Source: an uncultured virus (IMG/VR IMGVR_UViG_649633079_000003)
Lineage: Duplodnaviria; Heunggongvirae; Uroviricota; Caudoviricetes
Virus record (IMG/VR): IMGVR_UViG_649633079_000003
Length of the DNA: 64,000 bases
Reading direction: 5' to 3' (one strand)
Shown: in pieces, positions 1 through 64,000 of the stretch
How the letters are laid out: every line of letters begins with the position of its first letter
Position numbering within the stretch: position 1 is the stretch's first letter
Translations under genes and position numbers: made by a program
The notes under the pieces: generated by a model
The model's database searches: none
Told to the model about the DNA's origin: nothing
The model's input: the letters and a program-made list of their open reading frames with translations, nothing else

Positions 1-3000
1 ATGAATATTCAATCGACCAAAAAAGGAATTGCTGCTTTAGTGGCATTCCTTATTATCTTTGGTGTTTTTATATCGCCTATTAAATCCTATGCTCATGAGA
101 ATTACTTTTTCCAGGTATTGATTGATGAAAACCAATACACCTATCAGGGGAATGTCTTAGCTGATGAAGCGGATTGGTTAAGCAATGAGGAAGGGCATAT
201 GGAAGCCCAATTTGGCGATTTTACACCACTCATTAAAGACAATTACACCGCGATTCCCCAAAAAGGTGAAAAAGTGAAAGAAACAAAGGTCGTAGGACAA
301 CAAGCTCTACCCTTTTCTTTTAGCCCAGAGGAAAAAGGGGATGGATGGTTTGATAATACGCCCGTAAACAACGCAACAAAGGATGATGTCAATCGGGCTT
401 ATTTTGTGAAAGATACGTTAGTGACGGGTTTGAATGATGCCTTACGTATTTTAAACAAGAATAAACCATTTGAAGATATGGGTGAGTTACTCACAAAATC
501 CAATGAACTCGGAAACGCTATAAGACAGGTTTCAAATGGTTCCACAGCATCCATTGACGGGTTCACTTTCCGACAAGGACGAGCGTCCTTCAATAAAGAT
601 CCAGATTTGAATAAAAAAACGGGCATCGAAAGCAAGGACTATGTAACCATAAGTCAAACGAAAAATGGAGAAACCCTTGAATATGAATTTGTCTACCGTG
701 TTGTAAAAGGATATACGGAAAAAGGAAATTGGGATAACAAGGTTTACAATGAAGCCTATAAAAATCCGAATGATACTAAATATATTACTTGGAACATGAT
801 CATGTATCAGGGTGTTTATGCATACAGTGCGAAAGGTATGACATCAAAGAATGGCGGAGAAGTTGCTAAACCAGGGCAATTGGAAGAGATGGTTGCTTGG
901 ATGTTTGAAAGTTTATATAACGGAATCCGAAATCTTCTGGGGTTGTATGATCTGAATGAGTTGATTTTTAACGATGGAATTCGTGGTTCTGCTGCGTGGC
1001 ATTATGGTGCGATGCCTATGAATTGGGAGGAAAATGTAACCCTATACCACTGGATCTTCCAATTGATTGCATGGACGGTTATAGGTTTCTCGATTGCCAA
1101 GTTGTTAATTACTCGAAACATCTCGACCATTAATCCATCGATGAGGGTGTCATTAATATCAGGGGTGCAAGATTTGATGATAACCGGAATGATTTTGGCT
1201 TTTACGATGCCCATCATCAATGTGCTGTTAAATATTAATGCAAAGATTGTTGATATCTTTGCGGCTGTGGGTCCTGATTTGGATTCGGTTATGGGAGTGA
1301 ACAATTACTCTAACATGTTGGCTGGAATCATTATTCAATTCTTTTTCTTGTTCATTATGATTTACATGAATTTTACCTATATCATTCGTTCCATTACGAT
1401 TGCCATCTTAACAGCAATGGCTCCGTTATTTGTAGTGACACTGTCGCTGGGGGCAAAGTGGAAAGGTTTGTTCTCGCAATGGATGAAAGAATTGACTTCA
1501 AACATTTTCCTGCAAAGCTTTCATTCCTTTATATTAAGTTTTCTATTTATTTCAACGACTTCGTCTCGTGGTATTGAAGCGATTGTGATTTGTTTTGCCT
1601 TGATTCCATTAACCGAATTTTTTAGAGGCATGATTATGGGACAAGCTGGAGGAATTGCAAGTCGAATGGGGATGGGATCGGTTGTTGCTGGTGCTGGTCT
1701 TGCCATGGGTGCAGCACAAAAAGGAACATCTATGGGACAAAAACGAGTTCAGAATAGCAATGGTCAATCGGGGTCACCCTCTTCACTCAATGGAGGTAGT
1801 ACATCGGAGGGTTCAAATGCGATGAGCCAAATGAATATGAATGACCTGAAACTGGGTAGTAGCGATAACTTACGCAATAAAGCGGAAGCAGGCGTTACAC
1901 AGTCACGTACAAAACATCAAGACCTACGCAACGCTCAGCTTCAAAAGCAAGTTCCGCCTGAAATCATAAGTAAGGGAATGGATTCCCAAGAATATAAGGA
2001 ATACATGGGAGCACCGATTCTGAGTGAAGCCCAAGCAAAATATGCGGATTTGAAAGACAACTTCAAAGCAGATTTGCAATCTGGAATTCAGAATGCAGTT
2101 TCTGGAACGGGTCTTAAAAATATGGCTATGGGTACAGGAAAAACGTTACTTGGTGCTTCGGCTATGATGGCAGGTGCTGGATTTGCAATGGCATTTGGCG
2201 GAGAAAACGCTGGAGCTGTAGCGATGGGATCAAGAGTTGCTGGCATGGGAGGACGAACGGCTTACCAAACAGCTAAAGCTGGCATTACGAAAGTAGCACC
2301 ATCTGTAGGTCAAGCTGCACTCATAGCGGGTTCAGTAGGTGCAGGATTCGTGGCTGCAAAAATGGGCTCAGCGAATTCAGGTTCAAATAGCGCATCAGCA
2401 ACAAATTTGCTTAATCATCAAAGAGCTGGAAAAATGGGTCAAGGTCAATCGGATGTTCCATTAAGTCAGGGTACAACAGAATCTCATACAACACCTGAAA
2501 CATCTTCTGCTGAAAACCTGGGCAGCGCTCATGCAGCTAACTACAGAACACTCACAGAGAATATCGGTCAAAGATCGATAGGTAATGATGGAGATTTTCA
2601 AGTGTATCGAGACGGAGCAGCTTTACGAGCGCAAGGTATTCTGAAAGCCAGCGAAAACTCAAACGGAACCTCCGTGTATTCATATGACACCTCAAAACTG
2701 AGTGATGGCGATCGAAATAATATTCAAACGTATGCCAATACGTTTAGTGGAAACAACCAAGATCAAATCACTCAACTAAGAAAAAGTGGAGTGGAAGGTG
2801 CTTGGAAAAATCAAGACGGTAGTATCGGGGTGGCATACAACCAAATGGGTAAGGAAAAGCTGGGAATTCAACGAGTGGATACCGTTGGTGGAAACATCGT
2901 GGAAACGAAACGTTCGAATCAACCAGAATCGACAAGAGTTTCATTTCAAGTGCCTCTTCAGCATTCTGCTAATGCATCAACGGGTGCATCGAAAGGTAGA

Positions 3001-3360
3001 GAAGGTTTCTCCATTAGTGGAGGAGAGATTAATAACTCTTCTATTGTGAATAAATCGGGCGGTGTGTCCATTAGCGGTGGAGAAGTTAACAATTCCTCAA
3101 TCAGAAATAAATCAGGTGGCGTTTCCATTAGCGGAGGAGAGATAAACAATTCCTCCATTCGGAATACATCTGGTGGAATTTCCATTCACGGAGGAGCGAT
3201 TAACAATTCATCTGTCGCGAATACATCGCCAAGTGGAGCATCGAATCATTCGAGATCAATGATGGATGAGATTAATCAAAAGATCAGAAGCGGAGATGTC
3301 ATGGTTAATAACGATGTCATCATAATGGGTGGAACATTAAAAAACAACATCATAAAATAA
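1..3360 (+). CDS. Conjugation membrane protein, VirB6/TrbL-like, with long low-complexity C-terminal tail
   Basis: Signal peptide, central multi-TM block (IRSITIAILTAMAPLF...FSQWMKELTSNIFLQSFH), Gly/Ala/Ser-rich tail; adjacent to a cell-wall hydrolase and a pilin-like gene. Confidence 0.7.
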   Translation: MNIQSTKKGIAALVAFLIIFGVFISPIKSYAHENYFFQVLIDENQYTYQGNVLADEADWLSNEEGHMEAQFGDFTPLIKDNYTAIPQKGEKVKETKVVGQQALPFSFSPEEKGDGWFDNTPVNNATKDDVNRAYFVKDTLVTGLNDALRILNKNKPFEDMGELLTKSNELGNAIRQVSNGSTASIDGFTFRQGRASFNKDPDLNKKTGIESKDYVTISQTKNGETLEYEFVYRVVKGYTEKGNWDNKVYNEAYKNPNDTKYITWNMIMYQGVYAYSAKGMTSKNGGEVAKPGQLEEMVAWMFESLYNGIRNLLGLYDLNELIFNDGIRGSAAWHYGAMPMNWEENVTLYHWIFQLIAWTVIGFSIAKLLITRNISTINPSMRVSLISGVQDLMITGMILAFTMPIINVLLNINAKIVDIFAAVGPDLDSVMGVNNYSNMLAGIIIQFFFLFIMIYMNFTYIIRSITIAILTAMAPLFVVTLSLGAKWKGLFSQWMKELTSNIFLQSFHSFILSFLFISTTSSRGIEAIVICFALIPLTEFFRGMIMGQAGGIASRMGMGSVVAGAGLAMGAAQKGTSMGQKRVQNSNGQSGSPSSLNGGSTSEGSNAMSQMNMNDLKLGSSDNLRNKAEAGVTQSRTKHQDLRNAQLQKQVPPEIISKGMDSQEYKEYMGAPILSEAQAKYADLKDNFKADLQSGIQNAVSGTGLKNMAMGTGKTLLGASAMMAGAGFAMAFGGENAGAVAMGSRVAGMGGRTAYQTAKAGITKVAPSVGQAALIAGSVGAGFVAAKMGSANSGSNSASATNLLNHQRAGKMGQGQSDVPLSQGTTESHTTPETSSAENLGSAHAANYRTLTENIGQRSIGNDGDFQVYRDGAALRAQGILKASENSNGTSVYSYDTSKLSDGDRNNIQTYANTFSGNNQDQITQLRKSGVEGAWKNQDGSIGVAYNQMGKEKLGIQRVDTVGGNIVETKRSNQPESTRVSFQVPLQHSANASTGASKGREGFSISGGEINNSSIVNKSGGVSISGGEVNNSSIRNKSGGVSISGGEINNSSIRNTSGGISIHGGAINNSSVANTSPSGASNHSRSMMDEINQKIRSGDVMVNNDVIIMGGTLKNNIIK
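3004..3231 (+). repeat. 4 x 57-bp degenerate coding repeat (GxSISGGEINNSSIxNxSG)
   Basis: Units start at 3004, 3061, 3118 and 3175. Confidence 0.85.
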
Positions 3361-3363
3361 GCC

Positions 3364-3395
3364 AAATGGAGTTCCTAAACGGGAACTCCATTTTT
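3364..3395 (+). terminator. Intrinsic terminator
   Basis: aaatggagttcc/ggaactccattt hairpin plus T-run directly after the stop. Confidence 0.8.
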
Positions 3396-3553
3396 CATGT
3401 ATTATTGGCTGTTTTTGATCTTAAAGGAGAAGCGAAGGTATGACCATGAAGCTTCCTTGTTCTACGTGTGGGTAGGTATGCCAAACGGTTATGTTTCAAT
3501 TCCTTTTCGAGTACAAGAGTAAATACAAAAAACTCGAAAAGGAGGGTGAAGCG

Positions 3554-6133
3554 ATGAATATAAACGGGAATCAAGAAGAAAATCCATTAGAGAATATTAC
3601 AAAAGAAGTCGGTAATAAAGCCGCTAAAGCAGGGAAGCAGGGAGCGAAAGCACTTGCAAAAAAAGCGGGGAAAATGGCAGGGAAGGCGCTGCTATCGGCT
3701 GCAAAAAAAGGGATGGCGGTCGCGATGAAAGCTATTGCTTCTGCACTTGCTCCCCTCATACCCTATATATTGTTAGGAATTGTTATTCTTTTCGTCATTG
3801 TGGCTGGTTATTATGTTCTATTTGAAACCAGAGGAGCGGAGAGCCATTATTCATTAAATCAAGAAGATGAAAATATAACGAAAATGAATGATAAAGGATA
3901 CTTTTCAACTTCTAAAATGTCAGGTAAAAACAAGGCTATTCTTGAATTTTATAATTATTTCGGTACAAGAGCCTATCGGCAAATTGTAGGTAACGATAAT
4001 ACAAAGCTTGAAAAGCCAGAAGATACAAAGATTAAAGATTTTTATAATCAAGAAAAACTATTCTCCATTAATCCTAACTTTCTATTTGTATTGGATGAGT
4101 ACGTTTTTAAAGGACAATTTAAATATCCTGAACAGTTTATTCAACCTGTTAATTATGATCCAAAAGAATTGAAGCTGGAGCAACTTGTGAATGACAAATA
4201 TGAAGTAACGGCAGAGTCAATGAAATATGATGAAAAAACAGGTTTAAAAACAAAAGAGAAGGAAAAATCAGTTCATGATTATGGAATTGGTTCTATATTT
4301 AAATACAAAAAGGATGAAATACTTAATACGGTAGAAGGGAATTACTATGCAGCAGAAGTAGTGCGAGGAGAGCATGTTGAAGTTGTGCCGATTAATGAAC
4401 CCTATCGTGAAGTGATGCACGATTACCCCAAGGAGATCCATTTGATTGATAAGGCGATTACGTTTGCTTTAGACGTGCAGCTCGCCTATGAAAAGGTTAA
4501 GACTCCCTTGGAAGGATTAAAAGATGGGAGAACCAAAGATCCGAAAACGAATTTGTCCAAAGTCTATTATAAGACACAGATTATTTACGATAAGGATGGT
4601 CAGCCTGTGGGTAAGGTTGACTTGTATAAGTATCGCAAAGGGTATGTGTATGAGACGAAGCCTGTGCCTACACCTGAAAACAACATTGAAAATAAGTATG
4701 GAACGAAATATATTAAAGATTATATGTTCTTTTTTAATGCCTGGGTTCCAAAATCCGTGATGACTGAATTTAATTTTGATGAGCGGGTAGGTTCAATTTT
4801 GGATACCGATTTAGACGTGGGCTCGCAATTGGACAGTGAAAACTTCAGAAGATCCATGCAATATTTTGATATTGTTTCCAAGTATGCTGAGGATTATGGG
4901 GTAGATCCATATATTATCATCGCAAAAATGGCTCAAGAATCCGGCGGGAATCCCAACCCGAGTAACGGGCAAGGACTAATGCAAATTAGTTATACAAGTA
5001 ATTATCGAGCCATTAGTGCAAAAAATGTCCGAACAGGGCAGAACGAAACATTTGCGGTGGCGAATCAATCGGATCGCGAAGATCCAGAGAAAGCGATCAG
5101 GTGGGCTGTCATGTATTTTGCAACCAAGCTTGATAAGTTTGACGGAGATTCACTAAAAGCACTCCAAGCTTACAATGTTGATGTCAGTGGGTATATTCAA
5201 AAACATTATCCTGAGGCTTGGCAAACCACGGATTGGATGAACTATCGAGAGGAAGCGCGCCTTTATTATGGACAAAAAGAGGGGTACGGGGAAACCAGAA
5301 GTGCGAGCTATGATTGTGCACCTAATTTGCAGAAGTCATCGGGAAAGGTATATGGAGACGTTTGCTATGTTGAACATGTACTTCGCTATTACGGTGGTGA
5401 GGCTATGAGTGGTCTTGAAGAGCATGACACTGATAAATCAAATGGCGTCGTAGACTTTTTCAATAAGCTATTCAATATTAAACAAAAAAAATATGACGAC
5501 AACGAAGTGAGAAGTAAATTTACTCACAATATGGGAAATCGAGAAATCGATATGACGATTAAATCGGTGACTACTTTTAGTCAAAAGGTTTTATTCTCGG
5601 AGGTCGGGAATACAGAGGAGTTGGAGTTTTGGGATGATGCCTTTTCGACTACAAATGGGAACTTATCTCGGGATCAATTCGCTAAAATGGTTCCAGGTGC
5701 AGATGGCTATATTTCTCCTGTTGCACTGGATACGATTCGAATTAGTTCAGGTTTCGGATCTCGGATTGACCCTGTGACACATAAAAAGGGTGCATTCCAT
5801 AAAGGTGTAGACGTGCCTCTACCTATTGGAACCCCTGTGTATGCTATATCCAATGGCACCGTTGAAGCGGCTGGGAAGGCAAGCGGCTATGGTCAGTGGG
5901 TTGTGATTCGGCTGGACGATGGAGCGAAAACCGTATACGGGCATATAAGCAAATGGGCGGTTAAAGCGGGAGACAAAGTAAGTCAGGGGCAGATCGTTGC
6001 TTATTCAGGAAATGAAGGGAAATCCACAGGTCCTCACTTGCACTTTGAGTATCATCTGAATGGTAAACCAACGGATCCTTACTCTATTGTTGTGAGAAAT
6101 GAAGAGAAGAATTCATTGCCTCCAGAACCATAA
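3554..6133 (+). CDS. Conjugative cell-wall hydrolase (VirB1-like): SLT lytic transglycosylase + M23 peptidase
   Basis: AKMAQESGG...GLMQI...ALQAYN (SLT); HKGVD, YGH, TGPHLHFE (M23); N-terminal TM; RBS ggagggtg before ATG 3554. Confidence 0.85.
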   Translation: MNINGNQEENPLENITKEVGNKAAKAGKQGAKALAKKAGKMAGKALLSAAKKGMAVAMKAIASALAPLIPYILLGIVILFVIVAGYYVLFETRGAESHYSLNQEDENITKMNDKGYFSTSKMSGKNKAILEFYNYFGTRAYRQIVGNDNTKLEKPEDTKIKDFYNQEKLFSINPNFLFVLDEYVFKGQFKYPEQFIQPVNYDPKELKLEQLVNDKYEVTAESMKYDEKTGLKTKEKEKSVHDYGIGSIFKYKKDEILNTVEGNYYAAEVVRGEHVEVVPINEPYREVMHDYPKEIHLIDKAITFALDVQLAYEKVKTPLEGLKDGRTKDPKTNLSKVYYKTQIIYDKDGQPVGKVDLYKYRKGYVYETKPVPTPENNIENKYGTKYIKDYMFFFNAWVPKSVMTEFNFDERVGSILDTDLDVGSQLDSENFRRSMQYFDIVSKYAEDYGVDPYIIIAKMAQESGGNPNPSNGQGLMQISYTSNYRAISAKNVRTGQNETFAVANQSDREDPEKAIRWAVMYFATKLDKFDGDSLKALQAYNVDVSGYIQKHYPEAWQTTDWMNYREEARLYYGQKEGYGETRSASYDCAPNLQKSSGKVYGDVCYVEHVLRYYGGEAMSGLEEHDTDKSNGVVDFFNKLFNIKQKKYDDNEVRSKFTHNMGNREIDMTIKSVTTFSQKVLFSEVGNTEELEFWDDAFSTTNGNLSRDQFAKMVPGADGYISPVALDTIRISSGFGSRIDPVTHKKGAFHKGVDVPLPIGTPVYAISNGTVEAAGKASGYGQWVVIRLDDGAKTVYGHISKWAVKAGDKVSQGQIVAYSGNEGKSTGPHLHFEYHLNGKPTDPYSIVVRNEEKNSLPPEP

Positions 6134-6143
6134 GCATAGCAAC

Positions 6144-6179
6144 AAAAAAGGATTAGGAGAGATTCTCTAATCCTTTTTT
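6144..6179 (+). terminator. Intrinsic terminator
   Basis: aaaaaaggattag/ctaatcctttttt hairpin. Confidence 0.75.
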
Positions 6180-6247
6180 GTTTTTCTTATAACTTGATGG
6201 AAGCCTCACTATAATATGATATCAAATTTCCACAGGAGGTGAGCATC

Positions 6248-6730
6248 ATGAATAGAAAAACAAGCTTGTTAATGTTTGTGGTCATGTCTGTTGTGATGAT
6301 GATGTCCTTCACATCCATTGCTTTTGCTCAAACAACGCAAGGACAAACACAAAATTTCTCGACGCAAGGAGTTAGTGCGCCTACAACACCTTCGGATAAT
6401 GGGAAATTAGATCAAATTAATGTTACAACCGATCCAAAAGTACATGATGGAATGCCGATAGTTCGACTTCCAAATGTTCAAATAGATCAAGCTGAGAAGT
6501 GGGTGGAGCGAAAAGGATACGATGTTGTAGGAGTTTTACAAACTTTTGTACAACCTTTTGCGATTGCTATTTTTATTGTCGGAGCCATACTAACAGCCGT
6601 TGGATCATTGGGCAATTCTAATTTAATAGGTAAAGGTATCATCGCTATGGTTATTGCGATTGTTATGTATGCCATTGTCCTTTCGGCTCCAGAGCTGATG
6701 GATTTTATGAATGCATGGTTGAAAAGTTAA
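6248..6730 (+). CDS. TrbC/VirB2 pilin-like membrane protein
   Basis: Signal peptide (AFA), two C-terminal hydrophobic helices, conjugation context; RBS aggagg. Confidence 0.55.
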   Translation: MNRKTSLLMFVVMSVVMMMSFTSIAFAQTTQGQTQNFSTQGVSAPTTPSDNGKLDQINVTTDPKVHDGMPIVRLPNVQIDQAEKWVERKGYDVVGVLQTFVQPFAIAIFIVGAILTAVGSLGNSNLIGKGIIAMVIAIVMYAIVLSAPELMDFMNAWLKS

Positions 6731-6864
6731 AGAGAGGTGAAATTCAGGAGAGTGTCAGCATATTGCTGATGCTCTTTTTTCTTTGCTTGAACGAGGTTCG
6801 TTCAAGATTTCATTTAGTAAATAAGTAAACATGATTAGAATAATGTAAATCGTTTTTAGAGAGG

Positions 6865-7590
6865 ATGTGTGGAAGTGTGGAAAACTTGACTCATGGAAAG
6901 ACGCTTGTATTAATCGCTTTAGATTCTGAAAACAGTGAGCATTTCACCTTGATGAAAGTGAATAAAAAAATTGAAATTGTGGATGTGTTGGAGGTGAGGC
7001 TATCTCAAAAAGAATCAGCTTTAGAAGTGGTTAAATGGATTGAACAGGAGGGTCAATATCGTTTGATAAGTGTTTGTGGTGAGCAATACATGACTTTTGT
7101 TAAATGTATGGAGCAATTTGCTCTGACGATCCCAAAAGATTTTTTTCGAGCTTTAAAAAGTAGGTTTTGGAATGTGCAAAGTGAAATCGTTTATCGTTTA
7201 AAATGTCCAGTGCACTTCAATTTGGAGCAACTGACATTTTTATATGGACTCACGTATAATACACATCCTGTAAAACATGTATCCGATGCTTTTCAGCTTA
7301 CGACATTGATGGCGGCTTATGCTTATGATACGGAGACGACCCGTAACATTAAGCAAAAGGGGGTTGAAGTTGTTCTTCGGGAAAGACTTTTAAAAGAAAC
7401 CATTGAACAATTAAGTGCAAAAGCCTTTTCTTTAGGGTATAGCCTGAATTTTCAACCCGTTATCCAGGAGGGGAAACAGGCCGTTGAATTGAAGGCGCAA
7501 AAAGAATCTGAGCACTTTTTAACGGTGGGTTCTGATTTGCATGAAGCCTTGGTTGAACTTGCTATGCATCTTATTTTGAAGAAAAGGTGA
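6865..7590 (+). CDS. Hypothetical protein (weak resemblance to a degenerate DnaQ-like fold)
   Basis: 241-aa ORF; catalytic motifs not convincing. Confidence 0.55.
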   Translation: MCGSVENLTHGKTLVLIALDSENSEHFTLMKVNKKIEIVDVLEVRLSQKESALEVVKWIEQEGQYRLISVCGEQYMTFVKCMEQFALTIPKDFFRALKSRFWNVQSEIVYRLKCPVHFNLEQLTFLYGLTYNTHPVKHVSDAFQLTTLMAAYAYDTETTRNIKQKGVEVVLRERLLKETIEQLSAKAFSLGYSLNFQPVIQEGKQAVELKAQKESEHFLTVGSDLHEALVELAMHLILKKR

Positions 7591-7806
7591 ATAGGGTTAT
7601 TAGTAATGACCGAAATGCTTATGATACATTATCCTAAAGATTCCTTACCAGAGGAATAGGAAAATACTTCATTTACATGAAGAAGGAGATGTGGACAGCG
7701 TGCGAAGAACGATTCAGTTAGAGATCTGCGAAGACAGAAATAAGCTAAGAAGTTTTGTTTTTTGCACCAGTAATGATTCAATGTATATGTCCCGTCGATA
7801 AAAACG

Positions 7807-7828
7807 GCCCAGGGGGTTTCCCCTGGGC
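7807..7828. terminator. Terminator hairpin between convergent genes
   Basis: gcccagggg/cccctgggc. Confidence 0.65.
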
Positions 7829-7860
7829 ATTATTTTTGTTGTTAAAATCATATGGTGTCT

Positions 7861-8310
7861 TTACAACTCATAAAGTATACCTTCCGAAAATGTCCATGTT
7901 GGTTTTTTAGCCGCATAAGCATTCTGAGATTTATAGATTTGGAGGGTTACTTTATCTATGCCGTTATTCAGGCTTTTCATAAAAGTAACATATGAATAAG
8001 CGAATTCAGCTACAGCCTCAGATGTTCCAGAAGCAATGATGTGTGAAGTGGCTTTATCGTTTGATTTTTCGACCAAAGCTGTTTCATACATGACCGCATC
8101 AATATTTGCACTTTCTGGAGAAGGTATGATCTGTTTATTGTGTTTAAGGTTATTAAAATCCTGATTCAATGAAGTAACTGTACTTTCTTTTTTATCTGTT
8201 TTAGATTTCTCCAAACTTTTATCTGTGTGCATTTGGGTAAGGAAAAATGCGATTACGATAATGACAACAAACGCAAGTATCCATTTCAAAATTCTTTTAT
8301 GAAATTCCAT
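7861..8310 (-). CDS. Membrane-anchored hypothetical protein
   Basis: N-terminal TM helix; RBS aaaggagtg. Confidence 0.7.
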   Translation of the reverse strand: MEFHKRILKWILAFVVIIVIAFFLTQMHTDKSLEKSKTDKKESTVTSLNQDFNNLKHNKQIIPSPESANIDAVMYETALVEKSNDKATSHIIASGTSEAVAEFAYSYVTFMKSLNNGIDKVTLQIYKSQNAYAAKKPTWTFSEGILYEL

Positions 8311-8477
8311 GCTAAAACACTCCTTTCAGTTCAGCTATCATATTTACGCGCTTTGTCAACAACAATGTTCCCTCCTTCTATATCCTATCTACATTTGAAT
8401 ATAAAAGGGAGGCAATACATGTTTGATTAGGTTTGAGCGTTGTAGATAAGATCAGACTTGTCACACTTCATAAACAT

Positions 8478-8506
8478 TTGACAATGAACATAACATTTCA
8501 TATAAT
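8478..8506 (+). promoter_or_regulatory. Consensus sigma-A promoter for the ncRNA/tRNA island
   Basis: TTGACA (8478-8483), 17 bp, TATAAT (8501-8506). Confidence 0.85.
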
Positions 8507-8519
8507 AACCATATAGCCA

Positions 8520-8560
8520 TTGACTATAAGCAAAATATATTATTGATTGACTATAAATTG
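8520..8560. promoter_or_regulatory. Paired operator-like sites (TTGACTATAGTCAA family)
   Basis: ttgactataagcaa at 8520 and ttgactataaattg at 8547. Confidence 0.6.
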
Positions 8561-8610
8561 ATTTTGGAATAAGATCAAACGCTCATATCTATAATGACGT
8601 TACCCTCAAA

Positions 8611-8759
8611 ACTTTCGAGGTGCAGCATAAGACTACATTACAGAAAATTCTCTTTTTGAATGAAATAATAATTAGGGGTCTGCCTCGACGGATGATTGAA
8701 AAATCATTGGATAAGCAGTCTCTAATCTAACGGTCTTATGAAATAATTTCTTTGGAAGT
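8611..8759 (+). ncRNA. Y-RNA-like structured ncRNA, copy A
   Basis: actttcgagg/ctttggaagt and cataagac/gtcttatg helices, invariant AAGACTACATTACA, inner GAAA-tetraloop hairpin. Confidence 0.7.
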
Positions 8760-8773
8760 GCATTAATTATCAC

Positions 8774-8905
8774 CCTGCGAGGTGCTTGTTAAGACTACAT
8801 TACAGATATCAAATAATATTATGAATTGATTTTAAGTTTTCTCGTTAAGAGACCAAAGTCGGTTTTACTCTTCTATTATTGTCTTAACGTTTCTTTCCTT
8901 GCAGG
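8774..8905 (+). ncRNA. Y-RNA-like structured ncRNA, copy B
   Basis: cctgcgagg/ccttgcagg and tgttaagac/gtcttaacg helices, invariant motif. Confidence 0.7.
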
Positions 8906-8985
8906 TGCATGATTTTATTCCTCTATGATAAGTCCTTGCAGTGAATTGAGAACTTGCCAACCCAAGACAGCAGGGATAAAAACTT

Positions 8986-9043
8986 TCTTTAGGGCGTCAA
9001 AAATTGGGTCAACGCTCGGCAGGTGCGAATCCTCCCTAAAGAC
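8986..9043 (+). ncRNA. tRNA-like element lacking an anticodon arm
   Basis: Acceptor tctttag/ctaaaga, D-like arm gcgt/acgc with TGG loop, T-like arm gcagg-tgcgaat-cctcc. Confidence 0.45.
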
Positions 9044-9198
9044 ATCTCACCGAAGTGTAAGACCTTGCATCAAAACGTCTGACAATGATCAGATGTAGCG
9101 TTGGTTAGGCATTCTCGAATCTTTGAATTTATTCGGGTAGGGGGTTATAGGGTGAGAGATTTAATATGGTTCCTAACCAACTTTGTTGGTTGTGGGAT

Positions 9199-9279
9199 GC
9201 AGAAGTGAGGGAATGTCCGATAGGGTAGACTCAAAATCTATGGGTCAAGATCGTGAGGATTTAGCTTCCTTCACCTGCA
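9199..9279 (+). pseudogene. Degenerate tRNA-Leu(CAA)
   Basis: Anticodon arm gtaga-ctCAAaa-tctat and T-stem gagga/tcctt; two acceptor mismatches; D arm and T-loop decayed. Confidence 0.55.
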
Positions 9280-9287
9280 CTCTATTT

Positions 9288-9370
9288 GCGGGGGTGGCGG
9301 AATCGGCAGACGCATCGGACTTAAAATCCGAGGTCATTGTGACGTGAGGGTTCGAGTCCCTCTCTCCGCA
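9288..9370 (+). tRNA. tRNA-Leu(TAA)
   Basis: Full cloverleaf, tcgga-ctTAAaa-tccga, variable arm, GGTTCGAGTCC; CCA not encoded. Confidence 0.95.
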
Positions 9371-9534
9371 TCATGAAATGATATTGTCGGAAAATGTAAT
9401 TAAAGATTAAAATTTTGATAAATAAATCACCTATTTATGACGTAGTTGTGAATAATGGTGATTTTAAGAGGGTAGAGTTTCAAAGCTCCCGTTTTTTTTA
9501 GCCATAAGCGATTCAAATAAAGGAGGTTTTTTAC

Positions 9535-10056
9535 ATGCAAATTAAGCTTTCTCAAGCGGTTACACTACAATCGATCATTAAAAAACGCCTCGGTGAACTT
9601 AAACAAGAGCGAGATCAATTGGCTTATTTATTCGTTGCAAAAGGAGATCAACCTGATACTCCTGAGGATCGAACATTTGATCAAGTCAACATTGAAATAG
9701 AAGCTACTCAAATGGATTTGCTTGAGGTTGAAAGTAAAATCGCAAAAGCAAACTCAACATTTTGTATCGAATGGGATGGTCGAAATATGACGATCGGTGA
9801 CGCGCTCCGTTTGGCTAAACTGTATCGTGATCGAGCTCGTGAGTATGGGGACTATGGTTCTCAGCGAGATAATGAGATTGATCGTTCAAGAATGTTAACA
9901 ACGCCCGTTTTAAAAGTTCTTACCTATAAACCCAAAGATTATGCGGAAAATGCTCAAAAGCTGACTCGTAAAGCTAACAAGATTTCGGACTTGATTGATG
10001 AGGCAAATTTGCAGAATATGATTTTGTATCCAAGATACTCTGTCTATATGGACTAA
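9535..10056 (+). CDS. DIP1984/DUF6847-like helical protein
   Basis: IKLSQAV...L.ELK, I.KAN, MTIGDAL, LIDEAN pattern recognised by eye; RBS aaggaggt. Confidence 0.65.
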   Translation: MQIKLSQAVTLQSIIKKRLGELKQERDQLAYLFVAKGDQPDTPEDRTFDQVNIEIEATQMDLLEVESKIAKANSTFCIEWDGRNMTIGDALRLAKLYRDRAREYGDYGSQRDNEIDRSRMLTTPVLKVLTYKPKDYAENAQKLTRKANKISDLIDEANLQNMILYPRYSVYMD

Positions 10057-10074
10057 ACACTGCAATTCATAAAG

Positions 10075-10143
10075 CTGGTTCTCACCAGTAGAGACGACAT
10101 CATTACATTCATTTTTGATGTTTTGTCTACTGGTGAGAACCAG
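10075..10143. repeat. Perfect 18-bp inverted repeat hairpin
   Basis: ctggttctcaccagtaga (10075-10092) / tctactggtgagaaccag (10126-10143); inner gacatca/tgatgtt. Confidence 0.9.
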
Positions 10144-10146
10144 TAA

Positions 10147-10356
10147 GGGTAAGTATTGAGAGCGACCCGTTCACTGGGGGTATCAGTGGCGATGACATTC
10201 GTACTTGTCACATCTTTTTAAGATGTTTTTGACTTAAAAAAGTATTAGGTCGAACGCTGAACGGATGACGATTAACGAGGTTACGGCATGACGTATAACG
10301 AACGCTATCTAAATTTGGTGGATAAAATCCAAACGAAAGAAAGCTCCGTCTTACCC
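10147..10356 (+). ncRNA. Structured RNA candidate with a periodic ACG tract, downstream of the DIP1984-like gene
   Basis: Closing helices gggtaag/cttaccc and gagc/gctc, three internal hairpins, eight ACG at 10254-10304. Confidence 0.6.
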
Positions 10357-10819
10357 CGATTTTTTGTGAAGAGTAAAGTTAAGCAATATAGCGGATGTTG
10401 GAGGCGGCTACCCAGGATAACCAACAACACAAGATGGGTTGACTCTAACCTTTCAAAAGTAGAGCTACAGGCTGGGGATTGCTTAATAATTATTGTTTTA
10501 GTGAAGCGTTGGCTTAAAGACCGAAGATAGTTTGCGATTTGCTTATTCTCAACTTCGATGGAATTCACTTGAGAATCTTTATTTTTACAGTGCAATTTGT
10601 TGGGAGTGATGTAGTTGCCTAATTGGAATTGGATTTACATCGTTTGGTTGGGACTGCTCTGTTTAGTTGAAATAGTTTTTATTGTATTTTCGTAAGTGTA
10701 ACGGAAGCTATCAATAGTATCTACTTAATTAATGCCTTCGTTTGGATAATTGTAATCGCGATATGCATCATTCTTCACTACTATACAGGAGTGAAGTCGT
10801 GGACTAATGTTGTTAATTT

Positions 10820-10904
10820 GGAGGGTTGACCGAGTGGACGAAGGTAGCGGTTTTGAAAGCCGTAGGGGTGAAAGCTTCCGTGGGTTCGAATCCCACACCC
10901 TCCT
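10820..10904 (+). tRNA. tRNA-Ser(TGA)
   Basis: ggagggt/accctcc acceptor, gcggt-ttTGAaa-gccgt, long variable arm, GGTTCGAATCC. Confidence 0.93.
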
Positions 10905-10928
10905 TCCATTAAATAAGGATGTGGAATT

Positions 10929-11135
10929 GTGAACTTTTTTAAGTGGTTTTTGTATGACATTTCGCTTGGGAGAGCAGTAACCGTGCTGGCTTTTTCTTAC
11001 CTTACAACGACGATCATCGGAAACGAACGAACGGGTGTTTTTACTTGGTTTATTACGCTTTTATTTTGTTTGAGCATGAATTATTTAAGTTATATCGTAC
11101 AAGGGAGTGAGAGTCATTACGATTCTAACTCCTAA
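10929..11135 (+). CDS. Small membrane protein
   Basis: Two hydrophobic segments, 68 aa. Confidence 0.55.
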   Translation: MNFFKWFLYDISLGRAVTVLAFSYLTTTIIGNERTGVFTWFITLLFCLSMNYLSYIVQGSESHYDSNS

Positions 11136-11242
11136 TTCAATTAAATAGACTCTTCGGAATGAGGGTAGGAGTGTATTGGCACACTCTGTTTAACAAGAGG
11201 GAGGGAGAGGTTCTTGTTAAATAAAATAGTTGAGGAGGTTTT

Positions 11243-11458
11243 ATGATGAATGTGTGTACCCGGTGTAATACAAAATTGAGTGGGAGTCGTTGTGGAAAAT
11301 GTAATACTTCTTCCCATGTAAAATCGACATCCAGTGTATCGAGTAGTGATCTTTTGACGTACAGTACAATCTCCAGCATTTCAAGCACAATCAGTAGCAG
11401 TCCAGACTGTTCAAGTAGTTCCAGTTTTGACAGCGGAAGTTGTAGTATTGATTTTTAA
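11243..11458 (+). CDS. Small Cys/Ser-rich protein
   Basis: CxxC...CxxC followed by a Ser-rich tail; RBS gaggagg. Confidence 0.65.
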   Translation: MMNVCTRCNTKLSGSRCGKCNTSSHVKSTSSVSSSDLLTYSTISSISSTISSSPDCSSSSSFDSGSCSIDF

Positions 11459-11536
11459 TTTTCTTCTTTGTTGAAAACATGGGTACATGTTTACCCATGT
11501 TTTTAATGAGGGTTCTGAGGATGAGGTGGATTCTAT

Positions 11537-11824
11537 TTGAAAAAACAATGTCTGGTGTTGCTTAGCCTTTTTGTTTTAATTTTGTTAGCTGGGTGTTCAG
11601 AAGATTACACGATTGATAATGCGAAAGTTGTTTCAAAATCACATGCTGCCGATCGAGATACGTACTTAATCACACTCGATAAAAACGGCAGTCGCTATAG
11701 CTATACGGTTGTTCGCAGTGAATTTGATCTGGTTAATGAGGGGGCACTGGTGGATGTAAAAGTTAAACATGGATTTTTTGACTTTCCTGTAGAAATCATT
11801 CCATCAGAAAGACATCCCAAATGA
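11537..11824 (+). CDS. Lipoprotein
   Basis: Lipobox LAGC. Confidence 0.75.
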   Translation: MKKQCLVLLSLFVLILLAGCSEDYTIDNAKVVSKSHAADRDTYLITLDKNGSRYSYTVVRSEFDLVNEGALVDVKVKHGFFDFPVEIIPSERHPK

Positions 11825-11863
11825 TGAAAGGTACAGAAACGATAGAGATAGGGGTGAGTTATC

Positions 11864-12187
11864 ATGTTTTATCATGTGTATACGGATCGATCAGAATTGT
11901 CTGTAGATGAAGCTGTGGCAGTAGCCGAGACCAACCATGGTTACCGTTATGGGGACATGAAGAAGGTACATGTTCTTGTTTCAGGGTTGGTCAAGTATCC
12001 TGGTTTGATTAAAGACGTTTTAGACTTACTCTTACATGGCGAGAAGGAGAACAAGCTTGTTGTACTGCAAAATGACGTGGATCAGCAGTCGATCAAGCAT
12101 TCACTCGAAGGTAAAGTGCCTGCTATGTACAGAACAATTGTTAAATATCTGAATCAAGTGGTAAAAAAGAAAACTGTGGCGGTGTAA
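11864..12187 (+). CDS. Hypothetical protein
   Basis: ORF with RBS ggggtga. Confidence 0.65.
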   Translation: MFYHVYTDRSELSVDEAVAVAETNHGYRYGDMKKVHVLVSGLVKYPGLIKDVLDLLLHGEKENKLVVLQNDVDQQSIKHSLEGKVPAMYRTIVKYLNQVVKKKTVAV

Positions 12188-12303
12188 GTTCCACTTTGGC
12201 ACGATGCCTGAATATTTCATTTTGGTTGTGCTAACCGAGAGGCAAAAATGTGAGTCTCTTCAGTAAAGTTAGATAAGCATCGTTTAAGAAGCGATGCAAT
12301 TAT

Positions 12304-12410
12304 GCTGATATAGCTCAATGGGTAGAGCAAGTGATTTGTGTGCTGTACGTACAATGTGTCGGCTGGTTCACAAATGTTAGGTTGGGAGGGTTCGAGTCCC
12401 TTCGTCAGCG
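12304..12410 (+). tRNA. tRNA-Thr(TGT)-like RNA with an expanded anticodon arm (107 nt)
   Basis: Acceptor gctgat/gtcagc, D arm tagctcaatgggtagagca and T arm gaggg-ttcgagt-ccctt intact; about 30 extra nt after tttgt. Confidence 0.65.
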
Positions 12411-12536
12411 TCGTATTAGGTAAACGTTTTTCTACCAGGGCAAGATGAACCAAAAAAGGATTGGAATAGAATTTATCGCTCACCGATGGTAGGAAGAATA
12501 GCATAAATAATGAAATGCGAGGGAGACTTAGCAATC

Positions 12537-12776
12537 ATGAAAGAGCTGGAATTGATGCTTTTGAACATGTGGTCGGAATGTGGGATTGAGGAAATCTATA
12601 AATATAAGAATAGAATCAAAGCGTTTAAAGAACCTTTACTGAATATCGAATTGTTTTATGATTTGACTTATCGATTATTCTCAGATGTTGAAGATATCGC
12701 AAATCATGAAGATTCGTGTCCTAAGAATTACAAGCTGAGTGTCAACGCCTTAATTCAAAGCAGAAGCCGAGCATAG
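12537..12776 (+). CDS. Hypothetical protein
   Basis: ORF with RBS gaggga. Confidence 0.55.
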   Translation: MKELELMLLNMWSECGIEEIYKYKNRIKAFKEPLLNIELFYDLTYRLFSDVEDIANHEDSCPKNYKLSVNALIQSRSRA

Positions 12777-13024
12777 TTAACTTCAAGTGTTTACATATGT
12801 TTTACATGATGCTTCTCTTAACAGTGGGAAAGCATCGTAGGTTTTGAACATATGTTGGTTTGCAGAGTGTAAGCAGGGAATTGTAATGCATGTGTGGCAA
12901 TCCTTGACCTAAACACAAGCATTAAAAAGCGAGCCAGAGGTTCATGTTCTCTGAGTTAAGCTTGACCAATGATTGACCTCATCAATATTGGTTCACGAAG
13001 TAGCTAATTCGTGAGCTGATATTC

Positions 13025-13095
13025 GCGGGGGTAGTTTAACGGTAGAACTTCTGCCTTCCAAGCAGAGAGTGAGGGTTCGATTCCCTTCGTCCGCT
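13025..13095 (+). tRNA. tRNA-Gly(TCC)
   Basis: tctgc-ctTCCaa-gcaga and GGTTCGATTCC; one G-G acceptor mismatch. Confidence 0.9.
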
Positions 13096-13126
13096 TTGTT
13101 TTATTACTGTTTAGGAGTGAAATATA

Positions 13127-13258
13127 TTGAATTATAAAGCTTTAGCTGCTTGTGTCGGATTTGTGGTTGTGGGTGCAGTTACATACTTACTGCATGAGTC
13201 CGGTTGTTTGTGGTCATTAATTTTGATTTATTTTATTGTTGACACCATTGATGGATGA
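13127..13258 (+). CDS. 43-aa membrane peptide (absent from ORF track)
   Basis: RBS aggagtga + TTG; MNYKALAACVGFVVVGAVTYLLHESGCLWSLILIYFIVDTIDG. Confidence 0.55.
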   Translation: MNYKALAACVGFVVVGAVTYLLHESGCLWSLILIYFIVDTIDG

Positions 13259-13301
13259 GAGAACTTCGTAGGAAAGCCACGAGCAGAAGTGGCTTTTTTA
13301 T

Positions 13302-13502
13302 ATGAGTCTTTGGAAAGCTGCCATGGAGATTAGCAGGGGGCAGCATGAAACGGTGAAGGGGCGTATTCCGTTTGAGTATGTCGACTGATCATCGATGTCC
13401 GAATTTGCATCTATGGGTGCATAGAAAACGAAGTGAAGTGGACAAGTCGTCAATCATAGGGACGATATCGTGTGGTGGTGGTAGGGAGAATTCCACACTC
13501 AT
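13302..13502 (+). ncRNA. Multi-hairpin ncRNA candidate (~200 nt)
   Basis: atgagt/actcat closing helix; gctgcc/ggcagc, aaacgg/ccgttt, tgtcc/ggaca, tcgtc/gacga, gtgg/ccac. Confidence 0.45.
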
Positions 13503-13539
13503 CATTATGAAATAAAAAGATTCTTTGGAGGTTATAACG

Positions 13540-13803
13540 ATGTCCAATCAATTAATACTTGTTACGGAGCCTGATACAGGGCTGGAATGGCTTTATGTAA
13601 ATGGAATTCAGGTTACTTCGGGCGAACCTATATATGCCGAACAGTGGATGTCGGCGCTTAAAAAATATATGGTGTTTGATCGGGTTTCATCTGTAGAACT
13701 TACAGAAGCGTTTGATCAACGCGTCGACTATGATTATGGTCATGTGCCAACACATTACGATCGTTTTCAAGAAGGAGATTTGAAAGAAAAAACAATCGAT
13801 TAA
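13540..13803 (+). CDS. Hypothetical phage-like protein
   Basis: RBS ggaggt; ORF. Confidence 0.65.
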   Translation: MSNQLILVTEPDTGLEWLYVNGIQVTSGEPIYAEQWMSALKKYMVFDRVSSVELTEAFDQRVDYDYGHVPTHYDRFQEGDLKEKTID

Positions 13804-13824
13804 GGAGTAGGGAGGGAGTTAAAT

Positions 13825-14028
13825 GTGAGTATCCAAGCATTACTAAATCAATACAAAGTGTTGATTGATTTTACAGATAAAACACAAAAAAGTAACTTTA
13901 AATGGGTTAGCTCTTTTCTAACTTATCAAAAGAAGAAACACCCGAATGAGGATAATGAATCCTTTTTACTGGATGCGATTGACATTCATAAGCGGTACCT
14001 ACTTACACACGGAAGTGAAAATAATTAA
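13825..14028 (+). CDS. Hypothetical protein
   Basis: RBS ggagggag + GTG. Confidence 0.6.
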   Translation: MSIQALLNQYKVLIDFTDKTQKSNFKWVSSFLTYQKKKHPNEDNESFLLDAIDIHKRYLLTHGSENN

Positions 14029-14120
14029 GTCCTATCGAGATTGTGGAGATTCTCTCCAGCATTCAATAACGTTCTCTTAGGACGTTTTTTTAACTATGAC
14101 TTGAAAGGAAAAAAGGTGCA

Positions 14121-14333
14121 ATGAGGAGATTCGATGAAGTTCCACTCGAAGTGGAATTTACAGGACAACTACGTATCAAAAATGTACCTCATGTTAAACA
14201 AAACGTATCTTTGACGGGATTTGAATATACAGTTAGATCGAGCGTCGAAGCAAAGTTGGCAGATATTTACCAATACATGCAGCACAATGGTATAAAAGAA
14301 TTCGATTTCAACGAATACGAAATCTTAAAATAA
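14121..14333 (+). CDS. Hypothetical protein
   Basis: ORF with RBS. Confidence 0.6.
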   Translation: MRRFDEVPLEVEFTGQLRIKNVPHVKQNVSLTGFEYTVRSSVEAKLADIYQYMQHNGIKEFDFNEYEILK

Positions 14334-14394
14334 TAAATTAAATCTATTTTTGAGTTATAAGTAGAGAGGAGGAGTCGCCATTTTTTCGAATAAA

Positions 14395-14919
14395 ATGAAT
14401 GTGTTGATAGAAATGAACAAAGCACTTGAAATTGAAAATAAAGCTCTTGTTGCTGAAAATGAGCGTTTAAAACAGACCCTATCCTGGTCGTATGAACAGA
14501 AAACAATCATAAATGCATTCAGCTCTCTTGCAAATTTAAATTTCGATTATATAGGTGATTTATTTCAAGAAAATGAAATTGAAAAGGTTGAGATCCATTC
14601 ATTCATGAGGTTTGGTGAAGCTGATGAATGCTTTGTAGGCTTACGGTATGGTGTGAAAATGTTTGGTATCAATAGAGAAGGTTGTAAACAGGAATACCTT
14701 TCGATCCCTGTATTTGAAATAGGCGATGGTTGTTTTTATAATCAACGTGCTAATGCAAGACGACTGAATACGTATACCTTCACGCGCCATATGGCTGATT
14801 ATATTGAGAGCGAAGTGTTAAGAGGATGTGCGAGAAGAGAATATACGATTACGATCAAAAGGACAGAAAGTAAAATTGACGACTTGTTATACTTTAAAAA
14901 GGAACAGGTCGAAACATAA
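14395..14919 (+). CDS. Hypothetical protein
   Basis: 174-aa ORF followed by a terminator. Confidence 0.65.
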   Translation: MNVLIEMNKALEIENKALVAENERLKQTLSWSYEQKTIINAFSSLANLNFDYIGDLFQENEIEKVEIHSFMRFGEADECFVGLRYGVKMFGINREGCKQEYLSIPVFEIGDGCFYNQRANARRLNTYTFTRHMADYIESEVLRGCARREYTITIKRTESKIDDLLYFKKEQVET

Positions 14920-15042
14920 ACAATCTAAAGCATAAAGTTTGCAATATTAATGAAGACGGATACGAATCCGTCTTTTTTTTGTTTTAAATACAGTCAAAAA
15001 ATGCTATTATAATGACTATAGACAATGAAAAGAGGTCAATTA

Positions 15043-15708
15043 ATGAATATTCAAAATGATATTTTGAGTAAGTACATTGAATTCCAAAGGTTTTTAGACG
15101 GCATTAACATGGAGGAACTAAAATCTTTATCTCGTGAAGATTTAAGCACATTACAAAAAAAACTTCATGAGGTGAACCACCGCAATTTGCCTTATGAGAT
15201 TGGGAAAATGATTGCAAAGAAAAAGGAAGAAGAATTTCCACAGATTTTAGGTATTCATCATTATCCTGAGTTGCAAGAAATCGCATTCTTGAATGAAGCT
15301 ACTAAGTTTAGAATTGATAAACACTTAATTTCTTTTCGTGTAGGGCAATATCTGAATAGTTTTTATCGCTTCATTACCAGCAGTAAAAAGCTGCTTATGT
15401 TGGAAGACTTCCTGGTTGAAAAAGGAATTGTAGAGCAAGTGTTTATTGTTAAATGCCCTTGCTGTACACATGGTCATTTATCGAAGCCCTTGACAATAGA
15501 GGCATGGGATGCGTTAAAGGAAAAAATTCATTCGTTTGAGGATGAGGAAGACTTTGATGCTTTGAGTGATGAGGGATTATTAGAATCTTTCTGTACGGAA
15601 TGTGATGATGAAATCGACCTTGCCCTGCTTAAAGATGAAAATCGCATTGTGGTAAAAAAAGCTTTGAAACTAATCAAAGGTCGGGATACCAGGTACGATA
15701 ACGTCTAA
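15043..15708 (+). CDS. Hypothetical protein with CxxC pairs
   Basis: CPCC...CTEC; RBS agaggt; operator pair upstream. Confidence 0.7.
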   Translation: MNIQNDILSKYIEFQRFLDGINMEELKSLSREDLSTLQKKLHEVNHRNLPYEIGKMIAKKKEEEFPQILGIHHYPELQEIAFLNEATKFRIDKHLISFRVGQYLNSFYRFITSSKKLLMLEDFLVEKGIVEQVFIVKCPCCTHGHLSKPLTIEAWDALKEKIHSFEDEEDFDALSDEGLLESFCTECDDEIDLALLKDENRIVVKKALKLIKGRDTRYDNV

Positions 15709-15782
15709 AGAGAGGCGGCTTAGGTAATTGTTTCGAGAGCATCGAGCAAGAGAAATCCATTTACCCATAAGGAGAGAATTAT

Positions 15783-16109
15783 ATGACAAACAAATTAACA
15801 GTTAAACGTGTTTTGGTACAGGGAAGTGCAGAGTTTCGAATTAATTGCAATGATTTAATGGCATTGGTTACACCAGAGCAGGCAGCGGATGAAAAATATA
15901 TGCAAGAGTTTTTTCGAGCGGAGGCTTACCGTATTTTGGCAAGTGGACACAGTAGTGATTCTCAGGCTGAGTATGAAAATGATGTGTCTGTGCTTGTGAG
16001 TGAAGAAATAGCTGCTAAACATACAGGGAAAATCATAAGTGCAACGTTATGGTCGGATATTCTTACAGACAACATAAAAACAAGGACGAAGTGTAACCAC
16101 CGCGACTAA
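15783..16109 (+). CDS. Hypothetical protein
   Basis: RBS aaggag. Confidence 0.6.
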   Translation: MTNKLTVKRVLVQGSAEFRINCNDLMALVTPEQAADEKYMQEFFRAEAYRILASGHSSDSQAEYENDVSVLVSEEIAAKHTGKIISATLWSDILTDNIKTRTKCNHRD

Positions 16110-16301
16110 AGGAGAGACATATAAACTGTGATACATCAATGTACCCGTTGTGGTGGAACAATGCTTGACTGGGAAGTACATTACGACGGTTTATGTCCTG
16201 AATGTGTGCTGGAAATCGCATCTGACCAAGAGAATGAAACGGAAGTTGGAGAGGCATAACTGCCCTTTACCCTGTACCCCTATATAAGGAGCGGACTAAA
16301 C

Positions 16302-17051
16302 ATGAAAAATCAAGAAAAGGTAATTCTGAATCCCGATCAAAAGGTGGTAGCTCTTAAATCTACAAAGGAATTGTTCTTTGCAGCTAAGCAATTGCACGAT
16401 TGGATCACTGAAGATAATCTATCGAAAAAAATGGGAGGTATCCTTCCAAGTTTGATAGAGAGCCATTTCACCGATGTTGCGAAAGTTCTGGATTACAATA
16501 GCAAATTGACCATGGAGCAGGAAGAACGATATCAAGAGATTCGAAGAGCGAATGAACGTATACACGAACTGGAGAAACAATTGGGAGAACAAAAGCCTAT
16601 TGATGGATTGGCTGAGCAATTGGAGTATTTGTCGAGAGTCGTTTCTGATTGGTGGAATGAATATGGTTTTCATCATGTGTCTGAGGCGAGTTTTACACGG
16701 TCTGGAATATATAAAGCTAAATTTTCGTTTATGCTCGAATATTTGAGCACATTTAGTAAAACTCCAGTAACAGATAAGGAAAATCGTAAAGAACGGATTC
16801 AAGAACTAATAGAAGAGGGATGGGACATTCTCCATGAAGAGAATGGATACAGCCCTAAACTGGTAGACAACGACAATAACCGTTCAAGGCTCATCAACTT
16901 AATTAAATCCCGCTTTCCTTCTGCCAAAATCATTAGAACAGGAAACTGGTTAACTGACGATGATAATGCGTTTACCTTCCGCGATATCGAAGTATACATC
17001 TATGATCTTCATGACATTATTACTGCTCAAGTGGAGGAAGAACAGTCTTGA
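16302..17051 (+). CDS. Hypothetical phage/plasmid protein with a coiled coil
   Basis: 249-aa ORF; RBS aaggag. Confidence 0.75.
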   Translation: MKNQEKVILNPDQKVVALKSTKELFFAAKQLHDWITEDNLSKKMGGILPSLIESHFTDVAKVLDYNSKLTMEQEERYQEIRRANERIHELEKQLGEQKPIDGLAEQLEYLSRVVSDWWNEYGFHHVSEASFTRSGIYKAKFSFMLEYLSTFSKTPVTDKENRKERIQELIEEGWDILHEENGYSPKLVDNDNNRSRLINLIKSRFPSAKIIRTGNWLTDDDNAFTFRDIEVYIYDLHDIITAQVEEEQS

Positions 17052-17322
17052 GTCCGAGCACAGTAAAGGAAGGGAAGGGAAGACATACCACAATGGTAAA
17101 GGCGAACAACGAACGGTAATCTTGATCCATCGCAATGGAAAAGACGGCGTGCTCTTCTACAACAAAGAGCACGATAACGGTTGGTATCTGATGACACTGT
17201 TGGGATTTGCAAAATGGGCAAAAGGTGAGGTATTGGGAAGGAGTTACAGTCATGAGAAAGAGACTTCGAAAGAAAGAAATAAAGAAATGGGCGCTGATTA
17301 CAGAGCCGGAGACAGGGGTTGA
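17048..17322 (+). pseudogene. Small gene frameshifted by (GGAAG)3
   Basis: Removing one 5-bp unit restores MSPSTVKEGKTYHNGKGEQRTVILI... Confidence 0.55.
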
Positions 17323-17440
17323 TCCTCTGCATTGCGAAGAATGCGGAAGAAAACTAAAACCATGGAGCAATAAATACCATTGGAACTATGGCACGTGTAA
17401 CAGTTATTGCTATGGAAAAATGGTGAGGGTGTATGTATGA
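17252..17440 (+). CDS. Small Zn-finger-like protein
   Basis: CEECG...CNSYC; RBS aaggag. Confidence 0.6.
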   Translation: MRKRLRKKEIKKWALITEPETGVDPLHCEECGRKLKPWSNKYHWNYGTCNSYCYGKMVRVYV

Positions 17441-17916
17441 GTGAACGGACATATGAGCTACCTTCAGGCAATGAACTGACCGTAGCAAAAAACAATACTG
17501 TTTGGTATGGATTTCCTGGTAATAAGTCAATGTTGTCAGATTTCTACTCTATTTTAGACCTGCTTGATTTGGTAGACTCACTCCAGCAGCAGGTTAAAAA
17601 GTTATCGGAATACAAAGTATCTTCTAAGCAGTTTGGAGAGCTTTACGATAAAGCCATTTCTGTTGTGCGACAAAATGAGAGTAATCAAAAGAAAGCGGAT
17701 GATAATTACCGTGCTTTGCTGGAGGAGACCATTCAACTTCGTGATCAACTGGCAGAGATGCAACGAGAGAGGGATCGGACTATCGCCGAGCTACGAGAGG
17801 ATCTGGAATTTTACGCGGAGAATGGAAATTACCGCGAACGCATAATTGGTTGGGGACCAGAAATACCAGTGATTAAAGATGGAGGGCGTCGCGCTCGTAA
17901 ATCATTGGCGGAGTAA
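17437..17916 (+). CDS. Phage-like coiled-coil protein
   Basis: Translationally coupled (ATGA overlap). Confidence 0.65.
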   Translation: MSERTYELPSGNELTVAKNNTVWYGFPGNKSMLSDFYSILDLLDLVDSLQQQVKKLSEYKVSSKQFGELYDKAISVVRQNESNQKKADDNYRALLEETIQLRDQLAEMQRERDRTIAELREDLEFYAENGNYRERIIGWGPEIPVIKDGGRRARKSLAE

Positions 17917-17958
17917 CCAGCAATATAATACGCTCAGGCGTGGAAGGATGATAGATAT

Positions 17959-18105
17959 ATGAATAAAATCGGACTGTTTTTAAACGGAGAATTGATAATT
18001 GAATACCCAAATGAGCCAGACTGTTATGTGGAGGCTGTTGATGATTGCAAAGAAGCGATTGAAAAAACAGGTATGTTCTATGAGTTGAAACTTTTTGAGG
18101 ATTAA
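17959..18105 (+). CDS. 48-aa cassette-like ORF
   Basis: RBS ggaagga; MNKIGLFLNGELIIEYPNE...KLFED; flanks shared with 19217-19393. Confidence 0.6.
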   Translation: MNKIGLFLNGELIIEYPNEPDCYVEAVDDCKEAIEKTGMFYELKLFED

Positions 18106-18130
18106 ACCAATACAGGGAAGGATGATAGAT

Positions 18131-18559
18131 ATGTCGGTAAAGGATATGACAGACCAGCAACTTAACCGTGAGCTGGCTGAGTTGATGGGCTATATCGTCA
18201 CAGAAGGCGAGCACGACCTTTGGCCAGAATGGTACGAATTAAAAAAGAATGGAGTAGTGCAATCCGGAGACCTCGACAAAGACTGGGCATGGGACAATGC
18301 ACCAGACTACTGCTCTGATGCTTTCGCCTCTCTGGAGGTACAGGCAGCAGCTATCAAAGCAAATGACCGACAGTATGCCATTAACTTAGCGAAGCGCCTT
18401 GAATGGGATGGGGACGATTTGGAATATAGCGATAACGATGTGTTTTCCTACACCGGAGTAACAGTCTTTATGCTCTCCAACCCACGCCAGAGGGCAGAGG
18501 CTGCTTATATGACATTGTCGAATAGGGTGAAGCACACTAAGGAGGCAGAACAGTCATGA
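18131..18559 (+). CDS. Phage ABA-sandwich/BC1872-like protein
   Basis: MTDQQLNRELAELMG...PDYCSD...PRQRAEAA pattern. Confidence 0.55.
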   Translation: MSVKDMTDQQLNRELAELMGYIVTEGEHDLWPEWYELKKNGVVQSGDLDKDWAWDNAPDYCSDAFASLEVQAAAIKANDRQYAINLAKRLEWDGDDLEYSDNDVFSYTGVTVFMLSNPRQRAEAAYMTLSNRVKHTKEAEQS

Positions 18560-19160
18560 GAAACTGGACATATAGCGAACACGATGGCAAACATATCATC
18601 AACGACGATCAAGGTGTGTTGGTTGCAATGGTTGTGGATGCTAAAACAGCGGAACTGATCATTCGACAGCACGAGGAGGCGGTAAAGGTGAGTGAACGGA
18701 TAATTAATTTGCCGGACGGTCTGGAACCTATGTCAGAAGAAGATTTAAAAACGATTTGGAACAAAGCCGACGATGCTCGGGGTGAAGAAGCTCATATGAG
18801 TAATGATGTGTTTGATTTGGTCAACGCTCTTGATGCTGCTTATACGCAAATAGACTCACTCCAGCAGCAGGTAGCCCAGCTACGCTTTGGACGGGATGGA
18901 TTCAAAGACCACAGGAACGAACTGGTTATAGCAAATACGTCACCCGATTGGCAGAGAGGGACCGGACAATAGCCCGGCAAAGCGCGGCACTGGAGACGGC
19001 AACAGACGCCCTGAACGGAATATTAAACGGGGAATGGTCTGAAACCATAGATGATCAGTTTCTGGAAGTATGGACCACACGCCGTATAAATCCTTCCCGT
19101 ATAGCGGATGAAGCTTTGTTTGCAATAGGTCAGGAGTTAGAGACATTAGGTAGGGAGTAA
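18556..19160 (+). pseudogene. Mosaic, frameshifted paralog of 17437-17916 (ORFs 18556-18972 and 18948-19160)
   Basis: Shared blocks SER..xLP.G, DSLQQQV and ERDRTIA, split across two frames. Confidence 0.5.
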
Positions 19161-19216
19161 CCACCAATACAATACGCTCCTGCACTCTGACGGAGCGTTG
19201 GAAGGATGATAGATAT

Positions 19217-19393
19217 ATGAGAACGATAACTATTAATGGACAATATATAATCCTTGCTGGAGTATGCGCAGAAATTGAAGGGCGTGCAGTCGGATATGAC
19301 AGCATAGAAGACCGCGTAACGATTGTTATAGACGAAGAGGAAACAGAAATAACAACCTTTTCGGATAATGTAAAAAGGATAGACAAGGATTAA
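19217..19393 (+). CDS. 58-aa cassette-like ORF
   Basis: MRTITINGQYIILAG...RIDKD; flanks shared with 17959-18105. Confidence 0.6.
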   Translation: MRTITINGQYIILAGVCAEIEGRAVGYDSIEDRVTIVIDEEETEITTFSDNVKRIDKD

Positions 19394-19427
19394 ACCAATA
19401 CAGGGTGTAGAGGGGAAAACCCCCTCG

Positions 19428-19610
19428 CTACTCTGCTTTAACCGAAACAACGCTGGCGCTGGAAAAATCATTACTGTCCGAATACAACAGGTAAATGTTT
19501 TCTGCCAGTTGAAGCGATGGCAATTGACACTCATGTGACCAAATGGTCCATGTTTCCAAAACGAAATTATAGAAAAAGCCATCATTATTCTCGATACCAT
19601 ATATCATCAC
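19428..19610 (-). CDS. Small hypothetical protein, opposite orientation to its neighbours
   Basis: RBS ggaggtga on the minus strand. Confidence 0.55.
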   Translation of the reverse strand: MMIYGIENNDGFFYNFVLETWTIWSHECQLPSLQLAENIYLLYSDSNDFSSASVVSVKAE

Positions 19611-19720
19611 TAATCACCTCCGCTGTAGAGTATAAAACTACAGTAGGGGCGAGACAAGCGTTTAAATTCTATAGAGTTCAGGGTGTAGGACCTACACCCA
19701 CTAAGGGAGGATATATAGTC

Positions 19721-19903
19721 GTGAAAATACGAGTTGTCGATAGCAAGCCAAGAAAAGACGAAAGTGACATAAATCGTCTGATTGGGGAAGTCTTCGATGT
19801 GAAAGAGAAAAACGAGCAAGGAGTAATGATTGCATTCGGAGAAACGGGACTGTTCCTTATCCGCAATGAAGAATTTGAGGTTATCGAGGAGGAACAAAAA
19901 TGA
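19721..19903 (+). CDS. Small hypothetical (SH3-like size) protein
   Basis: RBS gggagga + GTG. Confidence 0.6.
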   Translation: MKIRVVDSKPRKDESDINRLIGEVFDVKEKNEQGVMIAFGETGLFLIRNEEFEVIEEEQK

Positions 19904-20094
19904 CAGATAAACCAGACTTTAAAAAGGGTGACCCTGTTCAGCACAAAACCAAGAAGTTGCATGAAGCTCAGTTTGAAAAGTGGTCAAAGTCAGGTAAGCG
20001 AATAGGGGTAAACCATAATTTTGTATGGCCTTATGGAGCGGGTTATAAGACAGATTATTTCGATCCTAAGAATATTGTGAGGGATTCAAAATGA
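19900..20094 (+). CDS. Hypothetical phage-like protein
   Basis: Coupled ORF; FKKGDPV. Confidence 0.6.
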   Translation: MTDKPDFKKGDPVQHKTKKLHEAQFEKWSKSGKRIGVNHNFVWPYGAGYKTDYFDPKNIVRDSK

Positions 20095-20480
20095 CAGATA
20101 AACACTATGTAGATAAAAATAGTATCCGAAAATGGATCATTAGCGAAAAGACAGAGTTTAAAGATGGGGAATCCAATTACGCCAGAGGTAGAGCAGATGG
20201 TTTGGAACTACTGCTGCGGCTTTTAGATGGAGGCAAGTTCGATCCAGACCCACCACAGCAGCCAGATATACAACCTGGAGATCGAGTGGTATCCGTCTCA
20301 AAACCAGGATTGGGAATAGGGGTTGTAGTTGATCTGAAAAAAGAAAACTTACAAAAGTTTACTGATCGGACTTGGGTTCGATTCGGAAACGACGATTTTG
20401 CTTTACACACCAGAACTTCTGATTTGGAACTCGTTCAGAGTGAACGAGTAGACGCATCCAGCCATAACAGAACAATTTAG
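20091..20480 (+). CDS. Hypothetical phage-like protein
   Basis: Coupled ORF; shares the PDxPQQPDIQ module with 20699-21235. Confidence 0.6.
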   Translation: MTDKHYVDKNSIRKWIISEKTEFKDGESNYARGRADGLELLLRLLDGGKFDPDPPQQPDIQPGDRVVSVSKPGLGIGVVVDLKKENLQKFTDRTWVRFGNDDFALHTRTSDLELVQSERVDASSHNRTI

Positions 20481-20698
20481 TTTTGGTGTTAAACACACGA
20501 TACCAAAATGAGAGGATAAATGAGAGGAAATGTCATCCGAATGAGGTTAAGCAAAAATGTCAACGCGAACAATGTAGTCGTGAAAGATATGAACTGATCC
20601 AGTCTCCAATTCCAGGTGATAAGAGATTTGTGTGTAGCAATTGTTGGAACTATCTTTATAAGAAGAGTAAGGAAGCGAAATGAAAAGGGTGAATAATA

Positions 20699-21235
20699 AT
20701 GACACGTTTCATAGATATGGATAAGTTGCTTCATTGGCTAAAGGGCAAAATTGCTTCAAACAGCGAACCTTACAATGATTTTCGATATGAAAGAGCAATA
20801 GCTTATGAAGATTTAATGAGTGAAGTAAACTCAGGATCCTTTGCTCCCGATTCACCACAGCAACCTGATATACAGATGGAGAAACGTAATTGGCAAAAAT
20901 GTCTGGAGCGGGAGAAAGAACGTGCTGATTCAGCAGAGGCTGATTTTCAGACGTTAAGTGATAGTTACGACGAACTGAAGAAGGAAAAAGACTTTTGGGA
21001 GAGCAAGAGGACAGAGCATAAGAAGCGCGCAGATCGTGCTGAATCCCTTATACAACAAAGGAATTCAGAAATCGAACGGCTGAAGCACATTATAAGCAGC
21101 ATGGCACGAACTGAACATGAATTATGGGAGGAACCAGCGTCTGCCGCTGAATGCATGATGACTTGGTTAAACAAGGCTTATGACGTTCAGCCTGAATATT
21201 CGACTCGCCTGCAAGATGAAGGAGACGCCGTGTGA
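20699..21235 (+). CDS. Hypothetical phage-like coiled-coil protein
   Basis: 178-aa ORF. Confidence 0.65.
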   Translation: MTRFIDMDKLLHWLKGKIASNSEPYNDFRYERAIAYEDLMSEVNSGSFAPDSPQQPDIQMEKRNWQKCLEREKERADSAEADFQTLSDSYDELKKEKDFWESKRTEHKKRADRAESLIQQRNSEIERLKHIISSMARTEHELWEEPASAAECMMTWLNKAYDVQPEYSTRLQDEGDAV

Positions 21236-21406
21236 TATACGCCACTATACATCTTTACATTGTCGTCTGACAAGGTAGTCAATCGCTTCGTATGCATGCG
21301 ATCTGTTTAAATTGTGAGACGAAAACGGTATTAAAAAGCTGAATGTTATAACCGAGCCAGGTTATGATGCTTTATTTTCAAAAGTGAAAGAAAGGAAGAT
21401 TTAAAG

Positions 21407-21955
21407 TTGAAAGCCAAAACAATCCCCACTTCCTTAACGTGTACGGTATGTGGGGATGTAAAGACCATTCACCGCATTATTGGACGACAACGTGAAGTTG
21501 ACCATATCAAACACCTTTATTGTCATAAGTGTTATTGTAGAACGGCTCATATGGAGAAACATAAACATTGGGCTTATCTTGAAAAGCTAAGGTACACAAA
21601 AGACTTCAATCTAAATAAGTCATTGAAGCGTGCGAACTATATTTGCAATAAAATTGTGGATGACAAGGGCGAAGTCGTGGGTTTAACTTTACACCTAAGC
21701 GAAAGAAGATCTCGTCTTTTAGTTACTTACGAGGAAGTTCTTTCATTGATTGATGATGGGATGGTTTTTGATAATGTGGAATATGATCCAAGCTCGGAAA
21801 CCTATTGTTTGATTGCAGATAGGGAAGACATCCATTATACACAACTTTCTCATAAGTGCTACGCAGTATCCCCAGATATGATTGATCGATTGGGCGATTA
21901 CTTTTGTGGGAATTTGTTTGCCGATACTTCGAATGAGGAACGTGCCTGCATGTAA
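21407..21955 (+). CDS. Protein with an N-terminal ribosomal L33-like zinc ribbon
   Basis: CTVCG...HIKHLYCHKC...TAHME. Confidence 0.6.
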   Translation: MKAKTIPTSLTCTVCGDVKTIHRIIGRQREVDHIKHLYCHKCYCRTAHMEKHKHWAYLEKLRYTKDFNLNKSLKRANYICNKIVDDKGEVVGLTLHLSERRSRLLVTYEEVLSLIDDGMVFDNVEYDPSSETYCLIADREDIHYTQLSHKCYAVSPDMIDRLGDYFCGNLFADTSNEERACM

Positions 21956-22140
21956 AACAATTTCATTTCAAAAATAGCATAACTCATAGATTGTATACTT
22001 ACCTTTCATTGGATCATGTTAAAAGTGCTTTTGAAAAAGAATATATTGTCTGTTTTTGATGCCACACGAGCAAAAGAAAATTTTACGCCATTTCAAATGT
22101 CTTTTCCAGCTAAGATCAATATATGATCGCTGTTAAAAAC

Positions 22141-22176
22141 AAAAAGAGTCACCTACTTGTATAGGTGGCTCTTTTT
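22141..22176. terminator. Bidirectional terminator
   Basis: aaaaagagtcaccta/taggtggctcttttt. Confidence 0.75.
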
Positions 22177-22189
22177 GTTTTGACTTTGC

Positions 22190-23761
22190 TTACAGTTGAC
22201 TATGGAGTAGCTTGCGAATGTCGCTCAGCGATTCATCCCGAACCAATACGCCGTCAACAAACATATCTTCCAAAAGATCTACCTGGGCGTAGCTTGCATG
22301 TTCTTCCAGGTTTAAACCGTCAATGTATTCGAGTGTTCCGTCTTTTTCGACAACAACGGTCATTCCCTTGAGGGATTTTTTCATTCCGTTATCCGTTTTT
22401 GGATCTTTGAAAATCTGATGTTCAACCCCATTGATGACAACATGTGTGGCTTTGACCGCAAAACCAAACGTATCACGGGTGTTGTATTGGTACGTATAGG
22501 ATCCAATGCCAAGGACAACATTGCTGGATGCAAAGCCTTTTTTCATTAAACCATGAAGAATGGTTTCTGCTCGTTCAAGTGTAATGGAATCTCCGTAAAT
22601 TGCTCCAATGTGAGGATCAAGAACTTTAAATCCTTTTTGATTGGTAGTCCCGCCAAAGGTGTCCCAAAGACATTCAATCAAACCTTTACGTTCATGTTCC
22701 GTCGAAGCGTTGGGGTCACCTACCAGAATGAGAACCGGATTGCCCGAATCGGGACGAATCACCACTTTTCCATCTCGCTCCATGATTACGGGTTTGAGGG
22801 ACGGGTAAACCGTCTTCACTAAATGCCAGAAATCCCATGTATCACTTACGATCGAAGTGATACCGGTAGGGTGAACCTTAGAAATCAAGCGGTTAATGAC
22901 TGCTCGCTCATTACGACCATTTGCACACATAACAGAATGCTCAGTAGCTTTTACAGATGTCCCGACAATTTCTTTGGCAATGTCTGCTTGATAGTATTGC
23001 ATTAAGTGCAGGATGGCTAAAACGGTATCGGTGCCTTTAAAGGAGAGCAGATGTCCTGCCCCGCCAGCCTTAGACGCATCCAGTCCTGCCATACCTCGCA
23101 TCGAAAAATCATGACCTTGGAAAGGGACGTGTTCCCGATCATCACAGGTCAGATCCGCATATTTTGTAAAGATTCGCAGGTATTCAAACGCAATCGTCGC
23201 ATCCGTTGCAGGTAGCCAATTTTGATTTGAAAACAAGGTTTCAACATAATTGGTCAGCCAAAAGAATTTTTTCTGTGTATTTTGAATCGTGACCATCGGA
23301 ACCTTAATCGGAACAAGTGTACCTTCTTTTACTGCTTTAATTTTAAGTGGCAGATACCCGAGATCATGAAGATCTGCAATATGAGAGGCATCAACTTTCC
23401 GTATTTCTTCCTCAATTTTCGCGGGAAGTAACTTCAAGATGTTGCCAGGGTTGATCAAAGTAAAGTAGATTGTATATTGATAGTCAAAAACAACATCCTC
23501 TTTACGCTGAGCAAAGAACATCACATTAAAATAATCGATGAGGTATTCTTTGACAAATGCCTGCACACCGAATGCAACAACTTTGGTAATCCCTTCTTTG
23601 CGACTCGATCGTGGAATCCAAGTCGAGTAAACCATTTCCGTTCCTTCAGGATACTGTACCCGATGAGCATCCTTATAAAAATCAATAAGCAATGCAGGGT
23701 TAAGAAACATGTTGTAGCGAGCTTGATATAGTGGATTATTGATTACTGGTAAAATAGTCAT
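22190..23761 (-). CDS. nadV: Nicotinamide phosphoribosyltransferase family (NadV/Namat-like)
   Basis: DFYKDAH, HDFSMRG, ATEHSVM, SIVSDTWD, VIRPDSG, GDSIT, GIGSYTYQ, KKSLKG. Confidence 0.9.
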   Translation of the reverse strand: MTILPVINNPLYQARYNMFLNPALLIDFYKDAHRVQYPEGTEMVYSTWIPRSSRKEGITKVVAFGVQAFVKEYLIDYFNVMFFAQRKEDVVFDYQYTIYFTLINPGNILKLLPAKIEEEIRKVDASHIADLHDLGYLPLKIKAVKEGTLVPIKVPMVTIQNTQKKFFWLTNYVETLFSNQNWLPATDATIAFEYLRIFTKYADLTCDDREHVPFQGHDFSMRGMAGLDASKAGGAGHLLSFKGTDTVLAILHLMQYYQADIAKEIVGTSVKATEHSVMCANGRNERAVINRLISKVHPTGITSIVSDTWDFWHLVKTVYPSLKPVIMERDGKVVIRPDSGNPVLILVGDPNASTEHERKGLIECLWDTFGGTTNQKGFKVLDPHIGAIYGDSITLERAETILHGLMKKGFASSNVVLGIGSYTYQYNTRDTFGFAVKATHVVINGVEHQIFKDPKTDNGMKKSLKGMTVVVEKDGTLEYIDGLNLEEHASYAQVDLLEDMFVDGVLVRDESLSDIRKLLHSQL

Positions 23762-23809
23762 TTGAATGAAATCTCCTTTAGAATGTGTTTTTTTACTGTT
23801 TTCGTTTGA

Positions 23810-24643
23810 TTAGTAGTGGTGTATAATCTCTAAATTTTTATGTTTTGATTCATTTAGCATTGTGTTCGTCGTGAACACTTTTTGAACGAGTCCAGAATCA
23901 AGAAGCCCCTTTTGGTAGATAGACTCTTCACAATGAGTCACAAGAAGGTATACTACAGATGCGCCTTTTTCACGCAATTTTTCAGATCCCCAAGAGAAAG
24001 TTCCTCCATACGAACAAAGGTCGTCAATAATGAGAACTTTGTAATCTTTCCGATCTACGTCTCCAACAATCTCAAGTTTTTCGAGTCTTCCAGTTTCGAA
24101 ATCTCTGGATTTGTGTCCAACAAGTTGTCTATACCCTTTTAATTCCTTGCCTTTGCCATAACGCTTTGCCGCTCCAGCATCAGGAAAGTAGATATAGTCT
24201 TTATTTGGATCGAAGTTGATCTGTTTTAATACCTTTTTCAGTAGCGTGAGGGTAGGGTAAAGTACCCGACAACGATCAATCAGCGCGGGTGTAACATCGG
24301 AATGTGGCTCCACAATCGTAACGGAGTCAAAATTCATCTGATTGATAAAACGCGCGACCGATTTTAGTGTAAAGACGGAATTCCCTTCCTGGCGATCCAT
24401 GCGACTATAGGGCATGTAGGTAATCAATAGGGAAGCAGAAAGATCGTGCTCATCCATAAACTCTTTCACAAATAAGAGCTTGATGAGGTCGCCATCATCT
24501 TCAAATTTGAGAGTTAATTCTACCCTATGGTTACCAACAGACTGCAAAAGTCCTAAAATTTGATTCCCATCAACTTTGGTTTCACCATTGGGAAACGTAG
24601 TAAAGTGGACGGAAATTCCATTCAATAGAATCATGTTTTTCAA
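23810..24643 (-). CDS. prs: Ribose-phosphate pyrophosphokinase family (Prs/Adps-like)
   Basis: FPNGE, YMPYSRMDR, EPHS, PDAGAAKRY, IIDDLCSYGGTF. Confidence 0.88.
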   Translation of the reverse strand: MKNMILLNGISVHFTTFPNGETKVDGNQILGLLQSVGNHRVELTLKFEDDGDLIKLLFVKEFMDEHDLSASLLITYMPYSRMDRQEGNSVFTLKSVARFINQMNFDSVTIVEPHSDVTPALIDRCRVLYPTLTLLKKVLKQINFDPNKDYIYFPDAGAAKRYGKGKELKGYRQLVGHKSRDFETGRLEKLEIVGDVDRKDYKVLIIDDLCSYGGTFSWGSEKLREKGASVVYLLVTHCEESIYQKGLLDSGLVQKVFTTNTMLNESKHKNLEIIHHY

Positions 24644-24906
24644 CTCCTGTTTTAAAATAAAATCTAATTTAATTATAGGCTAAATTATTTATTTAATGAC
24701 TATAATCAATATTATCATATGAACAATTCTTTGCAAACAAACTTTAATTCGTTTTCCTAACTTAATAGCGTTGTTCGTTGCTATGGAGCTGTAAAGTTGA
24801 ATATTTTTAAAAGCTGGATTCTACAATGAAATAAGATGTAAAGAAGCGCTGAGCGATCGGCGTTTTTTTATTTTCATAAAAAACAGAGAAGAGAGAAGGT
24901 TGTACA

Positions 24907-25902
24907 TTGTCAGTAATCATTAAAAACACAGCCATTTATCATCCTAAACATCGAATAGGGAATGAAGAGTTGATAAATGAATTTAAAAAATACGGTAAGG
25001 ATATTGATCACTTTTTAGAAGCGATTGGCAGGAAAAATCGTTACATGGATCCTACGGGAACTGAAACATCGGTAACGATGGCAATTCAAGCAACGATTGC
25101 CTTATTAGATAAGGAAAAGTTACGGGGAGAAGATATCGATATTATCGTGTTCTCTTCAGGCACCCCTGAATATACCATTCCAGCAAATGCAATGTTTGTT
25201 CACCGAGCTATTGGAGGAAAGGCACATTGTACGGTGTATGATATGAATGCAAACTGCGTTGGTATGGTTGTAGCTATGGAGCAAGTCATTCGTTCCATGC
25301 AGGGGAATCGGAAGATGAAACGTGCCATTATTGTGGGATCAGAGCGGATGGCGCAATATTCTAAAAAAACGGATGAAGTGAATCGAGGAGTATACGGTGA
25401 CGGTGCTTGCGCTGTGTTGCTGGAATCCATTGATGATGAGACGCGCGGGTTTATAGACTCTTTTTATCACACAGATACAAGCGTTGCCGATCAGTTACTA
25501 TTTCCCGCCAAAGGACTGTCTGAAGCCATCAAAGGGGAGAGGTTGCTGGAGGAACATTTCATTTTTATGGTTCCTGGCTATCAAGCACTTCGACTTGCGC
25601 CACAGACGAAAGAGCTTATGGAAGAGATGCTGATCCGAAATGGTATCACGAAGAAAGATGTGAGAAGATATTTTATTTCACAAGTCAGTGTGAAAGGCGG
25701 GACTTTGTTCAGTCAATTGCTGGAGGAAGACGTTGATAAATTTGTTTACATCGGAGACGAATTTGGATATACAGGCACCAGCAGCCCATTGTTCGCATTA
25801 AACCATGCATTCGAAAACAACTTATTGAATAAAGGAGATGCATTCATTCTTTGGTCTGTGGGAGCAGGTCAAACATCGTGTGGGACATTGTTTAGGCTAT
25901 AA
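24907..25902 (+). CDS. FabH/KAS III-like condensing enzyme with an atypical catalytic triad
   Basis: DMNANCVG, GDGACA, GYTGTSS, GAG. Confidence 0.85.
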   Translation: MSVIIKNTAIYHPKHRIGNEELINEFKKYGKDIDHFLEAIGRKNRYMDPTGTETSVTMAIQATIALLDKEKLRGEDIDIIVFSSGTPEYTIPANAMFVHRAIGGKAHCTVYDMNANCVGMVVAMEQVIRSMQGNRKMKRAIIVGSERMAQYSKKTDEVNRGVYGDGACAVLLESIDDETRGFIDSFYHTDTSVADQLLFPAKGLSEAIKGERLLEEHFIFMVPGYQALRLAPQTKELMEEMLIRNGITKKDVRRYFISQVSVKGGTLFSQLLEEDVDKFVYIGDEFGYTGTSSPLFALNHAFENNLLNKGDAFILWSVGAGQTSCGTLFRL

Positions 25903-25912
25903 AAATAAACTG

Positions 25913-25941
25913 TTGACTATAGTCAATGAATAGTGTATGAT
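25913..25941 (+). promoter_or_regulatory. Sigma-A promoter overlapped by the perfect palindrome TTGACTATAGTCAA
   Basis: TTGACT, 17 bp, TATGAT. Confidence 0.75.
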
Positions 25942-25967
25942 TATCTTGTGCCTATTCATTTACCATA

Positions 25968-26200
25968 TAGGGTGTTCTAACTTATCAGTTTGGCACCCCT
26001 ACATACCGCTCCCTGCTCCTTAAATGACGAATGTGCCTAACTGGAGAGATGTAAAGTGGGGAAAAACTTGGAACAGGTCTTACTGAAAACCATATCGTTC
26101 ACGGCACATGGCGATTGTACCGCGAAGTTCCAAGCAAGTCGGAGTTAGAGTTCATCTCTCTGCAAATGAGGGTAAGCAACCCAGCGGTTAAACGACTTGC
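25968..26200 (+). ncRNA. Highly structured ncRNA candidate with two predicted pseudoknots
   Basis: Five perfect 6-8 bp long-range helices in a GC-enriched, ORF-free stretch downstream of a promoter. Confidence 0.65.
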
Positions 26201-26887
26201 GATCTATTTTTTTTATAGGTGATGATGAAAATAGGTAAATTCTTTTTCATGTGTATCATGACTATTGGGGTTTTATTGGATATTGAACTTTGAGGGTGAA
26301 ATTTACACAAATTTATAGTGTAGCAATAACAAAGAGGTGTGAACGATTGGCATACACAGTTGAATGGAATGCATTAATCGATAGCCAGGATTTGAAACGT
26401 ACTTTAGCAAGGCTTCATGTAACATTCATGACTCTTGGTTTTATGTCCATCAGTCAGATTTTGAAAATCGTTGTAATAAGTCTTGATAGAGTGGAAGTTT
26501 ATGCGAACAATGGTCAGATTTACTGCTATCGTGCAAGCGACAAATACAATGATCGCTTGGAGCAATACGAAGTTCGAAACATGTGACTGTTTAGCAGTTC
26601 GAAGATTAACCGCACTTACAGACATTTTTGAGGTGGATTATTTTGTATGGCTAATTCCACTAAAAACAAAAGTAGATAAGAAGCTTGGGATTGGATATGA
26701 AGACCTTATCGAAGATAAAGAAGGAAGAAGATATACTTCATGGTATCAATCTGTCCACAATGATGTTTTTAAGTTGGTTTACATTGAATATGATGTGAAC
26801 AATAAAGTGAAATTGATTCTCTATTCATAGCAGATGAAGCGGAATAAAAACGTTGCTGCATTACTATGATATAAATCATCATATAAA

Positions 26888-26989
26888 GCCTCGTGGGGTG
26901 CAGTTAAGACTACATTACAAATTCCAAAGTTATCGGGTGGTTATCACATCGATACCATCCATAGTCTTAATACAATTTCCCTACTTGGT
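26888..26989 (+). ncRNA. Y-RNA-like structured ncRNA, copy C
   Basis: gtgggg/ccctac and gttaagact/agtcttaat helices, invariant motif; upstream of Ro60. Confidence 0.72.
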
Positions 26990-27007
26990 GGATAGAGCCA
27001 ACACAGG

Positions 27008-27092
27008 CATATGAGGTGCTAAAAAGACTACATTACACTATTTGATATATTGTTAGCCGTCCGGCAGATGTCTTTTCTTATTTCCTTATATG
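27008..27092 (+). ncRNA. Y-RNA-like structured ncRNA, copy D
   Basis: catatgagg/ccttatatg and aaaagac/gtctttt helices, invariant motif; upstream of Ro60. Confidence 0.72.
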
Positions 27093-27113
27093 ACTTGGCT
27101 TAACCTAAAAGCG

Positions 27114-27137
27114 AGAGGAGTTTTGGCTCCTCTTTTT
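27114..27137 (+). terminator. Intrinsic terminator after ncRNA copies C and D
   Basis: agaggag/ctcctct plus T-run. Confidence 0.7.
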
Positions 27138-27253
27138 AATTTCTCTATTTTTATGGCAAAAAACTATGTAGACCAAATTCCTTTTACATAACTTCTAAAC
27201 CCATTTTTGATGGTAATGAGGTACATTACAACACTACGAGGAGGATGATATAG

Positions 27254-28894
27254 ATGGGAAAAATAAATAAGATTCAACAATTGATAAATGATAAAACGAA
27301 TACTTATGAGGGTGGAGTCGCCTATCACTTATCATTCAAAGAACGACTGGCAGAGTTTTTCTGTTTGGGACTGCTTAACGGAAATTTTTATCAAAGTGAA
27401 GAGCAAGTGCTTAAAAATGCAAAGGATCTCTTTGAAAGAGCATTGGGGGAATGCCCTATCTTTGCCACGAAAGCTGCGATCTATGGAAACCATGTAAACA
27501 GTCTGAAGCTCGTCCCGACGATATGGCTTGTATATCTGTCAACATTGGATGACAAGCGGCTGTTCAAAACGGCTTTTCCGCGAATTATAAGAAATCCGAA
27601 GATGGTCCATGATTTTATGGAAATGGCTCGTAAAGGAGGTATTCGGCAAGGTCTGGGTCGTAGCACAAAGAAAGTGATGAACGAATGGTTGATTGATCAC
27701 TTGAATGAGTATCAAGTGTCTCGTAATAAAGGCAAACTGGAAGATATTATTAAAGTCACACGTCCGTTTTGCCAGGATGAAACTTTTCAAAATTACATGA
27801 AATATATTTCTAAGGGTAAGCTCACGTTTCCAAGAGCGGCTGCGCTCAAGGAAGTCATTGATTTCATGGAAAAGGGTGAGCTTAATGAGACGACTTTTGC
27901 GCTTATCGAAAACAACCGTCTACAGTTGGAAGAACTGAAGCATGCAACCCAAAATCTAACGAAAGAAGATAAGAGAAAGTTGTATGAAGTCATGTACAAG
28001 GGGTTGAATTATGCAGCCTTAATCTTAAATTTGGTTGCCTTGGAGCGTGTTTATGCCACTCGTACACATGTGGAAGTGAAGTTCATTCATAAGGATGGGC
28101 AGGCTCAGCAACTAAAACAAACCATTGTCGATGAAACAGATATCCCGCCATATGTGTTGGATATGATTGCTGCGCGCATTCGAGACGTTGAGTTGTATCG
28201 TAAATCCAACATGCTGCCGTTTGCGCTACTCAATGCCGAAAAAATGGTCACTACGCCAGAGTTTAAACGAGCGATTGGTGATATGTTGCGCAATGTCGCG
28301 CATGATGCCTTTAAAATTGATGAATCTATCGATTTATTGGTAGGTGTCGATACGTCTGCTTCCATGATTGGTTGTGCGGTAAACGATACGGGGTCCCTAT
28401 CTGCCATGGATATTGCATCTGTTTTTGGAGCTATGATCAAAAAATCTCATGCGAAGACGAATGTTCATGCGGTAGCTTCTCGTATTCAGCAGGTAAATCT
28501 TGCAAAGCAAGATGATGTGTTTGATATGGCTCGTCAGATTGAACAAGCTAAGGTTGGATACGGAACCTATTTCGAGCAATTGATGCATGTTTACCAGGGA
28601 GAGAAGTATGTCCTTCTGTTAACGGATAACATGGCGGCAGATCAATTGGAAAAACGTTGGCTGGAAGCGAAAAAACCAGCAGGGGCTAAACTTATTGTGT
28701 GGCAACTTGTTCCGTACGGGATTAAAACTTCAAAAAATTCTTCCATTATCCAAATTGCTGGATATTCTGATCGTATTCTTGGATTGGTGAAAAACATCAT
28801 AGAAGGAAAGATTGGACAGGTTGAAGAGATTGAAAAAATGAATATTGTCTTGAACAGTAAGTCAAAACCTGAAGTGGTCAAACTTGCGGTGTAA
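27254..28894 (+). CDS. Ro60/Rsr-like TROVE-domain RNA-binding protein with C-terminal vWA
   Basis: NTYEGGVAY, GNFY, GLGRSTKK...WL, C-terminal VDTSASM MIDAS, LTDN, IAGYSD. Confidence 0.85.
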   Translation: MGKINKIQQLINDKTNTYEGGVAYHLSFKERLAEFFCLGLLNGNFYQSEEQVLKNAKDLFERALGECPIFATKAAIYGNHVNSLKLVPTIWLVYLSTLDDKRLFKTAFPRIIRNPKMVHDFMEMARKGGIRQGLGRSTKKVMNEWLIDHLNEYQVSRNKGKLEDIIKVTRPFCQDETFQNYMKYISKGKLTFPRAAALKEVIDFMEKGELNETTFALIENNRLQLEELKHATQNLTKEDKRKLYEVMYKGLNYAALILNLVALERVYATRTHVEVKFIHKDGQAQQLKQTIVDETDIPPYVLDMIAARIRDVELYRKSNMLPFALLNAEKMVTTPEFKRAIGDMLRNVAHDAFKIDESIDLLVGVDTSASMIGCAVNDTGSLSAMDIASVFGAMIKKSHAKTNVHAVASRIQQVNLAKQDDVFDMARQIEQAKVGYGTYFEQLMHVYQGEKYVLLLTDNMAADQLEKRWLEAKKPAGAKLIVWQLVPYGIKTSKNSSIIQIAGYSDRILGLVKNIIEGKIGQVEEIEKMNIVLNSKSKPEVVKLAV

Positions 28895-29224
28895 GCGAAG
28901 CGGTTATAAATTGGTTCCACTTCACGTAGTATATGAAGTGTTTGCAAGCATGCACAAACACTAATAAAAGTAAAGGTTATGCCCCCATAACCGATGAGAT
29001 CACTCCTTTGTTTTTTAGGTCTCACTTATTCCCCCAATAAGAGAGCTAAAAACATAGAGGAGGGTGTGGATCATTTTTACTGGCAAGCGTTGTGGGGACA
29101 ACAATTGTCAAAAGAATGATCTGTACCAAACCATTGCTTATCCCCCATAAGCAATGGAAGTATAAGAATAAAGGGTTTCTCCAGATCTGGAGAAACCCTT
29201 TTCTATAAGGAGGTCGGGTGAAGG

Positions 29225-29791
29225 ATGCAAAAAATTGGAGAAATACACAGGGGAAATGCAAATATTTGGTACGGAATTGGGATTGGATTTGTCTTAACCG
29301 CCGTTTCATTATGGCTTTCCATATGGGCTTTAGACTTAGATATTTCTTTGTATTTACAAGCGAATAAGATTTGGGAAGTATTATTGATTTTACCGACGAT
29401 GTTACTGGCTTTTGTTATCCACGAATGCATTCATGTTGTATTGTTTAAACTTTTTGGAAAGGGAAAAGCGCGAATCAAGGTAAGTCGTGAAAAATCGGTA
29501 GGAGCAGTTGTTATGCATCAGGTTAATGAAGAGGTTTTTTATAAACGTTGGGAAATGATCATTATTCTGCTGTCTCCACTCATGTTGTTGTCCCTATTCT
29601 TCTACGGTTTGCATTTATGTATAACGATGCCCTTTTTAATCGTTGTTAATATCGTATTGAATGCGATAGGAAGTTCGGTTGATGTGTATGCTTCTTTGAT
29701 CCTGCTATGTAAGGGGTGTCCTAATATTGTAGTTAATTTTGATTCATCTATGGTCAAAATGAATATATATCATTTAAACAAAAAGCTGTAA
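29225..29791 (+). CDS. DUF3267-like membrane zincin metalloprotease
   Basis: HECIH within TM segments; NAIGSSVD. Confidence 0.7.
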   Translation: MQKIGEIHRGNANIWYGIGIGFVLTAVSLWLSIWALDLDISLYLQANKIWEVLLILPTMLLAFVIHECIHVVLFKLFGKGKARIKVSREKSVGAVVMHQVNEEVFYKRWEMIIILLSPLMLLSLFFYGLHLCITMPFLIVVNIVLNAIGSSVDVYASLILLCKGCPNIVVNFDSSMVKMNIYHLNKKL

Positions 29792-29927
29792 CGATCTTGT
29801 AGCATAAGATCGTTTTTTTATTACATTTGACACATATCTATTGACTATAGTGTAAAAACGATGTAATGTTGACTATACAGAATAAAATGAATAATTTGAT
29901 TACTAATCATATGAAAAGAGGAATGTA

Positions 29928-30701
29928 GTGATGAGTTTTTTGAAGAATTTGTTTGGTAATAAGAATAGTCAGACTGACAATGGTGTCCAGGCAACACAAA
30001 CATTGAATCTGTCGAAAGATGAAGCCGTGCAGGTGCTGAACCTTCGAAAAGATACGTTTGAGCTGGTTCTTACGAAAAACGGTTATACAGGAGGTCCTGC
30101 AAGAGTTGGAATCGTGCTGGATCAGTCAGGCTCGATGAGTTCGCTATATCGAAACGGGACGGTTCAATCGGTAGTGGAACGTTTGCTGCCTGTCGCCCTG
30201 CGGTTTGATGACAATGGAGAGCTGGATGTATGGTTGTTTGCTGACCGAAGTAAACGGCTAAACCCGGTCTCTGATCGCGATTTTTACCAATATGTAGATC
30301 GTGAAATTATGGGTAAACGTGAAAATCAAATTTGGGGAGGAACTTCTTACGCACCTGTTATGCATGATGTGTTTCAAAAGTATGTTGTAGAAGAACCCTC
30401 GAATTTACCAACCTTCATTACATTTATTACGGATGGAAACAACAGTGATCAAGCTGCAACAACAAAACTAATGAAGGAATTGTCTAAACATGGAATCTTC
30501 TGGCAGTTTGTTGGAATCGGTCACGAGCAATTTACATTTCTTCAAAAACTTGATGAACTTACAGGTCGTGTTATTGATAACGCAAATTTCTTCAAGTTGA
30601 ATGACGTTAACCAAATTTCGGATGAAGAATTGTATTCTCGATTGATGAATGAATACCCAGATTGGGAACGCAACGCCCGTCAACAAGGCATTTTGCGTTA
30701 A
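29928..30701 (+). CDS. vWA-domain protein (TerF-associated type)
   Basis: LDQSGSM, GGTSYAP, FITDG, FWQFVGIG, DNANFF. Confidence 0.85.
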   Translation: MMSFLKNLFGNKNSQTDNGVQATQTLNLSKDEAVQVLNLRKDTFELVLTKNGYTGGPARVGIVLDQSGSMSSLYRNGTVQSVVERLLPVALRFDDNGELDVWLFADRSKRLNPVSDRDFYQYVDREIMGKRENQIWGGTSYAPVMHDVFQKYVVEEPSNLPTFITFITDGNNSDQAATTKLMKELSKHGIFWQFVGIGHEQFTFLQKLDELTGRVIDNANFFKLNDVNQISDEELYSRLMNEYPDWERNARQQGILR

Positions 30702-30711
30702 GTATTTCTGA

Positions 30712-31197
30712 ATGAGCAAGGGATTGATCGTTTATTTTGTTGCCATTCTGTTGATCTTCGGTGTTGTGTATGGGGGAGTTCCTTATTTACAGGGGATTTC
30801 CCCATCTAACCAAGGGATCAACAAACAGGTGCATGTTATTCATGGAATTTACAATGCTGACGTGAAACCTCTTAAAATCGGGAAATATACTTCTATGTCG
30901 ATCGAAAATCTGAACAAGAACGAACGTAATTTTGTAAATACTGTAAAGCGTGACCGAGGTGTTTTTCAAAAAAATGATCTCGTCATTCTTTCCATAGGAA
31001 AGCAATCTACGGATCAAAAAATATCCTTTGTTCGTCAAGATATACGAACGAATGAAGTTCGCATCTATGTCAAAGTAGAAGAAAAACACAATCCGACCCA
31101 AAAGTCTTATATACCGTACTTGCTTGGCAAGATCTCTATTCCTGCTTCCATACCACTTAGTTTTATAGATCAAGACACGGGAAATCTGCTCTATTGA
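30712..31197 (+). CDS. Membrane-anchored hypothetical protein
   Basis: N-terminal TM. Confidence 0.65.
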   Translation: MSKGLIVYFVAILLIFGVVYGGVPYLQGISPSNQGINKQVHVIHGIYNADVKPLKIGKYTSMSIENLNKNERNFVNTVKRDRGVFQKNDLVILSIGKQSTDQKISFVRQDIRTNEVRIYVKVEEKHNPTQKSYIPYLLGKISIPASIPLSFIDQDTGNLLY

Positions 31198-31422
31198 ATT
31201 CATCGATATACAAAATTGTGGCGGTCAACATTATGTTGACCGCTTTTCTATTGGATTATTCTGTGGTGCATATAATACAAAATCACAGAACAGAAGGAGT
31301 GCTTTTGTATGGCATTTTTTTGCGTGTAAGTAAGAAGATTTTGTATTCGCCAGTTCGTCAATGGAGCAGTTGATAGATATACGGGGCTTAGAATAAAACT
31401 TTTTTGGGGAGGATCTTGAAAG

Positions 31423-31764
31423 ATGAGAGACGTAGATATGGATCGATTAGTAGTTGTAGATGTTCTACAAAGGGAAGAGGATATGGTTGCAGGTGAAGAT
31501 TTTATAGGACTAAAAGAACCTTCTGGAGAGATTCGTGTATTCAAACCTTCTCAATCCATGGATGATGCTATGGAAGTGGCTAAATACGTTCATTTATTTG
31601 AGGATGGGTATATTCTTCATTATATTAAGGGAGCTTTTACACAAAAGTGGATTTGGCAGATATCCAGAGTAACTGAAGATGGTATCCAAGGATTTACCTC
31701 AGGGGATACGCCAGCATTAGCCATTTGCATGGCTTGTCTGCTTAAAAGTGGATTAAAGAAGTAG
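31423..31764 (+). CDS. BC1872/phage ABA-sandwich-like protein
   Basis: FKPSQSMDDAMEV...GDTPALAICMACL. Confidence 0.6.
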   Translation: MRDVDMDRLVVVDVLQREEDMVAGEDFIGLKEPSGEIRVFKPSQSMDDAMEVAKYVHLFEDGYILHYIKGAFTQKWIWQISRVTEDGIQGFTSGDTPALAICMACLLKSGLKK

Positions 31765-31785
31765 AGGTCTAATATTCTTTAAAGA

Positions 31786-31980
31786 ATGGATGGGAAAAGG
31801 ATGAAAATAGATCAGAACAATGTATATAAATGTACATCTGAAGATAAAGAAAAAGCACGTGAAAGATTAAAGCGGAGGTTGCAACCGGCTTTTTCGGAGG
31901 AAGAATATTATGAGCATATCGCCGAGCAATATGACCGTTTTTGCGATGTTAGAAGGAAAGCCACAGAAGTTTGTCAATAA
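31786..31980 (+). CDS. Hypothetical protein
   Basis: Short ORF followed by a terminator. Confidence 0.5.
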   Translation: MDGKRMKIDQNNVYKCTSEDKEKARERLKRRLQPAFSEEEYYEHIAEQYDRFCDVRRKATEVCQ

Positions 31981-32209
31981 ATATATGAGCGCAACGAAGG
32001 GAAGGGGAATATCACCAATCCCTTCGTTGTTTTTTGTAAAGTGGATTTAAAGCGCATTTATTCAGATGGCTGTTGATGAGATATCTTCTTTTAAGAGAAT
32101 TAAATTATATTGGATTCGATATAAAGCTGTGATATAATCTGTTTTATAGACTATAGGCAATAAAATATAAAAATTGACCAAGTACATAAAGAGAGGAGGG
32201 ATAGTAGGC

Positions 32210-33552
32210 ATGCAGGCATTGTCTGACATCTTGGATACAACCGGGTTATTCTACTACATGACGATGAAAGATTATGAACGCAGTGAACGGAAACAAAGAA
32301 AATACAAACCCAGACTTATAAGGCGCGTTTTTCCGACGGAGAAAGCTCGTTTGATTCAAAATGGAAATGCAATGTATACATCCTTGTTTGATTTCAAAAT
32401 TCTCCGAAGGTATGTAGATAAAAAGCTAAGAATTGAATCCTATGAAGAGTTATTTAGATTTTTATCACAATTGCCGTTTCACGAATGCATGAATCCTGCT
32501 ATGACTCTCGACACCTATTTTCCGTGTAAATATATTTTTGGAAATTATGCTTGGATTACTCAAGACTCCAATGGTCATTATCGATATTTCTCAAAAAAGA
32601 AATCGGGTGATGCGGTTAGTTTTGATTTACTGGATTTGATTGAGATTGCTTATGGCATTCCCACCATGGAAGCCGTTGAAAAGGCAACAGATATTTTTTC
32701 GATTCGATTTATGGAAGAGGTATGGAAAAAAGAGCAAAAAGAAAAATATATTCGAAATTATCAGTTTATCAAGTCTGAGATTCAAGACGAAAATCAATAT
32801 CCAATGTTGTATCGCTATCTTCGTGAATTTGCTCCTCTATTAGAAGCATTAAATGCATTAGGGACGTTGCACATACACAAAAAAGAGTATTCATATAAAA
32901 ATCACAACTCTTTTTTTGCCTCCAGTTCCCATATTACAAATGTGATGGGTATGTATACCTCATCCAAAATTGCGAAGCTTTTGAATGTATTTGCTGTTTT
33001 AGGTTTGATTGAAAAGGTGCCAACGTCTGAACTTCATCCTTTGTTTTTAAAAGAATCTTTAAAAATAACGGAGCAGAGATGTTTGGGGAATTCAGTGAGT
33101 TTTTATATCGTTCATTCCTTTAATCAAATGGCTGAGGAGGCAGAACGAAGAGCTGCTCTTCTAAACCAAAATGGGATTAGGTATTCGAATATCAGCAAAA
33201 CGGTTCTTTCCAAAGTTTTCGGTCTTGAGTTTGCTGAATCGATTTATGTACAAACCATTCAAAAAAATAAAAAAAGCAAGCAAAGCGGCTTGAAGTTGTG
33301 CAACATCAGTTGGAATTAAACTTCTTGGAAAGAGCTCGCCGAGCGTCTGTTGTTACGAAGAGTAATGTTTTGGAAGAAGAGGTTGGAGAGTTAACCGAGA
33401 AACAAAAGAAACATCATTTGAATCAAATTTGGACGTACCTCATGGAAAAATACCATTGCGAATATATCAAACCTACGGCCCAAATGAAAAAAGAGTTTGC
33501 ATTAAGCACATTTGAGTACATCGCGATTCCGAAAGATCGATCTTTACTGTAA
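32210..33552 (+). pseudogene. Putative DNA-binding/replication-type protein split by a -1 frameshift in an A7 run
   Basis: ORFs 32174-33319 and 33298-33552 join if one A is added at 33269-33275; wHTH-like segment present. Confidence 0.5.
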
Positions 33553-33568
33553 CAATCCATGAAGGGAG

Positions 33569-34378
33569 GTGCTAAAAATACTACTTCACCACAAGGTAAT
33601 TGCTCATTCAAAGTCCCGAGAGTGGATGATTCTGATTCATGGGATCGGTGGCAGTTCTTCAATTTGGTTTAAGCAAATTCGAGATTTACGCAAGGTTTTT
33701 AATTTAATACTGATTGATTTGCCTGGTCACGGAGGGAATGAACAAGGAATATGTGATGATGATGATCGTTCATTATTTCGAATTGCCAGACAAGTATTGA
33801 GGGTGCTGGATCACCGTCAAATCCATGCAGCCCATTTTGTAGGGATATCACTCGGTACCATTATTATTCAAGCGGTACAGGAGCTATCTCCTGAGAGGGT
33901 GAAAACGATGATTTTGGGCGGAGCGGTTGAACGAATCTATAAGCCTTTATTAACGTTCTTGAAACTCATGGAATGGATTAAATTTTTGGTTCCTTATATG
34001 TGGTTATATCGGATGGCGGCATACCTGTTAATGCCAAGGAAGCGGCATGCTGAAGCCAGGCGGGTTTTTATCCAAGAGGCTGTTCAATTGGGGCAAAAGG
34101 AATTTTTTTGTTGGTATAACCTACTTTGTCGTGAGCTCAATCCCTTTTTTGAAAGAAAACGAATTTACGATGAAACGCCTACCTTATATATCATGGGTGG
34201 CGAGGATTTTATGTTTTTGCCTACGATTAAAACCCATTTCTATCACTTGAAAAATAGCCAACTCTACATCATCCATAAATGTGGACATGTTTGCAATATT
34301 GAAAGGGAAAAGGTATTTAATCATCGCTGTATCGGTTTTATTCGCTCAAATGGTATGTATTCAAGCAAAGCGAATTAG
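33569..34378 (+). CDS. Alpha/beta hydrolase
   Basis: HGIGG, DLPGHG, GISLG nucleophile elbow, CGHVCNIE. Confidence 0.88.
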   Translation: MLKILLHHKVIAHSKSREWMILIHGIGGSSSIWFKQIRDLRKVFNLILIDLPGHGGNEQGICDDDDRSLFRIARQVLRVLDHRQIHAAHFVGISLGTIIIQAVQELSPERVKTMILGGAVERIYKPLLTFLKLMEWIKFLVPYMWLYRMAAYLLMPRKRHAEARRVFIQEAVQLGQKEFFCWYNLLCRELNPFFERKRIYDETPTLYIMGGEDFMFLPTIKTHFYHLKNSQLYIIHKCGHVCNIEREKVFNHRCIGFIRSNGMYSSKAN

Positions 34379-34411
34379 AAATTGAAAACACAAAAAAGGA
34401 GGTAACAGGCT

Positions 34412-35284
34412 TTGGGAAAGTCAGAACAATTAGATGATTATTCTGTATTTGACTATGTATGGTATTCCTTTCTGTTGGGGCTTTGCTTTTTTATGCCTGC
34501 GTTTTTAATTTTCGTAATGGATACCGTAATGGATGTCCCTGCAACGGAAAACCACATTGTAATGGACTTCTTGCAACTTAGCTATCACATAGTTATAGGA
34601 TTTCAATTCGAATCTATTGTAAGAAAATTATCGTTGTTTTGGGTTGTATTTGTAGGTATTGGCGTGATGCTTAAACTGTTTTTATCTGTTCGTTTAATAG
34701 ATAAGACCCGACCCTTTATGGGAGGGATATTGATCACCTTTGCAACTTCCTTTGGAATTTTTGTAGGTGTGGCTTTAATTGCTCATTGGAGTAACTCGAT
34801 TGAAAACCACCTTTACTCTTTTTTTATCAATAATTTTAAAGATATCTTCGACTTCGATTATCCAAAAGAGATGAACGAAAGGAGTTATTTAATCATTTTT
34901 GAGAATCTGACTGTGTTTAATGTGGTTCATAACGGTATATGCGCTGTCCTCATTGCTGGATTCGGTTTAACTAAAATTTATCGTTTTATGAAATTGATCA
35001 TTTATTCCGTTTTATTTCCAATATTGTATGCATCACGATTTGAAAAAGGTTCCGTCTTATGGGGGAAGTTTATTCTTGAGGGAATGAAACTTATCGTCGA
35101 TACAATCGTCGGAATGGGGCTATTGATCTATTTTATTTTAACTAATATGAATGATGGAAGTCTACTCGGTAACTTACTTATCGGCATAGGATTTTTAGCC
35201 TTTGTAAGCATGGTCATGGTCTTCCTCAAGAAGAACACGCCTAAACTTTTACAGAACAACAACAGAAGATATGTAGCAGCGTAA
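34412..35284 (+). CDS. Polytopic membrane protein, possibly TrbL/VirB6-like
   Basis: Multiple TM helices; RFMKLII..LFPI pattern. Confidence 0.55.
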   Translation: MGKSEQLDDYSVFDYVWYSFLLGLCFFMPAFLIFVMDTVMDVPATENHIVMDFLQLSYHIVIGFQFESIVRKLSLFWVVFVGIGVMLKLFLSVRLIDKTRPFMGGILITFATSFGIFVGVALIAHWSNSIENHLYSFFINNFKDIFDFDYPKEMNERSYLIIFENLTVFNVVHNGICAVLIAGFGLTKIYRFMKLIIYSVLFPILYASRFEKGSVLWGKFILEGMKLIVDTIVGMGLLIYFILTNMNDGSLLGNLLIGIGFLAFVSMVMVFLKKNTPKLLQNNNRRYVAA

Positions 35285-35344
35285 AAGGTCTGCTATAGAT
35301 ATTCCTAATAATAAAACGCATTATACTGATGGGAGATCGTTGAT

Positions 35345-36442
35345 ATGGATTTGAAAACATTAAATGTATTAAGACGTTTGAATAGATATGCTTCCCCTAT
35401 AAAAGAAAAGCGTATTCAAGAAGAGGTGCTACGTGACTGTAGAGAAAAACGGGTTGGATTAACCAGGGATGAAATTATAGGACAAGGTTTAAATATTTAT
35501 GAAAAACGAGGAGAAAAAATTTCAACAATTATAGATGAGGCAATACATGAGGATTTAGTGCGTGTTTATTCTTTTAGAGAAAACAGTCGAGAGATCATGA
35601 TTACCCCAAAGGGGATTGAATCCATGATGAAAATTTACACAAGCGATTTTTCGAGTGATTTTGTTTCGTTTGAAAACGAATTGCGAAACAAAACGGAAGA
35701 GCTCGGTGAGTTGCCCTTAAAGAGGATGCTTGTTGCGAGTTTGTATTGGCGCGGGAAAACGGTTGAGGAGATCTGTCAGAAGTTTTTTAAAATGAGCCAT
35801 TATCATAAAAGTATACTGGGATATCATGAATATTTGTTGCAACGTTATGGACATATGTCCCTTGAGGATAAACAAATCTTTCACTTTCAGCCTATGCTAT
35901 TTCTTCCAAAGAAGTGGATGAATGAAGTTGTCACACTTGAAATCGAAGGAATTGATGCCCCTGACCAGATGATTCTGATGAAGCCATATCCGAATAAGCG
36001 TTATGTTGTAGCAGGTTGCAGATTTGGCAAAGAAAAAACATCCGCTGGTTTTTATCCTATCATTACAGATCCGAATTCCTTCCCCGAAAAACTTGATGTT
36101 ACTCTGAGATGGAAAGTTGGAGAGAAGTTAACTGTCGTTCATCATCTATTAATTGAGTTTAAAACCTTAGCGCATGACGGAAATTTGTTTTCAAGTGAGC
36201 AGCGTATTTCTCGAAGCTGTAATATGGACTCATTTAGCTTAACCACGTTCATGGAACAGGATGAACATTTAGGTAGAGGGCGTCATCAGAGGTATTTCAC
36301 TTTATTCACCTTAGGAAATAAGCATAGAGAGTATATCATTCAAGAAAAAGTGACTCTGACCAACTTTCCGATGCATTTACACGCTACATTCCATGCAGAT
36401 CGTCATTTTCAGCAATGGTTGGAAAAGAAAGAGATTGTCTAA
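35345..36442 (+). CDS. Hypothetical protein (possible N-terminal wHTH)
   Basis: 365-aa ORF; ITPKG wing-like motif. Confidence 0.7.
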   Translation: MDLKTLNVLRRLNRYASPIKEKRIQEEVLRDCREKRVGLTRDEIIGQGLNIYEKRGEKISTIIDEAIHEDLVRVYSFRENSREIMITPKGIESMMKIYTSDFSSDFVSFENELRNKTEELGELPLKRMLVASLYWRGKTVEEICQKFFKMSHYHKSILGYHEYLLQRYGHMSLEDKQIFHFQPMLFLPKKWMNEVVTLEIEGIDAPDQMILMKPYPNKRYVVAGCRFGKEKTSAGFYPIITDPNSFPEKLDVTLRWKVGEKLTVVHHLLIEFKTLAHDGNLFSSEQRISRSCNMDSFSLTTFMEQDEHLGRGRHQRYFTLFTLGNKHREYIIQEKVTLTNFPMHLHATFHADRHFQQWLEKKEIV

Positions 36443-36468
36443 AAAAAAGAAGCCCCTTAGTGTGTATT

Positions 36469-36529
36469 TGACTGTGACCCGTAAGATGGACACTTTGAAA
36501 AAAGTGACCCACTTACGGGTCACAGTTCA
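36469..36529. mobile_element. 61-bp MITE with IS3-family-like ends, inserted in a terminator loop
   Basis: TG...CA termini, actgtgacccgtaag/cttacgggtcacagt inverted repeat, ATT direct repeat on both sides. Confidence 0.7.
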
Positions 36530-36630
36530 ATTTGGCACAGGGGTCTTCTGTTTATTTGTCGATAAAGTTACTCTTATACGTGTAAATAATCAAATAGAAT
36601 AGATGTAATTAAGCCTTTTATAATAAATGT

Positions 36631-37146
36631 TTAATTAATTGCATCCCACAACAGTTTAATACGTTTTTGAACACGATCTTTCCTTGCAGATGCGCTCATA
36701 GTGTATGAACAGTATTCCGTATTCCGATATTCATCAGCAGAAAAGAACGTGTTTACCTTGTCTGTGAACACTTTTTTAGTCATATCACTTTTCATTGCTT
36801 TATCTGCGACTACGAATACAATTGGCAAGTTTTGACGCTTGGTTGCGTTACTTGAGGTGTTAATAATATCATCCATATAATTGATTAGAGAATACATTTT
36901 AATTTCGTCAACCTGCAAAGGTTCTTTCGAAGAATAGAAATCAAATCTCAATTTCTCTGCATATCCTTCTGATTGATTAAAGTAGAGGTACAAGCAAGTT
37001 TCTGTATTGCTAATAGAATATTTTTGATAGTTTGGAGAAATTGCTTTACTCTCTTTCAATAAATCATGTAATTTTTTTATCACATGCTTCAATCGATTGC
37101 CTCGAATCAAACGGTTCTCATATTTATTCATATTTTTTCCTCTCAA
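36631..37146 (-). CDS. Hypothetical protein
   Basis: 171-aa ORF. Confidence 0.65.
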   Translation of the reverse strand: MRGKNMNKYENRLIRGNRLKHVIKKLHDLLKESKAISPNYQKYSISNTETCLYLYFNQSEGYAEKLRFDFYSSKEPLQVDEIKMYSLINYMDDIINTSSNATKRQNLPIVFVVADKAMKSDMTKKVFTDKVNTFFSADEYRNTEYCSYTMSASARKDRVQKRIKLLWDAIN

Positions 37147-37163
37147 TCAAATCAACGTTTAAT

Positions 37164-37409
37164 TCAGTCTTCAGCCCATTCGCCATCAATATATACAAAA
37201 GTGATAGGCTTGATTTTAGTGAATCCATAAGTTTCAAGCTTATTCAAAATCTCGTCTATGATGCCGAACTCCGCCAAACTTCTTCCGTTCAAAATATCTT
37301 TGACCAATTTTTCAAACTCCGACTCACTGACCGCTTGTTCATTTATCAGTGTTACATGATAATCCTAAGACTCATATGGAACCTGAACTTCCAATTCATA
37401 TACGTTCAT
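37164..37409 (-). pseudogene. 81-codon ORF with a single in-frame TAG
   Basis: MNVYELEVQVPYES*DYHVTLINE...WAED; RBS ggag. Confidence 0.45.
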
Positions 37410-37560
37410 TTTACATGCTCCATTCTCATTATTTGTCACTTCTCTTAAGATCATGCCCATTAATTTCATATCATATAGTAATATGAATGTATTTCAAGAT
37501 CACACAATTAGATCGTAAGATTTCTTTTTCGTTGGTGAAAACCTATGAACCTAACGATCT

Positions 37561-37920
37561 TTACATATTGTATTGCTCAAAGACTTCGTCTAAACGTTTA
37601 TTGAAATCGGAAAAGAGTTTCCAAATGCTCATAAACGTTTCTTCATTCCAATTACCTTGTGTGAATATAACATCCCACCAACCAAAACACTTCTCGCTCA
37701 TGTCGTGTGAGAAGGCGAGCTTCCATCCAGCAATGTCTGTGGCGGCTTCAATATTGCGCCATATTGTTTTGAATTCTTTGGTTAATCTGTCGGCTGTTTC
37801 ATCGTTAATACTCGTGTTGTTACGAATGTAGTCCGTTTCTAATTCTTCCAAAGAGTTAACGGCGTCCATCCGTGCATGGATATGTGAACGAGGCATTTTT
37901 AGGAAAATAGAACGAAGCAC
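37561..37920 (-). CDS. Hypothetical protein
   Basis: ORF in the minus-strand cluster. Confidence 0.55.
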   Translation of the reverse strand: MLRSIFLKMPRSHIHARMDAVNSLEELETDYIRNNTSINDETADRLTKEFKTIWRNIEAATDIAGWKLAFSHDMSEKCFGWWDVIFTQGNWNEETFMSIWKLFSDFNKRLDEVFEQYNM

Positions 37921-38180
37921 TTGTTTTAAATCCCTTCATGTGCAAATCAGCCGCTATTTTTCCATCGCCTGTTTCATCAGGATAGTCCGTTTTATCGGCA
38001 ACAAATGATCTAAAAAGTGGCGGGATTTTAGCAAACTTCGGATCTTTGTATCTTTGCCAAAGAAGCACACCATTTACATAAATGTCTGCATCCGATGTCT
38101 CAATGTAAATCGTCGTCATCTTTTGTTTTGTTTCTTCAACTTGAACGATTGTTTCGTTAACTTTGAGTTCCTTTTTCATA
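37856..38180 (-). CDS. Hypothetical protein
   Basis: RBS ggaggg before MKKELK. Confidence 0.55.
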
Positions 38181-38294
38181 TTAAAAATCCCTCCGTAAAG
38201 TGAGTAGTGAATAAACATCCTTTTGCATTGTAATCTGTTTATTCTATGGAAATCCTTTCATTTTATAATAAATTACGTTTCCTTGCTTGAAGGA

Positions 38295-39182
38295 TTAACG
38301 CTGATGTCGGGATGAACGAGCCAGGCAGATTTTTAGAGTATAAGCATCAAGACGTTCCCTACTTTTTAAAGAAAGGAAACGTCCAGGGATTGAATTAAAT
38401 CCGTAATAGAGCCCTGCAATACCACCTACAAGAGAAGCAATCGTGTCTGCATCTCCACCTTCATTTACAGCTCCGATAACAGCTTCTTCAAAAGTCTCGC
38501 TATGATAGAGCCAATAGAGTACCCATATTAACGTATGAAAGGCGTACCCATTTGGAGGCAACTTAGGGGTTTGTAAAAAAGTATTTTCATAATCCGTGCG
38601 CTTGGTTGCTTCCATTATAGCATCCCTAATTGAAACTTGATTCATGATGAGAAAGGCGACTCTATTATAGATCAAGCATGATTGAGTAGAAATTGGATGT
38701 AGATGAGTCATTTCGGCTTGTAATGTGGTTAAGGTAACGATATCATCCCAAGAGTCATAGAGTAGCGCGACGGGAAGAGTTCGCATTAACGCTCCATTGC
38801 CAGCGGTTTTACCCTTTAATATAGAATGTACCCGTTTTGCAGTGCATTTCCAGTTGGTACCATGTAAAAGATATGCGTAAAATAGGGTTCTTCCGATATG
38901 CAAAAACTTAACTCTCTCTTTGTTGAATTCTTTTGTTAAGCCCGTTTCAGGGTTGTCCTTCAGTAGTCCGCGTAAAACGGCAAATGACAAACGGGTATCG
39001 TCTGTACCCGAGCCTTTTGTTTTTAGAAAATATGGAATTCCCCAGATCCCACTTTTATAATCTTCGACTTTGCCATAACGTTTTCGGATCCCATTTTTGC
39101 TTAAACATTCGACAGCAGCTCCAAGAGCATCGCCGATTTGTATACCGTATATGGCACCTTTGATGCTTTGTTCTAAATCCAT
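38295..39182 (-). CDS. ADP-ribosylglycohydrolase (DraG/ARH family)
   Basis: GDALG, TDDT, GNGALMR, THLHP, GGDADT. Confidence 0.9.
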   Translation of the reverse strand: MDLEQSIKGAIYGIQIGDALGAAVECLSKNGIRKRYGKVEDYKSGIWGIPYFLKTKGSGTDDTRLSFAVLRGLLKDNPETGLTKEFNKERVKFLHIGRTLFYAYLLHGTNWKCTAKRVHSILKGKTAGNGALMRTLPVALLYDSWDDIVTLTTLQAEMTHLHPISTQSCLIYNRVAFLIMNQVSIRDAIMEATKRTDYENTFLQTPKLPPNGYAFHTLIWVLYWLYHSETFEEAVIGAVNEGGDADTIASLVGGIAGLYYGFNSIPGRFLSLKSRERLDAYTLKICLARSSRHQR

Positions 39183-39335
39183 TGCAGTACCTCCCTTATT
39201 CTTGATCTAAGAGATTATAGATCGTGCCCCCCTTGCTATTCAGAGGTAAAGCCTGATCGTGAGCAAAGATGGGAAAATAAACATTTCAAACGTATAGAAT
39301 ACGTAGTAGACACAACATAGGAGGAGGGATAAGGT

Positions 39336-39857
39336 ATGATTTTGTCAGGACTTGAAATAAAGAAACGCTTGGGGAAAGATATATTAATCTCCGATTTTAG
39401 TGAGAAGAGACTGAATCCGAACAGTTACAACGTAAGGTTGCATACTCAATTAGTTGTATACGACGATAAAATTCTCGATATGAAACGAAACCATCACATA
39501 CGGACGATGACTATTCCAGAGGAAGGGTTGGTATTAGAACCAGGCATCTTGTACCTGGGGCGAACGGTAGAACATACAAGCACCGAAAATCTGGTGCCCA
39601 TGCTGGAGGGTCGATCTTCCATAGGACGATTAGGTTGTTATATTCACGTTACGGCGGGTTTCGGAGATGTTGGTTTTAATGGGTTTTGGACTTTGGAGAT
39701 TTCCGTGATTCAACCCCTTCGAATCTATCCTAATGTGGAAATTGGTCAGATATTCTACCATACAATAGAAGGCGAATTCGAGAAATATAAAGAGGGAAAA
39801 TATCAGAACAATCAAGGAATTCAAAGTAGCCAGTTGTTCAAAGATTTTGAAAAGTAA
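39336..39857 (+). CDS. dcd: dCTP deaminase
   Basis: NPNSYNVRL, GRSSIGRLG, TAGFGDVGF, TLEI, KYQNN. Confidence 0.92.
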   Translation: MILSGLEIKKRLGKDILISDFSEKRLNPNSYNVRLHTQLVVYDDKILDMKRNHHIRTMTIPEEGLVLEPGILYLGRTVEHTSTENLVPMLEGRSSIGRLGCYIHVTAGFGDVGFNGFWTLEISVIQPLRIYPNVEIGQIFYHTIEGEFEKYKEGKYQNNQGIQSSQLFKDFEK

Positions 39858-39993
39858 AATGAAGTGATTAACGCTTTTTGGATTACTATAACGAGCCGAT
39901 ATAAAAAACTGGCTTTAAGTTTATAACCGGATTTTTAGTATACCAAAATGACAAAAACGAGGTTCTTCCCATAGGAATAGGCCTCGTTTTTGT

Positions 39994-40668
39994 TTATTTC
40001 AAAACCTTTACTACAAGATCATTTGTATTGACACTGAGTTTTTTCTTTAACTCATCACTGATTTTAAACGAAATGCGTTCTCCTGGTTTTAAATCTTTAT
40101 AAGAGTAGGTTAGGATCGTTTTTCCATCTTCATCTTTGGTTTGTGGCGAAGCAGAGGTAGATACTGCATCCTCCAGATCAGTAGGGATTTTTCCTTTTAC
40201 ACTTTCACTTTCAGGCAATACTGAAAATTTGACACGTTCTTCAGTGAAGACAATATCAAATGCGGTTTCTCTGATTTCAAGAACGCCGCTTTGTGGAAAT
40301 TGAATATTATTTATGGTAACCGCATAATGATATTCCTTATTAATCAACTCTTGAACTTTATCTGAAGGTAATATTAAGATCATGTCTTTTGCATACTGCT
40401 TATAGTAATCGACTTCTTGACTCATAGCCTCCATTTTTCGATTTTGTTCATCTACATAGGCTTGTACCTTTTGCGCATCTGTAATTTTTAGTTCTCCCTT
40501 GGCAGGTTGTTTCTCGGAATCAAGTTTCTGAGACTGTTCCTGTTGTTTTGGAGGAGTTACCTCCTGTGTTTGTTTCTCAGTGTCCGATGGAGAACACCCC
40601 GTAAGGAACAGTACACCCGCCAACAAGGTGAAAGATGTTATTTTAAAGATGATATTCAAGCCTTTCAC
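39994..40668 (-). CDS. Lipoprotein
   Basis: Lipobox LTGC. Confidence 0.75.
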   Translation of the reverse strand: MKGLNIIFKITSFTLLAGVLFLTGCSPSDTEKQTQEVTPPKQQEQSQKLDSEKQPAKGELKITDAQKVQAYVDEQNRKMEAMSQEVDYYKQYAKDMILILPSDKVQELINKEYHYAVTINNIQFPQSGVLEIRETAFDIVFTEERVKFSVLPESESVKGKIPTDLEDAVSTSASPQTKDEDGKTILTYSYKDLKPGERISFKISDELKKKLSVNTNDLVVKVLK

Positions 40669-40714
40669 TCCTTTCGAATCTTGATTCTATATCATATGCA
40701 TCACAAAAGATAAA

Positions 40715-40755
40715 TTGACTATAAATTATGTTCTATATATAATGACTATAGACAA
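40715..40755 (+). promoter_or_regulatory. Sigma-A promoter with paired operator sites
   Basis: TTGACT, 17 bp, TATAAT; sites at 40715 and 40742. Confidence 0.7.
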
Positions 40756-40816
40756 AATTATAATTAAATCATATCTTTATAGAGCAACTTAACAATTGGG
40801 AAAAGGAGGGGGTTCC

Positions 40817-41023
40817 GTGGAATATAACTGCAAAACTGAAATAAGGCTCCCAGAGGGAACGAAGATTCGAAGTCGAGAAGACGGAAAAATCTATACGATC
40901 CATGATTCAATTTGGACAAATAATCAATTTGGATATGGTGTATATCTGTACCGAGTAAAGGAACGTTTAGATACAGCCTTTGGTTTGTACTGTAAATGGT
41001 TCGATGTTGTATCTTTACCATAA
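40817..41023 (+). CDS. Hypothetical protein
   Basis: RBS aggagg + GTG. Confidence 0.55.
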   Translation: MEYNCKTEIRLPEGTKIRSREDGKIYTIHDSIWTNNQFGYGVYLYRVKERLDTAFGLYCKWFDVVSLP

Positions 41024-41048
41024 AAAAAAGAAGGTGTGTGTTTATACA

Positions 41049-41975
41049 ATGCTTAAAAGAATTTGGTTAGGTGTTTTTTTAATATCGATTTTCCTATCAC
41101 TTGTGGCTTGCGCTAAAGAACCGTTTACGAAAGAAGAAGAAAAAACGTTTATGAATGAGTACATGGATATGGCAACAAAACCTTCGGAACCTCAAGTTTT
41201 GGAAGCGAAAATGAAGCCTAATTTGGATCGTTTAAGTAAAGAAGGTTCGTCCAACGCCATTGATGGATTGCTGTATGCCATGTATCAAAAACTGCCAACG
41301 TTAACGAGTAAAGCAGAGGGTTTACACGATGTCATGGCTGCTGCTAAAGCGAAAAAGATAGATTTGAATCAAACCGAAGATGCCAAGAAAATAGAGGATC
41401 AGACGTTAAAGGCTTTTGTCGGTGAAGTATTAAAGGATCATTTTTATTTTGTTGAAGAAAATGGACGAATCACGGTGCAGCCTAATATGTCCTATATGCT
41501 TAAAAACTATGAAGCGTATATGACAGATTCGCTAAAAGCCACAATTCAGTTTAGTGAAGATGAATTTGAACATCCTTTTTATGATGCAGATACACAAAAA
41601 TTCAATTTAGATATCGTTGCAAAACGTATTCTCCTGTTGGAAGACAACCTGAAGAAGTATGCGAACACGTATTACGCTGAGACTTTCAAGAAAAGTAAGG
41701 AATACTACTATCAAATCTATTTTGGAATGAACAATGAATTTTTAGTAGACAGCAAGAAGTTTGTATTGAAAGAGGTAATAGACCACTATCAGCGAACGTC
41801 AAAGGAGTACCCGCAGTCTCAATTATCTAAAGATATCCTTGCTTATCTTGGAAAATTGAAGATATCTCACAATCAAGTTACGGACGACATACAGGTGTTC
41901 CTGACTGGAATCGCAAATGTACAGACAGTTGATGTTGTTAACGATGGATCTACCCTTAAAAAGAATACAAAATAA
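41049..41975 (+). CDS. Lipoprotein
   Basis: Lipobox LVAC. Confidence 0.75.
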   Translation: MLKRIWLGVFLISIFLSLVACAKEPFTKEEEKTFMNEYMDMATKPSEPQVLEAKMKPNLDRLSKEGSSNAIDGLLYAMYQKLPTLTSKAEGLHDVMAAAKAKKIDLNQTEDAKKIEDQTLKAFVGEVLKDHFYFVEENGRITVQPNMSYMLKNYEAYMTDSLKATIQFSEDEFEHPFYDADTQKFNLDIVAKRILLLEDNLKKYANTYYAETFKKSKEYYYQIYFGMNNEFLVDSKKFVLKEVIDHYQRTSKEYPQSQLSKDILAYLGKLKISHNQVTDDIQVFLTGIANVQTVDVVNDGSTLKKNTK

Positions 41976-42203
41976 GTTGAAGAAGGTGAGTAGATCTGGT
42001 GTAATTCAACATGAAATAAGAATTGAAGCGGGGTTTCCCGCTTTTTTTGTTTGGAACTTATCATGTAAATTATATTTTACTTAATTTGTTGATTCGTTAA
42101 TGTATATAGTATATAGTTTTATTATATTGTTTATTGTCAAAAGAACATGATAAGTGATTTCTTATATATGAGTAAAAAATAAGAACGGAAGGAGTGATTT
42201 AGG

Positions 42204-44744
42204 TTGGGATTTGCAAGTTGGTTTAACAAAGAATCTTCGTTTTCGAGTAATATGAATAACCAGCCAGATTGGTTAGAATCGCTTGCAGTGAATGAAGAGG
42301 TGAACTGTAAGGTTGTTGTTTTGTATCGGAAATTTCATAGTGAGGAGACTGGATTCTCTGTTTATGTTTGTGAAGACGAAAATGGCGATGTCTTTACACT
42401 TTCGGGTACGTTTGCGATTGAACTCATGGATGAACAAACATATTTTATTAAAGGGACAGTTGCTATCTATAGAAAAGAAAAGCAGGTTACAATCAAGTCT
42501 GCGCGTTTAGAAAGACCTACGTCTCGAAAAGGTATTATATCTTTTTTGAAAACGCTCAAAGGGCTCAATACGAGATCAGAACAGTTATACGATTTGTATG
42601 GCGAAGAAATTGTTGAAATCTTAATCAATGATCCAATGCGAATTGCTAAGGAAGTTAGTGGGATTGGAAAGAAAAGTGTCGAGAGCTGGAGTGCTCAGCT
42701 TCAGTTGTTGGAAGAGGATTATCATGTATTGAGTGAGCTTCTTGCTTGGGGAATATCGATGCGCCAAGCCAAGAAGTTGCTTGAACGTTTTCATGGTCAA
42801 ATCATTGCCTTGATTGAACGTAATCCCTATATGCTTATGAATGAAGTAAAAGGTTTTGGGTTTTTAAGATGTGATGAAATTGCTCGCCAAGTTGGATATG
42901 ATCCCAAAGGGGAAGAACGAATTCAGCAAGGACTTTTGTATGTCTTGAAAGAAGCTATGAATGAGGGTCATTGTTTTTTGCCAAGAGAAATGCTGCTGAA
43001 AAGAGCGAAGGATTGTTTGGACTTTAAACTTACGGTTATTGAAATGAAACAACTTGTCGATCGTAATCGAGGCGTTGTTGAGGTTCCTTATTCTTTTGGT
43101 GAAAAGACCTACCTGATCCCTTATTCAACTTTATACAATCATTGGAACCACTATCAAAGAGAATCCTCTGCCAGAGGACGAGAGAAATATCGGTACCGTG
43201 TCATTTCTTTAGATATTGTAGAGATTGAACAACAACTATTAACATTGCAATCAAATATGAAAATCGTTATGGAGAAAGACTCTGTATACCTTATTTACTT
43301 ACATCAGGCGGAATTAAAAGTAGCCGATAAAATTATCCGATTGATGCTTGAAAACCAGAATACATTTGAAGGTGTTCAAGATGACGTCGAACGGTACTTA
43401 GAAACCAATGAACTTACCTTGGAAGACATGCAGAAAAAAGCAGTTGAAGAATTTGTGAGCAAAACGGGCGGTATGTACATTTTAAACGGGAGCGCGGGTT
43501 GCGGAAAAACGTTTACCCTAAAAGTCATCCTGGCACTCATGGAGCAACAGTACAAAAAGAGGAAGAAGCCTTTTCGTGTTAAAATTTTCGCACCTACGGG
43601 AAAAGCCTCCAAAGTGGCTAAGAAAGCGACAGGAAGAGAATGTACAACCGTTCATAGAGGTTTAGCGTATGTTCGAGGTGTTGGTTTTCAATATAATGAA
43701 GACAACCCCTTGGAAGCCGATTGTGTTGTTATTGATGAGAGTTCTATGCTTGATATTTTGCTTACGAGTAGTTTGTTTGAGGCGATCCCTGCGGGTTGTA
43801 AAGTGATATTTATGGGAGATACGAAGCAACTTCCTTCTGTGGGTGCGGGCAATGTGCTATACGATTTGATTGAGTGTGGAATGATCCCTGTCATTACGTT
43901 GAATGTAGTGAAGCGTCAGGCTGATCATTCGGGTATTATACGTAACGCCAATAAGATTATCAATGCAGAAATGATCTCTTCTTGTCAAGATACCGAGGAT
44001 GCGTACGTTATTTGGAAGCACAAGGTTGATGATGTACATGATACACTTATCCGATCTATAGAGCGTTTAATGAGTGGGGCTAAATACTCATTTGAAGATA
44101 TTCAAATTCTTTGCCCTCAGCGCATAGGTGAGATCGGAACTTATGTGGTAAATTGGATGATACAGCAAGCATTTAATGCAGACCCCATAGGGGAAAAAGT
44201 ATTAAACCGCTACATCAAAAAGAAGCTTTCTTCCAGCAAGGATCCTGTGGACATTCCACTTTACTTTCAAGCTGGGGATAAGGTGATTCACATTGCAAAT
44301 AATTACTCAATGCCTTGGTATCAAAAAGATCCATCGGGTAACTTGGTAGAGGATTCAAGTCTTATGGGTATAACCAATGGAGAATGCGGAGTCATTGAAG
44401 AAATTCGAAAAGAAAAAGTAATGAATGTGAATCAAACAATGATGATTGTCCGCTATGAAGATGGCTATGTGCAGTACACGGATAACTTTGAAGAATTGGA
44501 TCATGCATATGCATTAACGGTTCATAAAAGCCAAGGCTCGCAATGGCCTGCCGTTATAATGCCCGTGATGATGGAGAACTACAATATGCTTGATAACAGT
44601 ATCTTCTATACAGGGTATACTCGCTCTGTAGACTTTAACTGCGTCATTGGTCAACCGGAAGCTATTGCTCATGCTATTCGAACATTTAAAAATAGAAGAC
44701 GGTTTACCAGTCTGAAAGAAAGGTTTCTCGCGGAGGCAAGCTAA
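42204..44744 (+). CDS. recD2: RecD2-family ATP-dependent DNA helicase
   Basis: HhH motifs (GIGKK, GFGF), GSAGCGKT, DESSM, GDTKQLPSVG, YALTVHKSQGS. Confidence 0.92.
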   Translation: MGFASWFNKESSFSSNMNNQPDWLESLAVNEEVNCKVVVLYRKFHSEETGFSVYVCEDENGDVFTLSGTFAIELMDEQTYFIKGTVAIYRKEKQVTIKSARLERPTSRKGIISFLKTLKGLNTRSEQLYDLYGEEIVEILINDPMRIAKEVSGIGKKSVESWSAQLQLLEEDYHVLSELLAWGISMRQAKKLLERFHGQIIALIERNPYMLMNEVKGFGFLRCDEIARQVGYDPKGEERIQQGLLYVLKEAMNEGHCFLPREMLLKRAKDCLDFKLTVIEMKQLVDRNRGVVEVPYSFGEKTYLIPYSTLYNHWNHYQRESSARGREKYRYRVISLDIVEIEQQLLTLQSNMKIVMEKDSVYLIYLHQAELKVADKIIRLMLENQNTFEGVQDDVERYLETNELTLEDMQKKAVEEFVSKTGGMYILNGSAGCGKTFTLKVILALMEQQYKKRKKPFRVKIFAPTGKASKVAKKATGRECTTVHRGLAYVRGVGFQYNEDNPLEADCVVIDESSMLDILLTSSLFEAIPAGCKVIFMGDTKQLPSVGAGNVLYDLIECGMIPVITLNVVKRQADHSGIIRNANKIINAEMISSCQDTEDAYVIWKHKVDDVHDTLIRSIERLMSGAKYSFEDIQILCPQRIGEIGTYVVNWMIQQAFNADPIGEKVLNRYIKKKLSSSKDPVDIPLYFQAGDKVIHIANNYSMPWYQKDPSGNLVEDSSLMGITNGECGVIEEIRKEKVMNVNQTMMIVRYEDGYVQYTDNFEELDHAYALTVHKSQGSQWPAVIMPVMMENYNMLDNSIFYTGYTRSVDFNCVIGQPEAIAHAIRTFKNRRRFTSLKERFLAEAS

Positions 44745-44821
44745 AAAGAATACTCCATTTCCTCTTTATGAATCCAAGCGCCTACGGTCTAATATTGTTT
44801 GTTGAAGGGAAATGATACTGC

Positions 44822-45202
44822 ATGACACTTAAATTCAAGGCAATTTTTATTTTGACATTATTCTCAATGTTGTTATTAGGATGTTATGTTTATATCTCAT
44901 CTATGTATACGGCTATTGATAAAATAGGATACAAGTTGCTCGATAGAAGTCAACTTGAAAATGTAGTTACCAAGAGCCGCATAGCCCTTGCTCAACAGGA
45001 ACTACATCACCTTGGATATACTGGAGCAGTCATTGAGGCAACGACTACTCCGGTTCATTTTAAAGAACCGATGCAGGTTCATTTTCAGATTATGCCGAAT
45101 AATATGCTTGAAAGAATATGTTTTAAAATTCTTGGTTTGGGCAACCCGCGTTGGTATGGATTTGGGTTGAAATATATCCACAACACTGACAAATTGGAGT
45201 GA
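44822..45202 (+). CDS. Membrane-anchored hypothetical protein
   Basis: N-terminal TM. Confidence 0.55.
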   Translation: MTLKFKAIFILTLFSMLLLGCYVYISSMYTAIDKIGYKLLDRSQLENVVTKSRIALAQQELHHLGYTGAVIEATTTPVHFKEPMQVHFQIMPNNMLERICFKILGLGNPRWYGFGLKYIHNTDKLE

Positions 45203-45641
45203 TCTGATTTATCAATTTCTTATTCTCTAAAAATTTAAGGTTAAGCAGACTTGTTCTGACACTAAAACCATTCGGGGGACAAGTGACTTATTGATTGTAA
45301 TCTATTGAGCGAATTCATGATGAATTCGCTTTTTTGTATTGGTTCAAAAGAACTGTGATGATCCAGTCAATTTAGAACTAAAGCAGGATGGTATTTTAAA
45401 AAAATATTGAAAAAGTCTGCTATTTGTCATTTTTTGTCTCCCCCACATTATTCCAATATGCTATATTGATTCAAGAATGACGATTCGATTCCTTTGTTTA
45501 TTATCTTTCATAACAATTTGCATATGATATTTTGTTTATATAAAAAAGGTTTCATTTAGGTTGAATGTTGAATTAGCTACAGGTCTTAGAAACAGATGGG
45601 TTAAACCCAACAAACAGGTTAAAAACAGGGAGAGGAATTGA

Positions 45642-48600
45642 ATGAAAAAACAAACAGGTATCGTGATTACATCTGCGATTGTCGTATCTCTGATAATGAA
45701 TACGGGGATAGCGACAGTGCATGCAGGTGCGAAAGACGGAAGTTTGGCTGGACAAGCGTATTCAAGTTATTCTTTGGGGTCACAAGACATGGTAGATGTC
45801 ATTATTGTGTACAAGAATAATAAAGGAAAAGAGAAGGCTATTAATGAAAGTTTAGACGTAGATCACGAGTTTAAAGCAATTCCAGCCGTTTCTGCAAGGA
45901 TTACAAGGGACGAGCTGAACCGATTGCGTAAAGATCCTAATATTGATCATATCGAAGCGAATATTGCTTTGAAAATTAATGGTGGAGAAGTTCAGCAAAC
46001 AACTATTCCTGCTGAAGAATCCCAATGGAGCTTCCAATCCGTAAAATCCTCAGAGATGTGGAGTAAAGGTTATACCGGAGCCGGCGTGAAGGTTGCCATT
46101 ATTGATTCAGGTATAATGACTACGCATCCTGATCTCGCTGTTGCAGGGGGAGTCTCGACGGTAGACTATACGACCTCATACGAAGATGATAACGGGCACG
46201 GAACCCATGTTGCAGGTATTATTGGCGCAAAGAAAAATAATATTGGCATGGTTGGTGTAGCTCCAGGTGCTAAACTTTACGCTGTAAAGGCGATGGGAGC
46301 AGATGGAGACGGTACATTAGGGGATGTTTTAGAGGGTTTAGATTGGTCGATCCAAAACAAGATGGATATTATCAATCTCTCACTCTCGATGAATTATGAT
46401 TCAGAGTTGTTGCATGATATGGTTGATCGTGCTTACAACGATGGGATCATTGTCATTTCATCCGCAGGCAATGACGCGGAAAAAGTAGCAAATCCAGAAG
46501 ATAGTGTTTATTATCCTGGTAAATACAGCAGTGTGATTGCAGTATCGTCTGTGGATCAAAATATGGTTCGTAGCAGTTCATCTGCAATGGGACCAGAAAA
46601 TGAATTTTCTGCACCTGGCGTAGCTATCGTTTCCACTTGGAATAGTGGCAAATATGCTAAGGTTAGTGGAACGTCGCAGGCAGCTCCGCACGTTGCAGGT
46701 GCTCTTGCAATTCTAAAGCAGGAATACCCGTCCATGAGCAATGTCCAACTTCGTGAAGAGCTAAGACATCATATCAAAGATTTAGGAGTTCCTGGGCGCG
46801 ATAATCAATATGGTTATGGTATGGTCACTTTTGCAAATGAGACGGATGTTCAAGTCCCAGGCGAAGTAACCAATCTCCAGGCAACTGAAATAACGGAATC
46901 ATCGATGTCTATTTCATTTACGAATCCTTCGGCTTCTAACTTTTCATACGCCAATGTGTATGCAAACGGAGTAAGAGTTGGTACCGTAACAGATGGTCAG
47001 CTTAAACTGGATAACTTAAATCCAGATACGACATATCAGATTATGGTAAAGGTTGTGGATGCAAATGGAAATGAATCTGCTGGTTTGAGCATTGATGCGA
47101 AGACCTTGGCTCATTCAGCTCTTGGAGAGGTTAGCAACCTAACGGTTACTGAACAATCAACAACTTCAGTAAAGTTGAAGTGGACGAATCCTACCGATTC
47201 AAACTTCACTAAAGTTAACTTGTATGTGGAGGATGTAAAGGTCGGAGAGTCTACTGAATCAGAGTATACATTTAAAGGACTAACACCAAACGTAAGCTAT
47301 AAGCTTACTGTAAAAACGGTTGATTCTTCCGGTAATGAATCGGCTGGACAAACGGTTAATGCAAAAACGGATGATGAAATCGTGATTCCACCAGCAGATA
47401 CGACAGCTCCAGCGGAGGTCTCTGGTTTAGATGTGACTGAAAAAACGACAAGCTCAGTTAAACTCACTTGGACAAATCCATCAGATCCTGATTTTGTCAA
47501 GGTAAACTTATACGTAAATGGTGTAAAAGTCGCCGATACGGTTGGAACTGAATATAGATTCAGTGATCTAAAACCCAATACGGATTATGTTATTTCCGTA
47601 AGGACAGAAGATACTTCGGGCAATGAATCCGTTGGTAAAACCGTAAATGTGACCACTAATGATGAAGTGGTTACACCTCCAGTGGACACGACTGCTCCGG
47701 CAGAAGTAAGTAAGTTGATGGTTAGCGAAAAATCTTCAAAAACAGCCCGTTTATCGTGGGTGAATCCAAATGATTCAGACTTCTCGAAGGTGAATCTGTA
47801 TTTAGACGGTCTGAAAGTTGGCCAAGTTTCAGGAACAGAATATTTGTTTACGAAACTGAATCCAAATCAAAAATATACAATCACCGCCAAAACAATTGAC
47901 GCAACAGGCAATGAATCCGTTGGACAAACGATAAATGTGACCACTGATTCGGAAGTCGTTACGCCTCCAGTGGATACGACACCTCCAGCAGAAGTTGGTG
48001 ATTTGGAAGTTGCCGAAAAGTCTAAAACGATGATTCGGTTACATTGGAAAAATCCAATCGATGCCGATTTTTCAGGTGTAAATCTATATCTCGACGGGGT
48101 GAAAGCTGGCAACGTTTCGGGGACAGAGTTTTCGTTTACAAAACTGAATCCAAACCAAAAATATGTGCTAACCGTGAAAACAGTTGATGCTACAGGTAAT
48201 GAATCCAGTGGACAAGCGATAAGTGTAACGACAGAAAATGACGTAGTTACCCCTACCGAACCAACGGATACTACGCCTCCAGCAGAAGTTAAAAATTTGA
48301 CTGTTACTGCAAAATCGCCTACAAGCATTCAGTTAACATGGGTAAATCCGCTTGATACAGATTTTGCAAGGGTGAATGTATATGTGAATGGAAGCCGAGT
48401 GGGTGATACTGCTGGTACAGCGTATCAAGTGACTGGTCTGAAAGCAGATACAAAGTATTCCATTGAGACAAGAACAGTAGATGTGAATGGAAATGAATCT
48501 GTAGGACAGATGGTAAAGGTAACTACAGATCCAGAAGTGATTGTGCCTCCAGCAGACACAACAGCACCTGGGGAAGTGACGAGTCTATCTGCTAAAGAAA

Positions 48601-49781
48601 AATCAGCTACAACCCTAAAATTGACTTGGAAAAATCCAATGGATGCCGATTTCTCAAAAGTGATTTTGTATCTGGATGACGTTAAGGTGGGCGATACCAA
48701 CTCGACGGAATATTCCTTTACTGGACTTGTACCAGGAAGAAAATACAGAATTAAGGCAACAACCATGGATCGTACAGGTAACGAATCTTTAGGTGTTGAT
48801 TTTCTTGCTCAAACGGATAACGAAGTGGTCGTATCTCCAGTAGATACAACACCACCTGCCGAAGTCAGTGGCTTGAAGATAGAGAAAGTAACAACCGATG
48901 CTGTCACCTTCCGTTGGACAAATCCAACAGATCGTGATTTTAAATCTGTCCATATCTATATGAGTGGAGTAGATGGAGCTAAAGCGAAATCCGTCACAGA
49001 TAGTGTTTATCAGGTTAACGGATTGGAACCTTCTACGAATTACACTTTTGTTTTCAAAACGGTAGATATGGATGGAAATGAGTCTGTAGGGAAAAGCATT
49101 GATGCTACGACAAGCAGTCTCCCTGTAGAACCACCTGTTAAACCTCCGGTGGTGGTTGACCCTCCAGTGGTTATTAATCCACCTGTCATTACACCCGTGG
49201 AAACTCCTTCTACGAGTAAAAGCAAGAAAAAGAAAAAGGAAAGTTTTGACGGCGGTGGTAGTAGCAGCGTCAGTAATGTGACCACCTCGAATGAGCAGGC
49301 AACCAAAGCATTGGCAAGTGCTGCACAAAGTAAAACAGCCTTTGCTTATGTAACAGCAATGGCAGAAATCAATGCTATGCCTAATGGAGCAGAAAAAAGA
49401 GAGCTTCAAAAAGAACTGGATAAGCTGAAAGAAACTCTCGGCATTAAAGAGTTGTTGAGAAAGTCCAATATTACGGATACTGAAAATATTAGTGTAAGTG
49501 TAGCAACGGCGACATTTAATGCTCGTTATAGCTACATTGATGCCTCTTCGATCACATCTGAAAATGTCTTTGTGATTAACAACAAAGGCGAAGTGATGAA
49601 GAACGTTGATGTTCAGATTGCCAATGGGTTCATCTACGCGAAGTCGAAAGATCATAAGTTCGAGTCCGGTGAGATATATACCATCTTCATTGATAAATCC
49701 GTCAAGACGAAGATGTTCTCCAAAGCTCCTTTTGGACGCTCATTAAGAAATCCATTGATGATGCAATTTGTCATTCGCTAA
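45642..49781 (+). CDS. Secreted S8 subtilisin-like protease with 8 FN3 repeats
   Basis: IDSG, HGTHVAG, GTSQAAPHVAG; eight (P/L)xEV..L...GNES repeats. Confidence 0.92.
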   Translation: MKKQTGIVITSAIVVSLIMNTGIATVHAGAKDGSLAGQAYSSYSLGSQDMVDVIIVYKNNKGKEKAINESLDVDHEFKAIPAVSARITRDELNRLRKDPNIDHIEANIALKINGGEVQQTTIPAEESQWSFQSVKSSEMWSKGYTGAGVKVAIIDSGIMTTHPDLAVAGGVSTVDYTTSYEDDNGHGTHVAGIIGAKKNNIGMVGVAPGAKLYAVKAMGADGDGTLGDVLEGLDWSIQNKMDIINLSLSMNYDSELLHDMVDRAYNDGIIVISSAGNDAEKVANPEDSVYYPGKYSSVIAVSSVDQNMVRSSSSAMGPENEFSAPGVAIVSTWNSGKYAKVSGTSQAAPHVAGALAILKQEYPSMSNVQLREELRHHIKDLGVPGRDNQYGYGMVTFANETDVQVPGEVTNLQATEITESSMSISFTNPSASNFSYANVYANGVRVGTVTDGQLKLDNLNPDTTYQIMVKVVDANGNESAGLSIDAKTLAHSALGEVSNLTVTEQSTTSVKLKWTNPTDSNFTKVNLYVEDVKVGESTESEYTFKGLTPNVSYKLTVKTVDSSGNESAGQTVNAKTDDEIVIPPADTTAPAEVSGLDVTEKTTSSVKLTWTNPSDPDFVKVNLYVNGVKVADTVGTEYRFSDLKPNTDYVISVRTEDTSGNESVGKTVNVTTNDEVVTPPVDTTAPAEVSKLMVSEKSSKTARLSWVNPNDSDFSKVNLYLDGLKVGQVSGTEYLFTKLNPNQKYTITAKTIDATGNESVGQTINVTTDSEVVTPPVDTTPPAEVGDLEVAEKSKTMIRLHWKNPIDADFSGVNLYLDGVKAGNVSGTEFSFTKLNPNQKYVLTVKTVDATGNESSGQAISVTTENDVVTPTEPTDTTPPAEVKNLTVTAKSPTSIQLTWVNPLDTDFARVNVYVNGSRVGDTAGTAYQVTGLKADTKYSIETRTVDVNGNESVGQMVKVTTDPEVIVPPADTTAPGEVTSLSAKEKSATTLKLTWKNPMDADFSKVILYLDDVKVGDTNSTEYSFTGLVPGRKYRIKATTMDRTGNESLGVDFLAQTDNEVVVSPVDTTPPAEVSGLKIEKVTTDAVTFRWTNPTDRDFKSVHIYMSGVDGAKAKSVTDSVYQVNGLEPSTNYTFVFKTVDMDGNESVGKSIDATTSSLPVEPPVKPPVVVDPPVVINPPVITPVETPSTSKSKKKKKESFDGGGSSSVSNVTTSNEQATKALASAAQSKTAFAYVTAMAEINAMPNGAEKRELQKELDKLKETLGIKELLRKSNITDTENISVSVATATFNARYSYIDASSITSENVFVINNKGEVMKNVDVQIANGFIYAKSKDHKFESGEIYTIFIDKSVKTKMFSKAPFGRSLRNPLMMQFVIR

Positions 49782-49829
49782 TTCAGAACCATACAAAGAA
49801 AGAGCCGATAAATTTCGGCTCTTTTTCTT

Positions 49830-50234
49830 ATTTATAATTGTAAGAATTTTATTGATAATCGATGTTCAAAGGAAATCTATAACGAATGCTCCTGCCTGAT
49901 GGGGCATTGTCAATGGGTTGAGGTTAAAGAGGATATTGTCGAGGAGAATGACACCCTGTTTGTATATACCGAGAAAGAGGGAAAAATGGTTAAAATTGTT
50001 GCCAATCTGTTCGGTCAACACGAGATTGGAACTGACCGGAAACGAACAGAAGAGGCATTCCTTCGGAAAGCTCTTGAGGCGATGAAGGAAAAGGCTAAGA
50101 AGAAAGGATATTCTTGTGCACTGCCCTATGAACTTGGAAGCAGACTGGGCGGTGGTGATTGGAGTGAAATACTCCGCATCATTAAAGAAGTATTTCATGA
50201 TTATCCTGTAACGATTTATCGTTTACCGATGTAA
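49830..50234 (+). pseudogene. 5'-truncated macro-domain gene
   Basis: ANLFGQ...ALPYELGSRLGGGDW; the open frame runs back into the upstream terminator with no N-terminal motifs. Confidence 0.65.
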
Positions 50235-50349
50235 AACAGAGTTTGTATATTCAATTATGAGGAATCCTTTACCAAGAGTAAAGGATTTCTCAGTCTTTAC
50301 AGGATACCGATTAAAGAGCAACTAACATGTAATTATTTTTTAAAAATAA

Positions 50350-50721
50350 TTATTTCTGCTCATTATTACGATGTCTAAATTTATTGAGAAGGGAATTCCT
50401 AATCAAAACAATTATAATTTCTGGTAGAAACACAATAAATATATATAGGGGTATGATGAATGGTAAAGATGCAATGAAAACTTCTGCTCCCGGCCCTCCC
50501 TCAATCAAAAACAACCAAATTGGTACTGATAAAATCCATAACAATGCATTGGAAATCATTAGATGTTTGACATTTTTCCAAAGAAAACAAAACAAAATTG
50601 CAATGACTGCTGGTATACCCCATGAAACTATCTTATCACCATAACTTAATATGATGAATGCCGAAATAGGGTAGAGTATTACGCTTAAAATCTGAACCAA
50701 TCTATTATTATAAAAATTCAA
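50350..50721 (-). CDS. Membrane protein (about 4 TM)
   Basis: Hydrophobic; RBS aaggag. Confidence 0.7.
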   Translation of the reverse strand: MNFYNNRLVQILSVILYPISAFIILSYGDKIVSWGIPAVIAILFCFLWKNVKHLMISNALLWILSVPIWLFLIEGGPGAEVFIASLPFIIPLYIFIVFLPEIIIVLIRNSLLNKFRHRNNEQK

Positions 50722-50857
50722 TTTTTCATCTCCTTCATCTTATTAAAACAAACAAATCTTCTTTTAGGATAATCATACCTTATTATTCTATTTACTTCCA
50801 GTACATTCTGTGTATAATTAGTATTGCATTTAAATTTATGGAAAATGGCGGTGTATT

Positions 50858-51631
50858 ATGAAAAAAATCAAAGTTTTTTTACCTGCTCTACTAATGCTTC
50901 TCTTCTTTACCTCTTTTTTTGGTATAACGTCTGTAAGTGCTTCTGAGGCTAACCCTTCTGTAAGTGCTTCTGAGGCTAACCCTTCTGTAAGTGCTTCTGA
51001 GGCTAACCCTTCTGTAAGTGCTTCCGAGGCTAATCCTTCTGTAAGTGCTTCCGAGGCTAATCCTTCTGTAAGTGCTTCTGAGGCCACGTATGACTTTTCT
51101 CCATCAGCGTTAGAGCCAGATTCAACCTACCCAGGAACCAATATCAGAGTTAAGGTAGGAGATGTACTTTATTCATCAAAAGCTTTAGGCGGAAGCGCAA
51201 TGATTGTTGGACATGTTGGTATCATTGGACCTGATTATATGGTTTATCATGTAAATGCAGTTAATGATAATCAAGGAGAAGGCGGAAAAAGGGATACCAT
51301 TTCTTATTACCAAATGAGGCATAATCCTAATGAATCAATCGCTGTCTATAGAGCGACTCACGGTCGTAACGCAGCTTATTGGGCAAAAAACAATTACTCT
51401 TCGGTAACAAGTTACCATATACCTGTTTATTCTTGGGATAACTTTCAACTTAAAACTATAAACCCTAATTACTGCTCTAAATTTATTTGGCAAGCATTCT
51501 ATTATGGAAACTATGACACAGACTATATTATAGGTTACTATACTCCAAATAAAGAGGCTTTTGTAACTCCAGGGCAAGTCGTTAACAGCGATGATCTTAC
51601 ATATGTGGGTTCATTCGGAAGTCGTAGCTAA
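50858..51631 (+). CDS. Secreted permuted papain-like NlpC/P60 (YycO-like) protein
   Basis: Signal peptide; GDVL, GHVGI, YCSKFIWQAF (His precedes Cys). Confidence 0.7.
   Translation: MKKIKVFLPALLMLLFFTSFFGITSVSASEANPSVSASEANPSVSASEANPSVSASEANPSVSASEANPSVSASEATYDFSPSALEPDSTYPGTNIRVKVGDVLYSSKALGGSAMIVGHVGIIGPDYMVYHVNAVNDNQGEGGKRDTISYYQMRHNPNESIAVYRATHGRNAAYWAKNNYSSVTSYHIPVYSWDNFQLKTINPNYCSKFIWQAFYYGNYDTDYIIGYYTPNKEAFVTPGQVVNSDDLTYVGSFGSRS
50930..51084 (+). repeat. 27-bp tandem repeat, 5.7 copies (SVSASEANP)
   Basis: tctgtaagtgcttctgaggctaaccct units. Confidence 0.95.
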
Positions 51632-51999
51632 AACATAAATATACATTTTTAAAAGGAAAAAACGTATTTAGTCGAGTAAACTAAATACGTTTTTTTGTTT
51701 ACACAGATATCCGATCAGTTGAGTAATGAAAGTATCTATAATGACTACCGCTGGGATGCCTATCAACCTGGACAATATATCATAAGAAACGTAATTGGGT
51801 GGTGAAAAGCTGGAGATAAAGTAAGTCATCAACCCTGCTGTCGAGATGCCGATCTTGCCATCCTCTCCATGATGATGGTGCTGCTGCTGTTTGGTTCAAA
51901 GTGAACCGAATCGGTCCGTTGAAACAAATATCCCCCATTTAGCTTACAATTGAAGTGCGGGGAATGTTTAAACTATTATTTCATAAGATAAAAGAAGTA

Positions 52000-52402
52000 T
52001 TGAGCACTCCCACCACTTAGCGTTCCCTGGAGTGAGGGATTCTTGGGTAATCCAACCTCTTGCTTTGAAGTATACTAAGCGATCCCTATGGTCCCCACAG
52101 TTTTTAGAAGATATTACGATCTATATAGCAACATCCTTAGCGTTTCGGGCTGTATTTACATCCCGGATGGGCACACCCATTGCCGTACCTACAGATTTTT
52201 AACTTCATGGTGTAATGCTCCGCATACATGTCAGGTTTGACTTGTCGAAGCAAACGTATCCGCCATCTTGAGAGTGCGCCTGTATCATTCCGCTTTATAA
52301 AAGTGAGTTGTCTGCTGAATTCTCTCTATGACGCATCGGCGATCGATTTCGCCAGCTTATGCTTTTTAGCATGTTAGGAGTCTTCTCGCCTTCAACGATA
52401 AA
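52000..52402 (-). mobile_element. tnpB: Internally deleted IS200/IS605 element: tnpB 3' remnant with both ends
   Basis: Minus strand reads HKLAKSIADAS*REF, EVKNL*VRQWVCP, RDVNTARN; right-end hairpin ends in TCAA; TTTAT next to the left end. Confidence 0.8.
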
Positions 52403-52435
52403 TAAAGGAGTTGAGAATAAAAGGAGGTTTGAATC

Positions 52436-52672
52436 ATGATTAAGAACACAGAAATACCTATTCAAAACGAGCGAGTGGAACTTGGAATTCGCTATATCGG
52501 TTATACCCTGGGAAGGGATGTTTATAAAGATAGGGATATGTTGTTGCTTAGGAAAGGTCTTACACTAACAGAGTCTTATATTGACAGGTTGAAGAGAAAC
52601 GGGGTTATTCATATTTACGTTTATCCAGGAAAAGCGGAAAATTCAGAAGCGTCTATTCATAAGCACGAATAA
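52436..52672 (+). CDS. Small protein resembling the N-terminal domain of HD-GYP proteins
   Basis: G.TLGRDVY...LL.KG..LT..YI.RL...G...IYV. Confidence 0.6.
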   Translation: MIKNTEIPIQNERVELGIRYIGYTLGRDVYKDRDMLLLRKGLTLTESYIDRLKRNGVIHIYVYPGKAENSEASIHKHE

Positions 52673-52961
52673 ACATGTTCGGAACGCGCAGCAGACACAT
52701 CTGTTTACCACATACAAGCCTTGCGTTTATATCACAGAATCAACGACATCATGCTTCCTTGTTATCTTGGGGATGCATGGTGTTTTTGTAATCTACACTG
52801 TAATACGGTTAAGTCTATAAACGTTTTAAAATTAACATTTTTCAAATACAGTCTATCGAATTGTATTCGAACAAGGTTGTACATAAGACGCATTGTTGTG
52901 GTACATATTCTTATTTAAGATATGGGTATAAATGAAAACATAAAGGGAGATGTGACTTGAT

Positions 52962-53525
52962 TTGCTAAAAGGAAATGCTTTTATAAAGGGACATATGAAC
53001 TCTACATTAAAACTGCTGGAGGGAATTCGCCAATTCGATATGATCTTGCTTTCTTCAGCTACGTTATTGGAAGATAGCAGGTTTGTCATGAATAAATTTT
53101 TGGAGCTCATTTCGAAAGATGGGAAGGTTGGAATTAAAATGGTACCACCAGTAGATAGCCTTACACTGAAAAATCTACTGATGGAATGTGGCATGGAGGT
53201 TGTACAACATGTAAAAGTTGAGCAGCAACCATATATCTTTTTTAAAAAGAGATCCACTCTTAGTAAAGAAGGAACAGATATAAAAACATGGTTCGATTAT
53301 CTTCAGAAATCATCGTCAGTTCTATGTATGGGTGAAGACATTTTACTAAGCACGAAAACACTCTTTTCTTTAAATCATAAAGACCAGGGTAATCGTTCTT
53401 TTGTTGTTATTAGTGATGAAGATGATTCGTCAATTTATGAAAAAGTAAAAAAATACTCCATAATCTACGAGACCCCATTAGAACAAATTATATTGGAATC
53501 GACTGATTCAAATGCAGCCGCATAA
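52962..53525 (+). CDS. Hypothetical protein
   Basis: 187-aa ORF. Confidence 0.6.
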   Translation: MLKGNAFIKGHMNSTLKLLEGIRQFDMILLSSATLLEDSRFVMNKFLELISKDGKVGIKMVPPVDSLTLKNLLMECGMEVVQHVKVEQQPYIFFKKRSTLSKEGTDIKTWFDYLQKSSSVLCMGEDILLSTKTLFSLNHKDQGNRSFVVISDEDDSSIYEKVKKYSIIYETPLEQIILESTDSNAAA

Positions 53526-53558
53526 AAACTTGTTTAGACATTCTCATCAACCTAAGCA

Positions 53559-53651
53559 TTACATGAAGATCTTAATAACATGGGCGAGAATAAGACCGGC
53601 AGCCAGATAAAGCATGTCTACAGCAATTTCTTTCTTCATACGTTTCAACAT
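53559..53651 (-). CDS. 30-aa single-TM peptide
   Basis: RBS aaaggagtga; MLKRMKKEIAVDMLYLAAGLILAHVIKIFM. Confidence 0.55.
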   Translation of the reverse strand: MLKRMKKEIAVDMLYLAAGLILAHVIKIFM

Positions 53652-54057
53652 ATCGTATCACTCCTTTCTCTTTTCAACATCTGGTAGTTGATTCAATGTC
53701 GGTATCCATATCTTGTACCGATAATTGAATCATACTACTGCATATAGGATATGTCAAATATAATTTACGGAAACATTAAAAAGTTTAAAATATTACAGTT
53801 GTAAATTTATCCTTAGCGGGATTTAAATAGATTAACATAAAAAAATAATAGAAAAAAAATGAGAAGAAGTATGAGGGAATAAACACCGATAAGTCATATT
53901 TGATACTTATTGGAAGCACTCCTGGGTAAAGCATACCGACAAAGATTAGAGAGTTTATATTTTGAGGCGTTTTGTTTCTAAGCTTTGTGTTTTGAGCCTA
54001 TGGGATACTTAATAGTATCATTGGTAAAAAAAATATATAAATATCGAGGTGAATAGT

Positions 54058-54678
54058 ATGGCAAAGATCGGCTTTTTTGGTGCTTCTTTTGATCCGATAA
54101 CAAATTCACACTTATGGACGGCTACAAAAATAGCTGAAGAATATAATTTGAGCCAAGTCATTATGGGACCAGGTTCAAATAAGCGCCCCGATAAACAAAT
54201 GAACATTAGTGATGCTCATCGCTGGAACTTGCTCCAGTTAGCGATTTCGAATGATTCTCTTTTTGTAGCAGACGATTTCGAAATGAAACAAGATGCTTCA
54301 GCTATCTATACTTACTTCACGATGGAACATTACAAGCAATTGTATCCGTTGGATCAGGTCTATTTCATAATGGGTGCAGATTTGCTTGTTGATATTGCAA
54401 AAGGTGAGTGGCTGTATGGGAAAGAGCTGGTCGAGAATAATCTTTTTCTTGTCATGTCTCGGGATGGGATAAATATGAAGGAGGTGATCTCTTCTTCGGC
54501 TTTTTTGCAACCTTATTCGGAGCATTTTCATCTGATCGAAAAAGGAATGAATATGGAGATTAGTTCCTCGTATATTCGTGGCGAGTTGAGGAAGCATCCG
54601 AATGCTCGACATCTGAAACATTTAATGCCTTGTCCATGTTACGATTACATTATGGAGCATGGGCTCTATCAATTTTAA
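54058..54678 (+). CDS. nadD: Nicotinate/nicotinamide-nucleotide adenylyltransferase
   Basis: GASFDPITNSH, FIMGAD, ISSSYIR. Confidence 0.88.
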   Translation: MAKIGFFGASFDPITNSHLWTATKIAEEYNLSQVIMGPGSNKRPDKQMNISDAHRWNLLQLAISNDSLFVADDFEMKQDASAIYTYFTMEHYKQLYPLDQVYFIMGADLLVDIAKGEWLYGKELVENNLFLVMSRDGINMKEVISSSAFLQPYSEHFHLIEKGMNMEISSSYIRGELRKHPNARHLKHLMPCPCYDYIMEHGLYQF

Positions 54679-54812
54679 AATAGTGAATCAAATTACGTGC
54701 TGAGCGTGCGATAGATACATGCAACTCGCGCACAGTAACCGGGTTTGAGAAAAACGTGTTGGAAGACATTCCTCACGATGATACAATCATCAAAAAAAGG
54801 AGAGTGTCTCAA

Positions 54813-55061
54813 ATGGATTTACACTTTAAAGGTGTAAATGATCGTACTGGTCGTGTAGAATGGATTGAACGAGATCTTGCTCGTTCAACAAGTCCAGAAG
54901 GCTTGATCATGGAAGAGTGGCAAGTTTGTGTTGGTCGTGATCTAACCAAAGATGAACTTAGTACGATCGCTTGGTTGGCTGGACTTGAACAAAGCACGAT
55001 TGACAATGTCATGAGTCTTATTAAATCAGCCAATATTCACGGGTCACATAACCGTTCATAG
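54813..55061 (+). CDS. Hypothetical protein
   Basis: RBS aaggag. Confidence 0.6.
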   Translation: MDLHFKGVNDRTGRVEWIERDLARSTSPEGLIMEEWQVCVGRDLTKDELSTIAWLAGLEQSTIDNVMSLIKSANIHGSHNRS

Positions 55062-55191
55062 ACAATGTTGATGTACTTTACCTTCTTTACTTGATGTACA
55101 TGAAAAAGAAGAATACCCTTTGTACGCTGGTTAACCAAGTCGATCTTCTGTTAAAATAATATAAAATAGACCAGATACAAGGAGTTAAGCA

Positions 55192-56052
55192 ATGATAGTT
55201 CATATACAAAACAACGGGATACTCGATATCGAGGATTACCGAGCAGAGTCAGGTCAATATGGTATCACCGATTATTTGAAGGATTCCCATGTGAAAGTGT
55301 TGGAATCCTTTAAACCTGAAGAGATGATTTTAAACTCAGAGATCAAAGACACAATTACCTTATATCATGGAACAACTACGGCATATCTGAATCAGATTTT
55401 GAAGCATGGATTATTGCCTCGAAAAGAGACCGATAACGATAACTATGAAAAAATCAGCAGCTCCGCTTCCAATACAGTTTACCTTACAAATAAATGGCAT
55501 TATGTGTATGCATACAAAGCGACAGATGTGTACATTCAAAAAAAGGCTAAACAAGAAGGGCGAGAGGTTTTTCCTTGGTGGATGAGTTGGGAAACGATAC
55601 CTTGTTATATTGAGTGCGAAGTTCCCAAAGCATTGCTTGTACCAGATGAAGACTTTTTTCATTCGAAATATATTAGCCAAAAAATTAAGTCCGCATTGAA
55701 AAAAGGAATCGACTATATTGAAATGACCTGGGAAGAATCACTTGCTCACTATGCAACCGTAGGTGTTGTTGGTGGTATTCCGGCGAAATACATCAAATCA
55801 TTTAGCATATTAGGTGAGTTAGAACTTCAAAAAGAGCTGATGTACGACAAGAGTGCCTATCAAAAAGATTTGAAAAAATGGGCAACTGGAAAAGGGAAGG
55901 GCGATTTAAAATTACTGGATTTGATATTGAGAGAGGATCGTTCGACAATGAACGGTGCTTGGTTTATGAATCAACTTCCGAAGAACAAGGAAATTAAACA
56001 AATTGGAAAAAATCCATCAAGCAATACCATCGCTATCGTTTTTGAGCGTTAA
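55192..56052 (+). CDS. Putative ADP-ribosyltransferase-fold protein
   Basis: LYHGT...I...GL...VYLT signature. Confidence 0.55.
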   Translation: MIVHIQNNGILDIEDYRAESGQYGITDYLKDSHVKVLESFKPEEMILNSEIKDTITLYHGTTTAYLNQILKHGLLPRKETDNDNYEKISSSASNTVYLTNKWHYVYAYKATDVYIQKKAKQEGREVFPWWMSWETIPCYIECEVPKALLVPDEDFFHSKYISQKIKSALKKGIDYIEMTWEESLAHYATVGVVGGIPAKYIKSFSILGELELQKELMYDKSAYQKDLKKWATGKGKGDLKLLDLILREDRSTMNGAWFMNQLPKNKEIKQIGKNPSSNTIAIVFER

Positions 56053-56079
56053 TTGGATTGTTGAAAGAATGAGATATTC

Positions 56080-56358
56080 GTGAAAGAGTTTGAGAAGTTT
56101 TGGGTTGATGCAAAAAATGAAGAAATTCATGCGAAACCGGATCAGAAACTAAACATCCATACACACGGTAGTAATTTGAATTATATCAATAAGCTTTATG
56201 GACCATTAACAGCCTGTGAGGTTAGGGTTACTATGGATGAAGAGAGAAGTGTTTGGCGAGTAGAAAGGGCGGTATACAAACAAGATCCTGATGACTCCCC
56301 TTATGTAGAATGGGAAACCATGATAGAATTTGATGCACAGGAATCTCTCGGTGATTAG
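56080..56358 (+). CDS. Hypothetical protein
   Basis: ORF followed by a terminator. Confidence 0.6.
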   Translation: MKEFEKFWVDAKNEEIHAKPDQKLNIHTHGSNLNYINKLYGPLTACEVRVTMDEERSVWRVERAVYKQDPDDSPYVEWETMIEFDAQESLGD

Positions 56359-56720
56359 TGCTGAAATATAGGTCGAGGTAAAGAGGAGGCTTTCGCCTCC
56401 TCTTTTATTGTTTGCAAAGCTTTTGTATAGGATATCAAGTGTGAATGAAAAAGGAAAATTTAATGACATGAACGATGAAAGGAGTGAATTTTTAATGGGG
56501 TTAATTATTAACTTTCATCATTATTATGATCATTATTTTGATTTACATGGTGAAGTCTTCAGACGAATGACGCATACAGGCATAACAAGTCATCGCGGGG
56601 AACATAAACTTTTGCTGCCATATAAAGCAGCGTTGGCTGAGTATCCCGTCAACAGAATTCATGATGTGTACAGTGTTTTTTACATATAGTAAAATATAAT
56701 TTACAAAAAGGAGATGTATT

Positions 56721-57371
56721 ATGACTAAAATCACAAGAATCGAACCTCAAAAACGAAATCAATCCCGTTACTCTCTTTATATTAATGATGCCTTTGCATT
56801 TGGAATATCGGAAGATGTTTATATACGCCATCGGAAATCTTTAGAAGTTGGCAGCGAAATCAGACAGTCGTTTATAGACGAAGTAATAACGGCAGAGGAA
56901 ATACAAAAGACAATGGACAGTGCACTCCATCTTTTATCTTTCCGCAACCGTAGTGAGAAAGAACTTCGAAATCGGTTGCAACAAAAGGGTTATGAAGAAA
57001 ACTGGATAGATACTACTTTAGAAAAGCTCAAGAGTTATCACTATATTAATGATGAAAGCTTTGCTCGTACATTAGCAAAGGATCGTCAAAATATGAAGAA
57101 ACTTGGTCAGCGAGCGTTGAAAGCTGAGCTTAAACAAAAAGGAATTCATTCCGACATTATAACGGAAGTTGTAGATGAACTTTGTACAGAGGAGAAGGAA
57201 CTGGAGCAAGCGATGATGCTATGTGAAAAAAGATATCGCTCACTTGAAGGGAAAGATATAGCTCCAAAAATAAATCAGAAATTAACGCAATTTTTAATTC
57301 GAAAAGGTTATTCTTATGATGTTGCTGGAAAAGCAATTAGGAATGTTATTGCCAATAATAATGCTGAATAA
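56721..57371 (+). CDS. recX: RecX regulatory protein
   Basis: ITRIEPQKR, LSFRNRSEKELR.RL, YINDE.FA, L.QKGI, L.RKGYSY. Confidence 0.9.
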   Translation: MTKITRIEPQKRNQSRYSLYINDAFAFGISEDVYIRHRKSLEVGSEIRQSFIDEVITAEEIQKTMDSALHLLSFRNRSEKELRNRLQQKGYEENWIDTTLEKLKSYHYINDESFARTLAKDRQNMKKLGQRALKAELKQKGIHSDIITEVVDELCTEEKELEQAMMLCEKRYRSLEGKDIAPKINQKLTQFLIRKGYSYDVAGKAIRNVIANNNAE

Positions 57372-57524
57372 ATCCTAAAATATTTCCTACTATATAGAGA
57401 CTTTAAAAATTTGGAGTTGAGTCATAACAACAAATAAAGGAGGAGCAAGAAGTTTGGTATTACATCAAACACGGAATTGCTGCTAATTCAAAAAAGGCAG
57501 CTACTAAAAAGGAGAGAAATGTGA

Positions 57525-58220
57525 ATGATGAATAAATTGGCGGAAGCGGCTCAAAAAGCGGTTGAGGTTATGGAAGCGTCAGGAGAGACATTTTTTAATG
57601 ATCTAAAGAAACGTGAAAAGCAAGAAATATTTGATAGTTTTATAGCAAGCACTGGATCGGAAGTGTGGAAAACGGACGGTGATAACTTCGATATTTGGGC
57701 AATTTATTTGTCGGAAGACGAAAGAACGGAGATCAAGTTCGGTGGCTACGGGGATGAAAGCCATATGTCGGATGTTCGGGCTTCACTTGAAGATATTCAA
57801 TTTGTATTTAATTTTGAAAGTTTCGAGGGAAATGATTTAGAAGGTTTTAAACAATTGGCATTTGATTTTCAAGCACGACCCTTGCAGGTTGTGAATCTCA
57901 CGCCGTATGAAGTCAAAATCGTGGATGATGGTGGTGCTGTGATCAAGGCATATCCTGCAACTGGGAAAATGGTGAGAGTTAATACAAACGATATCCAGCT
58001 ACCAAGTGTAGACGAAGTGCCAGTAGTACGAGTAGAGTACACGGACGTAGATGGATTACCAGAATCTCGTCCAAACACCATTTATCTCGTATCTGTATTG
58101 GTAGCCCAAGCTCTTGGAGGGAGTAGACGCGATGTTTATACCCCAGACACAGGACCTGAAAGTGTTTTTCGAGATGCTGGAGGGCAGATAGTTGGCGTGC
58201 GTCGGTTAATGCAAATATAA
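57525..58220 (+). CDS. Hypothetical protein with a phage-like C-terminal domain
   Basis: VNLTPY...YLVS.LVA...R.DV..PDT. Confidence 0.7.
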   Translation: MMNKLAEAAQKAVEVMEASGETFFNDLKKREKQEIFDSFIASTGSEVWKTDGDNFDIWAIYLSEDERTEIKFGGYGDESHMSDVRASLEDIQFVFNFESFEGNDLEGFKQLAFDFQARPLQVVNLTPYEVKIVDDGGAVIKAYPATGKMVRVNTNDIQLPSVDEVPVVRVEYTDVDGLPESRPNTIYLVSVLVAQALGGSRRDVYTPDTGPESVFRDAGGQIVGVRRLMQI

Positions 58221-58315
58221 TTCATTTTGCAATAGTAAGGCGGGGATACCTTAGATGTGTATCCCTGCTTCTAATGAAAAGTGTGAAAATTGTAATATAT
58301 GAAAGGGTGTCTACC

Positions 58316-58528
58316 ATGAAATTTAAATATATCAATGATACGAATCGAGTCGTCTCAATTCATCCTGCAACTTTTACCCATGGTTGTATTGCGGATAAAG
58401 AGAAGATTCTACCAAAGGATATGTGTGTATTTAACCTTCCCGAAGGTACATACCCATGGGTAAAAATGTGGGACTATGGAGAACGTGGATTAAGCATCTT
58501 GGTTTCACCAATGAAGGATGAGGAGTGA
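58316..58528 (+). CDS. Hypothetical protein
   Basis: RBS aagggtg. Confidence 0.6.
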   Translation: MKFKYINDTNRVVSIHPATFTHGCIADKEKILPKDMCVFNLPEGTYPWVKMWDYGERGLSILVSPMKDEE

Positions 58529-58534
58529 ACTCGT

Positions 58535-58696
58535 GTGGGTGAAATCGCTGAAATGATTATAGAAGGAATTCTTTGTGAAACTTGCGGATCTTATATAGAG
58601 GAAGGGGAACCTCAGGGCTTTCCTCGAACATGTAAAGATTGTGATCAAGAAGGAGAGAAAAGGGGAAGAGCTGAAAATGGACATCGGAAAAATTAA
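58535..58696 (+). CDS. Small Zn-finger protein
   Basis: MGEIAEMIIEGILCETCG...GFPRTCKDC. Confidence 0.6.
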   Translation: MGEIAEMIIEGILCETCGSYIEEGEPQGFPRTCKDCDQEGEKRGRAENGHRKN

Positions 58697-58964
58697 TCTT
58701 AATGGTATTAACTATCTAAAGGAATCAGATGTAGACAAGTTCTACACACGAAAAGACCATGTGGTAATAGATGAAATGGTGCTTGAAAAAACCTTATTAA
58801 AGCTCGAACCATCTGAACTCGTTCGTATATTGACTTCCGTTGCAGAAGATAAATTGAGGGAAGTTAACTATGCTGAGCTATCAGAAATGATGAAGCCCGA
58901 GAACAAAGAAGAGTATGCAATTAATATGCTCCTCATGATCTCAAACGTAGGACAGATGATTTAA
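58677..58964 (+). CDS. Hypothetical protein
   Basis: ORF. Confidence 0.55.
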   Translation: MDIGKINLNGINYLKESDVDKFYTRKDHVVIDEMVLEKTLLKLEPSELVRILTSVAEDKLREVNYAELSEMMKPENKEEYAINMLLMISNVGQMI

Positions 58965-59123
58965 TGCAGCTTGAACCAAGAGTTTCTCTATAAAGGGAGG
59001 CTCTTTTTTTGTTGGTTGGGCATTTTCACAGTTGTCGTTATAAAATAAACTTCTTTTTCTACTATACAAGGAGCTTAAAAATTGGAGATGCTTTGCATCT
59101 GAATCGAGGAGGTTATTATTATT

Positions 59124-59624
59124 ATGAAAAAGTATCAAGCTGTAGGTATGATGGTTGAGTTAGATGGTGGACTTACAAAGAACCAAGTGGTTTCTCTTCT
59201 GGGGAAGCTCGAAGATGGTGAGCTGCTCATTCCTTTTGGAACATCTGCGAACAATAGTACCATTTATGGATTTTTAACTGTACCGAGTGTCGATGAGCAT
59301 CTGGACGCCGTTGAGAAAACAGCAAGACAGCTTTGTGAGGATTTTGATAATGAACGTACGGATCAAACGTATACAACTGAAACGGGTATCCAGATGTTTA
59401 TTGATTGTGAACTTGAGACCTCAAGAGATGAAAGTGCTTTTCGTGTTTTTTCATCAGCAGGAAAGTTTATTGATGTGGAAACAAATGAGGGAACTTATCA
59501 GCATGTGGTCATTTGTCCAAAACCATATTCGCCATGGATTCATTTGCTGAAATTTTCGAATGGCGTTGTGGTGGAAGTTAAAACAGGGGATATTCTCGAA
59601 ACAGATGGTAATCTATCGTTATGA
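59124..59624 (+). CDS. Hypothetical protein
   Basis: RBS gaggagg. Confidence 0.65.
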   Translation: MKKYQAVGMMVELDGGLTKNQVVSLLGKLEDGELLIPFGTSANNSTIYGFLTVPSVDEHLDAVEKTARQLCEDFDNERTDQTYTTETGIQMFIDCELETSRDESAFRVFSSAGKFIDVETNEGTYQHVVICPKPYSPWIHLLKFSNGVVVEVKTGDILETDGNLSL

Positions 59625-59737
59625 TATCCGTAATGGCGATAGGTATATCGGTAAGGGTTAATATGGTAGAATGAGGGAATATGTTACTGGCTCCTACTTT
59701 ATTTCGTGTGTCAATTATATTGCAGGAGGAAGATGAA

Positions 59738-60082
59738 ATGGAATTTAATTTAGATGAATATCAACGGGGTAACGGGAAACGTTATGTTTGTAATGATTAC
59801 AAAGGTTTTAAGATTATAGTTGTAGTTGCATCGCAAGCAAATCTGCAAAAAGGTTTAGGAGGCGGGTCAATTAAGTCTTTAATTATGCATCCATTATCGG
59901 GTAAGTTTATTTCCTACGATTATTCGAACGGCAATTGGCAGAATGGATACATACCTCCTGAAGAGATTCGGAGTATAGTAGAAGATATTGTGAGATACTT
60001 CGATTCGGAAATCACAATGGATTGGAATCATGAAGCTAAAAAGATAAAAACATTACCAAGAGGAACCAAACACATCAGTTGA
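59738..60082 (+). CDS. Hypothetical protein
   Basis: RBS aggagg. Confidence 0.6.
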   Translation: MEFNLDEYQRGNGKRYVCNDYKGFKIIVVVASQANLQKGLGGGSIKSLIMHPLSGKFISYDYSNGNWQNGYIPPEEIRSIVEDIVRYFDSEITMDWNHEAKKIKTLPRGTKHIS

Positions 60083-60232
60083 GTGCTAACCATTCATAGA
60101 AAAAGTGTATATGGACGATAAAGGGAGGATAGATATTCCTCCTTTTTTTATTTGTATATATTCATGCATATGATATGAAAGTTAAAAATAAAAAGGTGTT
60201 ATATGGTAATTTTTGTATGAGGAGAGATACGG

Positions 60233-60562
60233 ATGAAAGAGAAAGAAGCGATTTCATTATTGTTAGAAGGAAAGTTGAAGCGTGTTGGTGTGAAACGAGC
60301 TGTCTTTGCTGACATACCTGGCGAAGAACCCATCGAGTGGGTTTGGTTTGATTTGGTGGATCAAGATCATAATGCTCGGCTGGAGAATGGTAGCCTGTAT
60401 ATGGATATTTGGTATTGTGCATTGCCCAATCTGCCGGAAGACTCTTTTGTGGATAAAAGGGAAATACAGACGCCAAAAGGTTTGGTTACACTTTTTAAGT
60501 TTCGTATGATGGTTGAACTTGATTATATTAGCTTAGATGGAAAACGAATTTGGTTAAATTGA
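60233..60562 (+). CDS. Hypothetical protein
   Basis: RBS gaggag. Confidence 0.65.
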   Translation: MKEKEAISLLLEGKLKRVGVKRAVFADIPGEEPIEWVWFDLVDQDHNARLENGSLYMDIWYCALPNLPEDSFVDKREIQTPKGLVTLFKFRMMVELDYISLDGKRIWLN

Positions 60563-60620
60563 ATTAAAAGAATCTGTAAACACTCTTGAATTCATAACCT
60601 TACAGGGGAGCCGAAGAACC

Positions 60621-61283
60621 ATGAAGAATAAAAGTGTTCATATTACGTACCAAGTTGTTCGCGAAATATTCACCAGTGAAATAGAAAAGGATATTGTCGC
60701 TTTTCAAGACGTTACCCAAATCGAAGGAAAAGAGGATTTGGTTTCAGAAGGGATTAGTACACTGGAGAAAATAGCTTCCGTCAACAACGATAAGGTTGTT
60801 CCTATAATGGAAAAACTCTGTTTGTTTAAAAAAGGAGTTGTGGAGGCGCACAAAGAAGAAAACATCTTTGTGGATTCTACTCGGTATAATCAATTTTATA
60901 TCCCGAAGCCGTTTAGCTATATTCAGGAGTTTGGTATGGAAGGAGCTGTACTATTGAAAAGTGAGGGTTACTCTCACAATCTTTATACGCTTGACGGAGA
61001 TCGTTTAATGCATCCCATACACTTTGATGATATTTATGAAGAATATTATGATTTGTATGCGATTATCGCTGCTTTAAACAAAAGAGATGATATACGTTGG
61101 AAAAAGTCCAAATGGAACAATTCGTATTTTGTATCTACATTAGGAGGTAAACGATTAGAGTTTCGCTATTTACCAACGAATGGTATATGGGACGAAATTA
61201 AATACATCAAGAATTCTTTCGATGTTCGAGATTATCTAAAAAAAGAAGTGCTGGGCATTTCTAAATTTGCTAAAGATATTTAA
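60621..61283 (+). CDS. Hypothetical protein
   Basis: 220-aa ORF. Confidence 0.65.
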   Translation: MKNKSVHITYQVVREIFTSEIEKDIVAFQDVTQIEGKEDLVSEGISTLEKIASVNNDKVVPIMEKLCLFKKGVVEAHKEENIFVDSTRYNQFYIPKPFSYIQEFGMEGAVLLKSEGYSHNLYTLDGDRLMHPIHFDDIYEEYYDLYAIIAALNKRDDIRWKKSKWNNSYFVSTLGGKRLEFRYLPTNGIWDEIKYIKNSFDVRDYLKKEVLGISKFAKDI

Positions 61284-61453
61284 AGGGTTCTTATTGATTC
61301 TTTTCATTTGTAATGGATGTAGACAAATGAAGTAAATATTCTGCTTGTTGTGTGTTTCTGATCCTCATATATACTATTATATGTGAGGATTTTGTCACTA
61401 TGGAAGATAGTCTCGTTGAAGTTATCTCATGAATTAAATGGGGTGTCTAAAGC

Positions 61454-62203
61454 ATGAGTGTTACATTACATGGGGGGAGAGCTCATCTAAACGGAGTTAC
61501 ATTTTACACGGATAAGTTCATCTCTAAAGCTTATCGAGAAAAGGACGAAATTAAGGTTAGTGTAAAAGAAAGAAAAATGAAATCTCACTTTTACGATCGT
61601 ATACCCTTCCTACGCGGTATCATGCTTCTGATAGAAATGTTACTCATGAATCCGATCCCTATCATTTGTATCTGTATCATGTCCGTGATCATGTTGAGTG
61701 TAGGTGATGAAGTTTCTGGTTCGCCTCAACAAGTCAGCACTTTGCGTATAATCGAACCGTATATATTGCCAGGTTTGTTTTTTGTTATTGCTTTGGTAAT
61801 TCGCAGCACGAAGATCGGCAGGTATCATGCGGCTGAACATATGACAGCCAAAACGTTCTCTAAAGGAATCGATCTCACAGTTAATAATGTGATGAAGCAA
61901 AGCCGAGTTTATGAGAGTTGTGGAACCAATTTAGTTGTTTTTATGGTAGTGACATTTTTCTTGTTGTCCTTATTCAATTTAAACGTATGGATTTGTTTTA
62001 TTCTCACATGGTCTATTAGTTACGAAATATTTTGTGTAGAAGAAGGATGGATTAAAAGAGTAGTTCTCCCTTTCTATTGGATTGGTGGGGTTGCTCAATA
62101 TTTTTTATTCACTTCTAAACCCACAGAAAAAGAAGTGTTGGTTGCAATGGCATCTGCAAAAGAACTCATCCGTCGAGATGTGAAGGAAGTAAAAAATGAA
62201 TAG
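61454..62203 (+). CDS. DUF1385 family membrane protein
   Basis: GGRA..NGV, IPFLRG, YHAAEH, SCGTN, SYE, T.KP. Confidence 0.8.
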   Translation: MSVTLHGGRAHLNGVTFYTDKFISKAYREKDEIKVSVKERKMKSHFYDRIPFLRGIMLLIEMLLMNPIPIICICIMSVIMLSVGDEVSGSPQQVSTLRIIEPYILPGLFFVIALVIRSTKIGRYHAAEHMTAKTFSKGIDLTVNNVMKQSRVYESCGTNLVVFMVVTFFLLSLFNLNVWICFILTWSISYEIFCVEEGWIKRVVLPFYWIGGVAQYFLFTSKPTEKEVLVAMASAKELIRRDVKEVKNE

Positions 62204-62286
62204 TTTTAACTTTAACCACAGTTGAAGACAGAACTAACCTAACTTGAAAACTTTGTGTAATGTACCTGTATGTTTAAAGATTTTAC

Positions 62287-62607
62287 ATGAGAGAAGGTAA
62301 TGTAATGGCTGTACCCAGTACAAGAAAATCTCGACTCGAATGGTTGGCAGACAAGAGGGGGATTGACTACGTTATGTCGATGTATACTCTGACAGATCGA
62401 GAAGTGAAAAAGCATTTTGAACAGGTTTATCCGATTTATAAAGATTATCCAAGCTATTCAAGAAAAAATGAACAGCCAAAGTGTTTAGTCTGCCAGTCAG
62501 AGGCTCGCATTACGTGGGAATGTGAATGTGGTGTGAATGAGGGAATCTTTGATGAGGATGATCCGCAGCTAAGTGAAAGGCAACAAGCTTGGAAAGAGCG
62601 TGTGTAA
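62287..62607 (+). CDS. Hypothetical protein
   Basis: CxxC..CxC. Confidence 0.55.
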   Translation: MREGNVMAVPSTRKSRLEWLADKRGIDYVMSMYTLTDREVKKHFEQVYPIYKDYPSYSRKNEQPKCLVCQSEARITWECECGVNEGIFDEDDPQLSERQQAWKERV

Positions 62608-62695
62608 AATTGAAAATAAAAATTTTTGATCTTATTATCGCTGGGATTTAATCTCTATTCTTAGTATATAATAGAATACATTAAATTATGGGAGG

Positions 62696-62989
62696 TTGGC
62701 ATATATGCTAACATTGGTGAATGATAAGATTGCTGAACATATAAAGAATCTTCCATCTAAGAAAATTCCAGAATTGCAGATGACCGGAAAAATGTTGGAG
62801 CAAATCGACTTAATTGTGAAGGTGAAAGTCAATATTCACGAAGTTGGTTTTTTGAATCGGGATATTTGTCGGGTTCTTGCACACTTGGACAATGGAAATC
62901 TATATATTAAGCGTCTTGAAGATGGACATAAGGGAATTGTCTCTAAAGTACAAGTATCATTTCCGAAGTGGGAAAACTATTCTTTCTAA
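62696..62989 (+). CDS. Hypothetical protein
   Basis: ORF with RBS. Confidence 0.55.
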   Translation: MAYMLTLVNDKIAEHIKNLPSKKIPELQMTGKMLEQIDLIVKVKVNIHEVGFLNRDICRVLAHLDNGNLYIKRLEDGHKGIVSKVQVSFPKWENYSF

Positions 62990-63082
62990 ACATTATAGGA
63001 TGTTTAGTATTTTAAAATGAATTAGCGTAATACAATGTGAGTTTCATTTGAATTAAACATAGTCGGAAAGGTAGGGATTATT

Positions 63083-63370
63083 TTGAAGAATGCAATTATT
63101 TATCGTCCACACAAGGGAAGTCTTGAGGAATCAATGAAACAAGCAAAGGAATTTTTATCTATGCGAGAGATGAAAGAATACATCGTAAAAGATTGGAACA
63201 ATCTATTTGATATAGAGGATATTGTAATAAAAGAAGATGCACATTTAGATGATCGAATTGGCTGGAATGATGTAAGGTTAGTGACTATCAAACGTCTTGG
63301 CGAACAAGACAACATGGAATTATACGGATGTCCGCAAGCAATCGGATATTGTGCAACTGATTATAAGTAA
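63083..63370 (+). CDS. Hypothetical phage-like protein
   Basis: YRPHKGSLEESM...DDRIGW. Confidence 0.6.
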   Translation: MKNAIIYRPHKGSLEESMKQAKEFLSMREMKEYIVKDWNNLFDIEDIVIKEDAHLDDRIGWNDVRLVTIKRLGEQDNMELYGCPQAIGYCATDYK

Positions 63371-63657
63371 TGGAGGACTATTCAATGATGAATAGAAAAC
63401 AGCTTCAAGAATGGTTAAACCAGTTCCCTGAAGAAGCAATTGTTTGTACAGATACCAACAATCATTATTCAACGGATGGAATAAGATATGGTACAATGGT
63501 GGAGTGTGGAGATGAAAACAATAAATTAAAACTATTGTTTATAGGAAACACAAGACATGTAGGTAAATTAATAGATGGCGAAGGTCGGTTTGAGAATCAT
63601 GAGTATAATTTAAAGGGATTAAGATTACTGAATGCAGTATATGTAAAACGAGACTAA
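63370..63657 (+). CDS. Hypothetical phage-like protein
   Basis: Coupled ORF. Confidence 0.6.
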   Translation: MEDYSMMNRKQLQEWLNQFPEEAIVCTDTNNHYSTDGIRYGTMVECGDENNKLKLLFIGNTRHVGKLIDGEGRFENHEYNLKGLRLLNAVYVKRD

Positions 63658-64000
63658 ATGAAATGTAGTTCTATTTAGATTAGGAGAAATGAGAATGAAA
63701 AAATATTATATTATCGACTCAATTGCATCTAAACTTGGCGAAAAGAAACGGCATATTTGATTCAGGTTGGCGATGTCCATACAAGCACCACTGATAAAAC
63801 GAAGGCAAAAGTATTTAACGAATTGGAAATTGAAAGAGATGGTTGGAGAAGCGAAGATTTGGGTTACGAATTTGAAGAGGTTCAGTCCAAATAAAATAAT
63901 GGAGGGACTCATAAAGAAAAAATGCGAAAGAACAAAATCGTTCATACTTAACGAGAAAATCTCTGAAATGAGATTTTCTTTTTTTTATTTGCATTGGTGC

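Follow-up and report, generated by a model that had tools for sequence, protein, structure and literature searches.

A stretch of DNA from an uncultured tailed virus (64,000 nt; hereafter the window, meaning this stretch at its full length) encodes an RNA of a conserved family for which Rfam 15 has no matching model, and which combines a covarying fold with a phased array of short motifs. The RNA is strictly linked to a gene encoding a DUF6847/DIP1984-like protein, and the conserved adjacency of the two in Bacillus-like bacteria, plasmids and phages suggests that gene product and RNA probably form a hitherto undescribed RNA–protein particle. The features of the locus are as follows.

9287..9372, + strand: tRNA-Leu(UAA), upstream
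9535..10056, + strand: ORF for a 173-aa DIP1984/DUF6847-like protein, the presumed partner of the RNA
10075..10143, + strand: long hairpin of ~27 pairs between stop codon and RNA domain, without a U-run behind it (by folding)
10147-10356, + strand: pseudoknotted RNA domain of ~210 nt (by covariation)
10147..10153, + strand: GGGTAAG, 5′ arm of the domain-closing helix P1, pairing with CTTACCC at 10350-10356
10160..10163, + strand: GAGC, 5′ arm of P1b, pairing with GCTC at 10343-10346
10165..10168, + strand: ACCC, 5′ strand of the pseudoknot, pairing with GGGT of the P2 loop
10172..10188, + strand: hairpin P2, CACTG-GGGGTAT-CAGTG, arms 10172-10176 and 10184-10188 (by covariation)
10211..10225, + strand: hairpin P3, CATCTT/AAGATG, arms 10211-10216 and 10220-10225, in a variable region
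10254..10304, + strand: eight phased AC units, each of them ACG; this is how the U-N-A-C heptad array of the family appears in the window
10319..10331, + strand: hairpin P4, TGGAT/ATCCA, arms 10319-10323 and 10327-10331, in a variable region
10343..10356, + strand: 3′ side of the closing helices, comprising GCTC (P1b), a conserved CGT and CTTACCC (P1), followed by CGAUUUUUU
10820..10904, + strand: tRNA-Ser(UGA), downstream

Within the domain, ACG begins at positions 10254, 10261, 10268, 10275, 10283, 10291, 10298 and 10302, with spacings of 7, 7, 7, 8, 8, 7 and 4 nt, exactly as a first-pass annotation made from the sequence alone had listed them. That annotation had also considered the phasing unexpected, and this is borne out by randomization. 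The eight ACG in 52 nt represent the maximum density of the window, whilst the corresponding maximum on either strand in 200 dinucleotide-preserving shuffles of the window was 4 (103 shuffles), 5 (89) or 6 (8), with none of the 200 reaching 7 or 8; similarly, ACGN4ACGN4ACG occurs twice, in overlapping form, versus 0.06 occurrences expected. Chance is no explanation for the array, which is real and non-random. A further cluster of ACG, at 11007, is contained in a small hydrophobic ORF that is itself conserved, and does not constitute a second array.

The description of the repeat as an ACG triplet holds for the window, but not for the family, where ACG is lineage-specific. Across homologous 3′ flanks the repeat unit is instead U-N-A-C, with a period of 7–8 nt and usually eight units; the base 3′ of AC is uniform within each lineage (G in the window, A/G or C in others), and a U occurs two bases 5′ of AC in 79 % of 188 units. 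In 54 non-redundant 3′ flanks, AC-to-AC distances peak at 7 nt (188 versus 62.2 ± 8.0 in shuffles, z 15.7; coding-sequence control at the same lag, 50), with secondary peaks at 14 nt (z 7.7) and 21 nt (z 5.4). Chains of at least five AC at 7–8-nt steps are present in 29 of the 54, with 26 of these chains unmatched by any of 200 shuffles. The exact spacing 7-7-7-8-7-7-4 is common to six distant loci, and that of the window reads 7-7-7-8-8-7-4.

One might contend that no RNA feature exists here at all, and that the array reflects chance, a DNA-level repeat such as protein-binding iterons, or part of an 80-codon ORF (10288-10530), for which an ATG at 10288 does open a frame. The probability of this is close to negligible, as the array is strand-specific and occupies a fixed place relative to the gene, its 7–8-nt step mismatches the DNA helical repeat, its density is never reached in shuffles, and the RNA helices are kept by covariation. 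With regard to the ORF as a gene candidate, it was discarded: it is not kept in the related locus L109, where a tRNA directly follows the domain.

That covariation was assessed across 13 sequences. Paired cells amount to 92.7 %, versus 72.3 % in shuffles (0 of 500 as high) and 37–46 % with the partners slid. Both-sided base changes are found in 19 of 24 pairs overall, including 11 of 14 in P1/P1b and all seven in P2, for which 100 % of cells are paired. Nearly all homologous flanks have a closing helix of 7–14 bp at the corresponding position, its sequence being unrelated between loci, and P1b appears at other loci as GGGC/GCCC, AGAC/GTCT, GGAC/GTCC, GAAC/GTTC or TAGC/GCTA. The P2 loop, with the consensus G-R-G-S-G-U-A-U, holds the 3′ strand of the pseudoknot, variants of which include CGC:GCG, whose middle pair is CG in five sequences and GC in eight, and, from visual inspection of the sister subfamily, ACCT:AGGT, AACC:GGTT and CCCA:TGGG. 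P3 displays a compensatory change in L109 (CATCCT/AGGATG), where the P4 counterpart is GGAT/ATCC, and is absent or different in other lineages. The long hairpin ahead of the domain similarly has a counterpart with compensatory changes in L109; its site carries a hairpin in nearly all family members, the form of which differs by lineage, with other lineages possessing either a hairpin with a GUGAGACU loop or one with a UGA/UCA internal loop.

Accordingly, the earlier proposal of a structured RNA 3′ of the gene gains support from covariation, and the closing helices and hairpins it had picked out are all present at their sites when the sequence is read. Its description of the array tract as apparently unpaired fares less well. 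Thermodynamic folding of the window copy yields an unpaired probability of 0.37 for motif cores versus 0.36 elsewhere in the domain, which gives no clear single-strandedness and counts against a particle built on this tract; the family means are 0.54 and 0.38, respectively. As the folding energy of the 221-nt domain in the window copy is also modest (z = −1.9 only), the structure rests on covariation rather than on energy. A search of Rfam 15 with positions 7000-13000 of the window (E ≤ 1) returned only tRNAs and weak chance matches elsewhere, and 20 related loci returned only tRNAs at the gathering threshold.

Homologous loci were gathered by tblastn on plasmids, by comparing one Heyndrickxia protein with genome contigs, and then by a genome search. 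The RNA is found directly 3′ of homologous genes in Paenibacillus and Bacillus megaplasmids, in Agatevirus phages and in many chromosomes of Bacilli; the gene itself is present, as a single chromosomal copy, in 95 of 401 sampled Bacilli genomes. Sequences 3′ of homologous genes had been set beforehand as the test of the idea, and they do contain the phased array together with closing helices that covary. The order of gene then RNA is kept in megaplasmids, phages and chromosomes at 30–56 % protein identity, with the RNA always on the same strand and 20–150 nt 3′ of the stop codon, whilst the other neighbours all vary. A covariance model of the RNA, R1, finds exactly one match in the 64-kb window and, over 151 Bacilli genomes, one match each in six, every one of which lies 38–100 nt behind the gene.

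Searches of viral contigs with a single protein found no related locus, and a six-sequence protein alignment matched only Agate phages there and nothing amongst genome and metagenome contigs. The pattern AACGG-N(2-6)-ACGATTAACGA occurs in 99 stretches of IMG/VR, but is real only in three Agatevirus genomes, the others being chance occurrences. At the level of phage DNA similarity, blastn with positions 9000-11200 returned tRNA matches only, and megablast with 40000-50000 returned none.

Several loci depart from the common arrangement, and these count against a particle. In the L156-L160 subgroup (five loci) the gene has a terminator right behind its stop codon; R1, which is weak on distant forms, found no RNA in these five genomes, its only match, of 18 bits, falling within a coding region, and no RNA-like feature was found upstream of the gene in this subgroup. 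The protein can thus occur with no RNA detected beside it. The 18-bit match, shared by the five genomes, overlaps the 5′ end of a dehydrogenase-like ORF and was rejected as false. On the Bacillus badius plasmid pPM400 it is the gene frame that is broken, whilst the RNA is intact. The genes of weak-scoring homologues taken as the DIP1984 subfamily proper (E about 1e-11) are also followed by an RNA, and its 5′ module is the same. RNAs of the sister DIP1984 subfamily display weaker phasing, with chains of five units or fewer, which likewise speaks against the model.

With regard to transcription, at least half of the stretch is present in 17 RNA-seq runs from five studies. Word depth in run X3 is 1481 and 1104 for the contigs over gene and RNA, versus 53 for the contig behind tRNA-Ser, and the contigs of this run, which come without end or strand information, break and branch at 10355. 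In run X1 a single contig covers both gene and RNA. None of the raw reads of X21 and X24 (2026, same species label) fall on the stretch, and these are uninformative on expression. A shared contig of this kind, the constant same-strand position of the RNA behind the gene, and the intrinsic terminator that many chromosomal loci have after the RNA (a search of 8300-11600 in the window revealed no terminator-like site) would each suit a cis-acting 3′-UTR element of the gene's own mRNA, serving as a stability or autoregulatory site for putative binding by the protein, rather than a free functional RNA or particle. We consider this rather improbable: a pseudoknotted fold of 160–210 nt with eight motifs at fixed spacing is elaborate for a stability element, the conserved hairpin between coding region and RNA suggests processing, and the RNA of pPM400 is intact despite its broken gene frame.

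The protein had been described as helical and DIP1984-like, and profile comparisons, an AF2 model and Foldseek agree in placing it as a distant DIP1984/DUF6847-like protein. It matches phrog_25222 over the full length of its 173 aa (E 3.1e-17). Nearly the whole of NCBIfam DIP1984_fam NF038048 (19.4 bits versus a cut-off of 70) and of Pfam DUF6847 PF20935 (15.2 bits versus a cut-off of 27) is aligned, although the window protein reaches neither curated cut-off; amongst 80 relatives, 44 match DUF6847 at E ≤ 0.001. A profile of these 80 finds 3kdq amongst PDB sequences (E 1.1e-10). The AF2 model (pLDDT 96.3) comprises four helices and short strands, and has 3kdq_C as its top Foldseek match (E 2e-5; TM 0.74 by query and 0.83 by target), with the next matches at E > 0.3. 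3kdq is a Corynebacterium diphtheriae protein of unknown function, the structure of which was released in 2009 (PDB). By its predicted structure, the window protein has this DIP1984 fold, with homology at the profile level, but it falls in a sister branch, phrog_25222, whose RNA carries the regular eight-unit array. Near-invariant polar residues in the protein family (N73, 100 %; S151, 97 %; R98, 95 %; N158, 93 %) would suit one putative base-specific site per subunit. Counting against RNA binding of the kind envisaged, members of the family are slightly acidic, with a median pI of 5.5 and a median net charge of −3, and the protein is helical, unlike the β-rich TRAP. Full-text literature searches on DUF6847/DIP1984, 3KDQ, PF20935, NF038048 and phrog_25222 returned no related paper, judged by titles, and no published description of this RNA–protein locus was found.

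Type III toxin–antitoxin systems (ToxIN) consist of tandem direct repeats of ~34–36 nt upstream of an endoribonuclease toxin gene. A small protein gene beside a repetitive RNA on mobile elements resembles these in general picture only, and a type III-like arrangement, with the repeated RNA neutralizing a toxic protein, is very improbable. In place of tandem units of ~36 nt, the locus has motifs of 7–8 nt within one fold; no ~34–36-nt repeats upstream of an endoribonuclease gene are found in the window locus, where the RNA lies behind the gene rather than before it; and the protein matches only the DIP1984 fold, searches of Pfam, NCBIfam, PDB sequences and Foldseek having revealed no nuclease. 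Furthermore, the gene is chromosomal and single-copy in the Bacilli that carry it, and one subgroup retains it without the RNA. The RNA antitoxin suggested in the first-pass annotation is thus without support.

The account that we favour, with moderate confidence, is that the ~210-nt RNA and the DUF6847/DIP1984-like protein make up a putative particle of fixed stoichiometry, for which the eight-unit array would serve as the binding tract. On this account, positions 10147-10356 encode a non-coding RNA that is pseudoknotted and stable, and that is made together with the transcript of the gene at 9535-10056 or immediately after it. As covariation shows, P1/P1b, together with the 5′ hairpin loop that pairs back to the upstream ACCC, hold out the U-N-A-C tract, to which several copies of the neighbouring protein may bind, one unit per binding site. 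The outcome would be an RNA–protein particle of set composition, similar to HutP or TRAP on phased triplets, in which the lineage-uniform base after AC (G in the window) could be read by a co-evolving protein.

The surroundings of the locus are rich in tRNA genes. The module sits within a tRNA cluster in the window, phage and plasmid copies likewise lie among tRNA genes, and on a Paenibacillus thiaminolyticus plasmid tRNA-Ser(UGA) occurs within a few bases behind the RNA. In 8 of 15 ACC-type loci a gene with a B3_4 tRNA-editing-type domain is directly upstream on the same strand, and sister-subfamily RNAs carry GGTTCGAGTCC, a T-arm look-alike. These clusters, the B3_4 gene in the operon of one lineage and the T-arm look-alike point towards a role in tRNA biology. 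They would also fit an RNA that is real but acts with a different partner, for instance tRNAs or a tRNA-related enzyme, with the gene linked through a shared transcription unit or a helper role (chaperone, processing). The acidic protein and the subgroup with gene but no RNA are in keeping with this, as are the letters of the unit, since U-N-A-C could be read as U33 followed by an NAC anticodon, with 7 nt being the length of an anticodon loop. Such a partner is nevertheless unlikely, if far from negligible: all six genome matches of R1 adjoin the gene, the order of gene then RNA is constant from phages to chromosomes whilst the remaining neighbours vary, and the base preference of the U-N-A-C units at would-be anticodon-loop positions 32 and 37 is not tRNA-like.

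For the favoured RNA–protein particle, a more speculative elaboration, which we hold to be a long shot, is an eight-site scaffold in which 7-7-7, 8 and 7-7-4 represent two sets of four for an octamer or two tetramers. The heptads would mimic anticodon loops, and the particle, which would represent a new bacterial and phage class acting on tRNAs, could serve as a decoy for an enzyme or nuclease directed at anticodons, or titrate it. If true, this would explain the tRNA clusters, the partner gene with its B3_4 editing domain and the T-arm look-alike of the sister RNAs, and a particle acting on tRNAs would bear on the contest between phage and host over the tRNA pool. More broadly, being the protein part of an RNA–protein particle would be the first testable function for DUF6847/DIP1984 proteins, which occur in around a quarter of sampled Bacilli genomes as well as in large phages and megaplasmids, and the RNA would represent a new class with unusually rigid geometry, having eight motifs at fixed 7-nt steps plus a pseudoknot. 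Phage phiAGATE on Bacillus pumilus, and strains of Heyndrickxia, Brevibacillus and Paenibacillus, offer systems for testing.

Species 1 and 2 of phage T4 are stable small RNAs of a phage tRNA cluster. By analogy, the phage and plasmid copies of the present RNA, which lie among tRNA genes, may be cut from a tRNA-containing precursor. The likeness is one of genomic context; the family here is mostly chromosomal, and no sequence or family link to the T4 species is known. CsrB and RsmZ are irregular RNAs that present many copies of GGA in hairpin loops, are encoded away from csrA, and vary widely in copy number. They share with the family described here the provision of many copies of a short motif on one RNA for one protein (here putative), whilst differing in that spacing and number are fixed in our case, and that the RNA adjoins the gene.

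In TRAP, the 11 G/UAG repeats of the trp leader are arranged around an 11-mer ring; the repeats have 2–3-nt spacers, and hence a period of 5–6 nt, the ring is a β-sandwich, and attenuation occurs in the 5′ leader. The notion of one phased triplet per oligomer subunit, put forward when the array was first noticed, stands insofar as phased short motifs are conserved in relatives (54 flanks, lag-7 z 15.7). The 2–3-nt spacers, β-sandwich ring and 5′-leader attenuation are not found here: the locus has a helical, slightly acidic protein and an array placed within a closed 3′ domain, not 5′-leader motifs overlapping a terminator or antiterminator.

HutP of Bacillus subtilis is a hexameric α/β antiterminator that is activated by histidine and Mg2+ and acts on hut terminator RNA. 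It reads XAG motifs, of which only A and G are recognized; the model RNA has 4-nt spacers, and thus a period of 7, and the motifs come in two sets, one per face of the oligomer (PMC2425495). HutP targets the 5′-leader terminator of another operon, whereas the RNA here lies 3′ of the protein's own gene; our locus also differs in its helical DIP1984 fold and its closed, pseudoknotted domain, with no terminator/antiterminator alternative seen. What the two have in common is a short motif with one free base, here U-N-A-C with a period of 7–8 nt, and an arrangement that, as 7-7-7-8-7-7-4, may be divided into two groups of four. A TRAP/HutP-like reading of the array is plausible.

The domain that lies directly 3′ of the gene for a DIP1984/DUF6847-like protein is a member of a new, conserved and pseudoknotted non-coding RNA family that is tied to such genes. 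The elements concerned, and the tRNA genes amongst which they lie, are as follows.

9287–9372: tRNA-Leu
9535–10056, plus strand: gene for the 173-aa DIP1984/DUF6847-like protein
10075–10143: long hairpin found by folding, between the stop codon and the RNA domain
10147–10356, plus strand: RNA domain
10820–10904: tRNA-Ser
13025–13095: tRNA-Gly

All primary elements described in the first-pass annotation are borne out by the sequence: ACG occurs at 10254, 10261, 10268, 10275, 10283, 10291, 10298 and 10302; GGGTAAG (10147–10153) can pair with CTTACCC (10350–10356), and GAGC (10160–10163) with GCTC (10343–10346); and the hairpins CACTG/CAGTG (P2), CATCTT/AAGATG (P3) and TGGAT/ATCCA (P4) are found inside the domain. 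In the window, which has a G+C content of 38.4 % and about 11 ACG per kb, these 8 triplets in 52 nt represent the maximum ACG density. The phasing had been called unexpected, and this is upheld, as the best cluster on either strand of 200 dinucleotide-preserving shuffles held four, five or six triplets (103, 89 and 8 shuffles, respectively), and never seven or eight; similarly, ACG-N4-ACG-N4-ACG occurs twice against an expectation of 0.06. Folding energy by itself is a weak argument for structure, with the 221-nt domain reaching z = −1.9, and a longer stretch reaching z = −5.6 mostly owing to the long hairpin at 10075–10143. The second-densest ACG cluster of the window (6 in 50 nt at 11007) was rejected as a second array because it is coding, falling within a small hydrophobic ORF of 68 aa (10929–11135, plus strand) just 3′ of tRNA-Ser; a similar small ORF occupies the same place in a plasmid of P. 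thiaminolyticus (about 4426–4620 of that locus).

With regard to conservation, the gene was detected at E ≤ 1e-5 in 95 of 401 genomes sampled from the class of Heyndrickxia, and the 3′ flanks of the 30 top-scoring and 20 further loci from this sample were examined. Inspection of homologue flanks, as had been proposed, revealed the array in Agatevirus phages, in plasmids and on a Heyndrickxia chromosome. Four Agatevirus phages carry a homologue at about 31 % protein identity, followed by approximately 450 nt without a convincing gene and then by tRNA-Met; within this stretch is AACGG-N-ACGATTAACGA-N-ACG, almost identical to the letters of the window, in a domain closed by GTAGAAGAGGAA/TTCCTCTTCTAC where the window has GGGTAAG/CTTACCC. 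The array likewise lies behind the gene, within a closed domain, in the P. thiaminolyticus plasmid (56 % protein identity), a B. badius plasmid and the Heyndrickxia chromosome. The module of RNA plus gene is thus known from Bacilli chromosomes, Paenibacillus and Bacillus megaplasmids, and Agatevirus phages. No Rfam 15 model matches the RNA (window at E ≤ 1; 20 related loci at gathering score), and full-text literature searches with the names and identifiers of the protein family returned no relevant paper, as judged by title. The RNA family is therefore real and widespread, and undescribed as far as these searches reach.

The fold was derived from 13 aligned domains, with helices defined from pairing tables. 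The closing helix P1 and its inner continuation P1b form one long helix broken by single-base bulges, the 3′ strand of which bears an invariant CGT. P2 is a hairpin of 5–7 bp with the loop G-R-G-S-G-U-A-U, which pairs with 3–4 upstream bases (ACCC or CGC) to form a pseudoknot. Standard pairs occupy 92.7 % of alignment cells, a value attained by none of 500 shuffles of the partners (72.3 %), and falling to 37–46 % when partners are slid by 1–3 columns. Changes on both sides are seen in 19 of 24 pairs, including 7/7 in P2 and 11/14 in P1/P1b, and at the centre of the pseudoknot five sequences have a C-G pair and eight a G-C pair. The weak-scoring loci, taken for the DIP1984 proper subfamily, share the 5′ module and the pseudoknot, with pairings ACCT:AGGT, AACC:GGTT and CCCA:TGGG noted by eye rather than counted on an alignment. 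P3 and P4 of the window fall in variable regions and are kept, with compensatory changes, in the closest relative only. RNAalifold predicted no conserved pairing within the array on a wider, model-based alignment. In thermodynamic folding, motif cores are on average more often unpaired than other parts of the domain (mean probability 0.54 vs 0.38; n=17, Wilcoxon p = 2e-4), but this is not so for the window's own copy (0.37 vs 0.36).

Array statistics were drawn from 54 non-redundant flanks, five duplicates or near-duplicates (L108, L111 and L002–L004) being left out. AC-to-AC distances peak at 7 nt, with 188 pairs vs 62.2 ± 8.0 in shuffles (z 15.7), accompanied by lags of 8 (z 5.1), 14 (z 7.7) and 21 nt (z 5.4); the coding region 5′ of the flanks, as a control, has 50 pairs at lag 7. 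Chains of at least five AC at 7–8-nt steps exist in 29 of the 54 flanks, and for 26 of these no chain in 200 shuffles was its match. The other 25 comprise 15 weak-scoring loci, which have a related RNA with a less regular array, a five-locus subgroup devoid of the RNA, and five more, most of them irregularly spaced. Across 188 units, in which A and C are fixed as the search criterion, U stands at −2 in 79 %, followed by any base and then AC; the next base is G in 36 %, C in 32 %, A in 21 % and U in 11 %. Each lineage is uniform in its choice of this base: the window has G, as do Heyndrickxia, the Agate phages and the Paenibacillus and Bacillus plasmids; another group mixes A and G, and the last has C or U. 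Eight is the most frequent unit count (12/34 loci, permissive chain), and six loci, drawn from the A/G as well as the C group, share exactly the spacing 7-7-7-8-7-7-4, with that of the window being 7-7-7-8-8-7-4. Given the family logo, the lineage-uniform next base and the shared spacing, the phased array is real, whilst its conserved unit is a U-N-A-C heptad of fixed architecture, and the ACG proposed at first is only the local form. Readings of the domain as an antitoxin, a DNA repeat or coding sequence are, even taken together, barely credible.

A covariance model built from the aligned domains returns a single match in the 64-kb window (10148–10357, 100 bits) and recovers members from outside the seed for each of the three array types (E 9e-8 to about 0.1). 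At E ≤ 0.001 on 151 genomes of the class it gave one match in each of six genomes, and comparison with the gene survey shows that all six follow the gene co-directionally at a distance of 38–100 nt. As this search used stricter filters and the model is biased to the ACG/ACA type, many true members were missed; the search thus speaks for specificity and is no measure of frequency. This position, downstream and co-directional, would also suit a purely cis-acting 3′-UTR role. In B. badius pPM400 (3501–4020 of the locus), the reading frame is broken (tblastn aligns no more than residues 1–100, with the C-terminal part in a different frame), and the RNA is intact and has the highest model score of all members; a solely cis-acting role is considered improbable. 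In five related genomes (L156–L160) an intrinsic terminator directly follows the gene, nothing RNA-like lies upstream of it and no RNA of the family was detected; an 18-bit match elsewhere in these genomes was dismissed as false.

Neighbours other than the gene vary, apart from a co-directional gene for a free-standing B3_4 domain (a phenylalanyl-tRNA synthetase beta-subunit domain): in 8 of 15 ACC-type loci (L125, L128, L129, L131, L134, L136, L139 and L140) its end is no further than about 25 nt from the gene start. Two loci have a tyrosyl-tRNA synthetase gene upstream, phage and plasmid copies of the module sit among tRNA genes, and in the P. thiaminolyticus plasmid tRNA-Ser starts a few bases past P1. 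Sister-subfamily RNAs (L147–L153) present GGTTCGAGTCC in a short hairpin, a look-alike of the tRNA T arm consensus; these RNAs terminate in a G-rich GAGGGCGGG...GGGGA segment. Such features could indicate another, tRNA-related partner for the RNA, which, set beside the strict linkage to one protein gene, is regarded as rather unlikely.

The window itself has the appearance of a large region of phage-like or megaplasmid origin, with PHROG matches including an endolysin/M23 peptidase domain, nicotinamide phosphoribosyltransferase, ribose-phosphate pyrophosphokinase, an exonuclease V-type helicase and a protease/tail protein. In Paenibacillus polymyxa SC2, plasmid pSC2 (NC_014628.2) encodes an identical protein to that of 9535–10056, annotated as hypothetical. 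A perfect sigma-70 consensus (TTGACA, 17 nt, TATAAT; 8478–8506, plus strand) may serve the tRNA/gene/RNA unit as its promoter; the approximately 780 nt between it and tRNA-Leu (8510–9286) have no convincing ORF and no Rfam match, and may hold another non-coding RNA. The sequence at 12304–12410 (plus strand) reaches 38.9 bits with the Rfam tRNA model but has a 29-nt insert in its anticodon loop and is not called by ARAGORN; it is possibly a tRNA gene that is interrupted or degenerate.

Each of 17 RNA-seq runs, from five studies, contains half or more of the words sampled from 9400–10700, as contigs without ends or strand, for which presence alone is compatible with DNA carry-over. In one run, mean word depth is 1481 for the contig spanning 9000–10355 and 1104 for that spanning 10326–10866, compared to 53 for a 4-kb contig starting in tRNA-Ser, a contrast that is unlike contaminating DNA. 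Contigs of this run break or branch at 10355, in the last bases of P1, with one running on into unrelated sequence (a single observation), and also at 10866, inside tRNA-Ser; these may be RNA ends or an assembly artefact. Two raw-read runs gave 0 reads on the stretch and have no bearing on its transcription.

The protein had been described as DIP1984-like and helical, which is correct for fold and superfamily, but not for membership of the curated family. The DIP1984 and DUF6847 models match weakly, under their cut-offs, whilst phrog_25222 covers its full length (E 3.1e-17). Amongst 1.84 billion representatives, 213 relatives were recovered by profile search (E ≤ 0.001), and DUF6847 is matched at E ≤ 0.001 by 44 of 80 aligned relatives. 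Their profile hits 3kdq in the PDB (E 1.1e-10), which is also the sole significant structural match (TM 0.74/0.83) of the AlphaFold model (pLDDT 96.3; four long helices and short strands). The protein thus belongs to a sister branch outside the curated DIP1984/DUF6847 family. Its relatives tend to be mildly acidic (median pI 5.5), and their near-invariant residues (N73, R98, S151 and N158) are all polar.

The suggestion of a protein–RNA system is partly supported, by a conserved RNA family, a fold that presents eight motifs at fixed intervals and the strict linkage to one protein gene; the binding itself is the step that we infer. Several copies of the neighbouring protein would bind the motifs, one per site, and the interruption of the regular spacing behind unit four would be consistent with two groups of four. 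Reading of the motifs by the protein is supported by the lineage-uniform base after AC, as this is the expected product of a co-evolving reader; against it stand the acidic, helical character of the protein and the subgroup without RNA. On balance, we lean slightly towards a particle of protein copies on the phased motifs. The closest worked example for such one-motif-per-site reading is HutP, the hexamer of which reads three XAG motifs per face, recognising only A and G, on a model RNA with spacers of four nucleotides (PMC2425495); here, the putatively bound motif would be U-N-A-C.
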